Source of the DNA: Deltaproteobacteria bacterium
GTDB lineage: Bacteria > Desulfobacterota > GWC2-55-46
Direction of reading: 5' to 3'
Length of the DNA stretch: 64,000 bases
Assembly: GCA_016212705.1 (NCBI GenBank)
Contig: JACREU010000070.1
Span: 72,390-136,389 of the forward strand
Each line of letters begins with the position of its first letter. Position 1 is the stretch's first letter. A program made the position numbers and the translations under genes. The notes under the pieces were generated by a model. The model saw nothing but the letters and a program-made list of their open reading frames with translations, did not search any database and was not told the origin of the DNA. This document shows, in pieces, positions 1-64,000 of this stretch.

Positions 1-40
1 GAGACGGCCTAAAACCACATTCTGAAAGGTGTCAAGTACG

Positions 41-1051
41 ATGGTAAACGCGAAGATACTGGTAGTCGGTTGCGGCTCGATAGGCAGAAGGCACATAAAT
101 AACCTCAAGTCGCTCGGCATAACGAGGTTCGTCCTCTGCGACCCGAACGCGGAGATGCTCAGGAAGGCCTCGGCCGGAATAGAGGGCGCGGCGCTTGTTG
201 CGGACTTAAAGGCCGCCCTTAACGAGAGGCCGGACGCGGCGATCATCTGCACGCCGTCTTCCATGCACCTCGAAATGGCGAGAGAGCTTGTCTCAAGGGG
301 CGTACACTGCCTCATCGAGAAGCCCATCTCACACACGATAGACGGTTGCGAGGAGCTCGAGAGAATAGTCGAGGAAAAGGGCGTCGTCGCCATGATGGCG
401 ATGTGTTACAGGTTCCACCCGGCGTTCCAGCACATCAAGCGCCTGCTCGACGCCAACGCCATCGGCAGGGTATACCACGCCAACTACTACGGAGGGCATT
501 ATCTCCCGGACTGGCACCCGCTCTCCGACTACAGGAAGGAGTACGCGGCGAAAAAGTCGCTCGGCGGCGGGGTGGTGCTGACATCCATACACGGGCTCGA
601 CAATGTGCGCTGGCTCTTCGGCGAAGTAGTTCAAGCGCACGCGTTCGTGGACAAGGTGAGTTCACTCGAAATGGATGTCGAGGACCTCGCGCTCGGCGTC
701 TTCAGGATGGAAAACGGCTCTTACGTGAGCTGGCAGACGGACTTTCTCCAGAGGACTGGTCAGCACAGGCTCGTAATAGCCGGGGAGCTCGGCACCATAA
801 GGGCGAACATGTCCGATGGGGAGATCGAGATATTCCACGTGGATACTGGAAGATGGACATCCGAGAGGGTCCTCTTCGAGATAAACACCATGTACGTGAA
901 GGAGATGAAGGAGTTCCTCGAGTGCGTCCATAAGAAGACGAGGCCGCTCTTGAATATCTCTGAAGGCATAAAGACGCTCAGGCTCGCCGCAGGGCTCAAG
1001 GCATCAGGCGACAGGATGGCCCGTAAAGGGGAGCTATGCGCGACGGCGTGA
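41..1051 (+). CDS. Gfo/Idh/MocA family NAD(P)-dependent oxidoreductase
   Basis: N-terminal Rossmann motif VVGCGSIGRRH and the EKP motif typical of the family. ATG at 41 with GAAAGGTG upstream is preferred over GTG at 29. Confidence 0.75.
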   Translation: MVNAKILVVGCGSIGRRHINNLKSLGITRFVLCDPNAEMLRKASAGIEGAALVADLKAALNERPDAAIICTPSSMHLEMARELVSRGVHCLIEKPISHTIDGCEELERIVEEKGVVAMMAMCYRFHPAFQHIKRLLDANAIGRVYHANYYGGHYLPDWHPLSDYRKEYAAKKSLGGGVVLTSIHGLDNVRWLFGEVVQAHAFVDKVSSLEMDVEDLALGVFRMENGSYVSWQTDFLQRTGQHRLVIAGELGTIRANMSDGEIEIFHVDTGRWTSERVLFEINTMYVKEMKEFLECVHKKTRPLLNISEGIKTLRLAAGLKASGDRMARKGELCATA

Positions 1052-2040
1052 CCATCTGGACAGAGGGCGGGGCTTATATAGGCATGGGCCATCTGGTCAG
1101 GTGCATAAACGTCGCCTCCGCGCTCGACGCGCTCGGCGTCTCGGTCAGCTTTCTCGTAAACAGCGACAGGGCCGTTATTGAGAGGCTCGACGGCGCCGGG
1201 CTCACGCATAGCGCATGTCCGGCAGGCTGGGAGCGCACTGAGGGCATTGCGCACGGGATAGTGCTCATCGACACCAGAAAGGACGTCACAACGGTTATAT
1301 CAGCGCTCAAGCGTTCCGGAAAGAAGGTCGTTCTACTCGACAATACCGTATCGATTGGGGCTGACCTCGTGATAATCCCATCCGCGCTTTACAGGGAAAA
1401 GGCGGACAAAGTCAAGGGTGGAGGAGAATTCGTGATAGTGAACGAGAAGTTTCGCTCGCGCAGAGGCCCTGAGATAAGGCACGCGTTACCCTTGAAGGTG
1501 CTCGTCACAATGGGCGGCGCCGACCCGTTCAGGCTGACCGAGCTGGTATTGAAGTCGCTTAGCGACATGGAAGGGGTGGAGGTCACGACCGTCATCGGCC
1601 CGGCATTCAGCCCCGAGAGGGACCTTAAGGCCCTCGTCAAATGGCGTCCTGGTTTCAGGTTCGCTGAGGGTATAAGGGACCTGAGCCCGCTCATGGCCGC
1701 GTCCCACGTGGCGATTACCGCCGTAGGGACTACGATATACGAGCTCGCCTGCATGGGCGTGCCGTCTATCCTCATAGGCAACTACGAAAGCGACAAGGCC
1801 GACCTCAGGGGTTTCGAGCGGCTCGGGGCCTCAATAAGCCTCGGCCATTATAAGGACGCTACACCAGAGGCGATACAAAGTGCGGTTAAGAAGTTCCGGG
1901 ACGAGGCGTTCTGGAGGAAGGCGTCCGAAAGGGCGCTTAAGCTCGTCGACGGCAGGGGAGCCGAAAGGATAGCCTCTCTCATAGAGGGTTTCTGCAACGA
2001 AGGGCCGGCTACGAAAACGGAAGGCGTACAGCATGCATAA
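1036..2040 (+). CDS. PseG/SpsG-like UDP-sugar hydrolase (nonulosonic-acid pathway, GT28-like fold)
   Basis: N-terminus IWTEGGAYIGMGHLVRCINVA matches the PseG/SpsG family. C-terminal Rossmann half contains LVTMGGADP. Start overlaps the upstream gene by 16 nt. Confidence 0.55.
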   Translation: MRDGVTIWTEGGAYIGMGHLVRCINVASALDALGVSVSFLVNSDRAVIERLDGAGLTHSACPAGWERTEGIAHGIVLIDTRKDVTTVISALKRSGKKVVLLDNTVSIGADLVIIPSALYREKADKVKGGGEFVIVNEKFRSRRGPEIRHALPLKVLVTMGGADPFRLTELVLKSLSDMEGVEVTTVIGPAFSPERDLKALVKWRPGFRFAEGIRDLSPLMAASHVAITAVGTTIYELACMGVPSILIGNYESDKADLRGFERLGASISLGHYKDATPEAIQSAVKKFRDEAFWRKASERALKLVDGRGAERIASLIEGFCNEGPATKTEGVQHA

Positions 2041-2932
2041 CGGCAGGCTCATAGACAAGGCCAACGGGTACGGGATAATCGAGTGCGAGACGTGCGGGTT
2101 CATCCACACCGACCCGATCCCATCGACAGAGGAGCTGGAGCGGGTCTACAGGGACGAATATTACAAAGAGGAAAAACCGCTCTACATAGAACGCACCATA
2201 GAGGACCTCCGGTGGTGGGAGACCGTCTACGACGACCGCTACGAATTCCTGGAAAATGAGCTCAAGGAGGGCAGGAGGTCCATACTCGACGTCGGCTCAG
2301 GCCCCGGATATTTTCTGAAGCGCGGAATGAAAAGGGGATGGAAGGTCCTTGGCATAGAGCCCTCAAGACAGGCCTCGGCTCACGCGAGGACGCTCGGCGT
2401 CGAGGTTGAGAACGCCTTTCTCGACGCCCGGCTCACCGCCTCCATCGGAAAACGCTTCGACGCCGTCCATCTGTCAGAGGTCCTGGAACACGTGCCGGAC
2501 CCGGCGGAGATATTAAAGCTCGCGCACACGCTGCTTGAAGACAACGGCATAGTATGCTGTGTCGCCCCCAACGACTTCAGCCCAGTGCAGAAGACCCTCT
2601 CCGAGAGGCTCAATTATTCGCACTACTGGCTCGCGCCTCCACACCACATAAATTATTTCAATCACGCGACACTCTCGGCGCTCCTCAAGAGGTGCGGGTT
2701 CTCTGTCATCGGCTCCACCTCGATGTTCCCGATGGATTTCTTCCTCCTCATGGGCGACAACTACGTGGGGAACGACGAGGTCGGCAGGGCCAGCCACTTA
2801 AGGAGAAAGCGGCTCGACATAATGTTGAACGAGCCGGAACTCAGGGAATTCAAAAAAGAGATGTACGGGATAATGGCCAAGCACGGAATCGGCCGTGAGG
2901 CCGTAATATTCGGCAAGAAGGAGAATAGATGA
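2033..2932 (+). CDS. class I SAM-dependent methyltransferase with N-terminal Zn-ribbon
   Basis: CETCG Zn-ribbon near the N-terminus. Motif I LDVGSGPGYF and post-I motif DAVHLSEVLEHVPDP are present. Confidence 0.65.
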   Translation: MHNGRLIDKANGYGIIECETCGFIHTDPIPSTEELERVYRDEYYKEEKPLYIERTIEDLRWWETVYDDRYEFLENELKEGRRSILDVGSGPGYFLKRGMKRGWKVLGIEPSRQASAHARTLGVEVENAFLDARLTASIGKRFDAVHLSEVLEHVPDPAEILKLAHTLLEDNGIVCCVAPNDFSPVQKTLSERLNYSHYWLAPPHHINYFNHATLSALLKRCGFSVIGSTSMFPMDFFLLMGDNYVGNDEVGRASHLRRKRLDIMLNEPELREFKKEMYGIMAKHGIGREAVIFGKKENR

Positions 2933-4194
2933 TGGCAGGAAAGACGCTCGTAATGCTCCCGGAATCCTACCCCGTAGCCAGACTCCTTTGCGAGTACGTC
3001 TTCAGTGAGGAGTCTTCGCGCCCCGACCTCCTGATACTCAGGAAGCAGAGGCCCGGCTTCGAGAGGATAATATCGGAGTTCGCCTTCGGGAAGGTACATG
3101 AGATAGACGAGGAGTACTACGGGAGGGTCACGAAGCCGGAGTCGGCGGGGTTTCTCCGCGAGATGATGAGGTCGCCGTATGACGTCGCCTTCTTTCCCTT
3201 CAACACGTTCAGGGCCAACGCCTTCCTCTTCGGGTCTTTGCTCGCTAAAGAGGTGCGGGCCGTGAATTCATCGCTCTATCATAGAAAGAAACTCCCGGTG
3301 GTGAGCTTCAGTCTCGGCGAGGAGAGGAGGCTACCCGCGAACACCCCCTGGGCCCCGATAATGGACGAGGTCCTCCGGACCAAGGACAGGATAGTAGATA
3401 TCCTCAAGGAGAAAGGCGACAGGTTCGAGGTCTCCGGCGAGAGGCCGACCTTCGGCATACTCCACGGCTTTGCGCACGATCTTGAGATTTTCTGCAAGTA
3501 CGCGCTTGGCGCGCTCTACGCTAAGGATAAGCGCGTGCTCGACATAGGCGGCGGGCTCGGCTTCGGGTCGTTCCTCCTGTCGCGCTTTGCGGACAAGGCA
3601 TTTTTCGTCGATAGGTCCAAAGACGCCGTTCGGTTCGTCGAGGAGATGTGGGTGGAGAGCGCCCCTAACATCGTCCCCATCTGCGGGGACGCCGACGCGA
3701 TCGATAACGGCAAGGGCTCGTTCGACTGCATATTCCTGATGGACGTCCTGGAGCACGTCCCGGACCCGCTCGGCCTTTTAAACAAGGCTCGGAGGCTCCT
3801 TAAAAATGACGGCACGCTGATCGTTACGACCCCGGAGGAGGACTACTACCCCTACAGCGTCTGCCCGCCGGAGCGCTGGAGCGATCCGGAGGAGAAGCTA
3901 ATAGACGAGGCCATATGGCCGTGGCACATACAGGCGCTGGGCGAGGAGAGGCTCCTGCCGCTCCTTAAGGCCGCGTCTTTCGAGGTGGCCGAGAAGAGTT
4001 ACACGACGTATCTCAAGGGCTACGAATTCAGCGGCGACCTGAAAGAGGCGAGGGCGCGCGGCGACGTGGATTCGGTCATAGGGTCTCTGAACGATCTTAC
4101 CAAATGGGACATCCGCGACTTCGGCCTAACGTACGAGCGCGACCCGTACTTCTCAGCCGCCTCCTACAATATCGTCGCAAGAAAGGCGGCCTGA
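2929..4194 (+). CDS. two-domain protein: unknown N-terminal domain + class I SAM methyltransferase
   Basis: C-terminal half carries VLDIGGGLGFGSF and DCIFLMDVLEHVPDP. The N-terminal ~190 aa has no recognisable motif. Start overlaps the upstream stop. Confidence 0.5.
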   Translation: MMAGKTLVMLPESYPVARLLCEYVFSEESSRPDLLILRKQRPGFERIISEFAFGKVHEIDEEYYGRVTKPESAGFLREMMRSPYDVAFFPFNTFRANAFLFGSLLAKEVRAVNSSLYHRKKLPVVSFSLGEERRLPANTPWAPIMDEVLRTKDRIVDILKEKGDRFEVSGERPTFGILHGFAHDLEIFCKYALGALYAKDKRVLDIGGGLGFGSFLLSRFADKAFFVDRSKDAVRFVEEMWVESAPNIVPICGDADAIDNGKGSFDCIFLMDVLEHVPDPLGLLNKARRLLKNDGTLIVTTPEEDYYPYSVCPPERWSDPEEKLIDEAIWPWHIQALGEERLLPLLKAASFEVAEKSYTTYLKGYEFSGDLKEARARGDVDSVIGSLNDLTKWDIRDFGLTYERDPYFSAASYNIVARKAA

Positions 4195-4195
4195 G

Positions 4196-5290
4196 GTGAC
4201 AAGGACCAGGGCCGCGATACTGGAATCCAGGAACGCCCCTCTGAGCGTCCGGGAGGTCTCTCTATCGGAGCCAATGGAGAGGGAGGTCCTCGTGAAGATG
4301 GAGATGGCGGGTCTTTGCAGGAGCGACCTCAACGCGATAGTCGGCCACACACGCTACGACATGCCGCTTGTCCTCGGCCACGAGGGCGCGGGGACCGTCG
4401 TCCGCACAGGCAAGGGCGTCACGTCACTTAAAGAGGGCGACCGCGTCGTTTTGAGCTGGGCCGCCTTCTGCGGAGACTGCTTCTTCTGCAAAAAAGGGCT
4501 CAACCACCAGTGCCATACCGTCGCCTGGCCCCGCGGCAAGGGCCTCCTTCCGGACTGGACGACACGTTTCAGCGAAGGAGATAATCCCATATTCCACTTC
4601 AACGGGGTCTCGTCATTCAGCGAATACACGGTCGTCTACGAGACCGGGTGCGTGAAGGTCGATGACGGCATACCCTTCGAAGTGGCATCCGTCGTCGGCT
4701 GTTCGGTCGTGACAGGCATAGGGGCGGTATATAATACCGCGAATGTGGAGGAAGGCTCGACAACGCTCGTCGTAGGCGGAGGCAACGTAGGCATGTCCGT
4801 CATCCAGGCCCTTAAGATAAAGGGCGCCGCGCTGATCATAGCAGTCGACCCGAAGGCGGAGAAGCATACGGCGATAAAAGACGCGGGCGCGGATATCGTA
4901 CTCTCGGATATTTCAATTGATGAAATAAGGAAGGCGACCGGGGGCTTCGGCGTCGATTACGCCTTTGACGGGGCAGCGACGGAGGAGACGCTGAACGCCT
5001 CTTTGGCCGCTGTAAGGAGGGCAGGGACCGTCGTCATGGTCGGCTCCCCGCACCCGCTCGCGAAGTACTCGGTCCAGCCGATAGAGTTCCACCTTGAGAA
5101 GAAGATCATAGGCTCGCTCTACGGGTCTTCAAACCCGGTGCGCGACATACCGAGGCTACTTGAGTTCTACAGGCAGGGGAGGCTCAAACTCGACGGCTTT
5201 ACCGCTGGCAGTTACCGGCTTGAGGAAATAAACGCCGCCATAAAGGCGCTTGAGAACAACGGCGGCAAATATACCATCACATTCAATTAA
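4196..5290 (+). CDS. Zn-dependent alcohol dehydrogenase (MDR family)
   Basis: GLCRSDL and GHEGAGTVV zinc-ligand motifs, plus a GGGNVG NAD-binding motif. GTG start. Confidence 0.75.
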   Translation: MTRTRAAILESRNAPLSVREVSLSEPMEREVLVKMEMAGLCRSDLNAIVGHTRYDMPLVLGHEGAGTVVRTGKGVTSLKEGDRVVLSWAAFCGDCFFCKKGLNHQCHTVAWPRGKGLLPDWTTRFSEGDNPIFHFNGVSSFSEYTVVYETGCVKVDDGIPFEVASVVGCSVVTGIGAVYNTANVEEGSTTLVVGGGNVGMSVIQALKIKGAALIIAVDPKAEKHTAIKDAGADIVLSDISIDEIRKATGGFGVDYAFDGAATEETLNASLAAVRRAGTVVMVGSPHPLAKYSVQPIEFHLEKKIIGSLYGSSNPVRDIPRLLEFYRQGRLKLDGFTAGSYRLEEINAAIKALENNGGKYTITFN

Positions 5291-5302
5291 CCTAAGGAGG
5301 GT

Positions 5303-5995
5303 TTGATGAACATCTTTCTGGACACCGCTAACATAGAGGAGATAAAAAAGGCTAAGAGGTGGGGGGTGCTGAAGGGGCTCACGACGAACCCATCGATTGT
5401 AGCGAGGGAAGGGAAGGACTTCGTCAAACTCGCCAAGGAGCTCTGCGATCTCGTTCACCCGTACCCTGTAAGCCTTGAGGTCGTCGACAGGACCGGCGAG
5501 GGGATGGCCGAGCAGGCCCGCACGATTTCCGAGCTCGGCAGGAACGTCGTCGTGAAGCTACCTGCGAACCCCGAAGGCCTCGCGGCCTTGAACCTCCTTA
5601 AGGGCGAGAACATAAAGACGAACCTGACGCTCGTATTCTCGACGTCCCAGGCGCTCCTCGCGATGAGCGCGGGTGCAACGTACGTAAGCCCATTTATCGG
5701 CAGGCTTGAGGACAGGGGCTACGAGGGTATAGGGCTTGTCCGCGACATCATGCACATACATAACGCCTATAAGTTCAAGACCGAGATCATAGCGGCGTCG
5801 ATACGCGACCCGCACCAGGTTATCGAGGCCGCGAAGACCGGCGCGCACATCATCACGATGCCGTTCGCTGTCCTTGAAAAGATGCTCCTTAACACCATGA
5901 CGGACACGGACCTCGAAAAATTCCTCTCCGACTGGGAAAAGGTCCCCGGCAGGGGAGAGGCCTTCTCAAGAAGGAGGGTCGAAAACGTTGGCTAA
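5303..5995 (+). CDS. fructose-6-phosphate aldolase / transaldolase type 3B (Fsa/TalC)
   Basis: MNIFLDTANIEEIKK...GLTTNPSIV is the hallmark of the Fsa/TalC subfamily. Length ~230 aa. AGGAGG RBS upstream. Confidence 0.8.
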   Translation: MMNIFLDTANIEEIKKAKRWGVLKGLTTNPSIVAREGKDFVKLAKELCDLVHPYPVSLEVVDRTGEGMAEQARTISELGRNVVVKLPANPEGLAALNLLKGENIKTNLTLVFSTSQALLAMSAGATYVSPFIGRLEDRGYEGIGLVRDIMHIHNAYKFKTEIIAASIRDPHQVIEAAKTGAHIITMPFAVLEKMLLNTMTDTDLEKFLSDWEKVPGRGEAFSRRRVENVG

Positions 5996-7022
5996 CCGAT
6001 TCAAGGCGGCCTTGTTCAAAGGCCCCGGAGAGCTTGAGGTAAGGGAGGTGTCCGCGCCGGAGTTGAACCCCGGAGAGGTCCTCGTAAGGGTGCGCGCATG
6101 CGGCATCTGCGGGAGCGACTTGAACATCTTCAGGAGAGACCCGCCCATCCCGAAGTACTGGGGCGGGCACGAGATAAGCGGAGAGGTTGCGGCGATCGGG
6201 CCTGGCGTCGAGGGGCTGAACGCGGGAGAGCGCGTGAGTGTCGCGCCGCTTATCCCGTGCGGCAAATGCGAGTTATGCAGGGCAGGGCTTGAAAACATCT
6301 GCCCGGACTGCGTATTCATAAGCTTCAACGCGCGCGGCGGCTTTTCCGAGTTCGTCGTGGCGCCCCGGGAGAACATATACAGGCTACCCGATAAAATGGG
6401 TTTTGACGAGGCGGTCTTATTGGAGCCGCTCGCCGACGTCCTGCACTCTTTTAAGAGGGCAGGCGATATTGCCGGGAAAATGATAGTCGTAGTCGGTTGC
6501 GGCACCATAGGGCTTTTGACCGTCGTTGCGGCAAAGGCGCTCGGCGCGCAAAAAATAGTAGCCATCGGCAAGTACGGCCACCAGAGGAGGCTTGCGACCA
6601 TGCTCGGGGCAGACGCGGCCCTCGGTTCAACCGACGCCGGAATTGAGAGGCTTGTTATTGAGGCGCTCAAAGGCGCGAAGGCCGACCTTGTATTCGAGAC
6701 CGTCGGCGGCTACGAGAGCGAATCGATTGCGCAGTCTTTGAATATCCTCAGGCCAGGCGGTACGCTCATGCTCTCGGGCGTACACTACAAGACGCCAAAC
6801 ATGAACCTTAAGTTCCTGACCGAGAGGGAGATAGAGATAAAGGGGACGCAGAGGTACAGGAGGGAGGACTACGCCTCTGCCATAGACCTCTATGCGAAGG
6901 GCGCGATAAACGGTTCACTCCTCGTCACCCACAGGGTGAGCCTTGAAGAAATTATGAAAGGATATTCCATCGCGTTCGACAAGGACGCTAACAGCGCGGT
7001 AAAGGTGGTCGTATGCCCGTAA
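5988..7022 (+). CDS. Zn-dependent alcohol/polyol dehydrogenase (sorbitol/threonine DH-like)
   Basis: ACGICGSDLNIF and GHEISGEV motifs; VVGCGTIG Rossmann motif. Likely TTG start. Confidence 0.7.
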   Translation: MANRFKAALFKGPGELEVREVSAPELNPGEVLVRVRACGICGSDLNIFRRDPPIPKYWGGHEISGEVAAIGPGVEGLNAGERVSVAPLIPCGKCELCRAGLENICPDCVFISFNARGGFSEFVVAPRENIYRLPDKMGFDEAVLLEPLADVLHSFKRAGDIAGKMIVVVGCGTIGLLTVVAAKALGAQKIVAIGKYGHQRRLATMLGADAALGSTDAGIERLVIEALKGAKADLVFETVGGYESESIAQSLNILRPGGTLMLSGVHYKTPNMNLKFLTEREIEIKGTQRYRREDYASAIDLYAKGAINGSLLVTHRVSLEEIMKGYSIAFDKDANSAVKVVVCP

Positions 7023-8242
7023 AAGGTAAGACGATTCTCATCATCTCAGGCGGCGTGGAGGCTGTCCCTATAATTGAGAGGGCAAAGGCCTTGGGGCTTA
7101 AGGTCGCGGTCTCGGACGGCAACCCGGACGCACCGGGCTTCAGGTTGGCTGACTTTAAGATCATCGCAAGCACGTATGACGAAAAGAAGACGGCGGAACT
7201 CGCTTTCGAGCTGAACGAGGCCGAGAGGATAGACGGCGTCATGGCCGCGGCGGCGGATGTGCCTTTGACGGTCGCCGCTGTCGCCGAAAGGTTAAAACTA
7301 CCCGGCATAAGCGTAAATTCGGCCAGGATAGTGGCGGATAAGCTCCTTATGAAGGAGACCTTTTCCGCCTCAGGGGTCCCGGTGCCGTGGTTCTCGCAGG
7401 TGAGGAGCGCGGTACACCTTGAAAAATTATTGTGGGAGAAAAAGACGCTTGTTATAAAGCCGGTGGACAGCAGAGGCGCAAGGGGTGTTGTCCGCCTCGT
7501 CGAGGGCGTCGACATCGCCTGGGCGTTTGACGAGGCTATGAAAAACTCGCCTTCCTGCAGAGTCATGGCCGAGGAGTGGGTGAACGGAAGGCAGATAAGC
7601 ACCGAATCCATTATAACACCCGATGGAGTAATAACCCCGGGGCTCTCCGACAGGAACTACGAACAGCTTGAGCGGTTCGCGCCTTTCGTAATAGAGGACG
7701 GCGGTGACCTCCCCGCGATTTTAACCGTGGATGAGAGGGCAGGGATAGACCGGATAATAGGAAAGGTCGCTCGCGCCATAGGCATGAAGAGCGGGACGAT
7801 AAAGGGCGATATAGTGATAGGGGAGTCCGGCCCCGTCGTCATAGAGGTCGCGGCGCGCTTAAGCGGCGGGTATTTTTGCAGTCACACGATACCGCTCTCA
7901 ACGGGCACGGACTTTGTCGGGGCCGCGATACTGCTGGCCCTTGGCGAGGAGATAGGGTTGAACGATTTCAGGCCGAAGGCCGCGAAGGCCGTCTGCCAGA
8001 GGTTCCTTTTTCCTGAGCCGGGAATAGTAAGAAAGGTATACGTCCCGGAGATGCAGGAGGAATCGCTTGCCATGCTCAAGGTCTATGTGAAGGTGGGCGA
8101 CGAGGTAAAGAGGATCACGAGCCACCCGTGCAGGGCGGGCATGGCGGTCACGACCGGAGATACGCGCGAAGGGGCGAGGGCCGCCATAAAGAGGGTCTTC
8201 GACAGGGTTACTGTCGTTGTAGAGCCCGGGATACCTGTTTGA
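7013..8242 (+). CDS. ATP-grasp domain enzyme
   Basis: Pre-ATP-grasp Rossmann N-terminus. Central KPVDSRGARGV region and EEWVNGRQISTESI match carboxylate-amine ligase family topology. Confidence 0.6.
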   Translation: MPVKGKTILIISGGVEAVPIIERAKALGLKVAVSDGNPDAPGFRLADFKIIASTYDEKKTAELAFELNEAERIDGVMAAAADVPLTVAAVAERLKLPGISVNSARIVADKLLMKETFSASGVPVPWFSQVRSAVHLEKLLWEKKTLVIKPVDSRGARGVVRLVEGVDIAWAFDEAMKNSPSCRVMAEEWVNGRQISTESIITPDGVITPGLSDRNYEQLERFAPFVIEDGGDLPAILTVDERAGIDRIIGKVARAIGMKSGTIKGDIVIGESGPVVIEVAARLSGGYFCSHTIPLSTGTDFVGAAILLALGEEIGLNDFRPKAAKAVCQRFLFPEPGIVRKVYVPEMQEESLAMLKVYVKVGDEVKRITSHPCRAGMAVTTGDTREGARAAIKRVFDRVTVVVEPGIPV

Positions 8243-8259
8243 ATGGAGAGGGGACCAAG

Positions 8260-9765
8260 ATGAAAAAGATACTTCTCGTCCAGCCTAACATGAGGGTCGC
8301 CACCTCCGGGCAAAGGATTGTTTATCCGCCGATCGGCATCATGTACCTCGCATCTGTCCTTGAGAAAAAAGGCTACGAGGTAGAGATACTCGACTGCCAG
8401 ACCGAGGGGTTGGATAAGGGCGCGGAGGTCATAGACGGATACGTGGAAGTCGGCATCCCAATTGACGAGATAGCCGGGAGGATAACGGCCTCAAGGCCGG
8501 ACCTCGTCGGCATTACCTGCAACTTTTCGGTCATGGTCCCGCACATGATGGAGGCGTCGCGGCTTGTTAAAAAGCTCTTTCCCTCAGTGCCGGTCGTCGC
8601 AGGGGGCAACCACCCGACGTCGCTTCCGGAAGAGGTGATGGGAGAGGGTTCAATCGACTACGTCATCATGGGCGAGGGCGAGGTCTCGTTCCCCATGCTG
8701 ATAGAGGCGATCGTGGAAGGCAAGGGCTTCGAGTCCGTCCCAGGCCTCGTCTGGAGGAGGGACGGGGCGATTATAAAAAACAAGATGGGCGCCTTAATAC
8801 ACGACCTCGACAGCCTTCCGTATCCGGCGTGGCACCTCTTCCCTTATGAGAAGTACAGCAGACACTACAAGCCCCGCGCAGTCACCTGGGGGGAGGCGCA
8901 GGCTATGCCTTCGGTCCTGACGACCCGGGGGTGCGCCGGAGGGTGCGTCTTCTGCTCGGTCCACAAGACCATGGGGAGCAAGTTCAGGGCGAGGAATCTC
9001 GACGACGTCTTCAAGGAGATACGCTTCCTTGTGGATACCTATAAGATAAAGAAGCTCATGATAATCGACGACAACTTCACGCACAACAAGAACCGGGCCA
9101 AGGAGTTCTGCGACGAGTTCAAGAAACAGGGGCTCGATATTGAATTGCACTTCATGGTGCTCGCGCTCTGGTGCATGGACGAGGAGTTGATCGACAAGCT
9201 CAAATCCATCGGGTGCGCCTCGATGGGCTTTGCTATCGAGTCAGGCGTGCAGGACATACTCACTAATGTCGTAAAGAAGCCCCTGAAGCTCGTCCGCGCG
9301 ATGGAACTCCTGAAATACGCGCGCTCTCAAGGCATACACCTTACAGGGACTTTTGTAATAGGTTTTCCGGGCGAGACGAAGTTGGACATAAGGAGGAGCC
9401 TGTACATGGCGAACTACTCGGGGCTTTTTGACAGCAGGGAGATATACATTGCCACACCGCTCCCCGGCTCCGCGCTCTTCGAGCAGTGCGTGCGGGAAGG
9501 GCTCCTCGCCGAAGGCTTTTCGTACTCGAAGGTCGAGGTAGTAAAGCCGAATATAAAGACAAAGGACTTTTCTCCGGACTTCATAACGACGATACTTGAG
9601 GCCGACAGGACGCACCACCTCATAAAGACCAATCCCAGGAGGACGCTGAGGCTCGTAAGGGACGTCTGGAGGAGGAGGCGCGAGCACTTCCTGCCCGTCT
9701 TATACGAGACCTCGAAGATGTTCGTCAAATACGACTTTCTGAGACTCAGGGAGGAGTACCCTTGA
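8260..9765 (+). CDS. B12-binding domain radical SAM protein
   Basis: N-terminal cobalamin-binding fold (KILLVQPN...GIMYLASVL). CxxxCxxC motif RGCAGGCVFCSV. ATG at 8260 with GGAGAGGGG RBS; the longer ORF from 8128 is rejected. Confidence 0.75.
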   Translation: MKKILLVQPNMRVATSGQRIVYPPIGIMYLASVLEKKGYEVEILDCQTEGLDKGAEVIDGYVEVGIPIDEIAGRITASRPDLVGITCNFSVMVPHMMEASRLVKKLFPSVPVVAGGNHPTSLPEEVMGEGSIDYVIMGEGEVSFPMLIEAIVEGKGFESVPGLVWRRDGAIIKNKMGALIHDLDSLPYPAWHLFPYEKYSRHYKPRAVTWGEAQAMPSVLTTRGCAGGCVFCSVHKTMGSKFRARNLDDVFKEIRFLVDTYKIKKLMIIDDNFTHNKNRAKEFCDEFKKQGLDIELHFMVLALWCMDEELIDKLKSIGCASMGFAIESGVQDILTNVVKKPLKLVRAMELLKYARSQGIHLTGTFVIGFPGETKLDIRRSLYMANYSGLFDSREIYIATPLPGSALFEQCVREGLLAEGFSYSKVEVVKPNIKTKDFSPDFITTILEADRTHHLIKTNPRRTLRLVRDVWRRRREHFLPVLYETSKMFVKYDFLRLREEYP

Positions 9766-11801
9766 TGTCAAAGGCGCCGCGACTGCACCTTTATACCACG
9801 TTTCACTGCAACCTCGCCTTCTCGACGATTGAGCGCGGGGCCTTCCCTACTGTCATCGAGAGGTGCTACTGGCCAATCCTCCGGCTCGCGGAAGACGGGT
9901 TCCCGGTCGCCATTGAGATGACCGCATGGACCCTTAAGGAGGTCAACGCGCTCGACCCTGGTTTTGTTTCAAGGCTTAAGGAGCTGTGGGATTTGAAGAA
10001 GATCGAGTTCATCGGCTCGGGATTTTCGCAGGCTATCTTCCCGCTCATCCCGACTGAAGTCAACCGATGGAACCTTGAGGCCGGGATGAGGCATTATACG
10101 GAGATACTCGGCAGACGCCCGGAAGTCGCGCTCGTGAACGAGCAGACGTTTTCACGCGGCCTCGTTGACCTTTATAAGGCCGCGGGCTACAAGTCCGTCA
10201 TAATGGACTGGAACAACTCTCATAAATACAATAATTTTCCGAAGGGGCTCGTCTATTTCCCGCAGAGGGCAAAGGGGCTCGCAACCGATATTGAGGTCGT
10301 CTGGAGCCATTCCATCGCCTTCCAGAAGTTCCAGAGGCTCATACACGGCGGCGTATCCACGGAAGAGTACATGGAGTACCTCGCCACGCATTATTCCAAT
10401 AGCGAGGAGAGGTCCTTTGTCCTCTATACCAACGATGCCGAGGTCTTTGATTACAGGCCCGGCAACGAAGAGGTCAAAAAGACCGAGTGGGCGCGCATAC
10501 GCGACCTGCTCTCCCGCATACGAGGGGACGAGAGGTTTACGCTCTCCACGCCCGGGAGGGTGAGCGAGTTTTTCAAGGGTAACCCGAAGGCGGGACACAG
10601 TCTCTCGCTTGAGTCAACGGAGACGCCGGTCGTATGCAAGAAGCAGGACAAATATAACCCCGCTCGCTGGGCCGTAGCCGGGAGGGACAGCGTCCACATC
10701 AACACCGAGTGCTACAGGGTCTACAAAAATATTTCAAGACTGATGGAATCCGGCGCGCTCTCCACGGACGAGGCCGACGAGTACAAGGAGCTGATCTCCG
10801 ACCTCTGGGGGAGTGATTTCAGATCCAATACGATCGACGAGAAGTTTCAGTACTTCCAGAACAGGCTCGGGTGGCTCAAAACCGAGACGGAGCGGCTCCT
10901 CAAGAGGACGCCTGTTATCGCCGGAGGCGCTCCGCCCCCCGCGCTTCAGGCCGGAGAGCCTTTAGTACACGAGGCAGGGAGGCCCTCAAAGAGAGGGGCC
11001 GGGATAACAAGGGCGGAAAACTCGCTTATCATAACGACCGGGACGGTCGAGGCGGAGTTCCTCCCCTCAAGGGGATTCGCCATTAAAAAGGCCGTCTTTC
11101 CCGGGGTCTTCGACAAGCCTCTCATAGGCACTATCCCGCACGGTTACTATGAAGACATAAGGCTCGGCGCAGACTTCTTCACCGGCCACCTTATACACGT
11201 TTCGAGGGACGGGAAGAAGACGACGGACCTTAAACCCGCCACGGCGGATATAACTGAAAACGACGCATCCGTCGTGCTTGAGGCGAAGATGCCTCTGGAC
11301 ATTGGGTTCCTGACGAAGACTTACGAGATATCGAAGACCGAGCCGTCGATATCCCTGAGCCTCAAGCTCAAGGTAAACGGCCTCCTCGCCTCCTCCTTGA
11401 GGCTCGGGATATTCACGTTCTTGCCGGGCTCTTTCGACGCTGATACCCTCTGGTACGAATCTATAAACGGAGGCGCGGGCCCGGAGAGGTTTTCCCTCAA
11501 GGGGAAAACCGTTTCCCATGACGAGCCCGTGAGCCAGGCGGTCTCTGCATCAAGCTGTCTCGGCGCGACCGACGGACGCGTAAGGATAGGGGACTGCCGG
11601 AAGGCCCTGGAGATATCGACGGACAAGTCTAAGCTCTTTTCGGTCCCTATGCTCAGGTACATGGAGCTTGCCGAGGAGGGCAAGTTTTTCCTCCGGCTAC
11701 AGCATTCCGTCGGAGAGGTCGACGACACCGCGTGGTGGGTGTGGCGCGGGGTCAACGAGATAACCTTCAACATAAAGGCCCTCAAAGGGGATGGCAAATG
11801 A
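9765..11801 (+). CDS. GH57-like / polysaccharide-deacetylase-like barrel protein (flagellin glycosylation island)
   Basis: N-terminal ~350 aa resembles the (beta/alpha)7 GH57 fold (LHLYTTFHCN, IEMTAW, VNEQTF). C-terminal half unassigned. Function uncertain. Confidence 0.35.
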   Translation: MSKAPRLHLYTTFHCNLAFSTIERGAFPTVIERCYWPILRLAEDGFPVAIEMTAWTLKEVNALDPGFVSRLKELWDLKKIEFIGSGFSQAIFPLIPTEVNRWNLEAGMRHYTEILGRRPEVALVNEQTFSRGLVDLYKAAGYKSVIMDWNNSHKYNNFPKGLVYFPQRAKGLATDIEVVWSHSIAFQKFQRLIHGGVSTEEYMEYLATHYSNSEERSFVLYTNDAEVFDYRPGNEEVKKTEWARIRDLLSRIRGDERFTLSTPGRVSEFFKGNPKAGHSLSLESTETPVVCKKQDKYNPARWAVAGRDSVHINTECYRVYKNISRLMESGALSTDEADEYKELISDLWGSDFRSNTIDEKFQYFQNRLGWLKTETERLLKRTPVIAGGAPPPALQAGEPLVHEAGRPSKRGAGITRAENSLIITTGTVEAEFLPSRGFAIKKAVFPGVFDKPLIGTIPHGYYEDIRLGADFFTGHLIHVSRDGKKTTDLKPATADITENDASVVLEAKMPLDIGFLTKTYEISKTEPSISLSLKLKVNGLLASSLRLGIFTFLPGSFDADTLWYESINGGAGPERFSLKGKTVSHDEPVSQAVSASSCLGATDGRVRIGDCRKALEISTDKSKLFSVPMLRYMELAEEGKFFLRLQHSVGEVDDTAWWVWRGVNEITFNIKALKGDGK

Positions 11802-13705
11802 CGGTATTTGAGAAGAACCGCCGTAAGATAGCCTCAAAAGACCCCGCTGTCTTCGAAAGGCTTGAAAATTGCCGGTCCGTGGAATTAGAAGAGGCGAAGT
11901 CTGGCGGAGCCACCTTCAGATACAAGGGCATATACTTCCACAGCAGATACAACCCCGCAACTGAAGCCGACGTTCAGGCAGTGGAGATGGCGGGCAAAAA
12001 GCCTGATTGGGTATTTCTCTTCGGGCTCGGTTGCGGGCACCTCTTAAGCGCGCTCGTTCGAAAGGGGTTTAAAAAGGTCATCGTCTTCGAGCCGTCAACT
12101 GAGATATTGAAAGGCGCGCTGGAGAATATCGACCTCTCTTCGGTCTTTGACGAGGAGAAGGTCTTTCTGGCGGTAGATATGCACGCGGCGATAGAGAGGC
12201 TCCGCGGTGAGACCGAAGGGTTTGATAATCTCCTTGTCTACTCCACGGCCCCGTACAGGTCCGTCTTCCCGAAAGAGCTCTCTGATTTCACGAACAGGAT
12301 ACACAACGCGCACATTACGAACCAGGTAGGCATAAAAACGGACATGAAGTCCCGGAGCGCCTGGATAGATAACTACCTCTCGAACCTGAAGGCGCTGCCT
12401 TTTGCCCCGCCCATCGATGTCCTACGGGATAAGTTCAAGGGCGTGCCGATGATAATCGCCGGGGCCGGGCCGTCGCTTAGGAAGAACGGAGAGCTCCTCA
12501 GGGAATTCAAGGGCAGGGCGCTTATAGTCGCGGCCATCACCTCGTATAAGCCGCTCTTGAAGCTTGGGGTAGTCCCGGACTTTGTAATAGCCTCCGAGAT
12601 GGTCGACCTCCCCGAGTACTTCACCTTAGGGGAGGACGACAAAAAGACGAGGCTCATCCTGGGGGAGCTTTCGCACCCCGGGATGTTCGGGAGGGATGTA
12701 AAGGGCAAGTTCGTTTTTTTCAGCCCATACCTTGCGTTATCCTCCTCTCATGCCGGGCTCTGGGGGAGCTCGTACTTCCCGGCCATAGGCGGGTCCGTGA
12801 CGACAGCGGCGCTCGACATGGGTATAATGTTCGGTTGTAACCCGATAACCTTCGTCGGGCAGGACCTCTCATTCGGGGAAAACGAGACGCACGCCCCAGG
12901 CGGCGTCTATGTGGCGCAGAACGTGAGGATAGACAAGGAAAACGGGCTGATATCCGTCGAGGACGAGTACATAAACGATAAGCAGACATACACCTACAAG
13001 CTCCAGTGGTTAAAGGGCCTCTCGGGAAAACCAGTGCCTTCGAAGTACGACTGGGCGACCTTCCACCAGTGGTTTGAGAACTACATGCATTATCTTGAAA
13101 AGGAAAGGCCCGGCGTAAGGGTCATAAACGCTACCGAGGGCGGGGCGTACATAGAGGGAATGGAGCATACGACATTAAGGCACGTGCTCGAAACCTGCCT
13201 GAACAGGGAACTGACCCTTGAGGCGACCATCGACGAGGCGGTTGCGTCGAGGCCGAGGATAGACTATACTTCTCTCGAAGCGTCTTTTAGTGATACGGCC
13301 GCGGTCTTGAGCCGGGTCAACAGGCTCGCCGCCTCAATTCTCAAGGAGGCGGCTGAGGCGAAGGGTATCTATACTAAAATGGGGCTCACCTCCGGGCTAA
13401 AGGGGAATGTAGACAGGATCAAGAGGCTTGAGGAATCGATATTCGATGAATCTGACCGCGCCAAGTTCATGTGGGAGGCGCTTATCAATAATACCTATGC
13501 CCTTAAGGAGTACCTCAAAGAGGATACGGACGGCAAGGCAGGAGAGGGCGTCCAATTTCTCCGGGACCTCGAAGCCGTAATCGTATCCTACAAGTCTATG
13601 ACAGAGGTCTGCCGGAGGTTCGCAAAAAGGTTCGAGGAGGCGGCCTCATCCATAAGGGCGGCCCAAGGCAGTGAAGAAAACAGGGGTATTGCCGCCGGGC
13701 TATGA
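11798..13705 (+). CDS. maf: motility accessory factor (Maf) family flagellin glycosyltransferase (DUF115/MptE-like)
   Basis: MIIAGAGPSLRKN and FVIASEM motifs are typical of Maf proteins. Size ~635 aa. ATGA start/stop overlap with upstream gene. Sits directly upstream of flagellin. Confidence 0.7.
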   Translation: MTVFEKNRRKIASKDPAVFERLENCRSVELEEAKSGGATFRYKGIYFHSRYNPATEADVQAVEMAGKKPDWVFLFGLGCGHLLSALVRKGFKKVIVFEPSTEILKGALENIDLSSVFDEEKVFLAVDMHAAIERLRGETEGFDNLLVYSTAPYRSVFPKELSDFTNRIHNAHITNQVGIKTDMKSRSAWIDNYLSNLKALPFAPPIDVLRDKFKGVPMIIAGAGPSLRKNGELLREFKGRALIVAAITSYKPLLKLGVVPDFVIASEMVDLPEYFTLGEDDKKTRLILGELSHPGMFGRDVKGKFVFFSPYLALSSSHAGLWGSSYFPAIGGSVTTAALDMGIMFGCNPITFVGQDLSFGENETHAPGGVYVAQNVRIDKENGLISVEDEYINDKQTYTYKLQWLKGLSGKPVPSKYDWATFHQWFENYMHYLEKERPGVRVINATEGGAYIEGMEHTTLRHVLETCLNRELTLEATIDEAVASRPRIDYTSLEASFSDTAAVLSRVNRLAASILKEAAEAKGIYTKMGLTSGLKGNVDRIKRLEESIFDESDRAKFMWEALINNTYALKEYLKEDTDGKAGEGVQFLRDLEAVIVSYKSMTEVCRRFAKRFEEAASSIRAAQGSEENRGIAAGL

Positions 13706-13765
13706 CCGGAAGTATGAAGTTTATTTTTAAAGCTCTTGTTTTTAAACGGTTTTCAGGAGATTTGG

Positions 13766-14359
13766 ATGGCCAAGGTCTATCTCGATAACATGCAGATCGA
13801 TTACGAGGACACCGGCAAGGACTCAACGATCCGGGAGCTCGTTAGCGCCCTTGACAAGGAACTATTCTCTCTCAAGCGTTTCATCTTTGAGATAGCCGTG
13901 GACGGGACAGACGCGCCGCACGGATGGAGGGGAGGGGAGTTGTCGGGGAGAAAGCTCTCTGAGTGCGCTGATATCCGGCTTACGACCACATCCGTCGAAG
14001 ACATGGCGATAGTTGGGCTCGATACCGTGCGCGAGTATATAAATGTCATCGGCGAGACGATAGAGGCCTGCGTGAAGGACTTGAGGATCGGGTCTCCTTC
14101 CGCAGAGGTGGCCTTCTCGACGGTATTCGATGGCGTAATTGAGGTGGTAAAGACCATGGACGCCCTCTCACAGGGGACGGTCCGCTATAATATGAAGCTT
14201 TTCAAAAAGAAGCCGGAGGAGTACTACAGCCCCCTCCACCAGAAGCTTGAAACCATTACAAATGTCAGGAAAAGCGGGGACACCGTCCTCCTCGCGGACG
14301 TATTGGAGTATGAGCTCAAGCCTCTTTTGGAGGAGATAAAAGAAGAGGTCTTCCATTAG
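13766..14359 (+). CDS. hypothetical protein between maf and fliC
   Basis: ORF of 197 aa with CAGGAGAT RBS. No recognisable motif. Position suggests a flagellin-associated function. Confidence 0.4.
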   Translation: MAKVYLDNMQIDYEDTGKDSTIRELVSALDKELFSLKRFIFEIAVDGTDAPHGWRGGELSGRKLSECADIRLTTTSVEDMAIVGLDTVREYINVIGETIEACVKDLRIGSPSAEVAFSTVFDGVIEVVKTMDALSQGTVRYNMKLFKKKPEEYYSPLHQKLETITNVRKSGDTVLLADVLEYELKPLLEEIKEEVFH

Positions 14360-14372
14360 GCTAAAAAAAAGT

Positions 14373-14399
14373 TAAAGTAAAAAAACTCACCGCCGATAT
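14373..14399 (+). promoter_or_regulatory. sigma-28 (FliA) type promoter for fliC
   Basis: TAAAGT-N13-GCCGATAT close to the FliA consensus TAAA-N15-GCCGATAA. Preceded by an A8 tract. About 120 nt upstream of fliC. Confidence 0.55.
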
Positions 14400-14518
14400 A
14401 AATATTAAGAGGAGAGAGGCGAGTAAGGCCGAAAAGGAGGGTGGACTTAAGGCCGGCTGAAGACCTCAACACAAAACACGGCAAGGATGCCGATGTAAAA
14501 CACTAAGGAGGGTACACC

Positions 14519-15349
14519 ATGTCATTAGTCATCAATACAAACGTCGCCGCACTCGTAGCCCAGCAGAACCTCGCCACTTCGAACTCCCAGCTGAAAGTAA
14601 GCGTACAGAGACTCTCATCCGGCTTCAGGATCAACAGCTCAGCGGACGATGCCGCGGGCCTTGGCCGCGCCGACCAGCTTAAATCACAGTCGAGGATGAT
14701 CCAGGCCTCCATAAGGAACGTCAACGACGGCGTGAGCGCCATGGAAATAAGCGACAAGGTCGCCGAGCAGATCACGAACATCGTCACAAGGATGGGCGAA
14801 CTGGCCGCAAGCGCCGCGCAGGGCACCCTGGACACCACCAACAGGACCTACTACAGCGACGAGTTCGACAAGCTCAAGAGCGAAATCGACAGGATCGCGA
14901 ACACCACCGAGTTCGGCGGCTACAAGCTCATCAACGGCGACACGTCCTATCTTACGATGTACATAGGCTTCAAGAACTCCACGAACGACCAGCTCTCCGT
15001 ATCGCTAAAGGTCTTGACCACCGGCGCCAGCGGCCTTAACCTCTCGAGCGGCATACTCGGCTCCATCACCGGGGCCCTCTCCGCCCTCGATTCCGTCAGC
15101 GCGGCTTTGAAGACCATCAACGACGCAAGAGCCATCTACGGCGCCTCCTCCAACAGGCTGACCGCGGCGCTTTCGAACCTCCAGGTGACCTTCACGAACT
15201 ACCAGGCCGCCGAATCGAGGATAAGGGACGCGGACTTCGCCTACGAGACCGCGCAGTACACAAAGAACCAGATAATGGTCCAGGCCGGCACCTCGGTGCT
15301 CGCCCAGGCCAACACACTGCCGCAGAACGCGCTTTCGCTTCTTAGGTAG
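14519..15349 (+). CDS. fliC: flagellin
   Basis: Canonical N-terminus MSLVINTNVAALVAQQNLATSNSQL...QRLSSGFRINSAADDAAGL and C-terminus LAQANTLPQNALSLLR. AGGAGGG RBS. Short form, 276 aa. Confidence 0.9.
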   Translation: MSLVINTNVAALVAQQNLATSNSQLKVSVQRLSSGFRINSSADDAAGLGRADQLKSQSRMIQASIRNVNDGVSAMEISDKVAEQITNIVTRMGELAASAAQGTLDTTNRTYYSDEFDKLKSEIDRIANTTEFGGYKLINGDTSYLTMYIGFKNSTNDQLSVSLKVLTTGASGLNLSSGILGSITGALSALDSVSAALKTINDARAIYGASSNRLTAALSNLQVTFTNYQAAESRIRDADFAYETAQYTKNQIMVQAGTSVLAQANTLPQNALSLLR

Positions 15350-15371
15350 TCAAAGATTTAAGCCTTGATCT

Positions 15372-15396
15372 GGCGGGGAGGCTCTGCCTCCCCGCC
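15372..15396 (+). terminator. perfect 11-bp GC hairpin downstream of fliC (no U-tract)
   Basis: GGCGGGGAGGC-TCT-GCCTCCCCGCC lies 22 nt after the fliC stop. Confidence 0.35.
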
Positions 15397-15413
15397 AAGT
15401 CCAGGGAGGGCAT

Positions 15414-15782
15414 ATGAGCATGGAATTCGCGATAAAGGACATTTCAAGGGCCGCAACTGAAAGGCCCGGCGAGGCATCCGGCAAGACCGCCGCCGCTAAA
15501 AAGGCCGAGGTGCGCTCGGGCGTAATCACGGACGCGGCCGAGGCCAAAAAGGACCTGCCCCCGAAGGAAGTCGAGGAGATAGCCTCCGACGTCCAGATCC
15601 ACCTGAAGAGGCTCAACACCGAGCTCAGGTTCGAGGTCGACAATGAATCGGATGAAATGATCATAAAGATCATCGACCCCGAGACCAAGCAGGTGATAAG
15701 GCAGATACCGTCTGAAGAGCTCCTTGCCATAAGGGAGCGGATGAAAGACCTTATAGGGGTCCTTTACAACGCCAGGTCCTGA
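15414..15782 (+). CDS. flaG: flagellar protein FlaG
   Basis: C-terminal IIKIIDPETKQVIRQIPSEELLAIRERM matches the FlaG family. ~120 aa. Located between fliC and fliD. Confidence 0.75.
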   Translation: MSMEFAIKDISRAATERPGEASGKTAAAKKAEVRSGVITDAAEAKKDLPPKEVEEIASDVQIHLKRLNTELRFEVDNESDEMIIKIIDPETKQVIRQIPSEELLAIRERMKDLIGVLYNARS

Positions 15783-15821
15783 AACGACCGGAGAACTCCA
15801 TCTCCATAGGAGCACCGAGCC

Positions 15822-17150
15822 ATGGCCATTTCCGCGACCTCAGGGGTCGTCAGCAACATAGACTATCAAACTCTCATCTCCCAGCTCGTCGGCATAAGAA
15901 GGCAGTCGATTACACAGCTCTCGGAAGATAAGAAGACTCTCGAGAAGACCAACAGCGCCTACTCCAACCTGAACTCCAAGGTCGACGAGTTAAAGAGCGC
16001 GGCTGACGCCCTCAGGAACATGTCCGCCTTCAAGGTGTTCAAGACGACGGTTAGCGACGAGACGATACTCGGCGGCACTGCGTCATCGACCGCGTCAAAG
16101 GGGAGCTATTCGATCGTTGTCACGAACATCGCCAAGGCGCATAAGATAGCGGCCGACGGGTTTGCCGCCGAGACCTCGACAATCGCGGGGGCGGCGGGCT
16201 CCTTCAAGTTCACGGTAGGCGCGGGGGCCGAGCAGACGGTCGCGGTAGACGCCACGACGACGCTCGCCAATCTCCGGGACTCGATAAACGCGCTCGGCGC
16301 GGGGGTCACGGCCTCGATCGTAAACGACGGAAGCGCTACACCCTACAGGCTGATACTCACGAGCGGATCGACAGGGGCTTCAAACGGCGTCACCGTCACG
16401 CAGAACGACACAACGGTCGCGTTCAACACGACCCTCCAGGCCGCGCAGGACGCCTCGTTCACAGTCGACACCATGTCCTTCACGAGGGCGTCGAACACCA
16501 TCACCGACGTCATAACCGGCGTCACCCTCGATCTTAAAAGCGGGGACGCGGCCAAGACAGTCACGCTCTCCGTGGACAGGGACTCCGACAAGATCGCGGA
16601 AAAGGTCACGGAGCTTCTGGACAAGTACAATTCCGCGGTCTCGTACATAAAGGCGAACAACCGCTACGACAGCGAGACGAAGGTAGCCGGCGCGTTTTTC
16701 GGGGACACCGTGGCCAGGTCCGTATGGGACGACTTGAGAAAGGTCATGTCGGGGGCGGTAGCCGGCCTGCCCGACACGATGAACAGGCTCCTCCACATAG
16801 GCGTCACGAGCAGTACGGACGGCGTATACTCACTCGACTCGTCCAAGCTCAAAACCGCGCTTTCGTCGAGCTTCGACGACGTCGTCGCCCTCTTCGAGGA
16901 CGGGACCACGACCGACGGTTTCGGGGCCCTTATGTACAATGCCACATTTGGCATAACAGACACCGCGGACGGCAGGATAAAGGGAAGGCAGGACGGCCTC
17001 CAGGACAATATTAAAAAAATAGACGACGACATAAGGAACAAGGAGTACACGCTTTCGCTTTACGAGGACCAGCTCCGCGCGCAGTTCATGGGTCTTGAGT
17101 CGATGCTCGCGAGCCTTAAGACCCAGTCCAGCTTCCTTTCGAATTTATAG
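15822..17150 (+). CDS. fliD: flagellar filament cap protein FliD
   Basis: N-terminal ISGLVSNIDYQTLISQL-like region and C-terminal coiled coil (LQDNIKKIDDDIRNKEYTL...LESMLASLKTQSSFLS). Confidence 0.85.
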   Translation: MAISATSGVVSNIDYQTLISQLVGIRRQSITQLSEDKKTLEKTNSAYSNLNSKVDELKSAADALRNMSAFKVFKTTVSDETILGGTASSTASKGSYSIVVTNIAKAHKIAADGFAAETSTIAGAAGSFKFTVGAGAEQTVAVDATTTLANLRDSINALGAGVTASIVNDGSATPYRLILTSGSTGASNGVTVTQNDTTVAFNTTLQAAQDASFTVDTMSFTRASNTITDVITGVTLDLKSGDAAKTVTLSVDRDSDKIAEKVTELLDKYNSAVSYIKANNRYDSETKVAGAFFGDTVARSVWDDLRKVMSGAVAGLPDTMNRLLHIGVTSSTDGVYSLDSSKLKTALSSSFDDVVALFEDGTTTDGFGALMYNATFGITDTADGRIKGRQDGLQDNIKKIDDDIRNKEYTLSLYEDQLRAQFMGLESMLASLKTQSSFLSNL

Positions 17151-17158
17151 GAGATCCC

Positions 17159-17578
17159 ATGAACAGGGTGGCGCAGTACCAGAATATACAGGTGATGACC
17201 GCGGACAAGGTCCGCATAATAATAATGCTCTACGACGGGGTATTGCGTTTCAACAGGTGCGCACAGAAGGCCATAGCAGAGAAGAAAATCGAGTCCCGCA
17301 ACCTCTACATAAACAAGTCGCTGGCGATCATAAGCGAGCTCGCCAACTCCCTCAATATGGAGGAGGGCGGCGAAGTCGCCATGAACCTCGCGAGGCTTTA
17401 CGACTTCGCGCAGTCGAGCCTCACAAAGGCGAACCTCACTAACGACGCGTCCGCCATAGACGGGGTCAACAGGGTGATGGCCGAGCTCAAGGCCGGATGG
17501 GAGGCGATAGCGCACTCTTCGAGCGCCACCGCCGCGGAGCCGAGGCGCGAGGGAGCGGGGGTGAGCTATGGGGGCTGA
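17159..17578 (+). CDS. fliS: flagellin-specific chaperone FliS
   Basis: YQNIQVMTADKVRIIIMLYDGVLRF...IISELANSLN is the typical FliS four-helix bundle sequence. Confidence 0.85.
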   Translation: MNRVAQYQNIQVMTADKVRIIIMLYDGVLRFNRCAQKAIAEKKIESRNLYINKSLAIISELANSLNMEEGGEVAMNLARLYDFAQSSLTKANLTNDASAIDGVNRVMAELKAGWEAIAHSSSATAAEPRREGAGVSYGG

Positions 17579-17888
17579 GAGGCGCCTCGATATTCTCCGG
17601 GCCGTGCTTGAGGCCTCTGTCCTGCAGAGGAGGCTCTTCGACGAGAGGAGGTTCGAGGAGCTTGTGTTTAAGCAGAAGGAGAGGGAGGCGCTATTCGCCG
17701 AACTCGCAACGCTCGGACCGATGGACGTTGTCCGGAAGGAGGCCGAGGCGCTCGTAAAGGGGATACTGGAGAGCGACAGGGTCCTGACCCTCTCCATGGA
17801 GTCCGCGAAGGCCGATATCGCCGGCAAGCTCGGCAGGATAAGTAAAGGCGCCATAATGATGAAGGCATACGGCTCTGCCAGCCGTTAG
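17568..17888 (+). CDS. small helical protein downstream of fliS (FliT/FlgN-like candidate)
   Basis: 106 aa, predicted helical with ER-rich repeats. Overlaps the fliS stop. GGGAGCGGGGG RBS. No strong motif. Confidence 0.35.
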   Translation: MGAERRLDILRAVLEASVLQRRLFDERRFEELVFKQKEREALFAELATLGPMDVVRKEAEALVKGILESDRVLTLSMESAKADIAGKLGRISKGAIMMKAYGSASR

Positions 17889-18003
17889 CCAAGACATTTT
17901 TTTGTTGTAATCCGCACTGTTGCATGTTTTTCCTCAGTCCGTTTATTAAGCCGCCGCAATCCGCTAAGCCTTCTTTCCGAACCCCGAAAACACTAAAAAA
18001 AAA

Positions 18004-18032
18004 CTAAAGCAAAAGGCATCTTCCGCCGATAT
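18004..18032 (+). promoter_or_regulatory. second sigma-28 type promoter
   Basis: CTAAAG-N14-GCCGATAT, preceded by an A9 tract, ~40 nt upstream of the FlgM-like ORF. Confidence 0.5.
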
Positions 18033-18069
18033 AAGAAGTGACCGTAAATAAAATTGGGGGAGGGGCCAA

Positions 18070-18270
18070 ATGTTAAAGATAGACACGCTCCCGGGACAGA
18101 ACCTGGCGCTCTCAGACAAGTATTCAAACAATAACGCGAGGGGCCGCCAGGAGGACGCAAGGCCCTCCGAGGGGGATTCGGTTGTTATCTCCGAGGAAGG
18201 CAAGAAGAAGCACATCATGGGCCAGCTCATGGCGCGGATATCCGATAATAACGGCGCCAAGAAACCCTGA
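18070..18270 (+). CDS. FlgM-like anti-sigma-28 mini-protein (candidate)
   Basis: 66 aa. GGGGGAGGGG RBS. DSVVISEEGKK resembles the FlgM motif (D-x-V-x-I/LS-x-x-A/G-K). Directly behind a FliA-type promoter, as expected for a class III gene. Lacks the second FlgM helix. Confidence 0.4.
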   Translation: MLKIDTLPGQNLALSDKYSNNNARGRQEDARPSEGDSVVISEEGKKKHIMGQLMARISDNNGAKKP

Positions 18271-18280
18271 AAATCGCGTA

Positions 18281-18310
18281 TTGACAGGCGCCGCGCCGCA
18301 ATTGTATATT
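18281..18310 (+). promoter_or_regulatory. sigma-70 type promoter
   Basis: TTGACA-N18-TATATT located 40 nt upstream of the REC gene. Confidence 0.4.
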
Positions 18311-18350
18311 TCAACTGCGGCTGTTAACGCACTAAGAAACGGGTCCCACA

Positions 18351-18953
18351 GTGGCGAATGACAACTTCAAGATACTCATAACGGACGACGACGGCGATCT
18401 CCGGGAGCTCTTGACCGAGGCGGTCAAGAACTGGGGCTATACGGTCTCAGTGGCAAAGGACGGGGAAGAGGCCTTGAGGAAGCTCCGCATGGAGAGGTAC
18501 GATATCGTCATCACCGACCTGATGATGCCGGTGATGGACGGGCTCGCGCTCTTGAAAAGGATTAAGGAGCTCGACAGCGAGATACTCGTGATAATCATCA
18601 CGGGATACGCTACGATCGAGACCGCGGTAAAGGCCATCGAGGCCGGCGCCTACGACTACATAGCCAAACCCTTCAGGCTCGACGAGCTGATGATCGTCAT
18701 AAAGAACGCGTGCGAGAGGCTCCGCCTGATGCTCCAGAACAAGGGGCTCCTTGACGAACTCCGGACCGCTTACGGCGAGATATCGGTATTGAAGAACGCG
18801 CTCGCCCAGCAGAACGGCCCGAGGGACCAGAATGATTCAGGCGCGTCCTTCCCGGCCCTGCAGAAGGATGCGCCCCCGCCTCAGAAGCAACAGGAGTACC
18901 TGAAGGAAGCGGACCGCTTCATAAGGACAAAACCGGCGCTCAAGTCGAATTGA
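18351..18953 (+). CDS. response regulator receiver protein (CheY-like REC + Q/P-rich C-terminal tail)
   Basis: ILITDDDGD...DIVITDLMMPVMDG...YIAKPF are the canonical REC residues. GTG start. Confidence 0.75.
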   Translation: MANDNFKILITDDDGDLRELLTEAVKNWGYTVSVAKDGEEALRKLRMERYDIVITDLMMPVMDGLALLKRIKELDSEILVIIITGYATIETAVKAIEAGAYDYIAKPFRLDELMIVIKNACERLRLMLQNKGLLDELRTAYGEISVLKNALAQQNGPRDQNDSGASFPALQKDAPPPQKQQEYLKEADRFIRTKPALKSN

Positions 18954-18977
18954 GAGGGTCGCGTCAGGGAAGACAAG

Positions 18978-20528
18978 ATGGAACTACAGACTGCGGTAGC
19001 GATACCTGATCAGTTCAGGATAATGTTCATCGACGACGACGATTCGGTACGCGAGTCGGTGAGCGAGATACTCGAGCGCAAGGGATGGCAGGTGGACGCG
19101 TTCTCGAACGCCGAAGGGGCGCTCTCGGCGCTCCGAGGCGGACAATACGACTGCGTGCTCGCCGACATAAACATGCCGGGTTTGAGCGGCATGAACTTCC
19201 TGCTGATGGCCAGGGAGTCCGCGCCCGACGTGCCGGTTGTGATGGTGACCGGGTATCCCTCGATAGACCTCGCCGTCGAGGCGATGAAGATAGGCGCCGT
19301 CGACTTTCTCGCCAAACCCTTCAAGACGCAGGAACTCGAGATAATCGTCAGGAAGGCCGTGAGCGAGGCACGGGTAGTACGGGTCCACGAGGAGGCCAAG
19401 CCGGACTCCGGCAGGACGATAGTCCATCTCCCGGAGCTCGCCAGAAGGAGGCTCGAGGACAAGATAAAGGAGCTCTCGATCCTGCACACCATAAGCGAGA
19501 CGCTCGACGAGGTGAGCGAGAAGGAAGACATATTCAGGAAGACAATGGACATCGCCCAGATCATAACGGACGCAGGCAGGGCGTTCATTATGGTGGTGGA
19601 GAGTGACGGAGCGGCCCTTGTGGTCCGCGCCGCGTCAGGTTACGACGGCGACATCGTTGGCCTCGCTTTCCCGGCCTCTGAGGAGCCTTTCAACGGCGTC
19701 ATTAAAAATAAATGCTACTCGCACGTCCTCGTGGACGGCCGCGACCTCTCGCCGCTCATCGCAGGGTCGTTCGGCCCGGGCAAGAGGCCTTCGCTCCTCC
19801 TCGCGCCACTCACTATAAACAGGGAGGTCGTCGTCATCCTCGGGCTCGCCGGGATGGACGGCATGGTCGAGTTTACGAACGACGCGTTGACGCTCCTGCT
19901 GAACCTCACGGCGAAGGCGTCTCTCAAGCTCGAGAATATCGCGCTCTCGGAGAACATATTCACCTCCATCATCGCGGGGCTCAATTCGCTCATAAACGCG
20001 CTTGACGCGCGCGACACCTACACCAAGGACCATTCGAACAGGGTGACCAGGTACGCTGTGCAGATAGCCAAGGCCCTTGAGTGCAGACAGGACATAGTCG
20101 ACAGCATAAGCTTCGCCGGCCCGCTCCACGATATAGGCAAGATCGCCATAAGGGACGATATCCTCCTCAAACAGGGGCAGTTCTCGATAGACGAGAGGGA
20201 GATAATGAAGTCGCACGTCGTCAGGGGCGAGGAGATATTGAAGCCGCTTAACCTGCTCGCGCTGGAGAGGGCCGTCGTCCTCTATCACCACGAGAGATGG
20301 GACGGAGGCGGTTACCCGAAGGGGCTCTCCAGGGGCGACATCCCAATCGTAGCGCGCATATTCAGCGTGGCTGACACCTTTGACGCGATGACTTCGACTC
20401 GTCCGTACAGGAAGGCCCTTCCCTTTGAGGTTGCGAAGGACGAGATAGTCAGGTGCGCCGGCACGCAGTTCGACCCGGAGGTGGTCGACGGCTTCCTCCA
20501 CTCAGGGATCCTTAAGGAGGGCCAATGA
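18978..20528 (+). CDS. REC-GAF-HD-GYP c-di-GMP phosphodiesterase response regulator
   Basis: REC (FIDDDD...LADINMPGLSG). GAF in the middle. HD (PLHDIGKIAI) plus the HHERWDGGGYPKGL GYP motif. Confidence 0.8.
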   Translation: MELQTAVAIPDQFRIMFIDDDDSVRESVSEILERKGWQVDAFSNAEGALSALRGGQYDCVLADINMPGLSGMNFLLMARESAPDVPVVMVTGYPSIDLAVEAMKIGAVDFLAKPFKTQELEIIVRKAVSEARVVRVHEEAKPDSGRTIVHLPELARRRLEDKIKELSILHTISETLDEVSEKEDIFRKTMDIAQIITDAGRAFIMVVESDGAALVVRAASGYDGDIVGLAFPASEEPFNGVIKNKCYSHVLVDGRDLSPLIAGSFGPGKRPSLLLAPLTINREVVVILGLAGMDGMVEFTNDALTLLLNLTAKASLKLENIALSENIFTSIIAGLNSLINALDARDTYTKDHSNRVTRYAVQIAKALECRQDIVDSISFAGPLHDIGKIAIRDDILLKQGQFSIDEREIMKSHVVRGEEILKPLNLLALERAVVLYHHERWDGGGYPKGLSRGDIPIVARIFSVADTFDAMTSTRPYRKALPFEVAKDEIVRCAGTQFDPEVVDGFLHSGILKEGQ

Positions 20529-21064
20529 CGGACTTCAGGGAAGGGGTGTCGACTGAAGGAAAGCGCGAGTTTGTAAGGACCAGCGACAATATCCCCGTCT
20601 ACTACGAGCTTCTCTCCGGGGAGGTCCCTGAGGGCGCGCAACCGGACTGGGAGCTCCTCTTCGACGACATCGACCCGAAGCCCGAGGAGAACCCCAGGCT
20701 CTACGAGCTCCTCTTCGACATCAACCAGAAGCTCAACATACTCTTGAATCACATGTCAGGGCAAGGCGGCTTCAACATCCCGGAGGCGAGAGACGTGAAC
20801 ATAAGCGGCGGGGGATTGCGGTTCTTCAGCGCCGAGCGTTTCAACCCCGGAGACAGGCTTTTTTTAAAGACCTTTCTCCCCACGCACGCGCACATCATAA
20901 AGATAAAGTGCGAGGTCGTCCGCTCCGCTCCGACCGGCAATGATAAGTACGAGACGGCCGTCAAGTACGTCGACATGGACGAGACGACCCGCGACAAGAT
21001 AATAAGGTACATCTTCGCCAAGCAGAGAAAACTGCTCCGCGGCGAGAAGACCACCGAAAAGTAG
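20525..21064 (+). CDS. PilZ domain c-di-GMP-binding protein (YcgR-like candidate)
   Basis: RxxxR (REFVR) and D/NxSxGG (NISGGGLRF) motifs. ATGA overlap with the HD-GYP gene. Confidence 0.7.
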   Translation: MTDFREGVSTEGKREFVRTSDNIPVYYELLSGEVPEGAQPDWELLFDDIDPKPEENPRLYELLFDINQKLNILLNHMSGQGGFNIPEARDVNISGGGLRFFSAERFNPGDRLFLKTFLPTHAHIIKIKCEVVRSAPTGNDKYETAVKYVDMDETTRDKIIRYIFAKQRKLLRGEKTTEK

Positions 21065-21125
21065 CATTCACCGGCTCCCTTGTAATACCCCCTCATAATA
21101 AAGTATAATGTAATCCATTGAATCG

Positions 21126-21148
21126 GGCCTTCTTTAAAAAGGCCTTTT
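21126..21148 (+). terminator. rho-independent terminator candidate after the PilZ gene
   Basis: GGCCTT-CTTTAAA-AAGGCC followed by TTTT. Confidence 0.4.
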
Positions 21149-21167
21149 CGCGTTTCTCCGCCCTTAA

Positions 21168-22553
21168 ATGCTCGAAAAAACATTTAGAAATACGATAAAG
21201 AGGCTCGGGATGCTCAGGAAGGGCGACGCGGTCCTCGCGGCGGTCTCAGGCGGCGTCGACTCAATCGTCATGCTCCGTCTCCTCGGTTCCGTAAAAGACG
21301 AGCTTGGACTCAAGCTCTCGGTCTGCCACCTGAACCACAACATGAGGGGGGCGGAATCCAGGCGCGACCTCGAGTTCGTCAAAAAGACGGCCCGCGGCCT
21401 GGGCCTTAAGTTCATCGGAAAGACGCTCGGTAAAGGCTCCCTCGTCCTGAAGGGCAAGTCTCTCCAGGAGGCGGCGCGCGAGGAGCGCTACGCGTTTTTC
21501 GAGGCCGCCGCGAAAAAGACCGGGGCCGGCAGGATCGCCCTCGGACACACGCTCGACGACCAGGCGGAGACGGTGCTTTTGAGGCTCTTGAAGGGCGCGT
21601 CCTTGAGCGGCCTCTCGGGGATCCCGCCCGTCCGCGCGCCTTTTATAAGGCCCCTCATTGAGGTTAAGAGGGAGGAGATAGAGAGGTACGCAACGGACAA
21701 TGGCATCGACTTTGTAACGGATTCTACGAACAAGATTCCCAAGTATCTGAGGAACAGCGTAAGGCTCTCCCTCATCCCTTTCATAGAGAAAAACTATAAT
21801 TGCTCCGTAAAAGAGACGCTCGCGAGGACCGCGTCCGTCCTCGCCGTCGACAACGCCTTCATCATCGAGGCGGCGCGGGAGGCGTTCGATGAGGTTGTGG
21901 TGGAGAGCAGGGGGGCAGTAGCCATTGACAGGCCCAGGACCGCCTCCCTCCACAGGGCCGTTTCGTCGCGGGTCTTCCTTAAGGCCCTGGGGAGGTTCGA
22001 CCCCGCATCCGCCTCTGACCTCTCATCCGCCCATGTCGAGGCCTTCCATGCGGTTGTGGAAGGGAGGTCTCCATCGGCCTCGATCAAGCTCCCCGGCGGA
22101 ATCGTCCTAAGGCGCGAGTATGACAGGGTGATAATTGCGCGAGGCACGACCGATAAAAGGAAGCCATTCGAGAAAATACTCAAAGTCCCGGGGAGGACCG
22201 TAATCCCCGGCTGTGGGGCCTTTGTGGCCGAGGTTTCAAATAAGAGACCGAAGTCCATCGTGACCGGGGTGGATACCATATATCTCGACCTCGACGAGGC
22301 CGGAGACGGCCTTTTTTTAAGGCCATTCATCCCCGGAGACAGGATCGTCCCTTTCGGCATGACAGGGCATAAGAAGGTTAAGGATATCTTAATCGACGCG
22401 AAGGCCCCGAGGCATACCCGCCAGTCCATCCCATTACTCTTAAAGGGAGGGGATGTCATATGGGTCCCCGGGATAAAGAGGTCGGACCTCTTCAGGGTCA
22501 CCGGCAGGACCGTCAGAGTCCTCAAGGTGGAATGGGTGGGTCGAGGCGGCTAA
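21168..22553 (+). CDS. tilS: tRNA(Ile)-lysidine synthetase
   Basis: PP-loop AVSGGVDSIVML near the N-terminus. ~460 aa with a TilS C-terminal domain. Confidence 0.85.
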   Translation: MLEKTFRNTIKRLGMLRKGDAVLAAVSGGVDSIVMLRLLGSVKDELGLKLSVCHLNHNMRGAESRRDLEFVKKTARGLGLKFIGKTLGKGSLVLKGKSLQEAAREERYAFFEAAAKKTGAGRIALGHTLDDQAETVLLRLLKGASLSGLSGIPPVRAPFIRPLIEVKREEIERYATDNGIDFVTDSTNKIPKYLRNSVRLSLIPFIEKNYNCSVKETLARTASVLAVDNAFIIEAAREAFDEVVVESRGAVAIDRPRTASLHRAVSSRVFLKALGRFDPASASDLSSAHVEAFHAVVEGRSPSASIKLPGGIVLRREYDRVIIARGTTDKRKPFEKILKVPGRTVIPGCGAFVAEVSNKRPKSIVTGVDTIYLDLDEAGDGLFLRPFIPGDRIVPFGMTGHKKVKDILIDAKAPRHTRQSIPLLLKGGDVIWVPGIKRSDLFRVTGRTVRVLKVEWVGRGG

Positions 22554-22670
22554 AAATCGCTTTAATTCGTCCATGAAAAGTTATAGAATTAACAGTTCAA
22601 ATCCATGCCGCGCGTAACTGGCTCAAAAGGCATCGAAACTGAAGTCATACTCAACGGGGGATAGCCCATA

Positions 22671-23189
22671 ATGATAATGCCTTATAAGGGGATAAACCCC
22701 CGTATCCACGAGACGGCCTTCATAGTCGATAACGCGTCCATCATAGGGGACGTCGAGATAGGCGAACACTCGAGCGTCTGGTTCAATGCGGTGGTTCGCG
22801 GCGACGTCCACTACATCCGCATAGGCAAGAGGACTAATGTCCAGGACAATTGCACCCTCCATGTCACGAAAGACACGTACCCGCTTATAATCGGCAACGA
22901 CATAACCATAGGGCACAACGTCATACTCCACGGTTGCACCGTAAGGGACAGGTGTCTCATAGGCATGGGCTCGATAATACTCGATAACGCGGAAGTGGGC
23001 GAGGACTCGATAATCGGCGCGGGCGCGCTCGTGACCGAAGGCATGAAGGTCCCTCCCAGGTCGCTCGTTTTGGGCGTCCCCGGCAAGGTAAAGAGGGCGC
23101 TTACGGACGACGAGGTCGCGCGCATCCTTAAGTCCGCCGGGAACTATATGGAGTATTCGAGAAACTACCTCGAATACAGGGGGGCTTAG
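22671..23189 (+). CDS. gamma-carbonic anhydrase family hexapeptide-repeat protein
   Basis: Left-handed beta-helix repeats with NASIIGDVEIGEHSSVWFNAVVRGD, typical of the YrdA/PaaY/CaiE gamma-CA family. Confidence 0.75.
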   Translation: MIMPYKGINPRIHETAFIVDNASIIGDVEIGEHSSVWFNAVVRGDVHYIRIGKRTNVQDNCTLHVTKDTYPLIIGNDITIGHNVILHGCTVRDRCLIGMGSIILDNAEVGEDSIIGAGALVTEGMKVPPRSLVLGVPGKVKRALTDDEVARILKSAGNYMEYSRNYLEYRGA

Positions 23190-23828
23190 GTGTTCGGAGG
23201 GCTTTCCTTCATGGGTCTCCTTTCAAAGGGCGGGGTTACGGTCGTCGTCCTCGGGCTCCTTTCGGTACTGTCCATCGCGGTCATGCTTGAGAGGGCGTGG
23301 GCCTTTAGAAAGTTCAGGAGGGGGATATTCGACCTCATCGGGCCGCTAAAAAAGACGCTTGACAGTAGCGGCCTCTCTGTTGCGGCCGGTTATTCGGGCG
23401 TGGCGGAATCCCCCCTTGGAAGGGTGTTCCTCGCCGGTTACGGGAAGCGCGGCAAAAAGAAGGATGTCATAGAAGGCGCGATGGAGCTCGCCGGGAGGCG
23501 TGAGGTACAAAAGCTGGAGCGGTTTCTGGGGGTCATCGGGACTATCGGCTCGACGGCCCCGTTCATCGGTCTCTTCGGCACTGTCCTCGGCATCATAAGG
23601 GCCTTTAGCGACATGGCGCTCACTCAAGGGGCGTCCCCCTCGGCCGTTGCCGACGGCATAGCCGAGGCGCTCGTTGCGACAGCCGCCGGGCTTTTCGTAG
23701 CCATACCGGCTGTGGCCGCGTACAACTACTTCGTAAGGACCGTTTCAAAATATTCGCTTGAGCTCGAGGCCTCGGCCTCGGAGTTCACGGAGGCTTTTAT
23801 ATCCGATGGCATGGAAGATAAACGATAA
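23190..23828 (+). CDS. MotA/TolQ/ExbB proton-channel family protein
   Basis: Three TM segments and the conserved C-terminal GIAEALVATAAGLFVAIPAV. Confidence 0.75.
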   Translation: MFGGLSFMGLLSKGGVTVVVLGLLSVLSIAVMLERAWAFRKFRRGIFDLIGPLKKTLDSSGLSVAAGYSGVAESPLGRVFLAGYGKRGKKKDVIEGAMELAGRREVQKLERFLGVIGTIGSTAPFIGLFGTVLGIIRAFSDMALTQGASPSAVADGIAEALVATAAGLFVAIPAVAAYNYFVRTVSKYSLELEASASEFTEAFISDGMEDKR

Positions 23829-23841
23829 TAAAGAGCGGATG

Positions 23842-24213
23842 ATGGCCGAGATAAACATCACGCCCTTGACCGACGTGATGCTCGTCCTCCTCGTCATATT
23901 CATGGTGACGACGCCGCTCATCATGACCGAGTCCTTCAAGATAAAGCTCCCGAGGGCGGTCACCTCCGACGCCGAGCCCGGCAGGGGGGCCATAGTCGCG
24001 GTGAGCTCTGACGGGGCAATAAACTTAAACGGCAAGCCGGTCTCTCTTGCCGGCCTCTCAGGTGAATTAAGGGCCGGGTTTGAGGCAGGCAAGGACAGGA
24101 CCGTCGTCGTCAAGGCCGACGGCGACGCCCGCCACAGCCTGATAGTAAGGATACTCGACACCGCGAAGCTCGCCGGGGCCGAGAGGCTATCCATCGCAAC
24201 CGAGAGGGAGTAG
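23842..24213 (+). CDS. ExbD/TolR family biopolymer transport protein
   Basis: MMAEINITPLTDVMLVLLVIFMV is the N-terminal TM helix typical of ExbD/TolR. ~124 aa. Confidence 0.75.
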   Translation: MAEINITPLTDVMLVLLVIFMVTTPLIMTESFKIKLPRAVTSDAEPGRGAIVAVSSDGAINLNGKPVSLAGLSGELRAGFEAGKDRTVVVKADGDARHSLIVRILDTAKLAGAERLSIATERE

Positions 24214-24226
24214 GCTTCCGCAATAG

Positions 24227-25186
24227 ATGAGATACGCGTCCATCGACATCGGCACGAACACCCTGAGGCTGTTAATAGCCGAGCCTGGCGCGGACAAGGG
24301 TCTCAGACCCATCTTATACAAGAGGGCGATAACGAGGCTCGGCGGCGGTTACTCGGAGGATGGGGGGATATCGGATGAGGCGGCAAGGCGCGCCATAAAG
24401 GCGCTTGAGGACTTTAAGAAAGAGATAGACTCAAGCGGGGTTGCGAGGGTCCTCGCATTCGCCACAAGTGTCGTAAGGCGCGCTAAAAACAGCGCGGCGT
24501 TTAAAAGCGAGGTCCTGGAAAAGACCGGGCTGGAAATAACCGTCATAACAGGCGCCGAGGAGGCCCGGCTGTCGCTCCAGGGCGTCCTGTCGGTCATAAA
24601 GGACGAGTCCCCGGAAAGGCTCGTCATCGACATAGGCGGCGGCTCGACGGAGTTCATATTCACGGATAAAGACGGCGCCGCGCTCGAGTGGTCGATGGAG
24701 ATGGGTGTCGTCCACCTGACCGAACGGCACTTGAAAAGCGACCCTCCCGTGGCGATGGAGATATCCGCCCTTGAGAACGAGATAGGGTCTGTAATAGGTG
24801 AGTTAAGGAAACGCGCATCCAGGGCCGGGATCGATCTGGAGAGATACTCCGGCAAAGGCGGCGCGATATTCGTAGGCACCGCCGGGACCATCACGACGCT
24901 CGCCGCGCTCGACCAGGACCTTGCCGTCTACGATAAAAGCCGCATAAACAATTACGTCCTCAAGAAGGCGAATGTGGAGCGGATGTACAGGGGGCTCCTT
25001 TCCATGAGCATTAAGGAGCGCGAGAGGGTATTGTCGCTGGAGAAGGGCAGGGAAGACCTGATCATCCCCGGGTCCGCCATTACGCTCCTTACAATGGAGG
25101 CCTTCGGCTTTTCTTCCATTACGGTCGTTGACGCCGGGCTCCTCGAAGGCATAATATTGAACGAGATAAATAAGACCGTCTTATAA
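24227..25186 (+). CDS. Ppx/GppA family exopolyphosphatase / guanosine pentaphosphate phosphohydrolase
   Basis: MRYASIDIGTNTLRLLIAE (ASKHA phosphate-1 motif) and DIGGGSTEF (phosphate-2). Confidence 0.75.
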   Translation: MRYASIDIGTNTLRLLIAEPGADKGLRPILYKRAITRLGGGYSEDGGISDEAARRAIKALEDFKKEIDSSGVARVLAFATSVVRRAKNSAAFKSEVLEKTGLEITVITGAEEARLSLQGVLSVIKDESPERLVIDIGGGSTEFIFTDKDGAALEWSMEMGVVHLTERHLKSDPPVAMEISALENEIGSVIGELRKRASRAGIDLERYSGKGGAIFVGTAGTITTLAALDQDLAVYDKSRINNYVLKKANVERMYRGLLSMSIKERERVLSLEKGREDLIIPGSAITLLTMEAFGFSSITVVDAGLLEGIILNEINKTVL

Positions 25187-25201
25187 CGGGAGGTTTAACG
25201 C

Positions 25202-26662
25202 ATGGATTATCTTAAGATAAAGAACGCATTGACCTTTGACGACGTGCTCCTGGAGCCGTCGTTCTCGAAGGTGCTTCCGAGGGACGCCGACATCTCAACG
25301 AGGCTCACTAACGAGATAAGGCTCAATATCCCGCTCATGAGCGCGGCGATGGACACTGTGACCGAGTCCCGCATGGCCATAGCCATAGCGCAGGCCGGGG
25401 GCATCGGCATCATACACAAGAACCTTACGATAGACGAGCAGGCGGCGATGGTCGACAAGGTCAAGAAGTACGAGTCCGTCATAATCTCAAAACCCATGAC
25501 CTTAAGCCCCGAGCAGAAGGTCGAGGACGCGCTCGATATAATGAGGAGGGAGCAGATATCGGGCTTCCCGATCGTCAAGGACGGCGTCCTCGTCGGCATA
25601 CTCACCAACAGGGACTTGAGGTTCGAGACGAACCCATTGAGAAAGATATCCGAGATTATGACGACGAAGGTCATAACCGTCCCTTGCGGGACGTCCATCG
25701 AAAAGGCCAAGGAGATGCTCCACAAGCACAGGATAGAGAAGCTCCCTGTGGTCGATAAAAAGAACAGGCTTAAGGGCCTCATCACCGTAACCGACATCGA
25801 GAAGAGGGAGAAGTACCCGGACTCCTGCAAGGACGTCCTCGGCAGGCTCCGCGTGGGCGCGGCCGTCGGGGTGTCTTTTGACAGGGAGGCGCGTATTGAG
25901 GCCCTCATTAAGGCTGGCGCGGACTGCATCATCATCGACACCGCCCACGGCCACAGTAGCGGCGTAATCGACGCGGTCAGGTCCACGAAGAAGAGCTTCA
26001 ACTGCCAGTTGATAGCAGGCAATATCGCGACCGCGCAGGCGGCTGAAGCGCTCATCAAGGCCGGGGTAGACGCCATAAAGGTCGGCGTCGGACCGGGATC
26101 CATCTGCACGACAAGGATAGTCACCGGCATAGGGGTGCCGCAGATAACAGCGGTGAGCGATTGCGTGGCCGTCGCGCGGAAAAAGAACATCCCGGTCATT
26201 TCCGACGGCGGAATAAAGTATTCCGGCGATATCACAAAGGCGCTCGCGGCAGGGGCCGACTCCATAATGATAGGAGGCTTGTTTGCCGGGACGGACGAGT
26301 CCCCCGGAGAGACGATCCTGTATCAGGGCCGCACCTTCAAGGTCTACAGGGGCATGGGCTCGATCGAGGCGATGAAGAAGGGGTCGAAAGACAGGTACTT
26401 TCAGGAGGACGTGGAGAGCGAGCTTAAACTCGTGCCCGAAGGCATAGAGGGGAGGGTCCCGCACAAAGGCCCCATCGCCTCGACCATCTTCCAGCTCATA
26501 GGCGGCCTCCGTGCCGGTATGGGCTACTGCGGCTCAAGGACGATACCCGAGCTCCACGAGAAGGCGCGGTTCGTAAAGATAACGTCGTCGGGGTTAAGAG
26601 AGAGCCACGTCCACGACGTAACGATAACCAAAGAGGCCCCGAACTACAAGCAGGAGGCGTAA
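25202..26662 (+). CDS. guaB: IMP dehydrogenase
   Basis: [11 protein letters not shown] pair, catalytic loop [29 protein letters not shown]. Confidence 0.92.
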
Positions 26663-26692
26663 CGGCGGAGGAGACCCCGTCATTTAACCGAC

Positions 26693-28240
26693 ATGGACAT
26701 ACACTCAGAAAAGGTACTTATACTCGACTTCGGTTCCCAGTACACCCAGCTAATAGCCCGGAGGGTGAGGGAGGCGAAGGTCTACTGCGAAATACACCCC
26801 TTTAATTCGGGGCTTGCGTCCGTAAGGGCGTTTAACCCCAAGGGCATCATACTCTCGGGAGGCCCGTCCTCGGTCTATGACAAGGGCGCGCCGACGATAG
26901 GCAAGGAGATTTTCGGTCTCGGCGTCCAGGTGCTCGGCATCTGCTACGGCATGCAGCTTATTGCCAAGCTCCTCAACGGCAAGGTCGAGAGGTCGAATAA
27001 ACGCGAGTACGGAGGAGCCGACCTCGTCATAGAAAACGCCGGAGACCTGTTCAAGGGGCTGGGTTCCGGCCCTATGAAGGTCTGGATGAGCCACGGCGAC
27101 AGGGTAGAGGCCCTGCCGCCGGGATTCCAGACCATCGCGAGGTCCGCCAACTCCGCGATCTGCGCGATGGGGGACGCAAAACGTAAAATATACGGCGTCC
27201 AGTTCCACCCCGAGGTCGTCCACACCCCGAAGGGGGATAAGATACTCAGGAACTTCCTCTTCCAGGTATGCGCTTTGAAGCCGGCGTGGACGATGAAGTC
27301 GTTTATAGAGACGTCGATTGAGGGCATCAGGGCAAGGGCCGGAGAAGACCGCGTCGTCTGCGGCATAAGCGGCGGGGTGGACTCCGCCGTAGCCGCGCTC
27401 CTCGTCCACAAGGCGATAGGCGCGCGTCTCACCTGCATATTCGTCGACAACGGCGTCTTGAGAAAAAATGAGGCCGACAAGGTCGAGGCGACTTTAAAAA
27501 AGAGCTTTCACATGAACATCCGCCGCGTCAACGCCTCGGCCAGGTTCCTCAAGAAGCTCAAGGGTGTAGAGGACCCCGAGAGGAAGAGGAAGATAATAGG
27601 CGGGGAGTTCGTCCGGGTCTTCGAGGCGGAGGCGAAGAAGATAAAGAATGTAAAGTTCCTCGCGCAGGGGACCCTATATCCCGACGTCATCGAGAGCGTA
27701 TCCTTCAAGGGGCCATCGGCTACGATAAAGAGCCACCACAACGTCGGCGGTTTGCTCAAGAAGATGAAGCTCAAACTCATTGAGCCGCTCCGCGAACTTT
27801 TCAAGGACGAGGTGAGGGCTTTGGGCAGGGAGATGGGTATGCCGGACGAGGTAATCGACCGCCAGCCGTTCCCCGGCCCCGGCCTCGCCATAAGGATTAT
27901 CGGTGAAGTAACGAAGAAAAGGTGCGATATATTAAGAGAGGCCGACGCGATAGTCCTTGAGGAGATAAAGTCAGCGGGGCTGTATAAGAAGATGTGGCAG
28001 TCGTTCGCGGTGCTCCTGCCCATACGGACCGTCGGGGTCATGGGGGACGAGAGGACCTACGAGAACACCGTCGCGCTCCGCGCCGTGGAGAGCGTGGACG
28101 GCATGACCGCGGACTGGGTGAAGCTCCCCTACGAGGTCATGGAGAACATATCGAGGCGCGTCATAAACGAGGTCAGGGGCGTAAACAGGGTAGTATACGA
28201 CATAAGCTCTAAACCACCATCAACTATAGAATGGGAGTAG
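26693..28240 (+). CDS. guaA: GMP synthase (glutamine-hydrolysing)
   Basis: GATase-1 domain ([22 protein letters not shown]). PP-loop SGGVDSAV. C-terminal dimerisation domain ending ...PPSTIEWE. Confidence 0.92.
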
Positions 28241-28965
28241 CTCAGGACATGGTAGAGGACCTCAAGGGCAAGGAGACTTGGCGGCTTTTCAGGATAATGA
28301 GCGAATTCATCGAGGGGTTCGACGAGCTCTCGGACATGGGCCCGGCGGTCTCGATTTTCGGCTCGGCGAGGATAAACCAGAACAACAGGTATTACAAGAA
28401 GACCGAGGAGATAGCGGCCCTCCTTTCCAAAAACGGGTATGCGATCATAACGGGCGGCGGCCCAGGCATCATGGAGGCGGCGAACAAGGGCGCCTGCAAG
28501 AACGGCGGGGCGTCGGTCGGCCTCAACATCACGCTCCCGCAGGAGCAGAGGCCGAACAGGTACCAGTCCAAGGCGCTCCACTTCAAGTACTTCTTCGCCA
28601 GAAAGGTGATGTTCGTCAAGTACGCCATCGGGTACGTCTGCATGCCCGGAGGCTTCGGCACGCTGGATGAGTTCTTCGAGGCGTTGACGCTCATCCAGAC
28701 CCACAAGATACACCCGTTCCCGCTCATACTCTTCGGGCGGGAGTACTGGGCGCCGCTCCTCGACTTCATGAAAAAGACGATGATCAAGTACAAGACGATC
28801 ACGCCCGAGGACCTGAACTTCATCGACGTCACCGACGACCCCAAAGAGGTCCTCCGCATCATCAACAGGCACATGAAATGGAAGAAGAAGCTCATAAAGT
28901 CCTCCTCAGGGAAAAAGAGCGCGAAGGGGCGGACCAGGGTCGTGAAAAAAAAGCTCGTTCCTTAA
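28231..28965 (+). CDS. LOG family protein (TIGR00730, cytokinin riboside 5'-monophosphate phosphoribohydrolase-like)
   Basis: [14 protein letters not shown] and [12 protein letters not shown] motifs. Overlaps the guaA stop, suggesting an operon. Confidence 0.8.
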
Positions 28966-28978
28966 GGGGGGATTTTAA

Positions 28979-29164
28979 ATGGACGACCACGGTCACGAAG
29001 AGAAGCTCAGAAAAGTTTCGATATCGCTCGAAGACGAACAGATAGATATGCTCAAGGAGCTTGCCGAAGAGTACAAGGGCAAGCTCGGCCAGAGGTGGAC
29101 CTTGAGCGCCATGATAAGGGTCGCGGTCGGCGACTTCCTCACGAAGATGGGGAAGATGAGCTGA
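28979..29164 (+). CDS. small ribbon-helix-helix (CopG-like) protein
   Basis: 61 aa. KVSISLEDEQIDMLKELAEE fits an RHH beta-strand followed by a helix. GGGGGG RBS. Confidence 0.45.
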   Translation: MDDHGHEEKLRKVSISLEDEQIDMLKELAEEYKGKLGQRWTLSAMIRVAVGDFLTKMGKMS

Positions 29165-29286
29165 AAGCGCGCCCGGCGCGCCCATGTCATTCCTGATGTT
29201 TTTATCGGGAATCCATGGACGTCATATGCGGGAATTACAAAAGACACTGGATTCCCGCTTAATGTCCGCGGGAACGACATCATGCC

Positions 29287-30414
29287 GTGGTATTGTCCAT
29301 CTCCCCGGACCAGCCGGTACAAATTTATCCAGGGGTCTTAATGCTCTCTAACCACATCACGGCCGTAAAGGGCCGCGTCGATTCCCGCAAGGACGTCACC
29401 GTCGAAGAGAGGAACTCTCTCGTCGCGCTTGCCGAGGCGAGGCTCTCCGAAGGCTTCGAGACCTACCACTGGAACGCCAACATCCACGGCATTGTCATCC
29501 GCTTATACACGAATTCCGCCCACCTCTACGACTTCTGGGTGGAGAACTGGTTCCCCGGCCCGAGGACCCAGAATGTGCTCCCGCACGGGGTCATATACGC
29601 GGTAACGGGCATTGAAGGCAGGGACCCGCACGCCTATTACAACCACGAGACGAGGACCGCCGTATTCGTAAACACCGAATACTACGGCCAGTGCAAGTCG
29701 TGGGCCCTCGGCATGGCCGCCGACATACTCGAGACACAGCACAACATCCACTCCATACACGGCTCGTGCGCGGTTTTGCACGGCAAGGGGGTCGTCATAA
29801 TAGCGCCGACCGGCACCGGGAAATCCACGCACACGTGGGGGCTCATGCAACTGCCGGACGGGAAGATACACTCCGACGACTGGGTCTTCCTCCAGTACAA
29901 GAAGGGGCTCGCAATGGCGGATATCTCTGAGAGGAAGTTCTACCTCCGCACGGACATGGTAAGGAGCTTCCCCAACCTCCGGCGCCTCCTTGACCGCTGC
30001 AAGTGCGAGAACGTCCCGGACGACGACTTCGTCGCGTTCGCTAACTCGAGGGCGATACTCGACCCGGAGTGGATATGCGGGGCCGACAAGTTCGTCGAGA
30101 GGGCGGTCGTAAAGTCTGTTATACTTCTGCGTAGGGACGCCGACTCGCCTGCTGAGGCGAGGCTTAATGCGGCCGAGGCGATAGCCATACTCGAAGAGGG
30201 GAAGATACAGGTGCTCGCGGGGGCGGGCGCGGACGTCGGGTCCTTTAAATACGAGCCGTTCTACAACCCGTATCTTCTGGTCAGGAGGAACGAGGCCCAG
30301 AGGGCTTTCTTCTCCTCCCTTTTCGAGTCGGCTACGTGCCACGTATTGAATACCGGAGTGGAAACGGTCGAAGAGACGCAGGCGAGGATAAGGCGGATAA
30401 TAAAGGAGGCTTGA
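29287..30414 (+). CDS. HPr-kinase C-terminal-domain-like P-loop protein with unknown N-terminal domain
   Basis: IHGSCAVLHGKGVVIIAPTGTGKSTH...IHSDDWVF parallels the HprK Walker-A region (HG..V...G.GVLI.G.SG.GKS....DD). Start codon uncertain: GTG at 29287 or ATG at 29341. Confidence 0.5.
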   Translation: MVLSISPDQPVQIYPGVLMLSNHITAVKGRVDSRKDVTVEERNSLVALAEARLSEGFETYHWNANIHGIVIRLYTNSAHLYDFWVENWFPGPRTQNVLPHGVIYAVTGIEGRDPHAYYNHETRTAVFVNTEYYGQCKSWALGMAADILETQHNIHSIHGSCAVLHGKGVVIIAPTGTGKSTHTWGLMQLPDGKIHSDDWVFLQYKKGLAMADISERKFYLRTDMVRSFPNLRRLLDRCKCENVPDDDFVAFANSRAILDPEWICGADKFVERAVVKSVILLRRDADSPAEARLNAAEAIAILEEGKIQVLAGAGADVGSFKYEPFYNPYLLVRRNEAQRAFFSSLFESATCHVLNTGVETVEETQARIRRIIKEA

Positions 30415-30420
30415 AGCGCC

Positions 30421-31377
30421 ATGAAGACTGCCTTGGGACTGTTTCTTTGCCTGTCGATATTCCTAAGCGGGTGCGTAGTCATTACGCTGCCCACGGCCGA
30501 GCCTCTCGTTGAAAAGGTCATAGGGGGCGAGGGCGACTCCAAGGTCCTATTGATCGACATATCCGGCATCATAACCGACAGCGACAGGAAAGACGCCGTC
30601 TTCTCGACGAAGCAGAACATGACCGCCCGGATAAGGGAGGAGCTTGACAAGGCCACTGAAGACGAGGACGTAAAGGCCGTGGTGCTCCGCATAGACTCTC
30701 CGGGCGGGGCTGTCACGACATCCGACATCATCGCCCATGAGATAAAGAAGTTCAAGGATAAGAAGAAGGTCCCCGTAATAGCCGAGCTCATGGATGTAGC
30801 CGCCTCAGGCGGCTACTATATCGCGGCGGCCTCCGACAGGATAATAGCCCACCCGACAACGGTCACCGGCTCCATAGGGGTCGTCGCCTTCAGCGTAAAC
30901 GCTTCAGGGCTCCTTGAGAAGGTAGGTATCGCCAACCAGACGATAAAGTCCGGGGATAAAAAAGACATAGGCTCGATACTCCGTCCCATGACGGGTGACG
31001 AAAGAATCATACTCCAGTCGATCATAGACGACCTCTACGAGAGGTTCCTCGACGTCGTAATGGACGGGAGAAAGGGCTCTTTTACGCGCGAAGAGCTTAA
31101 GAAAATCGCCGACGGCAGGGTATATACCGCCCGGCAGGCGCTTGACTTGAAGCTCATCGACGAGATAGGCTACCTCGACGACGCGGTTGAAGCCGCCAAA
31201 TCAAAGGCCGGTATAAAAGAGGCGCGCCTCGTCGCCTACGCCCTTCCGCGCTCGTACAGGAACAACATCTATTCAAGCCTTGCAGACCTGCCGGTCTCCA
31301 TCAACCTCGTCAATATCGACGCGGGCTCGTTCACAGGGAGGCCAGGCATGAGCTTCATGTACCTCTGGATGCAGTAA
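30421..31377 (+). CDS. sppA: signal peptide peptidase SppA (36K type)
   Basis: N-terminal signal/lipobox-like LSGC. ClpP/crotonase fold with SPGGAVTTSD and ASGGYYIAAASD. Confidence 0.8.
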   Translation: MKTALGLFLCLSIFLSGCVVITLPTAEPLVEKVIGGEGDSKVLLIDISGIITDSDRKDAVFSTKQNMTARIREELDKATEDEDVKAVVLRIDSPGGAVTTSDIIAHEIKKFKDKKKVPVIAELMDVAASGGYYIAAASDRIIAHPTTVTGSIGVVAFSVNASGLLEKVGIANQTIKSGDKKDIGSILRPMTGDERIILQSIIDDLYERFLDVVMDGRKGSFTREELKKIADGRVYTARQALDLKLIDEIGYLDDAVEAAKSKAGIKEARLVAYALPRSYRNNIYSSLADLPVSINLVNIDAGSFTGRPGMSFMYLWMQ

Positions 31378-31385
31378 GGAGCCGG

Positions 31386-33137
31386 TTGAAGTTCTGCCTT
31401 GAAGACATATGCAGGCTCGGGTTTGCGCTCGGCCTCTCAAGCCTCATCGTATTCGCATTAGGGCACGCCGGCCTCATTACGCCGCCTTTTCTCCTCCTCC
31501 CCATATTCATTCCTGCGGCTTTTCTCTTGTTCTTTGCATGGCGCTGGAAAAGGACGCGCCTCCCTCAGGAATGGACGCTCTACGAGAAGTTTCTTGCCGC
31601 GGCAGTCGTCTTTTCTATAATCATAGCCGTGCCGCTCGCCCTCATCCCCCCGGTCGTCCGCGACGAGCTCATCTCCCACCTCGCGATCCCGAAGCTCTAC
31701 CTCCAAAAGGGCGCGATACACGAGATACCCTTCATGAACTATTCGTACCTGCCGCAGAACATCGACCTCTTATACATGGTCTCGCTCGGGCTCGGTAGCG
31801 ACGTCGTCCCCAAGCTCATCCATCTCGGGTTCGCCGTCGCGACCGGGCTCGTCATATACTTCTATCTCTCGCGCGCCTCAGGCAGGGCGACGGGCCTTGT
31901 CGGGATGCTCCTTTACCTTGCAACGCCGCTTGTAGCCAACCTTTCGAGGACCGCGTACATCGACCACGGAGCGGCGTTCTACTCGACGCTCGCGGTTGTC
32001 GCGGCCCTCCGGTGGAGGGAGGATGACGGGTTCAGATGGCTCGCCGTCTCAGCCATATCCACGGGACTTGCGCTCTCGGCGAAGTACAATACGATACTTA
32101 CATTCGCCCTTATAACGGGTTTTGTTTTCATGGTCCGCGTAAATAAAAAGCAATATGCGCGCTCTCTCGCCGATACCGCCGTCTTTATCGCGGTCGCCGT
32201 CTTTGTGCTCTCCCCGTGGCTGGCGCGGAATTATCTCTGGACAGGGTCTCCGCTTTATCCCATTTACGAGAGCGCGGCCTCGTCAGTTGGAAAGGGCGAG
32301 GGGGTGCATGTGACGACGGAGCTCGCGCCGATCGCCAAGAGGATCGTCCTCTACGACGAAGGCGCGCTCGATATCGTCCTCATACCAATAAGGATATTCA
32401 TCGGGGGAGAGGATAACTCGATCCAGAAGTTCGACGGCGTGCTTAATCCTCTATTCCTCGTCCTCATGCCGCTCGCGTTTATAAAGAGGCGGGGAGGGGA
32501 CATAAAGTACCTCGCGCTCTTCGCCGGGCTCTTTATAACGATGGCGATACTCTCAGTTGACCTCGTGACCAGATACCTTTTACCTGTAATCCCTCTTTTT
32601 GCGATATTCGCCGCGCTCGGCCTCAGGAACCTCTATGATACAAGGCTTAAGTGGCTCGCTATCGCGCTCGCGGTCGCTACGGTCGGCTTTTGCCTCGCCT
32701 ACGAAAAGGGGCTTTATGATAAATACAGGCCGCTCTCGTATCTCTTCGGGAATGACACCAGAGAGGCGTACCTTGAAAGGATGCTCCCTGATTACAAGGC
32801 CGTCTCATACGCCAACAGCCGCATCCCCGAAGGCTCCAGGGTCTTCCTCCTCTTTTCAGGCGACAGGGGATATTACTGGGAGAGGGACTACTTTTACGGC
32901 GACAGGATGGGTAAGCTCCTGAAAGTCATGGTGCTCTCATCTAAAAACGCGGAGGAATTCAAGGCAAGGCTCCGCGCCATTGGGATAACCCACTTGTTCT
33001 TTAACGACGAGATATTTGAGAGGTTCTTGAACGACAACTTCGATGGAGACGGCCTCAAGCGCGTCGCTGAGTTTTTCAACGTTCACGCGAAGAGGCTCTT
33101 TGACGCGAACGGTTATTCTATATACGAGATAAAATAA
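31386..33137 (+). CDS. polytopic membrane glycosyltransferase family 39 / ArnT-PMT-like protein
   Basis: About 10 TM helices in the N-terminal 420 aa and a soluble C-terminal domain. First periplasmic loop has a DE motif (VRDELISHLAIPK), as in GT-C enzymes. TTG start is tentative. Confidence 0.5.
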   Translation: MKFCLEDICRLGFALGLSSLIVFALGHAGLITPPFLLLPIFIPAAFLLFFAWRWKRTRLPQEWTLYEKFLAAAVVFSIIIAVPLALIPPVVRDELISHLAIPKLYLQKGAIHEIPFMNYSYLPQNIDLLYMVSLGLGSDVVPKLIHLGFAVATGLVIYFYLSRASGRATGLVGMLLYLATPLVANLSRTAYIDHGAAFYSTLAVVAALRWREDDGFRWLAVSAISTGLALSAKYNTILTFALITGFVFMVRVNKKQYARSLADTAVFIAVAVFVLSPWLARNYLWTGSPLYPIYESAASSVGKGEGVHVTTELAPIAKRIVLYDEGALDIVLIPIRIFIGGEDNSIQKFDGVLNPLFLVLMPLAFIKRRGGDIKYLALFAGLFITMAILSVDLVTRYLLPVIPLFAIFAALGLRNLYDTRLKWLAIALAVATVGFCLAYEKGLYDKYRPLSYLFGNDTREAYLERMLPDYKAVSYANSRIPEGSRVFLLFSGDRGYYWERDYFYGDRMGKLLKVMVLSSKNAEEFKARLRAIGITHLFFNDEIFERFLNDNFDGDGLKRVAEFFNVHAKRLFDANGYSIYEIK

Positions 33138-33164
33138 GGGGCAAGAGTAGATGCGGAACTTCAT

Positions 33165-33201
33165 GCGCAGGCGGCCCTTTCGGGCCGCCTGCGCCTTTTT
33201 T
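33165..33201 (+). terminator. rho-independent terminator
   Basis: 13-bp perfect stem GCGCAGGCGGCCC-TTTC-GGGCCGCCTGCGC followed by CTTTTTT. Lies between convergent gene ends. Confidence 0.65.
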
Positions 33202-35863
33202 ACGGCTTAGGCTCCGGTTCAGCCTTGTTGCCGTTCGGCCCTACAATCGAGACTACGTAAGAGTCGAGCGTTATGTACTTCCTCGCTATCCTCAGGACGT
33301 CATCAACGGTAACTGCCTCGATCTTGCCCAGATACTCCCTGCTGAACCCGTAGCCCAGACCGTAGAGCTCGTTATTCGCCATGTCGGAGGCCTGGCTCGA
33401 TACCTCCTGGAGACCTATCTCGTAGGAGCCTATGAGCGACATCCTGGCGCGGTTCAGCTCGTCGCTTGCCACAGGGTTCGTCCTTATCTCTTCGAGCTCC
33501 TTTAGGAGCGCCGCAATGGCCTGGTCTTTCTTCTCCGGCGCCGAGGCTATGTAGACGCCGAATATGCCGGGGTCCGCGCCTTCGCGCTCAACGGCGCTTA
33601 CGCTGTATGCGAGAGAGAGCCTGTCCCTAAGGTTTATGAATAACCTGCCGCCCTGGCCGGAGAGTATCTCGCTTAAGACCCTTAACGGATAACTGTCCTC
33701 GTTGCCTATGGTGGTGCCGGGGAAGGCTATCGCCATGTGGGTCTGCTCCTTATCCTTCATCTCTCCGGTCTTTACTATGCCGGACGGCGGAGGGTCGAGC
33801 AGAGGGCGCGCAAGCGCCTTCCCGGTATTCTTGAAGTCCGTGAAGGCCGCCTTTACCTTCTCTATCGCGTAATCGGTCTTCACGTCTCCGACTATCGTCA
33901 GTATCATCCGGTCAGGCACGAAGAACGCCTCGTGGTGGGCGACCATGTCGTCGCGCCTGAAATCCGCGACAGTCTCCCTGGTGCCTATGGCGGGCATACC
34001 GTATGGATGGACCTTGAAGAGCTCTTTATACAAGAGCTTGAAGGTATAGCCCGGCAGGTTGTCCTCCTGCCTGTTTATCCCCGCGAGGGTGTCCTTCCGG
34101 AGCTTCTCAATCTCGGCTTCAGGGAAGACAGGGTTTAAAAGGACGTCGGCGAATATCCCGAGCCCCTTGTCGAAGAAGGATGATAAGAACTTGCCGGACG
34201 CCCCCGTGGAGTTCCAGCCGGAAAAGCCCGATACTCCGCCGGCCATCTCCTCGACCTCGCGGGAGAGTTCCTCCCGCGTCCTCTTTGCAGTGCCCCTTGT
34301 GAGCATCGCTCCGGTGAAGTTCCCTACGCCGTTTTTGTCCGGCTTTTCAAACCTGAGGCCGCCGGGGAACGCCCCGTAAAACGCGACCGTCGGGTTTGAG
34401 TGGACCTCTTTTACGATGAGCGTGATGCCGTTTTCAAGCCTCACCTTTGTTGTTTTTGTATCCGCCTCGGCATTTGCCGGCTTCGAAGATGCCGTTTTTA
34501 AGGATGCGGCTATTGTTCCGGCTATCGCGTCCCTTGAAATGGGAGGGGCGTCCTTCGGGAGGAGCGTGGAGACGGTCATCGCCTCGGGGTTGATGTACTT
34601 CGCGAGCACGCGTCTTATGTCGTCCGAACCCACCTTCCTTATCCCCTCGATGTATTTTCTTTCGTAGTTGACGTCCCCGAGGTTCGTCTCGAAGTACCCG
34701 AGCTTTCCGGCTATCCCGTCCGTCGTCTCCCGCGAGTAGACGAAGTCGCTCTCGATGTTGAACTTCGCCCTCTCTATCTCCTCGTGGTCTGGCCCCTCGT
34801 GTTTGAGCCTCTCAAGCTCTGAGATGGTCCCTGAAATCGCGTCCTCGATGTTCCCGGGCTCAAGGACAGCGGTTATGAAGAAGAGACCGGGGTCCTTAAG
34901 AGACATGCCGTATGAGGATATCCCGTGGACGAGGGATTTTTCCAGCTTGAGTTTTTTGTAGAGCCTCGATGTCTCCCCGCCTCCGAGTATCACTTCCGCG
35001 ACGTCGAGCGCGTATATGTCCGGGTCCTTAAGAGAAGGGATGTGGAAGGCGAGCCCGAGGTGTCCGTCCTTTATGGGTCTTGTGAGTATCTCGGTCTTAA
35101 GTACCTTCTGCGCGGGCTCGACGGGCCTCTTTTTATGGGGGTCCTCGGCCTTCTTAAAGCCCCTGAAGGCTTTTTTGACCTCTGAGAGCGCGGCAGAGCC
35201 GTCGACGTCGCCGGAGATGACAAGCGTCATGTTGTTGGGGACGTACCAGCGCCTGAAGAAGCCCAGTATCTGGGGCCTCGTGAATGAGCTTACCGTCTCC
35301 TGATAGCCGATGACCGGCCTCCTGTACGGATGCGTCGTGTAAGCGTTCCGGAGGATCGACTTGTACATCGTCCTCCCGGGGCTGTCCTCGTTCATCCGTA
35401 TCTCCTCAATGACGACCTCGAGCTCTTTTTTGAGCTCTTCGGGGTCGAAGGCGGAGTTCTGTATGGCGTCCGCTATGACGTCGAGGCCGGTTGAGAAGTG
35501 CCTGCTCGGCACGGTCAGGTGGTAGACGGTATTGTCAAAGGAGGTGTACGCGTTTATGTCGCCGCCGACGGACTCAATCATCGAGGCGAGCTCTCCGACC
35601 GTCCTCTTGCCAGTCCCCTTGAACAACATGTGCTCGAATACATGGGAGATGCCGGCCTCTTTGTCGGTCTCGTCCGCGCTCCCGACCCTTACCCACATCT
35701 GGACCGAGACGACAGGGGCCGAACGGGCCTCCTCTATGATTACCGTAAGGCCGTTCGAAAGCCTGTGCCTCTGGACCCCGTCGGTCGCCTGAGAGTCTGC
35801 CGCGAATAGCGCGAGTACGACCGTGAAAAGGGCGGCGTATAAGACCATCCTTGCTCTTAACAT
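33200..35863 (-). CDS. secreted M16-family (pitrilysin/insulinase-like) zinc peptidase, tandem double module
   Basis: Signal peptide. HxxEH motif HVFEHMLFKG. Two M16 active plus inactive module pairs over 887 aa. Confidence 0.85.
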   Translation of the reverse strand: MLRARMVLYAALFTVVLALFAADSQATDGVQRHRLSNGLTVIIEEARSAPVVSVQMWVRVGSADETDKEAGISHVFEHMLFKGTGKRTVGELASMIESVGGDINAYTSFDNTVYHLTVPSRHFSTGLDVIADAIQNSAFDPEELKKELEVVIEEIRMNEDSPGRTMYKSILRNAYTTHPYRRPVIGYQETVSSFTRPQILGFFRRWYVPNNMTLVISGDVDGSAALSEVKKAFRGFKKAEDPHKKRPVEPAQKVLKTEILTRPIKDGHLGLAFHIPSLKDPDIYALDVAEVILGGGETSRLYKKLKLEKSLVHGISSYGMSLKDPGLFFITAVLEPGNIEDAISGTISELERLKHEGPDHEEIERAKFNIESDFVYSRETTDGIAGKLGYFETNLGDVNYERKYIEGIRKVGSDDIRRVLAKYINPEAMTVSTLLPKDAPPISRDAIAGTIAASLKTASSKPANAEADTKTTKVRLENGITLIVKEVHSNPTVAFYGAFPGGLRFEKPDKNGVGNFTGAMLTRGTAKRTREELSREVEEMAGGVSGFSGWNSTGASGKFLSSFFDKGLGIFADVLLNPVFPEAEIEKLRKDTLAGINRQEDNLPGYTFKLLYKELFKVHPYGMPAIGTRETVADFRRDDMVAHHEAFFVPDRMILTIVGDVKTDYAIEKVKAAFTDFKNTGKALARPLLDPPPSGIVKTGEMKDKEQTHMAIAFPGTTIGNEDSYPLRVLSEILSGQGGRLFINLRDRLSLAYSVSAVEREGADPGIFGVYIASAPEKKDQAIAALLKELEEIRTNPVASDELNRARMSLIGSYEIGLQEVSSQASDMANNELYGLGYGFSREYLGKIEAVTVDDVLRIARKYITLDSYVVSIVGPNGNKAEPEPKP

Positions 35864-35937
35864 CGTATAAAACCTCCGTTTTCAATTCCGAATAAATAAG
35901 GATAAACCAAAACCCGCCCATTTTCAACCCCTCTGCC

Positions 35938-35965
35938 TTGACACAAAAGAAAAACCCGCTATTAT
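35938..35965 (+). promoter_or_regulatory. sigma-70 type promoter candidate
   Basis: TTGACA-N16-TATTAT about 70 nt upstream of the pncA-like gene. Confidence 0.35.
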
Positions 35966-36033
35966 TTTGCTGACGGGCCGGTTATCGGCTTGGAGTTTAG
36001 TATAACGGAGGGGCCGATGTTGGGAGCGGGGAG

Positions 36034-36624
36034 ATGAGGAACAGGAGCGCCCTCGTCATAGTCGACCTCCAGAACGACTTCTGCCCCAAAGGGGCGCTAC
36101 CGGTACCGGGTGGCGACGGGATAGTCCCGGTTGTAAACAGGTATCTGGACCTTTTTATGGCCGCCGGGGTGCAGGTCTTCTTCACAAGAGACTGGCACCC
36201 GGCAAGGACTGTCCACTTTAAGGAATTCGGCGGCTCGTGGCCGCCGCACTGCGTACAGGGGACAGAGGGCGCGCGATTCCATCCGGGGGTTAAGATGCCC
36301 GCTGACGCGGTAATAATCACAAAGGGCGAATCTCCGGAAGGCGACAGCTACTCCGGTTTTGACGGCTTTGACCCTGTTGGCCTGGACTTCGAGGCCTCCA
36401 TCAAGGGGAGGGGTATAACGCACATCTACCTTGGAGGGCTCGCGGGAGACTACTGCGTAAAGGCGACCGCGCTGGACGGACTTGGCAGAGGCTTCAAGGT
36501 GACGGTCCTCCTCGACGCCATAAAGGGCGTTGACGCCAGGCCCGGCGATTCGGAGAGGGCACTCGAAGAGATGCTGGCAAAAGGCGCCGAAACGTCTACG
36601 ATAGACGAGATAGACTTCACATAA
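36034..36624 (+). CDS. pncA: nicotinamidase / isochorismatase-family cysteine hydrolase
   Basis: ALVIVDLQNDFCPKGALPV and a catalytic Cys region (GGLAGDYCV) typical of PncA. Confidence 0.75.
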   Translation: MRNRSALVIVDLQNDFCPKGALPVPGGDGIVPVVNRYLDLFMAAGVQVFFTRDWHPARTVHFKEFGGSWPPHCVQGTEGARFHPGVKMPADAVIITKGESPEGDSYSGFDGFDPVGLDFEASIKGRGITHIYLGGLAGDYCVKATALDGLGRGFKVTVLLDAIKGVDARPGDSERALEEMLAKGAETSTIDEIDFT

Positions 36625-36637
36625 TAAAGGACGGATT

Positions 36638-36969
36638 ATGGACGCGCCAAGGATAACAAGGGAAGAGCTCAAGAGGAAGATAGAGGCCGGGGAGCCGCTT
36701 ACGATACTCGACGTCCGTAACACGACCGATTACGCGGCCTCCTCAAAGAGGTTGCCAAAGGCGATACGGATACCTTTAAAAGAGCTCGAGTTAAGGTTAG
36801 GCGAACTCGATAAGGCGAAAGAGGCGGTAGCCTACTGCACCTGAACAGACGAGCACTCGAGCGCCGGTGCGGCGCTCATCCTCCTGGACAATGGGTTTAA
36901 AAAGGCGAGCGCGCTCATAGGCGGCTTCAGCGCGTGGCAGGCGTCTGGACTGCCGCTTGACGATAAGTA
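36638..36969 (+). CDS. single-domain rhodanese sulfurtransferase with in-frame TGA at the catalytic Cys position (candidate selenoprotein) and a 3'-proximal A-run frameshift
   Basis: N-terminal rhodanese fold (ITREELKRKIEAGEPLTILDVRNTTDYAASS...AVAYC-T-[TGA]-TDEHSSAGAALILLDNGF). Alignment to GlpE (MCYHGNSSKGAA) places the UGA exactly at the catalytic Cys. The C-terminal rhodanese motif KASALIGGFSAWQASGLP is in the -1 frame after an A4 run at 36899-36902. Confidence 0.5.
36859..36877 (+). promoter_or_regulatory. bSECIS-like hairpin downstream of the in-frame UGA
   Basis: GAGCGCC-GGUGC-GGCGCUC, a 7-bp stem with a G/U-containing apical loop. Starts 14 nt after UGA (36842-36844); the apical loop is 21 nt downstream. 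Confidence 0.35.
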
Positions 36970-37042
36970 GCTGAATACGCGCTCAACCCCAGCCAAAGGC
37001 TTCATCAAGCCTTTGGAAAAAAATATCAGGTATACCTGTCCA

Positions 37043-38458
37043 TTATCCCTTACGGGACCTCTTTAAGTCCGTTGGGCTTGTTATGAGCGTCGGGTCCATG
37101 AGACGGTCCCATTCCTTTCCCGTCATTATGCCTTTCCCGATAACAATGTCCTTTATCGTCTCTCCGGTACGAAGGGCCTCCTTTGCGACAGAGGCCGCCT
37201 CGTCGTAACCGATGAAGGTGTTGAGGAGCGTCGCAAGCCCGGCAGAGCGCTCGAAAAGCCCCGCGCACCTCTTCGCGTCCGCCTTTATGCCTGCCACGCA
37301 TTTATCCGTAAACGCGGCAATTGCGGAGCCGAGTATCTCTATCGATTGGAGGATATTATAGTTTATGACCGGGCCCATGACGTTCAATTCCAGCTGTCCG
37401 GCCTGGACGGCCAGGGCTACGGCCGCGTCATTGCCGATGACCTGAAAGCAGACCATAGTGAGCATCTCGGCCATCACCGGGTTGACCTTACCCGGCATAA
37501 TGGAAGAGCCGGGCTGGAGAGCCGGGAGCCTTATTTCGGAGAGCCCGGTATTCGGGCCTGAGCTCAAAAGCCGGAGGTCGTTCGAGACCCGTATGAGCTC
37601 AAGGCTTAAGTTCCGGAGCTCGCCTGAGAAAGAGGCAAAGTCCGCCATGCTGTTCAAGGCCTCGAATGGGTCCTTTGCCTTGACAAAGCGAACCCCTGAG
37701 ACTTTAGAGAGCTCTCTTGTGACCGTTTCCCTGTACTTTGGGTGCGTGTTAATGCCCGTGCCGACGGCCGTCCCGCCGAGGCCTGTCGTTCTCATGCGGC
37801 CGAGCGCTGTCTTAAGGCGAAGACTGGAGTTTTTAACGGCTGAGGCGTATGAGCCGAACTCCTCTCCGAGCGTCACCGGGACGGCGTCCTGGAGGTGGGT
37901 CCTCCCGGACTTGATGATTGAGGAGAACTCCCTCGATTTTTTCCTGAGCGCGGTCTCAAAAGAGGCGAGGGGGGCCAGGATGGTCTCTGAGGAAAGGAGG
38001 ATAGCGAGGCGCAGGGCCGTCGGCATCGTGTCGTTCGTCGACTGGCTCCTGTTGACGTGGTCGTTCGGGTGTACGAGCGAGTAGTCGCCTTTTTTTCCGC
38101 CGAGGAGCTCTATCGCCCTGTTGGCGATGACCTCGTTCGCGTTCATGTTGTGCGACGTGCCGGCCCCTGCCTGGTATGCGTCCACTATGAACTCTCCGTC
38201 GAATAGGCCTTCGGCGGCCTCAATGGAGGCCCTCATTATGGCGGAGGCCGTCTTTTTGTCGAGGAGGCCGAGCAACATGTTCGCGGAAGCAGAGGCGTGC
38301 TTCACAAGTGCGGTAGCCCTTATGAACGTCCGTTTTGGCCGGATGCCGCTTACTTGAAAGTTCTCGCGCGCGCGGAGCGTCTGTATCCCGTAATAGGCGT
38401 CTTTAGGGACCATCCGCTCGCCGAGCGAGTCTCTTTCTCGTCTGAACTTAACAGGCAT
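37043..38458 (-). CDS. aspA: aspartate ammonia-lyase
   Basis: Lyase_1 signature GSSIMPGKVNPVMAE. N-terminal YYGIQTLRARENF favours aspartase over fumarase (which has WGAQTQRS). Confidence 0.85.
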   Translation of the reverse strand: MPVKFRRERDSLGERMVPKDAYYGIQTLRARENFQVSGIRPKRTFIRATALVKHASASANMLLGLLDKKTASAIMRASIEAAEGLFDGEFIVDAYQAGAGTSHNMNANEVIANRAIELLGGKKGDYSLVHPNDHVNRSQSTNDTMPTALRLAILLSSETILAPLASFETALRKKSREFSSIIKSGRTHLQDAVPVTLGEEFGSYASAVKNSSLRLKTALGRMRTTGLGGTAVGTGINTHPKYRETVTRELSKVSGVRFVKAKDPFEALNSMADFASFSGELRNLSLELIRVSNDLRLLSSGPNTGLSEIRLPALQPGSSIMPGKVNPVMAEMLTMVCFQVIGNDAAVALAVQAGQLELNVMGPVINYNILQSIEILGSAIAAFTDKCVAGIKADAKRCAGLFERSAGLATLLNTFIGYDEAASVAKEALRTGETIKDIVIGKGIMTGKEWDRLMDPTLITSPTDLKRSRKG

Positions 38459-38472
38459 GTTTTTTGAAGTGT

Positions 38473-39048
38473 TTATTCCCTGATAATCTTTCTGTCCGGT
38501 TTGAGCGGCTGGCTTATATCTATATGCCCCTTTAGTGTCTCCGCCTTCTTTCCCTCTATGAGTATCTGGACCTCTTCGATCTCAGGGAAGTTGAGGGCCA
38601 CGGTGTTTACAATTGAGTATACCGTTAAAATCTCGCCTGTGGAGCCGCCGGGGTGGTCCTCTGAGACCTCCTTGCTGAGATCGACTGAGGCGGAGCGTTG
38701 TTTTATGTTGACCCGGAGCACCCTTGTGGACTCCGGGATGGTGCCTTCGCCGTCCCTGATCGCCGTCCTTAGGGCTTCGCGCACCTCGCTCTCCACGGAC
38801 CCGTCAGGTATCAGCGTTTTTTTTGGCGCGAGGCGCTCTCCTTCATCGTCGGCGATATATACGAGGATCTCTTTCGTTGGCCTCTCCCAGGGGGCTCTCC
38901 CGCTGTATACGGATATGAGTACGAGCCCGGCCACTATGGTAATGACCGCCGCGATGGCTACCGTAAGCGCGCCAGAGCCTTTGCCGGTCCGTTTCTTCTT
39001 CGGCTTCGGCCTGTCTTTTCCCTTTTCAGGTCTCTTTTTTTTAGCCAT
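38473..39048 (-). CDS. GerMN domain-containing membrane-anchored protein
   Basis: K/R-rich N-terminus plus one TM helix. GerMN-like region (ILVYIADDEGERLAPKKTLIP...VLRVNIKQRSASVDLSKE...VYSIVNTVALNFPEIEEVQILIEG). Confidence 0.6.
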   Translation of the reverse strand: MAKKKRPEKGKDRPKPKKKRTGKGSGALTVAIAAVITIVAGLVLISVYSGRAPWERPTKEILVYIADDEGERLAPKKTLIPDGSVESEVREALRTAIRDGEGTIPESTRVLRVNIKQRSASVDLSKEVSEDHPGGSTGEILTVYSIVNTVALNFPEIEEVQILIEGKKAETLKGHIDISQPLKPDRKIIRE

Positions 39049-39056
39049 GTCAGGTT

Positions 39057-39860
39057 TTACAGGCCTTCAATGTTGGCAAGCTCCGCGCGTTCAAGCCCCT
39101 CTCCGTAGAACCTCCTGCCGACTGCGAGGAACCGCTCTGGAGAGTCGGTCACGAAGAAGCTGTGCGTGGTATTCGCTCCGCTATTCAAGAGCGCCTTTTC
39201 CGAGAGTATGCGTTTAACCTCAACGGCGGTCGCCTCTGCCGAGTCTATCAGGCGGACGGACGCGCCCATGACCCTTGAGATGATATCCTTAAGGAGCGGG
39301 TAATGCGTGCAACCGAGGACGAGCGTGTCGACGCCGGAGTTTTTCAAGTCCAGCAGATACCTCTCGGCGACAAGCATGGTTACATCGTCTTCGTTCCAGC
39401 CCTCCTCGACGAGCGGCACGAAGAGAGGGCATGCCTTTACGAACGTCTCGACGGACGGGTCTATCATTTTTATAGCGGAGGCGTAAGCCCCGCTCCTGAT
39501 AGTGCCTTCGGTCCCGATGACCCCTATGCGCTTATTCCTCGTGGCCGAAACGGCCGCCTTTGCGCCGGGCTCGATGACGCCGAGGACCGGGATGCCGAGT
39601 TTCAGCGTGAGCTTCGGCACCGCAAGCGCCGAAGCCGTGTTGCACGCCGCCACGAGGAACTTTATGTCGTGCCTCATAAGGAACGAGGCGACCTCGAACG
39701 AGTACCGCTCAATCGTCTCCTTCGACTTCGACCCGTAGGGGACGCGCGCCGTGTCGCCGAGATAAATGGTGTTCTCGTCTGGCAGGAGCCTCGTTATCTC
39801 CCGGAGGACCGTCAGGCCCCCGATGCCGGAATCGAATACCCCTATGGGGTTTTTAGTCAT
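39057..39860 (-). CDS. murI: glutamate racemase
   Basis: VFDSGIGGLTVL and two catalytic Cys regions (AACNTAS, LGCTHYP). Confidence 0.88.
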   Translation of the reverse strand: MTKNPIGVFDSGIGGLTVLREITRLLPDENTIYLGDTARVPYGSKSKETIERYSFEVASFLMRHDIKFLVAACNTASALAVPKLTLKLGIPVLGVIEPGAKAAVSATRNKRIGVIGTEGTIRSGAYASAIKMIDPSVETFVKACPLFVPLVEEGWNEDDVTMLVAERYLLDLKNSGVDTLVLGCTHYPLLKDIISRVMGASVRLIDSAEATAVEVKRILSEKALLNSGANTTHSFFVTDSPERFLAVGRRFYGEGLERAELANIEGL

Positions 39861-40000
39861 CTTAGAAGGACCCGAGTGGACTTTTGCAATACTTGAGTGT
39901 ATGTAATTACCGGGTGCGATGTCAACCTTTTCGCAGGAGACGGAAAAACCCGTTTATTATATAATTAACGCATGAAAACTGCAAAGGAAAGGGAGAGGCC

Positions 40001-41740
40001 GTGGAGAACCCTGAGATAGCGCGCGTGTTCCATGAGATAGCCGACCTCCTTGAGATAAAGGGCGGGGATTTATTCAGGGTCCGCTCATACAGGAACGCCG
40101 CGTTAATTATTGACGGACTCGAAGAGCCGCTCCGCTCGCTCTATGGAAAAAACGGCGTGGAAGGCCTGAAACACATACCCGGCATAGGGGAATCGACCCG
40201 TTCAAAGGTCGTCGAGATGCTCGCAACCGGCTATTGCGCCTACCACGACGAGCTCCTGAGAGAGATACCGGCGGGTATGCTCGATATGATAAAGGTCGCG
40301 TCGCTCGGCCCGAGGAAAGCGGCCATACTCCACAAGGTACTCGGCGTCTCCTCCATTGACGGGCTTGAGAGGGCGGCCAGAGAGGGGAGGATACGGGACC
40401 TCCCGGGATTCGGAGAAGTGAGTGAGAGAAAGATATTGAAGGGGATAGAGGCATTGAGATTGATATCGGGCAAGTGGAAGATATCTACCGCCCTTCGCTG
40501 CGGGGAGGCCTTCAGGGACTACCTGAAGGCCGTACCCGGAATATTCGAAATAGTCTTGTCAGGGAGCCTCCGCAGGTGGAAGGAGGAGGTCGGGGACCTC
40601 GATATCCTCGCCACCTGCAAGGACCCGGAGGCAGTGATGGATAGGTTTCTAACGCACCCGGAGATAAAGGACGTGCTCGCAAAAGGCAAGACGAAGTCCA
40701 CGGTGGCGCTTAAGTCAGGACTTCAGGTCGATCTCCGCGCGCTGGATAAAAAGTCTTTCGGCGCGGCGCTACAGTATTTTACCGGGTCCAAGGCGCATAA
40801 CGTCGCCATACGAGACAGGGCAAAAAGGATGGGGCTTAAGGTGAGCGAGTACGGGGTATTTAATTCCGCGACCGGCAAGCGGGTGGCCGGGAGTAAGGAA
40901 GAGGACGTCTACAAGGCCGTGGGGCTCCCGTGGATCCCGCCGGAACTCCGTGAGATGAAGGGCGAGATAGAGGCCGCCCTTGAGGGGAGGCTCCCTGAGC
41001 CGCTCCTACCGGAGGAGATCAGGGGCGACCTCCATGTACACACGGATGAGAGCGACGGTGGCTCCACGCTCGACGCCATGGCAGAGGCGGCTATTAGTAT
41101 GGGCTACGAGTACATCGCCGTCACCGACCACTCTAAGGCGGTGGGCATAGCCCACGGGCTCGACGAGGCGCGGATACTCGCGCAGATGGCGTATGTGGAC
41201 GAATTCAACAAACACCTGAAGAAAAAGGGGGAGAGGTTCAGGGTCCTGAAGGGGAGCGAGGTAGACATAAGGGGAGACGGGACGCTCGACCATTCGGAAA
41301 AGGTGCTTGGCGCCCTCGACTGCGTCGTAGCGGCGGTCCATTCAGGCTTCGGAATGAAGAAGGGGGAGATGACCGCGAGGATTATAAAGGCCGTTCAAAC
41401 CGGCCTCGTGAACATCCTCGCCCACCCGACCGGGAGGCTCTTGGGCGAGAGGGGACCTTACGAAGTAGATATGGAAGCTGTCATGGATGAGGCGAAGAAA
41501 CACAACGTCGCCCTTGAACTGAACTCCTGCCCGGAGAGGCTCGACCTTAACGACATACACCTGAGGCTCGCAAAGGACAAGGGCGTCAAGATAGCCATTT
41601 CCACCGACGCGCATTCGATAAACCATCTTCAGAATATCGTCTACGGCATACACGCGGCCAGAAGGGGGTGGATAGAGAAGAAGGACGTGATAAACACGTT
41701 GCCGTTGAAGGGGCTGATGAGGTTCCTCAAGAAGGGGTAG
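40001..41740 (+). CDS. polX: DNA polymerase X family protein with C-terminal PHP 3'-5' exonuclease domain
   Basis: HhH motifs ([12 protein letters not shown]), Pol-beta-like nucleotidyltransferase [17 protein letters not shown]-terminal PHP domain (HVHTDESDG...). GTG start. Confidence 0.85.
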
Positions 41741-41794
41741 GGAGGTATTCGCGGAAGCCGGTTGTGTTAGCGAAGCGTGCCCCGACAAAATATT

Positions 41795-41968
41795 TTTTGG
41801 CAAAAGCCCTTTTGCGCGCACTGCGCGCTTTTGGGCATAGGATTCGCTTGCTTTCTACCTCCCCCACCCGCTCGCTCGCGCTACGCGCTTCGTGACAATC
41901 CACCCAGGCTCGCCCGTCTCTGCCTCCCTTAGGCTTCGCTCACCTATGCCCTGGGTTTTTGAAAAAAA
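41795..41968. repeat. structured intergenic repeat, copy 1 (imperfect long palindrome with GGGCATAGG / CCTATGCCC termini, ends in T-run)
   Basis: Shares GGCATrGGrATTC...CCTCCCCCwCCCGCTCG...CCTCyTAGGsC...GCTCACCyATGCCCTGG-Tn-An blocks with the copy at 51193-51390. Lies between convergent gene ends. Confidence 0.5.
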
Positions 41969-42451
41969 CTACCCAGAACCCAACTTACGGGGCTGAAGAA
42001 CCGAGACGTGCAGATATCTCTCCACATCTTTGAAACGACCACCCTGTCTGTTTAAAGGCGGTTCCGCTACGGCAATAACCACACCCTCCATTATGTTTAG
42101 AATATTAGATAAGTTGTTCTGTTTATTTCTGGGTGGATCTGTTAAGGTATTGTTTTTCTTTACGATGCTAAAACCAAACCAGGAAAAAGAATCCCATCTA
42201 CCAGCCAAATCATCTTGTGTGTGTTGTCGGAGTCTGCTACCTAATCTATTTCCTTTTCCTCCAGTCTGTCCAATATAAACCAATCGATAGTCTGCATATA
42301 AAGCGTAAATACCCACCTGTTCCCAAAAATCAACATCTCCACTCTTTTTTGCTGTGCTTAATTTTCCCGATAAGCTACCTTTCTTGCCCTTCCCTTTAGC
42401 GCCGAAATTAACATCTTCGCGCTTCCAAAAAAGCCCCATGTTTTTGATCAT
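41969..42451 (-). CDS. GIY-YIG nuclease family protein
   Basis: GIYALYADYRLVYIGQT (GIY-N10-YIG) and a downstream R...H..D region. Local GC is visibly lower than surroundings. Confidence 0.65.
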   Translation of the reverse strand: MIKNMGLFWKREDVNFGAKGKGKKGSLSGKLSTAKKSGDVDFWEQVGIYALYADYRLVYIGQTGGKGNRLGSRLRQHTQDDLAGRWDSFSWFGFSIVKKNNTLTDPPRNKQNNLSNILNIMEGVVIAVAEPPLNRQGGRFKDVERYLHVSVLQPRKLGSG

Positions 42452-42655
42452 TAACCCTCCTCAAGCTACACTTTGTCTGTTCAGAAGGCAGGTTGGGTTA
42501 GCAAAGCGTAACCCAATATCAAAGAGCGCAAACGGCTCTGTCTGAATTTTCAAAGGTGCGCTGAATGAATTCTGAAAAATATATGTCTTTATTGGTGGTA
42601 CTGACAAGCCTGCTCGTCTGCGGCCCCGCGTTCCAAAGCGCTATCGCTCAATCCT

Positions 42656-43993
42656 CTACACCGCAGTTATGGTATTCGTCTTTCTGGGGCTCTCCAGCGA
42701 CTCGACCTTGACCTTGATTATGCGGTTAAGCTCCACGTCCACTATCGTGAACCTCTGGCCCTGGTAGATGACGAATTCGCCGCCCCTCGGTATCCTCTGG
42801 AGTTTCGCGAGCATGAACCCCGCGAGCGTGTGGTACTCCTCCTCGGTCTCCTCGTCTATTACGACGCCGAGGTCCTCAAGGTCCCTGATGGAGGCCGAGG
42901 CGTCTATGACCATCGTGCCGTCGCGTAGTTTCTCCACGAGCCCGCCCTTGTCGGTATCGTACTCGTCCTCTATCTCTCCGACTATCTCTTCCAGGATGTC
43001 CTCGATAGTCACGAGCCCGTCGACGTCGCCGTGCTCGTCAACGACGACGGCCATGTGGACCTTCCGCCTCTGCATCTCGCGGAGCAACCTGCTTATCATG
43101 ATCGAGTTCGGGACAAAGTACGGGGTGCGGAGCAGGTCCTTAAGGACTATCGGCCTGCCCTGCTCCATGGCCCTGAAGAGGTCTTTGTTATAGAGGATGC
43201 CTACTACACGCTCAAGCGTCTCCCTGTATACAGGGTACCTCGAAAACCCCGTCTCCGAGATGTACTTCAACGACTGCTCAGGTGGCATGTTCACTTCAAT
43301 TGCGCTAAACTTGTGCTTCGGGACCATGACCTCCTTTACGGTCGTGTCCGCGAACTCGAATACGCCGTGGAGGAGGTCGGCCTCGGTCTCCTCGAAAATG
43401 CCCGTCTCCCTGCCTTCCTGTATGAAGAACTTTATCTCCTCTTCAGAGATAAATACCCGCTTGTCCGGCTCCTTCACGTTAAGGAGCTTCAGCACCCCCT
43501 TGTTGGAGGCGGTAAGTATCCTTATGAAGAAGGACGAAAATTGAGAGAGGAGGTTCAAGGGGCGCGCCGAAAAACACGCTATCCTCTCGGCGTAGCGCAG
43601 AGCCAAAGACTTCGGCACGAGCTCGCCGATTACGAGGGTTGCGTACGATATCACTACGACAACGACGCCGAGTGATACGAACTCCGAGAACTCCTGCAGA
43701 GGCCCGAAGGGAATAGCCGCGAAGACGGGCCTTAAGTGCGAGGCCGCGGTGTAGCCGCCTATGACAGAGGCGAGCGTGCCGACTACGGTCACGCCCACCT
43801 GGACTGTCGCGAGGAACCTGTCCGGGTCGTCCTTCATCCGGTTTACGACCCCGGCGGAGATGTTGCCGTCCTTTGCGAGTTTTTCAAGCGCCGACCTCTT
43901 GGCGGAGATTATCGCAATCTCCGCGCCTGAGAAAAAGCCGTTCAGGAGTATTAAAACAACAACGATTATAACCTCGAATATAAGGCCTTCCAA
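42656..43993 (-). CDS. HlyC/CorC (CNNM) family transporter: DUF21 + CBS pair + CorC_HlyC domain
   Basis: Four N-terminal TM helices, tandem CBS domains, C-terminal transporter-associated domain. Confidence 0.85.
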   Translation of the reverse strand: MEGLIFEVIIVVVLILLNGFFSGAEIAIISAKRSALEKLAKDGNISAGVVNRMKDDPDRFLATVQVGVTVVGTLASVIGGYTAASHLRPVFAAIPFGPLQEFSEFVSLGVVVVVISYATLVIGELVPKSLALRYAERIACFSARPLNLLSQFSSFFIRILTASNKGVLKLLNVKEPDKRVFISEEEIKFFIQEGRETGIFEETEADLLHGVFEFADTTVKEVMVPKHKFSAIEVNMPPEQSLKYISETGFSRYPVYRETLERVVGILYNKDLFRAMEQGRPIVLKDLLRTPYFVPNSIMISRLLREMQRRKVHMAVVVDEHGDVDGLVTIEDILEEIVGEIEDEYDTDKGGLVEKLRDGTMVIDASASIRDLEDLGVVIDEETEEEYHTLAGFMLAKLQRIPRGGEFVIYQGQRFTIVDVELNRIIKVKVESLESPRKTNTITAV

Positions 43994-44167
43994 AGATACC
44001 AGTCCTCCAGGGCGCGGGCTAAATACCCGTGCGCACCTTAAAATTTATAATGTGATTTAAAATTGAAAGTTTATTGGAAAAGGCCTGGGTATAAGGTATG
44101 GGATTATCTCGTCGCATCGATAAAATAGTATATCACAAAAGGAATCTTTTAATCAACAGGTGAAGAG

Positions 44168-44200
44168 AGCAGGTTGCCCTCCGAAGGAGGGCAACCTGCT
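44168..44200 (-). terminator. 15-bp perfect hairpin downstream of eno (terminator candidate)
   Basis: AGCAGGTTGCCCTCC-GAA-GGAGGGCAACCTGCT lies 16 nt after the eno stop. No clear U-tract. Confidence 0.4.
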
Positions 44201-44215
44201 GATTTAATTCATTTT

Positions 44216-45505
<1,290 letters not shown>

Positions 45506-45705
45506 TCAAGCATCAGTGGAATTTAGCGGATATAAGGTCTGGAAAGGATAAAGAGCATTAATTATACTTTTGGAGATGAAAAATGCAAGGCAAAACACTC
45601 GGCAATACCGCCAAGGAATCCCTTGCGGAAACCAGGCACAAGGGATATCATTGATTTGCCGCATGTTTTTCCTTATAAGAGTGCGGGATTCCGCCGAAAT
45701 ACATA

Positions 45706-47331
45706 TTGGGGGCCATGTCCACCTTATCCATATTAAGTCTCTTCGGCGGAGTTATGCTCATCCTCTACGGGATGAGGCTTGCGGGCGAGGGCCTTCAGCG
45801 GGCCGCGGGGGCGCGCCTCCGCAGTTTTCTCATTACAGCCACCTCCAACCGCTTCAAAAGTCTCGGCGCCGGCGCGGCTATAACCGCGCTCTTGCAGTCA
45901 TCGAGCGCTACAACCGTCATGCTCGTCGGCTTCGTCGGCTCAGGCCTCTTAGGCCTCGGGGAGACGATGGGCGTCATCCTCGGCGCCGACATCGGGACGA
46001 CCCTCACGGTCCAGATAATCGCCTTCAGGGTCTACGACTACGCGATAGCCGTAATCGGCGCAGGCATACTCATCAGATACATCGGCAGGCGCGGCCCGGC
46101 AAAGGACCTGGGGCAGGCGATACTCGGCTTCGGGTTCGTGTTTTTCGCGCTAAAGACCCTCACGGAGACGTTTGAGCCTATAGCCAGAAACCCGCTCTGG
46201 ACCGAGATACTCTTAAGCTTAAGCCGGGACCCATTCGCCGGGATAATAGTGACCGCGCTATTGACGGCACTCCTCCATTCGAGCGCGGCTACGCTCGGCC
46301 TTGCCATCACGTTCGCGCACGCTGGGTTATTGACGCTGGATTCCGCCATGCCGATAGTATTGGGTGCGAACATCGGCACGAGTGTGAGCGCCATAGTCTC
46401 GTCATTTGGGGCCAACATCGACGCCAGAAGGGTCGCAATAGCCCATGTCCTCTTCAAGGTGCTGGGCGTTGTCATAGTAATACCCGTTCTCGGCGTGTTT
46501 ACGCACCTCGTCGGCCTTTCCACGCCGGACCTCGCCAGGCAGATAGCTAACGCGCACACCTTCTTTAATATCGCCATCGCGCTTTTATTCCTCCCCTTTA
46601 CCGGGCCTTTTACCAACTTCGTAAAGATACTCCTTCCAGAGAGGGAGGAAAAGAAACGGTTCGGGCCCAAGTATCTCGACCCGATGGTCCTCGCTTCACC
46701 CACGCTCGCGCTCGTACAGGCGTCGAGGGAGACCCTGAGGGCCTCAGACATAGTCGGCGAGATGCTCAAAAAGTCGATTGAGGTGTTCGAGAGGAACGAC
46801 CTCGACCTACTTGAGTCGATTGAGGAGAGGGACGACGACGTCGACCTCCTCGACCGGGAGGTGAAGCTCTATCTCACAAAGCTCTCCAAAGAGAGCCTCT
46901 CGGATGAGCAGGCGAGGAGAGAGCTCGAGATAATGCTCTTCTCCGACAACATCGAGAACATAGGCGACGTAATAGACAAGAACATCATGGACCTCGCCCG
47001 TAAAAAGATAAAGGGGGGTCTCTCTTTCTCGAAGGAGGGGATGGACGAGATACGCCTCCTCCACCAGAAGGTCATGGAGAACTTCGAGACCGGGGTAGCG
47101 GCGTTCGCCGGGGGCGACGGGGAGCTTGCAAGGAAGCTTTTGAGCCACAAGGCGAAGATATCCGAGCTCGAAAGGGAGCTCCGGCAGGCCCACATAAACA
47201 GGCTCCACAAGGGGCTCAAGGAATCCATCGACACGAGCGCCATACACTTGGACGTCCTCACTAACCTCAAGAGGATAAACTCCTACATCTCCAACGCGGC
47301 ATATCCCATCCTTGAAAAGGAGAAGGAATAG
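45706..47331 (+). CDS. Na+/phosphate cotransporter family protein with C-terminal PhoU-like domains
   Basis: Duplicated Na/Pi-II transporter repeats (LLQSSSATTVMLVGF, LLHSSAATLGLAITFA) plus a PhoU-like helical C-terminus. Confidence 0.85.
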   Translation: MGAMSTLSILSLFGGVMLILYGMRLAGEGLQRAAGARLRSFLITATSNRFKSLGAGAAITALLQSSSATTVMLVGFVGSGLLGLGETMGVILGADIGTTLTVQIIAFRVYDYAIAVIGAGILIRYIGRRGPAKDLGQAILGFGFVFFALKTLTETFEPIARNPLWTEILLSLSRDPFAGIIVTALLTALLHSSAATLGLAITFAHAGLLTLDSAMPIVLGANIGTSVSAIVSSFGANIDARRVAIAHVLFKVLGVVIVIPVLGVFTHLVGLSTPDLARQIANAHTFFNIAIALLFLPFTGPFTNFVKILLPEREEKKRFGPKYLDPMVLASPTLALVQASRETLRASDIVGEMLKKSIEVFERNDLDLLESIEERDDDVDLLDREVKLYLTKLSKESLSDEQARRELEIMLFSDNIENIGDVIDKNIMDLARKKIKGGLSFSKEGMDEIRLLHQKVMENFETGVAAFAGGDGELARKLLSHKAKISELERELRQAHINRLHKGLKESIDTSAIHLDVLTNLKRINSYISNAAYPILEKEKE

Positions 47332-47339
47332 GCGTCAAG

Positions 47340-47367
47340 TTGCAAATCCGGCGGATGAGGATATAAT
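47340..47367 (+). promoter_or_regulatory. sigma-70 type promoter
   Basis: TTGCAA-N16-TATAAT. A T9 tract follows at 47396-47404, before the ATG at 47422. Confidence 0.45.
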
Positions 47368-47421
47368 CCTTTAATGGATGCTTCGTCCGATTGGCTTTTT
47401 TTTTCGCGCCGGGTCAGGTAA

Positions 47422-48045
47422 ATGCTCCTCGGTCTTTTTTTTTTGATAGCTTCGGTGACTACCGGGGACGAGGCTCTTATTAAGGCCTCCGAGGCGTTTG
47501 CCCGGCTTGATACCTATACCGTTACCATCAAGTCCGAGGGCACGGCGAGGGAGGAGATAAGGTACTTCTTCAGGAAGCCCGGCTGGATAAGGATGGAGTT
47601 TGAGGAGCCACACAGGGGGGCGGTCCTTGTATATAACCCGGATTTGAAGCGCGTGAAGCTCCGCCCGTTCGCATTTTTCAAATACCTCGTAATGGACCTC
47701 TCCCCTGAAGACAGGCTTATAAGGAGCTCGAAGGGGCACACGGTGGATAAGTCTCACATCGGGGCCCTCCTTGAAAATGTCGAGTCATTAAAGGACGCAG
47801 GCGAGGCGAGGCTCATGGGGCAAGAGTCTCTCAACGGCAGGGACACGGTCGTTCTGGAAGTAACCGGCAAAGAGGGAAAAGAGGTTAACGGCGTCCACAG
47901 ATACGTCATCTGGCTCGATAACAGGCTTTTCCTTCCGATAAAGATCTCGTCCTACGCCCTTGGCGGAGTAAAAACAGAAGACGTCGACATGACGGACATC
48001 GAGGCCGGCTCATATCTGCCGATGGACCTTTTTGACTTCAAGTAA
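47422..48045 (+). CDS. secreted LolA-like / lipoprotein-sorting-fold hypothetical protein
   Basis: Signal peptide MLLGLFFLIASV; weak LolA-like beta-barrel pattern. T10 homopolymer at 47433-47442 within codons 4-7. Confidence 0.4.
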   Translation: MLLGLFFLIASVTTGDEALIKASEAFARLDTYTVTIKSEGTAREEIRYFFRKPGWIRMEFEEPHRGAVLVYNPDLKRVKLRPFAFFKYLVMDLSPEDRLIRSSKGHTVDKSHIGALLENVESLKDAGEARLMGQESLNGRDTVVLEVTGKEGKEVNGVHRYVIWLDNRLFLPIKISSYALGGVKTEDVDMTDIEAGSYLPMDLFDFK

Positions 48046-48212
48046 CGCGACTCTGATAAACCCGTTAGGACTTGAGGAGGTCATGGGATGCGTCGGTTTT
48101 AATACAGAGACCCTTCCGGGAGAGGCCTTGTTGAATCGAGCAGTCCCCGCCTTTCATCGCGCGCCCCGTTCCAGGGGGGCGTTATTCACACGGCAGACAC
48201 GAAAGAGGTTTT

Positions 48213-49598
48213 ATGAAGAGATACGATTGCCTTGTCATAGGCTCTGGCCCAGGCGGCCAGAAGGCGGCGATACAGGCGGCCAAGCTCGGTAAGAAGGTCG
48301 CGATAATCGAGCGGTCCCCCTACATCGGCGGCGCGGGCCTCCACACCGGGACGCTGCCGTCGAAGACGCTCAGAGAGACCGCGCTCTTCTTAACCGGCTT
48401 TAAGCAGAGGGCGGTCTTCGGCTTTCAGTTCACGCTCGGACGGGAAGTGACGCTCACCGAGCTCATGTACAAGAAGACCGAGGTCATAAGGAAGCAGATG
48501 GAGGTCATAATCGACCAGTTCAACAGGAACAACGTGGAGATAATCTACGGGGACGCGTCGTTCGTTGACGGACACACGCTTCTCGTCAAGGGTAGGACCG
48601 GAGCGGGAGAGGAGATCACAAGCGATTTTATCATAATAGCGACAGGTTCGAGGCCCGCGCGCCCATCTGACATACCCTTTGACTCCGAATATGTCTATGA
48701 CAGCGACACGATTTTGAGGCTCGACGCAATCCCGAGGAGCCTGACAATTGTCGGCGGCGGGATAATCGGGTGCGAGTACGCCTGCATCTTCGCCTCCCTC
48801 GGCGTCTCGGTGAACCTCGTTGAGAGGAAGGAGAGGCTCCTCGTGTTCGCCGACGAGGAGATAGTAAACAGCCTCATATACTGGATGAGGCACTCGGGCG
48901 TGACCTTGAGGCTCAAGGAAGAGGTCGTTAAGATTGCGACAGACGGCGAAAGGGTAGCCACGCACCTTAAAAGCGGAAAGCTCATATTGTCTGAAAAGCT
49001 CCTCTATACGATGGGAAGGGTAGGGAATACCGACAGCCTTAACCTGGACGCCGTAGGCATAAAGGCGGGGGAGAGGGGGCTTCTTAAGGTGGACAACGGG
49101 TTCAGGACCGTTGTCCCGCACATATACGCCATAGGCGACGTTATTGGGTTTCCCTCGCTCGCCTCGACTTCGATGGAGCAGGGCAGGCGCGCCGTATGCC
49201 ACGCCTTCGAGAAGGAAGGGCTTACCTGCGAGATCGCCGGCCACCTGCCCTTCGGCATATACACCATACCGGAGATATCTATGGCAGGCGAGACCGAGGA
49301 CAGCCTCTCTGAAAAGAGGGTCGCCTACGAGACCGGTTGCGCGTACTTTCACGAGGTCGCGCGCGGGCAGATAACGGGGGACGTCCACGGGATGCTTAAA
49401 CTCCTCTTCGACAGGGATACGAGGAGGCTTCTGGGCGTCCACATAATAGGGGAAAAGGCCTCAGAGCTCATCCACATAGGCCAGGCGGTGCTTAACTTCG
49501 GCGGCCCCATAGACTACTTCAAGGACGTCGTCTTTAATTACCCTACGCTATCTGAGGCTTATAAAGAGGCCGCTCTGAACGGCCTTAATAAACTTTGA
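48213..49598 (+). CDS. sthA: soluble pyridine nucleotide transhydrogenase-like FAD flavoprotein (SthA/UdhA family)
   Basis: YDCLVIGSGPGGQKAAIQAAKLGKKVAIIER...GGAGLHTGTLPSK closely parallels SthA. It lacks the CxxxxC redox disulfide of lipoamide dehydrogenase. Confidence 0.7.
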   Translation: MKRYDCLVIGSGPGGQKAAIQAAKLGKKVAIIERSPYIGGAGLHTGTLPSKTLRETALFLTGFKQRAVFGFQFTLGREVTLTELMYKKTEVIRKQMEVIIDQFNRNNVEIIYGDASFVDGHTLLVKGRTGAGEEITSDFIIIATGSRPARPSDIPFDSEYVYDSDTILRLDAIPRSLTIVGGGIIGCEYACIFASLGVSVNLVERKERLLVFADEEIVNSLIYWMRHSGVTLRLKEEVVKIATDGERVATHLKSGKLILSEKLLYTMGRVGNTDSLNLDAVGIKAGERGLLKVDNGFRTVVPHIYAIGDVIGFPSLASTSMEQGRRAVCHAFEKEGLTCEIAGHLPFGIYTIPEISMAGETEDSLSEKRVAYETGCAYFHEVARGQITGDVHGMLKLLFDRDTRRLLGVHIIGEKASELIHIGQAVLNFGGPIDYFKDVVFNYPTLSEAYKEAALNGLNKL

Positions 49599-49626
49599 AA
49601 GAATCCATTCGTAAAGGAGGCATGAA

Positions 49627-50235
49627 ATGAAGGTGAATGTAATATTCCACAGCGTCTACGGGCACGTCTGGAAGATGGCCGAGGCGATAGCGGCCGGCGC
49701 TAAGGAGGCCGGGGCGGATGTCTCGGTGCTCCAGGTAAAGGAGACGCTCACCGACGATATCATCGCCAGTATGAGGGCGACCGAGGCGAAGAAGGCCTTC
49801 GCCCACGTGCCTCAGGCGACGCTCGACGACCTGAGCGAGCCTGACGCCGTCATATTCGGCACGCCTACGCGCTTCGGGAATATGTCCGCGCAGATGAGGG
49901 CATTTCTGGATTCTACCGGCGGCCTCTGGATGAAGGGGGCGCTCATCGGCAAGGTCGGCTCCGTATTCGCTTCGACCGCTACCCAGCACGGCGGACAGGA
50001 GTCTACAATATTGAGCTTCCATACGACCCTTCTCCATCACGGCATGATTATAGTCGGCCTCCCGTACTCGGAGCAGAGGCAGATGACGATGAGTGAAATA
50101 AGCGGCGGAAGCCCATATGGGGCGACGACCATAGCCTCGCCAACGGGAGACAGGACGCCGTCGGAAAACGAGCTTGCCATGGCCCGCTTCCAGGGCAAAC
50201 ACGTCGCGGGTATCGCCGGCAGGCTCTTCAGGTAG
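49627..50235 (+). CDS. wrbA: NAD(P)H:quinone oxidoreductase WrbA (flavodoxin-like)
   Basis: [29 protein letters not shown]...[10 protein letters not shown]. Confidence 0.85.
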
Positions 50236-50264
50236 AGTTTTGCATACAATATGGTGCTTGACCC

Positions 50265-50292
50265 GGGCAGGGGACAACCCTGCCCTTTTTTT
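50265..50292 (+). terminator. rho-independent terminator after wrbA
   Basis: GGGCAGGG-GACAA-CCCTGCCC followed by TTTTTTT. Confidence 0.7.
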
Positions 50293-50475
50293 ATGCGCAT
50301 TCCGGCAGGACGGCGCGAAAGGCGAGACGGGCCGCATGGCGCGCCATGAATGTTTGAATGGATAAATAGATAATAAAAACAATTGATTTGCCGGGCCATT
50401 GACATCGTGGGAATGTAAGGCAATACTTAGGCAAGAGATAAAGACCTCTATTCATACAACCCCTAAGAGGAGCGG

Positions 50476-51138
50476 ATGATGAGGCTTGTAAATTCTTCCG
50501 AGCAGATTGTCTTCATAGAGGCTGGAAAGGTGAGGCTCGAAGGCTCGCTCGTAGTGCCGGAAGGCGCGGTAGGCGTGGTGCTTTTCGCGCACGGAAGCGG
50601 GTCTTCACGCCACAGCCCCAGGAACAACTTCGTGGCGCAGGTCTTAAGGAAGTCGGGGATGGGCACGCTCCTCATGGACCTCCTTACGAGGGAAGAGGAC
50701 ATGGACTATGACGCGAGGTTTGATATAGAACTCCTCTCCGGCAGGCTGGAAACTGCTACCCACTGGCTTAAAGACGAGATGCCTGGTACAAGTATCGGGT
50801 AATTCGGGGCCTCGACCGGCGCGGCGGCGGCGCTTAAGGCCGCGGTCAGCATGGGGGAGGCCATAGGCGCCGTCGTCTCGCGCGGCGGGAGGCCAGACCT
50901 CGCCCTTGACTCCCTGCCCAAGGTCAAGGCGCCTACGCTCCTTATCGTCGGCGGCAGGGACGATGTTGTAATTGATCTTAACAGGAAGGCTTACGCGCGG
51001 CTCAAGTGCGACAAGGAGCTTGTCATAGTGCCTGGGGCGACCCATCTCTTCGAGGAGCCAGGGGCGCTTGAGGAGGTAGCGAGGCTCGCGGCCTTCTGGT
51101 TCAAGGAGAGGCTGAAGCCGGCGGAGGCTCGGATATAG
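50476..51138 (+). pseudogene. alpha/beta hydrolase (dienelactone hydrolase-like) interrupted by an in-frame TAA
   Basis: The 50476-50802 and 50851-51138 ORFs are in the same frame. TAA at 50800-50802 lies 2 residues before the nucleophile elbow FGASTG (GxSxG). Either a nonsense mutation or a sequencing error. Confidence 0.6.
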
Positions 51139-51192
51139 TCTTGAAAATATTAGCTGAGATTAAGACCTGTTGCGTCCTGCCGGGCTTTTCTC

Positions 51193-51390
51193 GGCATGGG
51201 GATTCTCGCTACGGCCTCCCCCTCCCCCGCTCGGCGCGGGGCCAATTTCAAATCGGGTCACTTAAGTCTACCTGAAGCACAGTTGTCCGATACGGATTTG
51301 CCAGTCCGGCGAGGACCGCTCGCCTCTTAGGGCGCTGTCGCGCCTTTTTACTCCCCCTGCTCGCTCACCCCATGCCCTGGTTATTTTAAA
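51193..51390. repeat. structured intergenic repeat, copy 2 (GGCATGGGG / CCCCATGCC termini, ~60-nt insertion relative to copy 1, ends in T/A-run)
   Basis: See copy 1. Lies between convergent ends of the hydrolase pseudogene and msrP. Confidence 0.5.
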
Positions 51391-51519
51391 AACAAAAACG
51401 AATAGACGCATCTTTAACTCCTCCCCTTTTTACAAGGGGAGGCGGGGTGGGGTCGTATTTATAGATTTGTCGATAAAAAAGATGGGATTGCTTCGCTTCG
51501 CTCGCAATGACAGCACTGT

Positions 51520-52503
51520 TTACCTCTTCCCGTACATCCTTGCCACGAACTCCCCGTAGCCGTTGTACTTTATCGTAGGCACGCGCTCGTCCGTATCTAT
51601 TATCCGCTCCGTCGCCTGCGACCAGCGCGGGTGCGGGACCTCGGGGTTGACGTTCGCGGTGAAATCGTACTCATCCGGCGCGAGCGTGTTCCAGAAGGTC
51701 TTGGGCTCCTCTTCCACGAAGTCTATCTTTACAATCGACTTTATGTTCTTGAAGCCGTACTTCCACGGGACGATGAGCCTTATGGGCGCGCCGTGCTGTT
51801 TCGGGAGCTCGTGGCCGTATATGCCGGTCGCGATGAACGTCAGCTCATTCATAGCCTCCTCCATAGTAAGCCCCTCTTCATAGGGCCAGGGGAGCCAGAA
51901 CCGGAGCTTTTGGCTGAGGGCCCAGCTCCTGTTGTGGAAGGTCCTCATCCTTATGTATTTCGCCGACGACATCGGCGAGACCTTTTTTATGAGAGCGCTT
52001 AAGGGAAACCCGGTCCACGGGACGGTCATGGCCCACGCCTCCACGCACCTGAACCTGTACAGGCGTTCTTCAAGCGGCAGTTCCCTTACGAGTTCGTCTA
52101 TGTCATAGACGCGGGGCTTGTGCACGAGCCCGCCTACTTCCACCTGCCAGGGGCGCGTCTCCATCGCATCCACATCCTTCCAGACGCTCTTAAACGACGA
52201 GAACTCGTAAAAGTTATTGTATTTGGCCGCCGCGAGCTCGTCGGTTATCTTCCGGTCGACCGCGTATTTTGCGTTCCTCTGCGCGGGGTAGAGGTGTGAG
52301 GTCAAAGTCCTGGGTATCTTTATGATCCCTTCCTCTCCCTTTTTCCCGAAGAGGTCGAATATGGACGCGTTGTTCAGAAAAAGCCCGGCGTTCACCCCAA
52401 CTACCCCCATCATCTTTACGAAGTCGCGCCTCTTGAGGTATATATCCTCGGGTGTCGCCTCGCTTTCGGGCCTCTCCCACTGTTTTTTACGTTTAATGAG
52501 CAT
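51520..52503 (-). CDS. msrP: protein-methionine-sulfoxide reductase catalytic subunit MsrP (YedY; molybdopterin oxidoreductase)
   Basis: Tat signal RRDFVKMMGVVGV. Sulfite-oxidase-like Moco domain (YRFRCVEAWAMTVPWTGFPL). True ATG at 52503 (MLIKRKKQW); the extended ORF to 52908 is rejected. Confidence 0.8.
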   Translation of the reverse strand: MLIKRKKQWERPESEATPEDIYLKRRDFVKMMGVVGVNAGLFLNNASIFDLFGKKGEEGIIKIPRTLTSHLYPAQRNAKYAVDRKITDELAAAKYNNFYEFSSFKSVWKDVDAMETRPWQVEVGGLVHKPRVYDIDELVRELPLEERLYRFRCVEAWAMTVPWTGFPLSALIKKVSPMSSAKYIRMRTFHNRSWALSQKLRFWLPWPYEEGLTMEEAMNELTFIATGIYGHELPKQHGAPIRLIVPWKYGFKNIKSIVKIDFVEEEPKTFWNTLAPDEYDFTANVNPEVPHPRWSQATERIIDTDERVPTIKYNGYGEFVARMYGKR

Positions 52504-52588
52504 GTATTGAGTATATCCTAAAACCAGCCCTTGACAATGGGGCCGGTTTTTGAAAACCTGATAGTATAAAGACTTTAAGGGAGATCGA

Positions 52589-54235
52589 ATGATAAAGACG
52601 GCGGCCGACCTTTTTGTAGAGTGCCTGGAGAGGGAAGGGGTAAGGTATATTTTCGGCATCCCGGGAGAAGAGTCGCTCGTGCTCCTTGAATCCATCAGGA
52701 AGTCTTCCATAAAGTTCATTGTGACGAGGCACGAGCAGGCCGCGGCGTTCATGGCCGCGACATGCGGACGCTTGACAGGCAGGGCCGGGGTTGTGCTCTC
52801 GACCCTGGGGCCGGGCGCAACGAACCTTGTAACGGGTGTGGCCTTTGCGCAATTGGGAGGGATGCCGCTTGTCGTCATCACCGGGCAGAAACCCGTAAGA
52901 CGCTCCAAACAGGGGCTCTTTCAGATTATCAACGTCCTTGAGATGATGTCGCCCATAACAAAGGCGACAAGGCAGATTACCTCGGGCGACCTTGTCCCTT
53001 CGCTCGTCAGGGAGGCGTTCAGGAGGGCGGAGGAGGAGAGGCCCGGAGCAGTGCACCTCGAGTTCCCCGAGGACATCGCTTCCGAGCACGCGATAGCGGG
53101 CCCGATAGACTCTGCGAAACTGCGGAGACCCGGCCCTGACGCCAAGGCGATAGAGACGGCGGTCGACATGATAGAGGCCTCAAGCCACCCGCTCCTACTC
53201 ATCGCCGCGGCGGCGAACAGGAAGAGGGTCTCGGTCGAGCTCGAGGAGCTCATACGGAAGACCGGCATCCCGTTCTTCACGACACAGATGGGCAAGGGTG
53301 TGGTCGACGAGAGGAGCGTGCTGTCGCTCGGCACCGCGGCGTTATCGGAAAAGGACTTCCTTCACAGGGCCATAGAGCGCTCTGACCTCATAATCGCCGT
53401 CGGGCACGACGTAACGGAAAAACCGCCCGCCATCATGGGCTATGACAGCCGCAAGGTCATTCATATAAACTTCTATTCAGCCCCGGTCGACGACGTTTAT
53501 TATCCCACGCACGAGGTCCTGGGGGACATCGCCCAGAGCATCCGGGCCATAACGGCGCTCGTAAGGCCGCAGTCGCATTGGGACTTCGGGTTTTTCATGA
53601 AGGTCATCGCGTCGCGGAAGGCCCATGTGCTGGAAAAGTCCGGCGACGACGGCTTCCCCGTAAAGCCGCAGAGGCTCGTCTCCGAGTTAAGAAGGCACAT
53701 CCCGGCAGACGGCATACTCGCGCTCGATAATGGCATGTACAAGATATGGATAGCGAGAAACTACCCCGCATACGCGAGGAACACGGTCCTCCTTGACAAC
53801 GCGCTCGCCTCGATGGGCGCCGGGCTTTCAGCGGCGATTGCGGCAAAGATCATAAACCCTGAGAGGAAGGTCGTGTGTGTCGCGGGCGACGGCGGCTTCA
53901 TGATGAACTCGCAGGAGATAGAGACCGCGATAAGGCTCTCACTCGACCTCGTCGTCGTCATAGTAAACGACGGGGGCTACGGCATGATAAAATGGAAACA
54001 GGACTCGATGAGGCTACCGGCCTTCGGGCTTGATTTTTCCAACCCGGATTTTATCAAATACGCCGAGAGCTACGGGGCAAAGGGGGCGAGGGTGAATAGC
54101 GCCGGGGAACTCGGGCGAGAGCTCTCGGACGCCATTAATTCGAGCGGCGTGACCATCATAGATTGCCCGATAGATTATTCGGAGAACGTAAGGGTCCTTA
54201 CAGACGAACTGACCATTAAGACATCACTGCTGTAA
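52589..54235 (+). CDS. thiamine-pyrophosphate enzyme, acetolactate synthase large-subunit-like
   Basis: TPP_N (YIFGIPGEESL), central domain, and TPP_C with GDGGFMMNSQEIETA...VIVNDGGYGMI. Confidence 0.75.
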   Translation: MIKTAADLFVECLEREGVRYIFGIPGEESLVLLESIRKSSIKFIVTRHEQAAAFMAATCGRLTGRAGVVLSTLGPGATNLVTGVAFAQLGGMPLVVITGQKPVRRSKQGLFQIINVLEMMSPITKATRQITSGDLVPSLVREAFRRAEEERPGAVHLEFPEDIASEHAIAGPIDSAKLRRPGPDAKAIETAVDMIEASSHPLLLIAAAANRKRVSVELEELIRKTGIPFFTTQMGKGVVDERSVLSLGTAALSEKDFLHRAIERSDLIIAVGHDVTEKPPAIMGYDSRKVIHINFYSAPVDDVYYPTHEVLGDIAQSIRAITALVRPQSHWDFGFFMKVIASRKAHVLEKSGDDGFPVKPQRLVSELRRHIPADGILALDNGMYKIWIARNYPAYARNTVLLDNALASMGAGLSAAIAAKIINPERKVVCVAGDGGFMMNSQEIETAIRLSLDLVVVIVNDGGYGMIKWKQDSMRLPAFGLDFSNPDFIKYAESYGAKGARVNSAGELGRELSDAINSSGVTIIDCPIDYSENVRVLTDELTIKTSLL

Positions 54236-54330
54236 TTATTACAGACAAAAATTTGCCAGGCGGGGTTGGCGTTAAGGCGGGTTAAGGCTGTAAACCTGAA
54301 CCCGCAAAAAGTCCCGTCCGTCTGGACCTG

Positions 54331-56256
54331 CTAAAGGCTCTTTTTGAAGAAGCAGACCGAGAGCGGCGGCAGAGTGAGGCGCAAGGAATACGGCCTCTTG
54401 TGCGACGCTCTGTGGTCCGCATGGACGCCGCCGAGGTTGCCTTTGCCTCCGCCGCCGTATTCTACCGCGTCGCTGTTCAAGAGCTCCTTCCAGTAGCCGT
54501 CGACAGGCACGCCTACGCGGTAATCGGTCCTGAAAACGGGCGTGAGATTGCAGATGACAAGTATGATGTCATTGGCGTCGCGCCCCTTTCTTATGAAGCT
54601 TATGACGCTGTCTTCCCAGTCGTGGAAGTCTATCCACTCGAACCCCGCGTTCTCGAAGTCAGCCTGGTGGAGCGCGGTCTCTGTCCTGTATACCCTGTTA
54701 AGGTCCTTTACCCACGTCTGCATGCCGCTGTGTCTCGGGTACTGGAGGACGTGCCACTCGAGGCTCTCGTCGTGCGCCCATTCTTTCACCTGCCCCCATT
54801 CGCAACCCATGAAGAGGAGCTTTTTGCCGGGGTGGCCGTACATGTACCCGTAGAGGAGCCTTAGATTAGCGAACCTCTGCCACTCGTCCCCCGACATCTT
54901 GCCGAGGAGCGAACCCTTTCCATGTACGACCTCGTCGTGGGAGAGCGGCAACAGGAAGTTCTCGGTAAAGGCGTACCAGATGCTGAAGGTGAGCTGGTTG
55001 TGGTAATACTTCCTGTGTATGGGGTCTTTGGAGAAGTACTTGAGCGTGTCGTGCATCCAGCCCATGTTCCACTTCATGGAAAAACCGAGGCCCCCGAGGT
55101 GCGTCGGTTTCGAGACCATCGGCCAGGCCGTCGACTCCTCGGCGAACATCTGTATGTCCGGGTACTCCTGGTAGAGCGCCTCGTTCATCCTCTTGAGGAA
55201 GCTTATGGCGTCGATATTCTCCCTTCCGCCGTACTCGTTGGGTATCCACTCGCCCTCTTTCCTCGAATAGTCGAGATACAACATCGAGGCGACGGCGTCG
55301 ACCCTGAGGCCGTCTATATGGTACTTGTCCAGCCAGAGCATCGCCGAGCTTATGAGAAAAGACCTCACTTCGTTCCTGCCGTAGTTGAATATGTTGCTCC
55401 CCCAGTCGGGATGGAAGCCCTTTTTCGGGTCAGAGTGCTCGAAGAGGTGCGTGCCGTCGAAGTAGGCGAGCCCGTATTCGTCTGACGGGAAGTGCGAAGG
55501 CACCCAGTCGAGGATGACCCCTATGCCGTTCTGATGGAGGTGGTCTACGAGGTACATGAAGTCCTGCGGGGTGCCGTACCTGGATGTCGGCGCGAAGTAG
55601 CCGAGCGTCTGGTACCCCCAGGAACCGTAGAACGGGTGCTCCATTATGGGCAGGAGCTCTACATGGGTAAAGCCCATCTCCTTGACGTAATCGGAGAGCT
55701 GGTGGGCGAGCTCCCGGTAATCGAGGTGCCGGTTGTTCTCCTCGGGGACGCGCCTCCAGGAGCCGAGATGCACCTCATAAATGGATATCGGCCCATTGAG
55801 GGAATTCCGGTGGAGGCGGCCCTCCATCCAATCGAGGTCGTTCCACTTATAATTTAAGTCCCAGACCATTGAGGCGGTCCTGGGCGGGACCTCCCAGCGG
55901 AGAGCGAAGGGGTCGCCCTTCTGGGCGCTGTAGCCGTGGTACCTCGATTTGATGTGGTACTTGTAGAGCGTGCCCGCGCCGAGCCCGGGCATGAACCCCT
56001 CCCATATCCCGGACCAGTCGTCCCGCACAGAGAGCTTGTGCGTCTCGGTCTTCCAGGAATTGAACTCGCCGATGACCGAGACCTCCTCGGCGTTCGGGGC
56101 CCATACGGCGAAGTGCACGCCCTTTACTCCGTTGACCTCGGTTAAGTGCGAACCCAGCTTGTTGTAGAGCTTGAAGTGGTTGCCTTCCTTGAAGAAGTAG
56201 ACATCGTGGTCGGTGATATGGCTCGCGCCGTGGATTATCGCGTCCTGAGTCTGCAT
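54331..56256 (-). CDS. glgB: 1,4-alpha-glucan branching enzyme (GH13)
   Basis: CBM48 N-terminus. GH13 catalytic regions ([32 protein letters not shown]). ATG at 56256 with AGGAGC RBS. Confidence 0.9.
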
Positions 56257-56404
56257 CGGTCCGCTCCTGTGGAAGTCGTTATGAAGCAATAAATATACCA
56301 TAAAAGTCCGATTTTGTAGCAGGTTTATAGCAACCGGACGATCGGCGGCGCAAGGGTTGGTTTGACAAAAACCTTTGTAAGGCGGGCGTCATGGGTTTTA
56401 ACAA

Positions 56405-57223
56405 TTGAATTCTAAGCGATATTCCATTATATTGTCTACAATCGAATGCTCAGGAAAAGGGGCCCTATTGGCTGAAAAAACCGAGAAAAAAGTAATACTC
56501 GTATCGAACGACGACGGCATCCGCTCCGAAGGGATATTGAAGCTCGCAAGCGCGCTCAAAAAGGCCGGGACCGTCTATATCGTCGCCCCGGACAGGGAGA
56601 GGAGCGCGGCGAGCCACTCGCTCACCCTCCACAGGCCGCTCAGGGTCGAGGAGGTGGGCAAAAGGATGTACGCCGTAGACGGCACGCCTACCGACTGCGT
56701 GACGCTCGCGGTGAACGGCATCCTTCCGGTCCGCCCCGACATAGTGGTCTCCGGCATAAATAAGGGCGGGAACCTCGGAGAGGACGTCTCGTACTCGGGT
56801 ACGGTATCAGCCGCCATGGAAGGCACGCTCCTCGGGATACCGTCGATTGCGTTCTCACTCGCCAAAAGGGAGGCGTTCGACTTCGGACCCGCCTCCGAGT
56901 TCGCGTTGAAGCTCGTCAGGTTCGTATTCAAGAAGGGGTTGCCGAAAGACACCCTCCTTAACGTCAACATCCCCCCGGTAAAGAGGATAAAGGGATACAG
57001 GATCACCAGACAGGGCAAACGCTTTTTCACCGACGTCGTAGTCGAGAAGGTCGACCCCAGGGGAAAGAAGTACTACTGGATAGGCGGGTCGATGGAGAGG
57101 TGGGTGGGCGGGGAGGACGCCGACTACTTTGCCATAAGCAAGGGGTACGTCTCCATCACGCCGATACACCTCGATATGACGAATATGAGCTCGATGCAGG
57201 AATTAAAAAAGTGGAAGATATAA
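56405..57223 (+). CDS. surE: 5'/3'-nucleotidase SurE
   Basis: ILVSNDDGIRSEGILKLASAL and a GxNxG region. True start is probably internal (TTG near 56468), giving about 250 aa. Confidence 0.85.
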   Translation: MNSKRYSIILSTIECSGKGALLAEKTEKKVILVSNDDGIRSEGILKLASALKKAGTVYIVAPDRERSAASHSLTLHRPLRVEEVGKRMYAVDGTPTDCVTLAVNGILPVRPDIVVSGINKGGNLGEDVSYSGTVSAAMEGTLLGIPSIAFSLAKREAFDFGPASEFALKLVRFVFKKGLPKDTLLNVNIPPVKRIKGYRITRQGKRFFTDVVVEKVDPRGKKYYWIGGSMERWVGGEDADYFAISKGYVSITPIHLDMTNMSSMQELKKWKI

Positions 57224-57294
57224 AAGAGCGCCAAACTAAAGCATACCTGCGTTGCTCCTCGGCTTCGTCGTTGCGGGGGAGGTGAACACCTGAC

Positions 57295-57963
57295 ATGACC
57301 ATCCGCGTAAAAAGGGACATATACGAAAGACAGCGTCAGCAGATGCTGGACAACCACCTCATCCCGAGGGGCATAAGCCAGTTGCAGGTCCTCCACGCCA
57401 TGCTTACGGTCCCACGCCACATCTTCGTCGAAGAGGCGCTCTATTCCCAGGCATACAACGATTGCCCGCTCCCAATAGGCGAGAAGCAGACCATATCACA
57501 GCCCTATACCGTCGCACTGATGACAGAGGCGTTGAAGCTCGACGGCACGGAAAGGGTCCTTGAGATAGGCACCGGCTCAGGCTATCAGACGGCGGTCCTC
57601 TCCATGCTCGCATACAAGGTCTATACGGTTGAAAGGCTTTCTACCATCGCCTCGCGCGCGTTAAAGATACTCGACGGCCTCTTGTGCTCGAACGTCATAG
57701 TAAGGGTCGCCGACGGCACTATTGGCTGGCCTGACGAGGCGCCGTTCGACGCCATAATAACGACCGCCGGCTCCCCGCAGGTCCCCTCCGCCTACGTCGA
57801 ACAGCTCAAACCAGGCGGCCGCCTCGTAATACCGGTCGGCCCTGAAGACTCCCAGGAACTGCTCCGCATCACCAAAAAGGCGGACGGCTCCACCACGACG
57901 GAGACGCTCGGGGGCTGCAGGTTCGTAAAACTCATCGGCAAACACGGCTGGTCCAAGAGTTGA
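57295..57963 (+). CDS. pcm: protein-L-isoaspartate O-methyltransferase
   Basis: [16 protein letters not shown] and the SAM motif [15 protein letters not shown]. Confidence 0.88.
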
Positions 57964-57991
57964 GCCTAAGGACATTGGGGAAACCATTTAC

Positions 57992-58726
57992 ATGAAGGTC
58001 CTCTCAAAATCTTCGACTCCCGGGCCCGTTCAGGTTGATATGGCTAAGGCGCTGAATATTCCCTCCTATTTCCTCCCGCTTCTAATCTCTTTGTTGTTCT
58101 TTCTTAGCGGTTGTTTCGCCGGAGGCGGCGTCTACCACACCATCCACAAGGGAGAAACGCTCTACAGGATATCCAAGACCTACAATGTCGATATCCAGGA
58201 CGTCGCCGAGCTCAATAACATCAAGGACCCAACTGAAATAAAGGCCGGCAAGAGGATATTCATACCCGGGGCAAGGAGGGTCAAAAAGGTCAAGCCGTAT
58301 GTACCGGGTAGCAACGAGAAGGAGACCGAACCGGAGGGAAAGATAGTCATTGAGAAAGACAGGTTCTCCTGGCCTGTCCACGGCGTAATCGAGTCCCCTT
58401 TCGGGCCGAGGAACGGCGGCCGTCACGACGGCATTGATATTACGGCCAGGGAGGGCACGCCGGTGAAGGCGGCCGAGAACGGAGAGGCGGTATATGTCAG
58501 TTCGAGTCTCCGCGGTTACGGCAATATCATAATACTGAAACACAAGGATGACTTTTATACAGTGTACGCGCACAACGATAAAAACCTTGTGAAAACAGGT
58601 GAATCAGTAAAAAAAGGCGAGGTAATCGCGAACGTCGGCTCCACCGGCAACGCCACCGGGAGCCACCTCCACTTCGAGGTCAGGCAGGGCAAGACCGTCA
58701 GGAACCCGCTTTTTTTCTTGCCATAG
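57992..58726 (+). CDS. nlpD: LysM + M23 peptidase lipoprotein (NlpD-like)
   Basis: Signal/lipobox LSGC. LysM (YHTIHKGETLYRISKTYNV). M23 motifs HDGIDI and GSTGNATGSHLHFEV. Confidence 0.8.
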   Translation: MKVLSKSSTPGPVQVDMAKALNIPSYFLPLLISLLFFLSGCFAGGGVYHTIHKGETLYRISKTYNVDIQDVAELNNIKDPTEIKAGKRIFIPGARRVKKVKPYVPGSNEKETEPEGKIVIEKDRFSWPVHGVIESPFGPRNGGRHDGIDITAREGTPVKAAENGEAVYVSSSLRGYGNIIILKHKDDFYTVYAHNDKNLVKTGESVKKGEVIANVGSTGNATGSHLHFEVRQGKTVRNPLFFLP

Positions 58727-58801
58727 CCCGTTTTTTATAGTAGAAACAGTATTATATGGAATAACCATCAAACCGCATCTCGGGTATGCTTCTCGTTCAA
58801 A

Positions 58802-59722
58802 ATGAGGCGCGATATGAGAAGAACGAATGCACGCACTGAAGGCACGTTCATCCCGAGGCCCAATGAGCAGAGGGAGCCCGTCCAGGGTCCGTCAACCGAT
58901 TCTTTAAACATCTTCTTCAGTTCAATAAAGAAGTACCCTCTGCTCACATCCAGGGAAGAAAAAGACCTCGCCAGGAAGATATCCAAGGGAGACCAGAAGG
59001 CCCGCCACCGGATGATAGAGTCGAACCTCAGGCTCGTCGTCAACATCGCAAAAAAATACATGAACAGGGGGTTCCCGCTCCAGGACTTGATAGAGGAGGG
59101 GAACATCGGGCTCATAAAGTCCGTCGAGAGGTTCAGGGCCGCCAAGGGGTGCAAGTTCTCGACATACGCCACTTATTGGATACGGCAGTCTATTGAGAGG
59201 GCGCTTGCGAATCAGTCGAACGTCGTCCGTCTCCCGATACACATTTCCGCCGACATAGCCAAGTTGAGCAGGGCGACCCACGAGCTCACGATGTCCCTTA
59301 ACAGAGAACCTGACGCGCGGGAGCTCGCCGAGAGGACGGGTTTTTCTGGCAGATACGTAAAAAAACTTGACATCGTCTCCAAAAAAAGTTATTCACTCGA
59401 GGCGTCCCTCCCGGACGGGAGCGACCAGACGTTGCTGGATAAGCTTGAGGACCTGTCTGCCACGCCACAGCTGGAGACGCTCGATATGGCGCGGAAGTCG
59501 CGTAAGGTAGAGGCCTGGCTCTCGCTCTTGAGCGACCCCGAGAGGCGGATAATAAGGCTCAGGTTCGGCCTCGACTTCGCCGGCCCCCAGACGCTTGAGG
59601 AGATAGGCAAGGCATTCGGTATTACAAGGGAGCGGGTGAGGCAGATAGAGGTAAAGGCGCTTACGAAACTCAAGAAGATTATCGTCGAGAGGCACCATAT
59701 AGCGACGCTCGACGCGGTCTAA
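58802..59722 (+). CDS. rpoS: sigma-70 family sigma factor, RpoS-like by synteny
   Basis: Regions 1.2-2 ([26 protein letters not shown]), region 3, and region 4 ([19 protein letters not shown]). Sits in the surE-pcm-nlpD-rpoS order seen in E. coli. Confidence 0.7.
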
Positions 59723-59754
59723 TAATACATACTAAAGGCAACAGGGAGAAGGAA

Positions 59755-60273
59755 ATGGTCGAGGACCTCAAAAAATCCATACGCGACGTCCCTGATTTTC
59801 CGAAAAAAGGGATACTCTTCAAGGACATAACAACGCTTTGCAAGGAACCCGCGCTGTTCCAGCGCATGGTCGACCTCCTCGGCCACCGCTACGTCGGCAA
59901 AAGGGTTGACCTCGTCGTGGGCATAGAGGCGAGGGGGTTTATTATCGGCGCGGCGCTCGCCTACAAGCTCGGGGCCGGTATAGTGCTCGTTAGAAAGCCC
60001 GGGAAGCTCCCGCACAAGACCCACAAGGCGAGCTACACGCTCGAGTACGGCAAGGATTCCCTTGAGATACACCAGGACGCGATAGAGAAGGGGCAGAACG
60101 TCGTCATAGCCGACGACCTCCTTGCGACCGGCGGCACCGCTGGCGCGGTAACCAGCCTCGTTAATGATATGGGCGGCAACATAGTCGAGTGCGCCTTCAT
60201 CGTCGAGCTTGAGGAGTTGAACGGCAGGGAGAAGTTGAGCCCGCACCCGGTATTTTCGCTGATAAAGTATTAG
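59755..60273 (+). CDS. apt: adenine phosphoribosyltransferase
   Basis: [15 protein letters not shown] and the PRPP-binding motif [15 protein letters not shown]. Confidence 0.9.
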
Positions 60274-60401
60274 GCGGCGGAGGCTTAAAGGCCGGATGGG
60301 GTTCATCTCGGTCGCTTCGCTCTCTCGGAATGACGGCGGAATTTAATTTTTCAGAGTTTCCTTGGTAGTTCCTCATTGGCAAGGCACAAGGCGTCGGCCG
60401 T

Positions 60402-62594
60402 TTAAGGGCATTTGCGGTGCCTGGCGTTGATGGCTTTTGAGACCGCCTCGCACAATTCCTGCACCCTGTATGGTTTTACGACTACGCCGATAAAGCCGTA
60501 GCGCTCGTACTCGGCCATTATCGGGTCGTCCGAGTAACCGCTTGATACAATGGCCTTTATTGCGGGGTCTATCTCTTTAAGTCTTTGTATCGCCTCTTTT
60601 CCTCCCATGCCGCCGGGTATCGTAAGGTCCATTATGACTACATCGAAGGGACTTCCGGCCGCAAAGGCCTTTTGGTACATCTTTATCGCCTCTTCGCCAG
60701 AGGGGGCCGAGTGCGCTTCATAGCCTGATGTTTCGAGTATCTCCATCGCTATATCCCTTATCATCTCCTCGTCGTCCATGACGAGGAGCCTGCCGTGTCC
60801 CCTGGCAAGGGCTTCATCAGGACCCAGCGACCCAGCCTTCGAACCCTCTACGGCCTCATTCGAGGCCGGCAGATATATGTGGAATACGGTGCCAACGCCG
60901 GGCGTGGAATCGAACGAGACATGGCCGTTGTGCCTGGTGATGATGGAGTAGACGCTTGCGAGCCCTAATCCGTTGCCACCGCTCTTGGTGGTGAAGTATG
61001 GGTCGAATACCTTGTGCCTTATCTCATCGGGTATGCCGGGGCCGTTGTCCTCAATGGAAATCCTTACATAAGCCCCGTCTTTGAGCGACAGGCGTTTATT
61101 CGTCCCGGCGGCGTCCACGTTCCCGGCGCTTACCTTCACAACGCCGCCGCCGGGCATCGCCTGTTTGGCGTTTAAGATGATATTGCCTATGACCTGGCTG
61201 ATCTGCCCAGGGTCTACCGCCGCAGTCTTGAGGCCGTCCGCGAATGAGAACTCGCACCTGACGTTCGAGCCGCGGAGAATGAACTCGGCGCTCGTCCGGA
61301 CGATCTCGTTCACAACCGCAGTCTTTTTTACGGGAGCACCGCCCCTGGCAAACGTAAGGAGCTGTCCGGTCAGCTCCTTTGCGTGCATGGCCGCCTTCTC
61401 CGCCTCGTTCAAGGCCTGCTCCCGCCGGTCCTTATCCCGCGATTCCCTTGCGAAGTAGATGTTCCCGATAATGCCCGTGAGGACGTTGTTGAAGTCGTGG
61501 GCTATTCCGCCGGCGAGGACCCCGAGGGACTCGAGCTTCTCTATCTTCAAGATCTCCTCGTCCATTTTTCTGCGCTCGGTTATGTCCTGGACCGTGCCTA
61601 CCGACCGCACTGGGCGGCCGTCCGGCGCATACTCGGTGAAACCCTTTTCTATCACATGTTTCACGGCGTCGTTTTTAAGGAGGAGCCTGTGGGTGATCTC
61701 GTAAGGGCGGCCGCTCTTGACCGATTCCATGTAGGCGTTGTCAACAAGGGCCCTGTCGTCGGGGTGGACGGCTGAGAGGAACGCCTCGTAAGAGGCCTCG
61801 AACTCCTCAGGGCTTATCTCGAATATGTTGTATATCTCCTTTGACCAGTAGAGCCTGTCGGATACGAGGTCCAGCTCCCAGTGGCCGAGCTTCGCCATAT
61901 GTTGCGCGTACTCAAGGCTCGATTGACTCCTCTTGAGGGATGTTTCGGCGCGTCCTTTAAGTCTGTCGATGTTATGCGCCTCGATGAGGCTGGCGCAGGT
62001 GGAGAGGAGCGGATCGAGATAATTGACAAGTACCTCGTCGTAGCCGCCAGGGCGGTTCGCAAGCCCTACCATGCCGGCGAGTTTGCCGTTGTTGTAAAAG
62101 GGGATGCCGAGAAAGGCGTTTAGCGGCGGGTGGCCTTCGGGGATGCCGTGGCTCTTCGTGTCTTTAGAGGGGTTGTTGGAAATAAGGGGCTTCCCCGACG
62201 TGAGCACAGCGCCGTAGAGGGTGTTGAGTTTTCTGAACTCCAGGCCGGTCTTTGAATGCTCTTCGAGGAGGGCGCGCGTCGCGTCGTCCCAGGCAATGTT
62301 CGTGATGGCGTGCTCCTTGAGATAAGGCGCGCCATTGGCGTCGTAAAACACCTCCCCGATGAAGCCGTATTCGCTCTCCGTCAGGGTGAGGAGGGTCCCG
62401 AGGAGCTCGCCGAAAAGGACTCTCGTCTCGACATTCGCTATGAACTGCGACTGCGCCCTGCTGATGGCATTAATGAGGTCCTTTGTCTTCTGGAACTTCC
62501 GTTCGTTCTCAAGGCAATCGGGACAGGCGTTCTCCCCGTTGAGGTCTGCTTTTTTATTAAGCTCGGCAATAATGGAAATATCCCGGTCTGTCAT
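60402..62594 (-). CDS. hybrid sensor histidine kinase (GAF/PAS sensor - HisKA - HATPase_c - REC)
   Basis: H-box IAHDFNNVLTGI. N/G boxes (NAKQAM, DNGPGI, GGNGLGL). C-terminal REC (LLVMDDEE...VIMDLTIPGGMGG). ATG at 62594 with GGGAAGG RBS is preferred over the longer ORF. Confidence 0.8.
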   Translation of the reverse strand: MTDRDISIIAELNKKADLNGENACPDCLENERKFQKTKDLINAISRAQSQFIANVETRVLFGELLGTLLTLTESEYGFIGEVFYDANGAPYLKEHAITNIAWDDATRALLEEHSKTGLEFRKLNTLYGAVLTSGKPLISNNPSKDTKSHGIPEGHPPLNAFLGIPFYNNGKLAGMVGLANRPGGYDEVLVNYLDPLLSTCASLIEAHNIDRLKGRAETSLKRSQSSLEYAQHMAKLGHWELDLVSDRLYWSKEIYNIFEISPEEFEASYEAFLSAVHPDDRALVDNAYMESVKSGRPYEITHRLLLKNDAVKHVIEKGFTEYAPDGRPVRSVGTVQDITERRKMDEEILKIEKLESLGVLAGGIAHDFNNVLTGIIGNIYFARESRDKDRREQALNEAEKAAMHAKELTGQLLTFARGGAPVKKTAVVNEIVRTSAEFILRGSNVRCEFSFADGLKTAAVDPGQISQVIGNIILNAKQAMPGGGVVKVSAGNVDAAGTNKRLSLKDGAYVRISIEDNGPGIPDEIRHKVFDPYFTTKSGGNGLGLASVYSIITRHNGHVSFDSTPGVGTVFHIYLPASNEAVEGSKAGSLGPDEALARGHGRLLVMDDEEMIRDIAMEILETSGYEAHSAPSGEEAIKMYQKAFAAGSPFDVVIMDLTIPGGMGGKEAIQRLKEIDPAIKAIVSSGYSDDPIMAEYERYGFIGVVVKPYRVQELCEAVSKAINARHRKCP

Positions 62595-62608
62595 GGCGCC
62601 TTCCCGTG

Positions 62609-63610
62609 CTATCCGCCTATGAGGCTCATCGTCCTCGAGCACTTTTTGAAAATATTCTCGTTTATATGATGGCGCTCCGGCTTTTCAGCGACAGCCTTGA
62701 AGAGCAGACGCTCGATTTCCTCGTCGTTGGACCCGTCCCTCAAGGCCTTTCTTATGTCTATTTCGCTGTCCGAAAAAAGACAGACACGGAGCTTGCCGTC
62801 TGAGGTGAGTCGGAGCCTGTTGCACGAGCCGCAGAAGTCCTCCGAGACCGGGCTTATGAAGCCGATCTCTCCGGGGGCGTCCTTCCAGCGGTATCTGCGC
62901 GCCGGGCCGGCCCCGCCCTTTGAATCTTTTATCGGCTCAAGGGGGCCGAGCCTGTCTTCTATGATGGATTTAAGTTCCTTCATGGTGAGGCACTTGTCCC
63001 TCTGCCACCCCTCCTGCGTGTTGAAGGGCATGTATTCGATGAAGCGGATGTGATAGGGCTTTGTCTTTGACATCAGGGCGAAGTCCAGCACCTCGTCGTC
63101 GTTGAAGCCCTTGATGACGACCATGTTTATCTTTACCGGCGTGAGCCCGGCCTTCTCAGCCTCATCGAGCCCGTCGAGCACGTCCTGGAGGTTGTCCCCG
63201 CGCGTCATCTTCTGGAACCTCTCGCGCTGTAAGGAATCGAGGCTGACGTTCACCCTCTTTAGCCCGGCGTCTTTGAGCCTCTGCGCGTAGTCCTTAAGCA
63301 GTACGCCGTTGGTCGTGAGGCTTAAATCCTCTATGCCGGGGATTTCCGCGAGCGAGGCGAGGAACTCTATGATGCCCTTCCTTACAAGAGGCTCCCCGCC
63401 GGTAATCCTTATCTTCGAGACCCCGTGCGCCGCGGCTATCCTCGCTATGCGGTGGAACTCCTCGTACCTGAGGATGTTGCCGGCCTCCGTTAAATCGATG
63501 CCCTCTGGCGGCATGCAGTAGACGCACCTTAGGTTACAGCGGTCTGTTACCGAGATGCGGAGATAATCGATCTTCCGTTCGTATGAGTCGACGAGCTTTG
63601 TCATGGTCAT
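62609..63610 (-). CDS. moaA: GTP 3',8-cyclase (molybdenum cofactor biosynthesis protein A)
   Basis: Radical SAM CNLRCVYC, a second C-terminal cluster CGSCNRLRLTSDGKLRVCLF, and GGEPLVR. Confidence 0.9.
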   Translation of the reverse strand: MTMTKLVDSYERKIDYLRISVTDRCNLRCVYCMPPEGIDLTEAGNILRYEEFHRIARIAAAHGVSKIRITGGEPLVRKGIIEFLASLAEIPGIEDLSLTTNGVLLKDYAQRLKDAGLKRVNVSLDSLQRERFQKMTRGDNLQDVLDGLDEAEKAGLTPVKINMVVIKGFNDDEVLDFALMSKTKPYHIRFIEYMPFNTQEGWQRDKCLTMKELKSIIEDRLGPLEPIKDSKGGAGPARRYRWKDAPGEIGFISPVSEDFCGSCNRLRLTSDGKLRVCLFSDSEIDIRKALRDGSNDEEIERLLFKAVAEKPERHHINENIFKKCSRTMSLIGG

Positions 63611-63617
63611 GGTGTTT

Positions 63618-64000
63618 TTAGTCCTCAGGCTCCAGCGGCTCCGCCTTTTTGGTCTTTGGCCTTGAGCCGGTATCCATCATGAAGAAATCCGGCGACGAAT
63701 CCCTCGCCGCGCCAACGGATACTTCCTTAGGCGCGGTCCCTGCCTTGAATACCTCGAATACGGGGTCTTCGGTGGCGGATGAGGCGAGAAGGCCCGTAGC
63801 GGGGTCTATCCGCGCGAATTCAATCCCCTCTGGCGCCGGGAAGCTCCTTATCGGCGTACCGGCCGTCGCCCCCTGCATGAAACGGAGCCAGATGGGTAGC
63901 GCCGCCCTTCCGCCGGTTTCGCCCCTGCCGAGCTCCCTCTCTTCATCGTACCCTAACCAGGTCCCGGCCGCAAGCCCCGGGACATAACCCATGAACCAGG
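63618..64000 (-). CDS. penicillin-binding protein 1A-like, C-terminal fragment (gene continues past window end)
   Basis: C-terminal PBP1A-like region AAGTWLGYDEERELGRGETGGRAALPIWLRFM. The ORF is open to the window edge. Confidence 0.55.
   Translation of the reverse strand, partial: WFMGYVPGLAAGTWLGYDEERELGRGETGGRAALPIWLRFMQGATAGTPIRSFPAPEGIEFARIDPATGLLASSATEDPVFEVFKAGTAPKEVSVGAARDSSPDFFMMDTGSRPKTKKAEPLEPED

Follow-up and report, generated by a model that had tools for sequence, protein, structure and literature searches.

An operon adjoining a flagellin gene most likely makes a pseudaminic-acid-type sugar with an unusual custom side chain

Results and discussion

Gene string and flagellar context

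Which sugar is made by a gene string beside fliC in which markers of flagellin glycosylation are joined by enzymes outside the canonical nonulosonic-acid pathways? The question was raised by a window of 64,000 nt (GCA_016212705.1, contig JACREU010000070.1, positions 72,390-136,389, forward strand) that stems from an uncultured MAG. Domain searches of the window revealed 11 close-set plus-strand genes (41-13705), and all domains named in the original prediction were found where it had placed them, all on the plus strand. The genes and the features that follow them are:

41..1051, + strand: g1, GFO/IDH/MocA NAD(P) oxidoreductase of the sugar dehydrogenase type (Pfam GFO_IDH_MocA and C-terminal domains)
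1036..2040, + strand: g2, PseG-like GT-B (GT28-like) protein, candidate nucleotide-sugar hydrolase (TIGR03590, Glyco_tran_28_C)
2033..2932, + strand: g3, class I SAM methyltransferase (Methyltransf_23) with an N-terminal Cys motif (Pfam)
2929..4194, + strand: g4, second SAM methyltransferase (Pfam)
4196..5290, + strand: g5, Zn-dependent alcohol dehydrogenase, class-III / NDMA-dependent-ADH-like (ADH_N and ADH_zinc_N)
5303..5995, + strand: g6, short (subfamily 5) transaldolase, ATG at 5306 (TAL_FSA 184 bits, TIGR00875)
5988..7022, + strand: g7, Zn-dependent polyol or secondary-alcohol dehydrogenase (Pfam, NCBIfam)
7013..8242, + strand: g8, ATP-grasp carboxylate-amine ligase of the L-amino-acid-ligase type (ATPgrasp_N, ATP-grasp_3, LAL_C2)
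8260..9765, + strand: g9, cobalamin-binding class B radical SAM protein (B12-binding 87.8 bits, Radical_SAM 68.2 bits)
9765..11801, + strand: g10, GH57/GH38-fold protein, (beta/alpha)7 barrel with C-terminal beta-sandwich (Pfam GH57)
11798..13705, + strand: g11, Maf flagellin nonulosonic-acid glycosyltransferase (MptE-like 106.5 bits, Maf_flag10_N 27.8 bits)
13766..14359, + strand: g12, conserved DUF8042 protein that travels with Maf (PF26154 in homologues)
14371..14399, + strand: sigma-28-type promoter-like site, TAAAG-N14-GCCGATAT, 5' of fliC (sequence reading)
14519..15349, + strand: fliC, short flagellin of 276 aa (Flagellin_N and Flagellin_C)
15414-15782, + strand: flaG (this and the next three by domain searches and synteny with loci L001 and L002)
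15822-17150, + strand: fliD
17159-17578, + strand: fliS
17568-17888, + strand: fliT-like

Adjacent genes of g1-g11 are spaced by -16 to +17 nt, consistent with a single operon. Homologue lengths indicated that the start codons of the longest ORFs of g9 (8128) and g11 (11732) were too far 5'. The GFO/IDH/MocA oxidoreductase that opens the string had gone unnamed in the earlier reading. Downstream, the order was Maf, the DUF8042 gene, fliC, flaG, fliD, fliS and fliT; the string thus lies beside the flagellar genes as predicted, but not immediately upstream of fliC, since the DUF8042 gene and a sigma-28-like promoter intervene. As a scan for the exact sigma-28 consensus gave no match, this promoter is near-consensus only, with seven of the eight bases of its second element matching the Shewanella oneidensis type TAAAG-N14-GCCGTTAA (PMC3765264). 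The DUF8042 protein, whose type accompanied Maf in 32-36 loci, showed no similarity to FliS nor to any solved structure. Maf itself (g11) reached 106 bits against the PseD domain model, below the cutoff; its start overlaps the stop of g10 (ATGA), and in 41 loci Maf stood immediately 3' of the GH57-like gene. The presumed glycan acceptor is FliC, which carries a Ser/Thr-rich stretch in its centre.

The identical gene order was found in about 16 species-level genomes with protein identities of 47-98%, indicating that the arrangement did not arise by chance. Synteny with capsule or LPS genes in place of flagellar ones, which would have spoken against the original prediction, is not seen in this lineage. 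In Omnitrophota, homologous cassettes do occur in loci for polysaccharides that also encode flippase and GTs, and others were seen in Saccharibacteria and archaea, lineages generally without bacterial flagella (for Saccharibacteria, to our knowledge). Nevertheless, it appears highly improbable that the accessory genes serve LPS, capsule or S-layer, or that the transaldolase and the ADHs belong to housekeeping central metabolism: in about 16 species the string is set with overlapping frames between flgKL-csrA-fliW and Maf-fliC, Maf overlaps the stop codon of the GH57-like gene, and the transaldolase is fixed between two ADHs, in a slot that elsewhere holds transketolase or ThDP enzymes.

Genes for the sugar core

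The suspicion that the core pse genes might lie upstream was borne out in same-cassette relatives, where PseB, PseC, a NeuB-family synthase, a CTP_transf_3 cytidylyltransferase and a class-III aminotransferase are encoded directly 5' of g1; in syntenic relatives these core genes are preceded by flgK, flgL, csrA and fliW. The relatives' PseB (522 bits, cutoff 408) and PseC (498 bits, cutoff 423.5) both exceeded the NCBIfam equivalog cutoffs. This Pse core was seen in relatives, and from them we infer it just 5' of the window. The first bases of the window are the 3' end of a preceding gene, which is an aminotransferase gene in a relative of 79% identity, and an Aminotran_3 (class-III aminotransferase) gene stands directly 5' of g1 in L001 and L003. 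Judged by these neighbours, g1 appears to be paired with a class-III aminotransferase gene just beyond the window edge. The g1 protein is 100% identical to cluster P0121, and its best NCBIfam matches (IolG, UDP-GlcNAc 3-dehydrogenase and aldose 1-dehydrogenases) all remained below cutoff. For g2, 102.9 bits against TIGR03590 (PseG, cutoff 153.55) and 23.5 bits against Glyco_tran_28_C were obtained, while a PDB sequence search gave no match; a gene of this type accompanied the GH57-like gene in 35-39 of the 80 loci in our related-locus set.

The canonical CMP-Pse pathway of Campylobacter, Helicobacter and Aeromonas consists of PseB, C, H, G, I and F together with Maf/PseD/PseE. The island resembles it in the PseB/PseC equivalogs (in relatives), the PseG-like protein, the NeuB-family synthase, the cytidylyltransferase and the position of Maf by the flagellin gene. 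Unlike the canonical enzymes, however, its PseG-like protein, synthase and cytidylyltransferase do not reach the equivalog cutoffs; moreover, no PseH was found, and the island has seven to eight further enzymes. The islands of syntenic relatives contained no PseH, and no GNAT or hexapeptide acetyltransferase was detected among the called genes. Nor did an acetyltransferase appear among the 25 families listed, out of 63 matched, for the 40 unclassified cassette proteins, and the window's sole hexapeptide protein is gamma-carbonic-anhydrase-like. The lack of PseH in the relatives' islands fits a non-acetyl substituent attached by the ATP-grasp ligase, although the genome could carry a PseH gene at another site, which would count against this explanation.

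Flagellins with a decorated Pse-type sugar

An operon of comparable content has been described in S. oneidensis MR-1, where sfmABCDE (NeuB-like, IlvB-like ThDP enzyme, SDR, methyltransferase and ATP-grasp) adjoins maf (maf-2/glfM); modification of the flagellin depends on this operon (Bubendorfer et al. 2013, PMC3765264). The Shewanella glycan comprises a mono-N-acetyl Pse-like sugar of 274 Da and a C9H16O7 moiety that contains no nitrogen and carries 0-2 O-methyl groups, and the strain has PseB and PseC while lacking clear orthologues of PseH, PseG, PseI and PseF (PMC3765264). By domain architecture as described in PMC3765264, the island has in common with sfm the Maf neighbour, the flagellar region, PseB/PseC without a clear PseH, a divergent NeuB-family synthase, a SAM methyltransferase and the ATP-grasp carboxylate-amine ligase, so that the cassette may be regarded as partly equivalent to sfmABCDE. 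In place of the ThDP enzyme and SDR the window has Zn-ADH, transaldolase and Zn-ADH, and it adds the B12-radical SAM protein, a second methyltransferase, the GFO protein with its aminotransferase and the GH57-like protein. Treponema denticola flagellin bears a Pse-configured sugar with an O-methylated polyhydroxy acyl group, which is the product class predicted for the island; as the window encodes a transaldolase and ADHs in place of KduI and SDR, its acyl group would differ from that of T. denticola.

Taken together, the gene string most likely forms the 3' two-thirds of an operon that O-glycosylates flagellin and whose product is a Pse-type nonulosonic acid with a non-acetyl, custom-built N-acyl group (rough probability 0.55). 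The earlier idea of a flagellin-glycosylation island for a modified or novel nonulosonic acid gains support from the upstream Pse-type genes of the relatives and from the absence of PseH there.

A variable slot for side-chain enzymes

The noncanonical enzymes highlighted by the original prediction are present, but they are no one-off: they form part of a widespread modular cassette. Between methyltransferases and ligase, related loci have a variable slot filled by a transaldolase (19 of 52 loci), a split transketolase (13) or an IlvB-like ThDP enzyme (3); transaldolase and transketolase never occurred together (0/52). Further enzymes of these loci are SDR, Zn-ADH, Fe-ADH, AKR, Ldh_2, PanB, KduI/IolB (where present, between ligase and GH57-like gene), methyltransferases, a sulfotransferase and B12-rSAM. 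Together, such enzymes are the toolkit to be expected where decorated hydroxy acids are made. Sister islands such as L023, L050 and L086 carry an IlvB-like ThDP enzyme and an SDR in the slot, and a sister-island set of KduI, SDR, methyltransferase and ligase would fit an acyl group derived from a 3-deoxy-hexonate. In distant lineages the cassette is also found in non-flagellar polysaccharide loci.

In the window the slot holds g5-g7, with two Zn-ADHs flanking the TAL_FSA gene as had been proposed. The Fsa-type aldolase of the original prediction, by contrast, was ruled out: g6 bears the Glu/Phe signature of transaldolases in place of the Gln/Tyr of Fsa, a signature unchanged in 18/18 island copies. 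It scored 269.5 bits against TIGR00875 (cutoff 245.95), has the Schiff-base Lys and an intact phosphate-binding Arg/Ser/Arg, and is closest among solved structures to the transaldolases of T. maritima and T. acidophilum (245 and 205 bits; E. coli FSA 121 bits). Its phosphate-binding residues mean that g6 may supply a sugar-phosphate precursor, or build backbone rather than side chain. The flanking g5 reached 282 bits against TIGR03989, below the cutoff of 440, and g7 resembles Tdh, sorbitol-DH, IolM and galactitol-1-P-5-DH.

Of the methyltransferases, g3 represents a type found in 44-46 of the 80 loci, in each case on the same strand, and is the most widely kept partner of the GH57-like gene after ATP-grasp. 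The g4 type is restricted to transaldolase-type islands (15-16 loci), and its N-terminal domain (~190 aa) gave no Pfam match for residues 1-194. The translation of g9 contains the CxxxCxxC motif CAGGCVFC; its best NCBIfam match was the Sden_1168 family (264 bits, below the cutoff of 575), and with AprD4, TsrM-like proteins and TokK as its relatives in the PDB it is a probable C-methyltransferase.

From domain identities, synteny, slot-swapping among loci and conservation of catalytic residues, all directly observed, we infer the substrates, the step order and the acylation site of the following route. PseB and PseC, encoded 5' of the window, would provide UDP-4-amino-4,6-dideoxy-beta-L-AltNAc. 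Ligase g8 would replace PseH by converting a carboxylic acid via an acyl phosphate into an amide on the free amine, at the UDP-sugar stage or later. The acid would be a methylated polyhydroxy acid built by the operon's own enzymes: g5 could yield an aldehyde acceptor, onto which g6 would transfer three carbons, as a dihydroxyacetone unit taken from a ketose phosphate; g7 would reduce the new ketone, g3 and g4 would O-methylate and g9 C-methylate the acid. An additional oxidation and amination step is conceivable for g1 and the upstream class-III aminotransferase. PseG-like g2, the NeuB-family synthase and the cytidylyltransferase would finish and activate the sugar, and Maf g11, possibly with the DUF8042 protein, would transfer it in the cytoplasm onto Ser/Thr of FliC.

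Alternatively, the ADH-transaldolase-ADH trio, perhaps with GFO and aminotransferase, could build or extend the sugar backbone, by C3 extension of an aldose to a higher-carbon ketose or towards a non-3-deoxy ulosonic acid, while the ligase adds only something simple, for instance an amino acid. Transaldolase LmbR, which performs the C3 extension in the lincomycin octose, offers a precedent. The sugar-phosphate binding site is kept in all island transaldolases, split transketolases (likewise sugar-phosphate enzymes) fill the slot elsewhere, g7 is polyol-phosphate-dehydrogenase-like, and g8, as an L-amino-acid-ligase type, could take an amino acid instead of a hydroxy acid as acyl donor. We nevertheless consider this reading doubtful: the islands keep the NeuB-family synthase and PseB/PseC, so the conventional 9-carbon core is still made, in the Shewanella and T. 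denticola precedents the Pse-type core is normal and it is the substituent that is elaborate, and ligase identity co-varies with the variable enzymes, suggesting that the ligase handles their product.

The ligase and its GH57-like partner

In 59 of 61 loci an ATP-grasp gene lay <=5 kb 5' of the GH57-like gene on the same strand; in 32 loci the two were immediate neighbours, mostly with overlapping ORFs or <=30 nt apart, and some loci had two or three ligases. We regard the GH57-like protein as an obligate ligase partner. This previously unstudied pair recurs in many distant microbes from a wide range of phyla, archaea among them, in glycan loci both flagellar and non-flagellar. For g8 the nearest solved structures were the L-amino acid ligase BL00235 and a PurD-like protein. 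Ligase identity tracked cassette type, not phylogeny: in transaldolase-type islands the ligases were 53-60% identical and the GH57-like proteins about 50%, compared with 28-32% and about 60% in KduI-type islands. The ligase therefore seems to recognise the moiety that varies, and the GH57-like protein one that stays constant; g10 is predicted to act on such a constant part of the pathway, either a nucleotide sugar or the sugar core. A point against our preferred explanation is that it assigns no specific role to this most conserved cassette element.

Ligase and GH57-like protein might instead carry out a two-step remodelling, in which a barrel of the GH57/CE4 superfamily exposes an amine or carboxylate (e.g., by de-N-acetylation or release of uronic acid from UDP-GlcA) and the ATP-grasp enzyme ligates a new partner, possibly as an amide on a uronic or ulosonic carboxylate. 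Such an amide has a precedent in the Campylobacter jejuni HS:2 glucuronamide ligase Cj1438. The strict pairing agrees with this scheme, as do the minimal loci L046 and L087, whose accessory genes are just these two beside core NulO genes. In several loci UDP-glucose 6-dehydrogenase-like genes (cluster c32, by sequence reading) adjoin the GH57-like gene, as does KduI/IolB (uronate isomerase family) in 10-14 loci, and the GH57-like protein follows phylogeny rather than cassette type. We still judge remodelling unlikely, since the active site of g10 is GH57-like (Glu nucleophile, Asp acid/base) and not a CE4 metal site, and the GH57-like gene is absent from the description of the Shewanella sfm operon. 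Moreover, we know of no enzyme of this fold that acts on nucleotide sugars or N-acetyl groups.

The GH57 assignment of g10 is based on 50.4 bits against the Pfam model (cutoff 21.2); an NCBIfam search gave no match. Its AF2 model (pLDDT 90.8) retrieved 1K1X and GH38 mannosidases as top Foldseek matches, and it shares the two-domain architecture of the T. litoralis GH57 4-alpha-glucanotransferase (PDB 1K1W/1K1X) and of GH38 alpha-mannosidases. At an identity of about 12-14%, the invariant E127, D225 and E227 of the g10-family profile align with E123, D214 and E216 of the T. litoralis enzyme, so that nucleophile Glu, acid/base Asp and the adjacent Glu are shared. Retention of the catalytic Glu and Asp predicts a retaining glycosidase/transglycosidase-type enzyme, in a context of nonulosonic-acid modification rather than the alpha-glucan metabolism of the T. 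litoralis protein. The C-terminal domain of g10 has its own invariant polar residues, unlike its GH57/GH38 relatives.

Gene content and flagellar setting

Eleven genes (g1–g11), all on the + strand and with gaps of –16 to +17 nt between neighbours, occupy the first 13.7 kb of the window. Pfam and NCBIfam confirmed every domain that the original prediction had listed for this string; the opening gene g1, which it had left unnamed, encodes a GFO/IDH/MocA oxidoreductase. The string continues with SAM methyltransferases (g3, g4) and two Zn-dependent dehydrogenases (g5, g7) on either side of g6, which Pfam and NCBIfam assigned to the TAL_FSA proteins. These are followed by an ATP-grasp ligase with an L-amino-acid-ligase C-terminal domain (g8), a class B enzyme in which an N-terminal B12-binding domain precedes a radical SAM core with the CxxxCxxC motif (g9), and a protein of 678 aa with a GH57 match at its N-terminus (g10). 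The last gene, g11, encodes a Maf (MptE-like/DUF115) glycosyltransferase (MptE-like, 106.5 bits, cutoff 34.6; Maf_flag10_N, 27.8, cutoff 23.5) and lies beside the flagellin gene fliC, which starts 814 nt downstream and is itself followed by flaG, fliD, fliS and fliT. The interval between maf and fliC holds a gene for a DUF8042 protein (g12) and a near-consensus sigma-28 promoter, the latter suggesting that fliC has a transcript of its own, apart from the glycosylation operon. At the other end, the stop codon of an upstream gene indicates that the operon begins outside the window.

14371–14399, 5' of fliC: near-consensus sigma-28 promoter, TAAAG-N14-GCCGATAT
1–28, + strand: stop codon of the upstream gene, a class-III aminotransferase in the syntenic relative L001 (79% identity)

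Groundwater MAGs of uncultured 'Deltaproteobacteria' (Thermodesulfobacteriota) encode counterparts of the window proteins at 84–100% identity.

A probable pseudaminic-acid-type core, with no PseH found

The region upstream of base 1 was accessible through syntenic relatives carrying the same cassette. In these loci, g1 is preceded by flgM, flgN, flgK, flgL, csrA and fliW, followed by pseB and pseC and, in some of them, a second GFO gene. Genes for a synthase of the NeuB family, a cytidylyltransferase (CTP_transf_3) and an aminotransferase of class III (GSA-aminomutase-like) come last before g1. In the relative L003, both the inverting 4,6-dehydratase PseB (TIGR03589, 522.5 versus a cutoff of 407.75) and the aminotransferase PseC (TIGR03588, 498.2 versus 423.5) scored above their thresholds, and both genes occupy the same positions in L004 and L005. 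The later enzymes are more divergent: the NeuB-family protein of L003 remained below the cutoffs for PseI (318.9 versus 340.25) and NeuB (355.4 versus 399.65), and its CTP_transf_3 protein gave weak matches to KdsB and PseF below the equivalog cutoff. Within the window, the GT-B protein g2 had PseG as its best NCBIfam match, below the equivalog cutoff (102.9 versus 153.55 bits), and a sequence search of solved structures in the PDB returned zero matches to it. The expectation that pse genes lie upstream thus proved right, as seen in the relatives, for pseB, pseC and divergent pseI- and pseF-like genes. The island is real, and its original interpretation as a flagellin-glycosylation locus is supported.

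PseH is the exception. Neither a GNAT nor a hexapeptide acetyltransferase was found among the genes called in L001 and L003–L005, and neither type appeared among the 25 families listed, of 63 matched, for 40 unclassified cassette proteins. The sole hexapeptide protein of the window (22671–23189) was considered as a displaced PseH and rejected, as it is gamma-carbonic-anhydrase-like. We regard the missing pseH as informative: in islands that have PseB and PseC but lack PseH, the ATP-grasp ligase would, on the simplest reading, acylate the amine that PseH otherwise acetylates.

Comparative anatomy of the ligase/GH57-like loci

To place the island, we collected 80 loci around GH57-like genes, clustered their ORFs and added the window as the 81st. 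Of the 61 loci with enough sequence, 59 had an ATP-grasp ligase gene in the same orientation no more than 5 kb upstream of the GH57-like gene; in 32 of 81 loci (window counted) it was the immediate upstream neighbour. Nonulosonic acid markers (Maf, PseG-like, NeuB or cytidylyltransferase) were present in 42/49 loci. Across the 80 loci, g3-type methyltransferases (44–46), SDRs (39), PseG-like proteins (35–39) and B12-dependent radical SAM enzymes (about 30) recurred. The position between the methyltransferases and the ligase, here termed the slot, was variable: of 52 loci, 19 had a transaldolase there, 13 a split transketolase and three an IlvB-like ThDP enzyme, and transaldolase and transketolase never occurred together. 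A KduI/IolB isomerase gene, usually located between the ligase and the GH57-like gene, was detected in 10/52 loci, and genes for PanB, Ldh_2, Fe-ADH, AKR, sulfotransferase and pyruvyl-transferase were scattered over individual loci. Maf and fliC followed downstream in 30 of the 52, while the remaining 22 were non-flagellar, some of them plainly polysaccharide loci. The exact architecture of the window was present in about 16 species (47–98% identity).

The two conserved proteins diverged along different lines. In KduI-type islands the GH57-like protein was about 60% identical and the ligase 28–32%, whereas in transaldolase-type islands of more distant MAGs the values were about 50% and 53–60%, respectively. 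The identity of the ligase tracks the cassette type, and that of the GH57-like protein the phylogeny. From these identities, it appears that the ligase reads the variable moiety and the GH57-like protein the constant one.

Two side observations may bear on the substrates. Two or three ATP-grasp ligase genes precede the GH57-like gene in some non-flagellar loci (L079, from the cultured archaeon Methanocalculus taiwanensis, as well as L053, L058, L076 and L084), which hints at multi-step amide (peptide-like) substituents. In six further loci (L050, L056, L061, L064, L067 and L085) a gene that reads as UDP-glucose 6-dehydrogenase-like adjoins the GH57-like gene, raising the possibility of a uronic acid as precursor.

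g6 carries a transaldolase active site

Searched against solved structures, g6 matched the transaldolases of T. maritima (245 bits) and T. acidophilum (205) ahead of E. coli FSA (121). Its active site comprises Asp, Glu, Lys and Thr as catalytic residues, with Phe in place of the Tyr of Fsa, and its phosphate site (Arg/Ser/Arg) is intact. The Glu (S-x-E-V) and the Phe (S-P/L-F-x-G-R) recurred in 17/17 other island copies, and active site and phosphate site are alike in all 18; the Fsa signature, Gln for the catalytic Glu and Tyr for Phe, was found in none of them. Studies of TalB, FSA and TacTal point to these two positions as the discriminators between transaldolase and Fsa. The reading of g6 as a DHA-utilising Fsa aldolase was rejected on the active-site signature. 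Combined with the intact phosphate site, this signature identifies g6 as a transaldolase using sugar phosphates rather than an aldolase acting on free dihydroxyacetone.

A GH57 fold with a probable role outside glucan metabolism

Pfam GH57 matched g10 with 50.4 (cutoff 21.2), and conservation extends over the full length of the GH57-like family, for which NCBIfam holds no model. In a profile search of solved structures, the invariant residues E127, D225 and E227 aligned with E123 (nucleophile), D214 (acid/base) and E216 of the Thermococcus litoralis 4-alpha-glucanotransferase. The AlphaFold model (pLDDT 90.8) predicts the (beta/alpha)7 barrel with catalytic Glu and Asp and the C-terminal beta domain of GH57 enzymes; both domains match the T. 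litoralis enzyme and GH38 mannosidases, with a Foldseek E value of 1.9e-23 against 1K1X. At E <= 1e-30, clustering at 50% identity divides the family into about 670 clusters, and 504 relatives were counted among species-representative genomes. Its carriers include Omnitrophota, Saccharibacteria, Dehalococcoidia, Acidobacteriota, Planctomycetia, a Thermoplasmata MAG and the cultured archaeon M. taiwanensis. Potentially tractable carriers of the ligase/GH57-like pair are M. taiwanensis P2F9704a (L079) and Thermodesulfobacteriota bacterium B35 (L066). The tie of this protein to the ATP-grasp ligase and to nonulosonic acid genes argues for a substrate other than an alpha-glucan.

Proposed route and relation to known systems

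On the simplest reading, the slot enzymes would supply the acid for the ligase, with putative substrates: in the collinear g5-g6-g7 an alcohol would be oxidised to the aldehyde, a C3 ketol unit added and the resulting ketone reduced, before putative O-methylation by g3 and g4 and C-methylation by g9. The acyl donor may be a hydroxy acid or an amino acid, as the ligase is of the LAL type and some loci have two or three ligases, and the transaldolase may build a side chain or a sugar backbone. A bolder and tentative reading, whose probability we put at roughly 30%, is that ATP-grasp ligase and GH57-like protein make up an unrecognised cross-phylum two-enzyme module that rebuilds the N-substituent of a nonulosonic acid, the GH57-fold enzyme acting on a non-glucan substrate (a nucleotide sugar or the nonulosonic acid core). 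In the present island, a transaldolase-based hydroxy-acid pathway with methylation by the B12-dependent radical SAM enzyme would feed this module, leading to an undescribed flagellin glycan.

The closest precedent is the S. oneidensis gene set sfmABCDE, encoding a NeuB-like protein, an IlvB-like ThDP enzyme, an SDR, a methyltransferase and an ATP-grasp protein, which lies beside maf-2 and is required for flagellin modification (PMC3765264). That organism lacks clear PseH, PseG, PseI and PseF orthologues, and its glycan consists of a mono-N-acetyl Pse-like sugar of 274 Da and a nitrogen-free C9H16O7 moiety with 0–2 O-methyl groups (PMC3765264). Compared by the architecture described there, the sfm set and our island share an ATP-grasp ligase and a SAM methyltransferase with a NeuB-like synthase, an adjacent maf and the absence of PseH. 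The IlvB-like ThDP enzyme and the SDR, by contrast, are both missing in the window, where a Zn-ADH, the transaldolase and a second Zn-ADH fill the slot; both occur in the sister loci L023, L050, L069 and L086, so that sister islands share the sfm-type set of ThDP enzyme, SDR, methyltransferase and ligase. A reduced dideoxy-nonulosonic acid would account for the mass of the Shewanella C9 moiety, and SfmA was considered as its source; this was dropped as evidence, since SfmA is the sole PseI-like synthase there. The flagellin glycan of T. denticola is reported to be a Pse bearing a methylated polyhydroxy-acyl group, which is the class of product predicted for our island.

Judged by its genes, the island is a variant of the known Maf/Pse kind of flagellin glycosylation, with a design related to Shewanella sfm, and part of a widespread, uncharacterised ligase/GH57-like module. 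The known paradigm is unbroken; the module and its interchangeable C–C-bond enzymes offer a concrete, testable lead. A search of the literature on Maf or flagellin glycosylation with radical SAM, transaldolase or GH57 yielded no description of such a cassette, and a survey of Clostridium FGIs mentions neither ligase nor hydrolase nor aldolase.

Flagellin sugars influence filament assembly, motility, immune recognition and phage attachment. To our knowledge, little has been worked out about the chemistry of their substituents beyond a few pathogens. The roughly 500 species-level genomes with the ligase/GH57-like pair, together with this island, suggest a general plug-in system, in which interchangeable transaldolase, transketolase or ThDP enzymes, reductases, methyltransferases and radical SAM enzymes would build varied acyl groups, which the ligase would join to sialic-acid-like sugars. 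If true, this would assign roles to the long-unexplained Shewanella sfm genes, provide the first non-glucan function for a GH57-fold family and open a source of enzymes for making modified nonulosonic acids.

The DUF8042 gene and the remainder of the window

The DUF8042 protein (about 200 aa; 13766–14359 in the window, homologues in L008–L048) is always encoded between Maf and fliC, in 32–36 loci, and carries an invariant D..D..EYE motif near its C-terminus. A homologue search returned 16 close relatives, none of them named, and no relatives were found in the PDB. We considered a role as a FliS-like GlfM cofactor of Maf; profile–profile comparison with FliS gave a probability of 0.1% and thus no sequence support, leaving a possible functional analogy. 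The protein may be an unrecognised accessory factor of Maf.

Downstream of fliS/fliT, genes for a response regulator, a response regulator–GAF–HD-GYP fusion and a PilZ protein (18351–21064), kept in the relatives L001 and L002, resemble a unit for control by c-di-GMP that is joined to the filament operon. Two further carbohydrate-related genes are unlinked to the island, and three long antisense ORFs overlap annotated genes:

54331–56301, – strand: GH13 glycogen branching enzyme (GlgB-like)
31386–33137, + strand: PMT_2/ArnT-like membrane glycosyltransferase
17060–17854, – strand: ORF overlapping fliS/fliT
5966–6670, – strand: ORF overlapping g7
6988–7611, – strand: ORF overlapping g8

The three ORFs matched no family; most likely they are artefacts that arise from the 58% GC content rather than genes. 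The remaining genes of the window are of housekeeping type (IMPDH, GMP synthase, enolase, a fumarase-class lyase, PolX and others).

Follow-up and report, generated by a model that had tools for sequence, protein, structure and literature searches.

A Conserved In-Frame UGA, Probably Read as Selenocysteine, in a Single-Domain Rhodanese Gene of Deltaproteobacteria

Introduction

In a 64-kb stretch of DNA from a Deltaproteobacteria bacterium (64,000 nucleotides of contig JACREU010000070.1, hereafter referred to as the window), a plus-strand reading frame for a rhodanese runs from an ATG at position 36,638 for 68 codons to a TGA, and then continues in the same frame for 41 further codons, TDEHSSAGAALILLDNGFKKASALIGGFSAWQASGLPLDDK, to a TAG. 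The question raised by this locus is whether the TGA terminates the protein or is translated. Among 5.8 billion proteins searched, eight clusters showed 78–100% identity to the N-terminal product, every one exactly 68 aa long, and the gene of the window itself (MBI4949540.1, HY955_05280) is deposited as a truncated “hypothetical protein”, as are OGP24220.1, OGP34402.1, HAO93838.1, and MBI5453599.1. Every public record that we found annotates the gene as truncated.

Rhodanese-type selenoproteins are well documented. A 2026 review distinguishes five forms, of which form 3 is represented by the NCBIfam model NF041203 and carries a CxU motif. Two reviews list the CxU form, and its source is given there as the bSECISearch work of Zhang and Gladyshev (2005). 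A first-pass annotation of the window had proposed a selenocysteine-encoding UGA followed by a SECIS-like hairpin, rather than a decaying gene. The results described below strongly support this proposal through the invariance of the TGA, the dN/dS values, a constraint at the RNA level, the Cys residues of homologues, and the placement of the gene in a catalogued family; they also led us to revise several of its details.

The Reading Frame Encodes a Complete Rhodanese Domain across the TGA Codon

The features of the locus are listed in Table 1. The coding sequence comprises 110 codons and a terminal TAG, with the TGA as its sole interruption; the end coordinate given at first pass, 36,969, was one base short of the end of the stop codon. 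As had been noticed there, the 68 codons upstream of the TGA encode rhodanese sequence and the same frame remains rhodanese-like past it. The Pfam Rhodanese match (PF00581) crosses the TGA, extending over residues 7–102 of the read-through product with a score of 55.3 bits (E = 9.6e-15), which exceeds the gathering score of 22.2 bits. The AlphaFold2 model of the 110-aa product exhibited a complete rhodanese fold, with a pLDDT of 95.3 and a pTM of 0.88, and Foldseek aligned it to solved rhodaneses with TM scores of 0.76–0.87. Compared with this model, the 68-aa product lacks the active-site helix as well as the last strand and helix. Within the gene of the window, the frame has no ATG, GTG, or TTG after the UGA, which leaves no start for separate translation of the C-terminal part.

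Table 1. Positions of the features at the rhodanese locus, numbered from the first nucleotide of the window.
Feature	Position	Strand	Basis or remark
Promoter-like site	35938–35965		11 of 12 positions match
Nicotinamidase/pyrazinamidase-like gene	36034–36624	+	NF008623, 166 bits (cutoff, 174 bits); 13 nt upstream of the rhodanese gene
Shine-Dalgarno-like AAGGA	36627–36631	+	6 nt before the ATG; read from the sequence
Predicted full selenoprotein CDS, single-domain rhodanese	36638–36970	+	Public annotation ends at 36844
58-aa ORF	36832–37008	−	
TGC, Cys67, probably aligned with the canonical catalytic Cys; first residue of the CxU dyad	36836–36838	+	Homologue alignment, profile alignment, AlphaFold model
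TGA, codon 69, predicted selenocysteine codon	36842–36844	+	Invariant in orthologues; Cys column in homologues
bSECIS-like element, whole	36846–36886	+	MFE fold
Lower helices of the element	36846–36848/36884–36886 and 36851–36853/36881–36883	+	MFE fold
Upper stem-loop, GAGCGCCG-GUG-CGGCGCUC	36859–36877	+	Core 100% paired in 13 sequences
Arm GAGCGCCG	36859–36866	+	
Loop GUG	36867–36869	+	
Arm CGGCGCUC	36870–36877	+	
Conserved core, GCGCC paired with GGCGC	36861–36865/36871–36875	+	5 bp
TAG, true stop codon	36968–36970	+	Position common to all orthologues

It might be argued that the TGA is a genuine stop and that the conservation downstream of it stems from an antisense ORF or a structured 3′ UTR, as the minus strand does contain a 58-aa ORF in this region. 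However, the substitutions among orthologues follow the codon phase of the plus strand: third positions vary synonymously, and amino acid replacements are conservative. The downstream peptide, moreover, completes both the Pfam rhodanese match through residue 102 and the three-dimensional fold, and termination at the TGA would yield a 68-aa product without half of the domain. We consider a genuine stop very unlikely.

The TGA and the Downstream Frame Are Conserved in All Orthologues

Fifteen distinct orthologues were identified in groundwater Deltaproteobacteria MAGs, species-representative genomes, and JGI metagenomes. Thirteen of them, 61–96% identical to one another at the nucleotide level, were analyzed codon by codon; the other two are the metagenome forms L021 and L023. 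Codon 69 was TGA in all 13 sequences and in L021 and L023 as well, and no orthologue lacked this TGA, even at an N-terminal protein identity as low as 56%. The frame stayed open after the TGA for exactly 41 codons and ended at the identical position in all orthologues, while the terminal stop at codon 111 proved interchangeable (TAA in eight, TAG in three, and TGA in two of the 13). The dN/dS values after the TGA were 0.07–0.42, similar to or below those of the upstream part, and nucleotide identity fell to 0.20–0.29 directly past the second stop. As judged from these alignments, the 41 codons downstream of the UGA are under purifying selection.

These data bear on the possibility that the rhodanese gene is decaying and acquired its TGA by mutation of a Cys codon, TGC or TGT, leaving a 68-aa fragment or nothing functional. 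In favor of this explanation, one substitution separates TGA from a Cys codon, gene callers uniformly end the protein there, and the eight public clusters consist of 68-aa “hypothetical proteins”. A pseudogene, however, would gather frameshifts and further stops, whereas here the TGA recurs in every orthologue in front of an intact frame of equal length with dN/dS values of a constrained sequence, and conservation collapses only past the second stop. With identities of 61–96%, the orthologues are not near-identical copies of one recent mutant, either. The further decay in relatives that had been envisaged at first pass was not seen; the relatives keep the TGA together with an intact, equally long downstream frame. 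The nonsense mutation was rejected as extremely unlikely. We also rejected an assembly or sequencing error that conceals a true TGC or TGT, to which we assign practically no chance: nothing but the single-base distance speaks for it, and the same TGA was found in independent assemblies from different samples, among them NCBI MAGs, JGI and ENA data, and Logan runs.

TGA serves as an ordinary stop codon elsewhere in the window, where it ends 14 of the 57 large ORFs, including Pfam-complete genes, and a genetic code with UGA as a sense codon is thereby excluded. The ordinary use of TGA as a stop, together with its invariance at codon 69 and the conservation of the downstream frame, rules out both the nonsense mutation and the assembly error.

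A Conserved Hairpin Downstream of the UGA Resembles a bSECIS Element

A stem-loop begins exactly 14 nt past the UGA and places its apical loop 22 nt past it (Table 1). It can be drawn with an 8-bp stem and a GUG loop or, alternatively, with a 7-bp stem and a GGUGC loop; the latter is the GC hairpin that had been described at first pass, and its geometry was reproduced in our folding, to which the 8-bp form is equivalent. The 5-bp core that is conserved among the orthologues closes a (G/C)GUG(C) loop, and the stem reaches 8 bp in the clade of the window gene. The folding energy was −14.0 kcal/mol for the isolated stem-loop and −15.5 kcal/mol for the centroid. The lower helix of the MFE fold was 83% paired across the orthologues, no better than in shuffles, and is weakly supported. 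The conservation of the hairpin partly coincides with that of the peptide SSA[GR]AA.

The consensus model for bSECIS elements (PMC13188914) specifies a loop of 3–9 nt, an upper stem of 4–16 bp, a G in the first two loop positions that is usually followed by G or U, a spacing of 16–37 nt between UGA and loop, and an MFE of −7.5 kcal/mol or lower. The hairpin of the window satisfies all these constraints, in agreement with the earlier suggestion that the stem-loop downstream of the UGA has the geometry of a bacterial SECIS element. Like the SECIS of the E. coli fdhF type, it is a stem-loop that lies inside the reading frame shortly 3′ of the UGA and presents an apical G-U at a defined distance. 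Unlike that element, to which it has no sequence similarity, it has a very short loop of 3–5 nt, and no bulged U was identified in the hairpin of the window in this comparison.

We examined how often such hairpins arise by chance. A bSECIS-like hairpin of −7.5 kcal/mol or lower followed 6.1% of the 1780 TGAs on both strands of the window, and one as stable as that of the rhodanese gene (−14.0 kcal/mol or lower, isolated) followed 12 of the 1780 TGA trinucleotides (0.67%). The z-score for folding of the whole fragment ranged from −0.86 to −1.94. By itself, the hairpin is only mildly to moderately unusual; the finding rises above chance because the hairpin is conserved across orthologues.

The synonymous sites were informative in this respect. 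Codons 75, 76, 78, and 79 (AGC GCC .. GCG GCG), which are four- to six-fold degenerate, were each represented by one codon only in the 13 sequences, compared with 4 of the 41 other degenerate codons whose amino acid is invariant (hypergeometric p = 4.7e-4). This synonymous invariance of the core codons points to a constraint at the RNA level beyond that on the protein. In L023, a more divergent metagenome orthologue, the hairpin reads GCGCA-CGGGC-UGCGC: a C-G pair has been exchanged for A-U by two synonymous third-position substitutions, a compensatory change, and the GU of the loop has become GG, which the bSECIS model also permits. As this covariation was matched by 42 of 500 shuffles and represents a single event in the alignment, we regard it as supportive, not decisive. 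RNAalifold detected no covariation in 11 sequences because the hairpin core is invariant among them.

Homologues Carry Cys at the UGA Column

A HMMER search of 1.84 billion representatives yielded two kinds of relatives. The first were truncated proteins of 68–69 aa that end in ...VVAYCT and share 56–70% identity with the window protein. The second were full-length proteins of 38–47% identity with a loop of the type YC[ST]C[PLH]xE..S. At first pass, it had been left to homologues whether this column holds Cys or Sec; among the 19 distant homologues aligned, the TGA column was Cys in 11 (YC[ST]C). The sequence L019 carries AYCTC, and P0062 has Trp at this column. In these alignments, Cys at the UGA column is the classical signature of a Sec/Cys pair.

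The exact place of the predicted selenocysteine in the active site was less obvious. The first-pass annotation had put the UGA at the position of the catalytic Cys and had taken the Cys of AYCT to be off-register, on the basis of an alignment with GlpE. An ungapped BLASTP alignment, which anchors on SS-x-GAA and puts the Sec on GlpE Cys65, does yield this register, but it is outweighed by three other lines of evidence. In an alignment of the family profile with five solved rhodanese-domain proteins, four of which have the canonical Cys, the first Cys fell on the canonical Cys, and a two-residue gap was located just ahead of the helix in this alignment (which included 3tp9, 6mxv, and 6pfz). In the AlphaFold model, DSSP assigned a strand to residues 62–66, a six-residue loop to residues 67–72 (C-T-U-T-D-E), and a helix from residue 73. 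Further, four of the 19 aligned homologues keep the first Cys without the second, and the second was never seen without the first. The DSSP assignment of the model, the HMM alignments, and the conservation pattern suggested that Cys67 is probably the equivalent of the canonical catalytic Cys, with Sec69 at loop position +2, so that the two form a CxU dyad.

The active-site loop also differs in character from that of thiosulfate sulfurtransferases. It is acidic (Thr-Asp/Glu-Glu-His), two residues longer, and free of their basic residues, with a conserved Glu72 where canonical enzymes carry Arg. The label “sulfurtransferase” used at first pass found no support here, and an acidic loop without Arg argues against thiosulfate as the substrate. 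The GlpE/PspE-type enzymes (PDB 1gmx) share the fold (Foldseek TM 0.76) and the SS-x-GAA start of the helix with the window protein. In GlpE, however, the loop, CYHGNS, comprises six residues and a single Cys, whereas the corresponding loop here is predicted to be C-T-U-T-D-E-H-S, acidic, two residues longer, and without a basic residue. The window protein does not match the six-residue, single-Cys CX4[R/S/T] loop of the GlpE/PspE type, and it scored 29.4 bits with the GlpE model NF001195 and 19.9 bits with the PspE model, against a cutoff of 102 in both cases. By sequence, the solved structures most closely related to the window protein (E ~4e-9) included Alr3790 (PDB 3k9r, 3ilm) and lp_1913 (PDB 3flh). 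Alr3790 resembles the window protein in its acidic D-E loop (GDEQTS) but lacks a Cys at the aligned active-site position, where the window protein has the predicted Cys/Sec dyad.

The Gene Belongs to the CxU Group of Rhodanese Selenoproteins

The best NCBIfam match, by a wide margin, was NF041203, “rhodanese_LYCAU”, a model for rhodanese-related (seleno)proteins (E = 4.1e-26). The match covers profile positions 19–126 of 126 and leaves the N-terminal positions 1–18 unmatched. That rhodanese-related proteins are a reported bacterial selenoprotein family, as stated at first pass, agrees with this model and with the reviews. The window protein scored 91.1 bits and the L016 orthologue 108.1 bits, both under the curated cutoff of 115 bits, which was exceeded by the Cys homologues P0029, P0058, and P0079 (115.5–121 bits). 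The uniformly truncated annotation follows from the position of the clade just below the cutoff of this model, through which the NCBI pipeline would otherwise recover the full gene.

Like the members of NF041203, among which Sec and Cys forms coexist, the window protein has a single rhodanese domain in which a C-x-U/C-x-C motif opens the active-site loop and is followed by a conserved Glu; the Y-C-x-U/C motif is present at the start of its loop as AYC-T-U. It differs from the family in having AYCTU in place of LYCAU and in the absence of the N-terminal extension. The N-termini of P0029, P0058, and P0079 are hydrophobic and, by eye, signal-peptide-like, so these proteins are probably exported. 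In the window protein, the sequence starts directly at the rhodanese domain, and the read-through product is therefore probably cytoplasmic. On sequence grounds, the gene is best described as a member of a signal-less “AYCTU” clade that is sister to a known family of predicted selenoproteins. It belongs to the catalogued CxU rhodanese group, that is, NF041203 and its neighborhood, and constitutes an annotation correction rather than new biology.

Other rhodaneses with selenocysteine include forms 1, 2, and 4 (UxxS, UxxG), TsoB (UxxxxU), and a UxU form in Olavius symbionts. They have in common with the window protein a Sec in or near the active-site loop of a rhodanese domain and an origin in anaerobes of the Deltaproteobacteria type. 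The motif of the UxxS and UxxG forms begins with Sec, which presumably replaces the catalytic Cys, whereas the window protein would retain the canonical Cys and add a Sec two residues on. The UxU form corresponds to a CxU dyad in which the first Cys has also been turned into Sec.

Selenocysteine Machinery and Decoding of the UGA

We searched for the components of selenocysteine decoding near the gene. Neither ARAGORN nor Rfam identified a tRNA-Sec in the 64-kb window, and Pfam scans of about 40 ORFs of the window identified no SelA, SelB, or SelD domain. ARAGORN found only a tRNA-Gly in 13 related loci, and tblastn with the E. coli SelD and SelA sequences gave no match in the approximately 331 kb formed by the window and the related loci. 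When the GC-rich window was scanned for further ORFs interrupted by TGA, 128 pairs emerged, most of them spurious and none a convincing second selenoprotein gene.

One might accordingly ask whether the UGA is read through without a Sec system, by a near-cognate tRNA for Trp or Cys or by leaky termination programmed by the hairpin, so that residue 69 would be an ordinary amino acid. The failure to find Sec machinery in the approximately 331 kb examined and the Trp of P0062 at the UGA column are consistent with such a mechanism. However, the hairpin fits the spacing, the loop size, and the loop G-U/G-G of SelB-type bSECIS elements, the homologous column holds Cys, as is the hallmark of Sec/Cys pairs, and the curated family nearest to the gene is one of selenoproteins. 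A change of one base would, in addition, have produced a codon for Cys or Trp, yet the TGA is invariant. Thermodesulfobacteriota, the former Deltaproteobacteria, are among the most selenoprotein-rich groups according to a review, which also disfavors Sec-independent read-through, although only as a prior and not as evidence. We judge read-through with an ordinary residue at position 69 to be unlikely, and conclude that the region 36638–36970 is very probably a complete gene for a 110-residue selenoprotein, in which the UGA at codon 69 is read as selenocysteine.

If the standard bacterial pathway applies, decoding at this selenocysteine codon would proceed as follows. With the ribosome at the UGA, the complex of SelB·GTP·Sec-tRNA(Sec) would bind the stem-loop 14–36 nt downstream, which has a GC-rich upper stem and, 22 nt from the UGA, an apical loop that contains G-U. 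SelB would bring in Sec in place of release factor 2, and translation would then proceed to the TAG at 36968. In the resulting product, a Cys67-Thr68-Sec69 (CxU) dyad would open the active-site loop of the rhodanese.

Possible Chemistry of the CxU Dyad

With Cys67 and Sec69 together in the active-site cradle, a two-chalcogen cycle suggests itself. Most likely, this would be a redox or transfer cycle in which the selenolate of Sec69 acts as the nucleophile or carrier and Cys67 resolves it by forming a selenenylsulfide within the molecule; the Cys homologues would operate likewise with their CxC pair. GlpE-type rhodaneses, by contrast, follow a simple persulfide ping-pong. The catalytic roles given here to Cys67 and Sec69 are putative. 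A broader suggestion is that the AYCTU clade represents a distinct catalytic type of rhodanese, in which Sec69, instead of replacing the catalytic Cys, serves as a second chalcogen two residues beyond it in the enlarged, acidic loop, and the enzyme cycles via an intramolecular Cys-Sec selenenylsulfide. We offer this as a tentative idea that may well prove wrong. Were it right, the AYCTU rhodanese would not be a persulfide carrier; it could, for example, act as a reductase or relay sulfur or selenium for a non-anionic substrate.

Annotation and Genomic Context

The gene opens no new category, and its value lies mainly in annotation. The real product of at least eight clusters of 68-aa proteins is very probably a 110-aa selenoprotein. 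NF041203 misses the AYCTU clade by 7–24 bits, and the model could be widened with the new sequences. The selenoproteomes of uncultured groundwater Deltaproteobacteria would, on this account, be under-counted. A cytoplasmic branch would be added to the CxU rhodanese group, and the clean set of Sec and Cys forms provides material for testing a Cys-x-Sec dyad in a rhodanese active site.

The neighboring genes give no functional clue for the CxU rhodanese. The nicotinamidase-like gene immediately upstream (Table 1) is probably co-transcribed with the rhodanese gene, starting from the promoter-like site at 35938–35965. Farther upstream lies an M16 peptidase gene, and an aspartate ammonia-lyase gene converges on the locus from downstream. 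The nicotinamidase-like neighbor is kept in all orthologous loci, and the gene order looks conserved and vertically inherited across the whole clade.

Variation among orthologues of the rhodanese gene

The divergent Sec-containing orthologue found at the fetched loci L022 and L023 carries the loop U-H-E-E-H-S-S in place of U-T-[DE]-E-H-S-S. Its N-terminal half contains a 2-residue insertion, the protein is one residue shorter after GF, and the sole compensatory change seen in the bSECIS-like hairpin occurs in this orthologue. A further copy, in metagenome locus L026, has a UGA and a hairpin identical to those of the orthologue at L021, and its reading frame is broken in the N-terminal half; the out-of-frame half probably reflects a sequencing indel rather than a pseudogene. 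The locations of these and the other features described here are compiled in the table.

Features in the window and at fetched loci
Feature	Location	Strand	Accession or scaffold
Divergent Sec orthologue of rhodanese	L022/L023		Ga0209341_10128000, Ga0209431_10160035
Rhodanese gene copy	L026 1501-1750		OBIZ01003175.1 (metagenome)
Perfect 10-bp inverted repeat CCAAAGGCTT-CATC-AAGCCTTTGG, then A7	window 36993-37023		
Flagellin	window 14519-15349		
fliD	window 15822-17150		
fliS	window 17159-17578		
M16 peptidase, split call	L001 6780-9216		GCA_003455015.1, DMSP01000068.1
Molybdopterin-oxidoreductase-domain gene, longest ORF	window 51520-52908	-	
TPP-enzyme gene, longest ORF	window 52589-54235	+	

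In protein alignment A1, the distant homologue P0062 (127 aa) has the motif LYCTWPSENTS, with Trp at the Sec/Cys column, that of Sec69. The codon for this residue, TGG, differs from TGA by one base. The position could be a former Sec or a former Cys site, or could hint at the way in which UGA can be misread.

The convergent rhodanese and aspartate ammonia-lyase genes are separated by 72 nt, and the inverted repeat falls within this gap. The repeat was absent from the output of the terminator scan, since on neither strand does the T-run fall on the correct side. Taken as a whole, the flank around the repeat showed no conservation among the orthologues.

Other features of the window and gene-model anomalies

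A run of genes lies immediately upstream of flagellin, fliD, and fliS (window 29-17578) and includes a GFO/IDH/MocA oxidoreductase, two SAM methyltransferases, two zinc alcohol dehydrogenases, a transaldolase, an ATP-grasp ligase, a B12-binding radical SAM enzyme, a GH57 protein, and an MptE/Maf-like protein. This run resembles an island for glycosylating or modifying flagellin.

The M16 peptidase is encoded by a single gene of 882-888 aa in the window and at the other loci; at L001, the call is split between ORFs of 462 and 400 aa that overlap, indicating a frameshift or an assembly error. The longest listed ORFs of the molybdopterin-oxidoreductase-domain and TPP-enzyme genes overlap head-to-head by about 320 nt, and the TTG start of the former was probably placed too far upstream.
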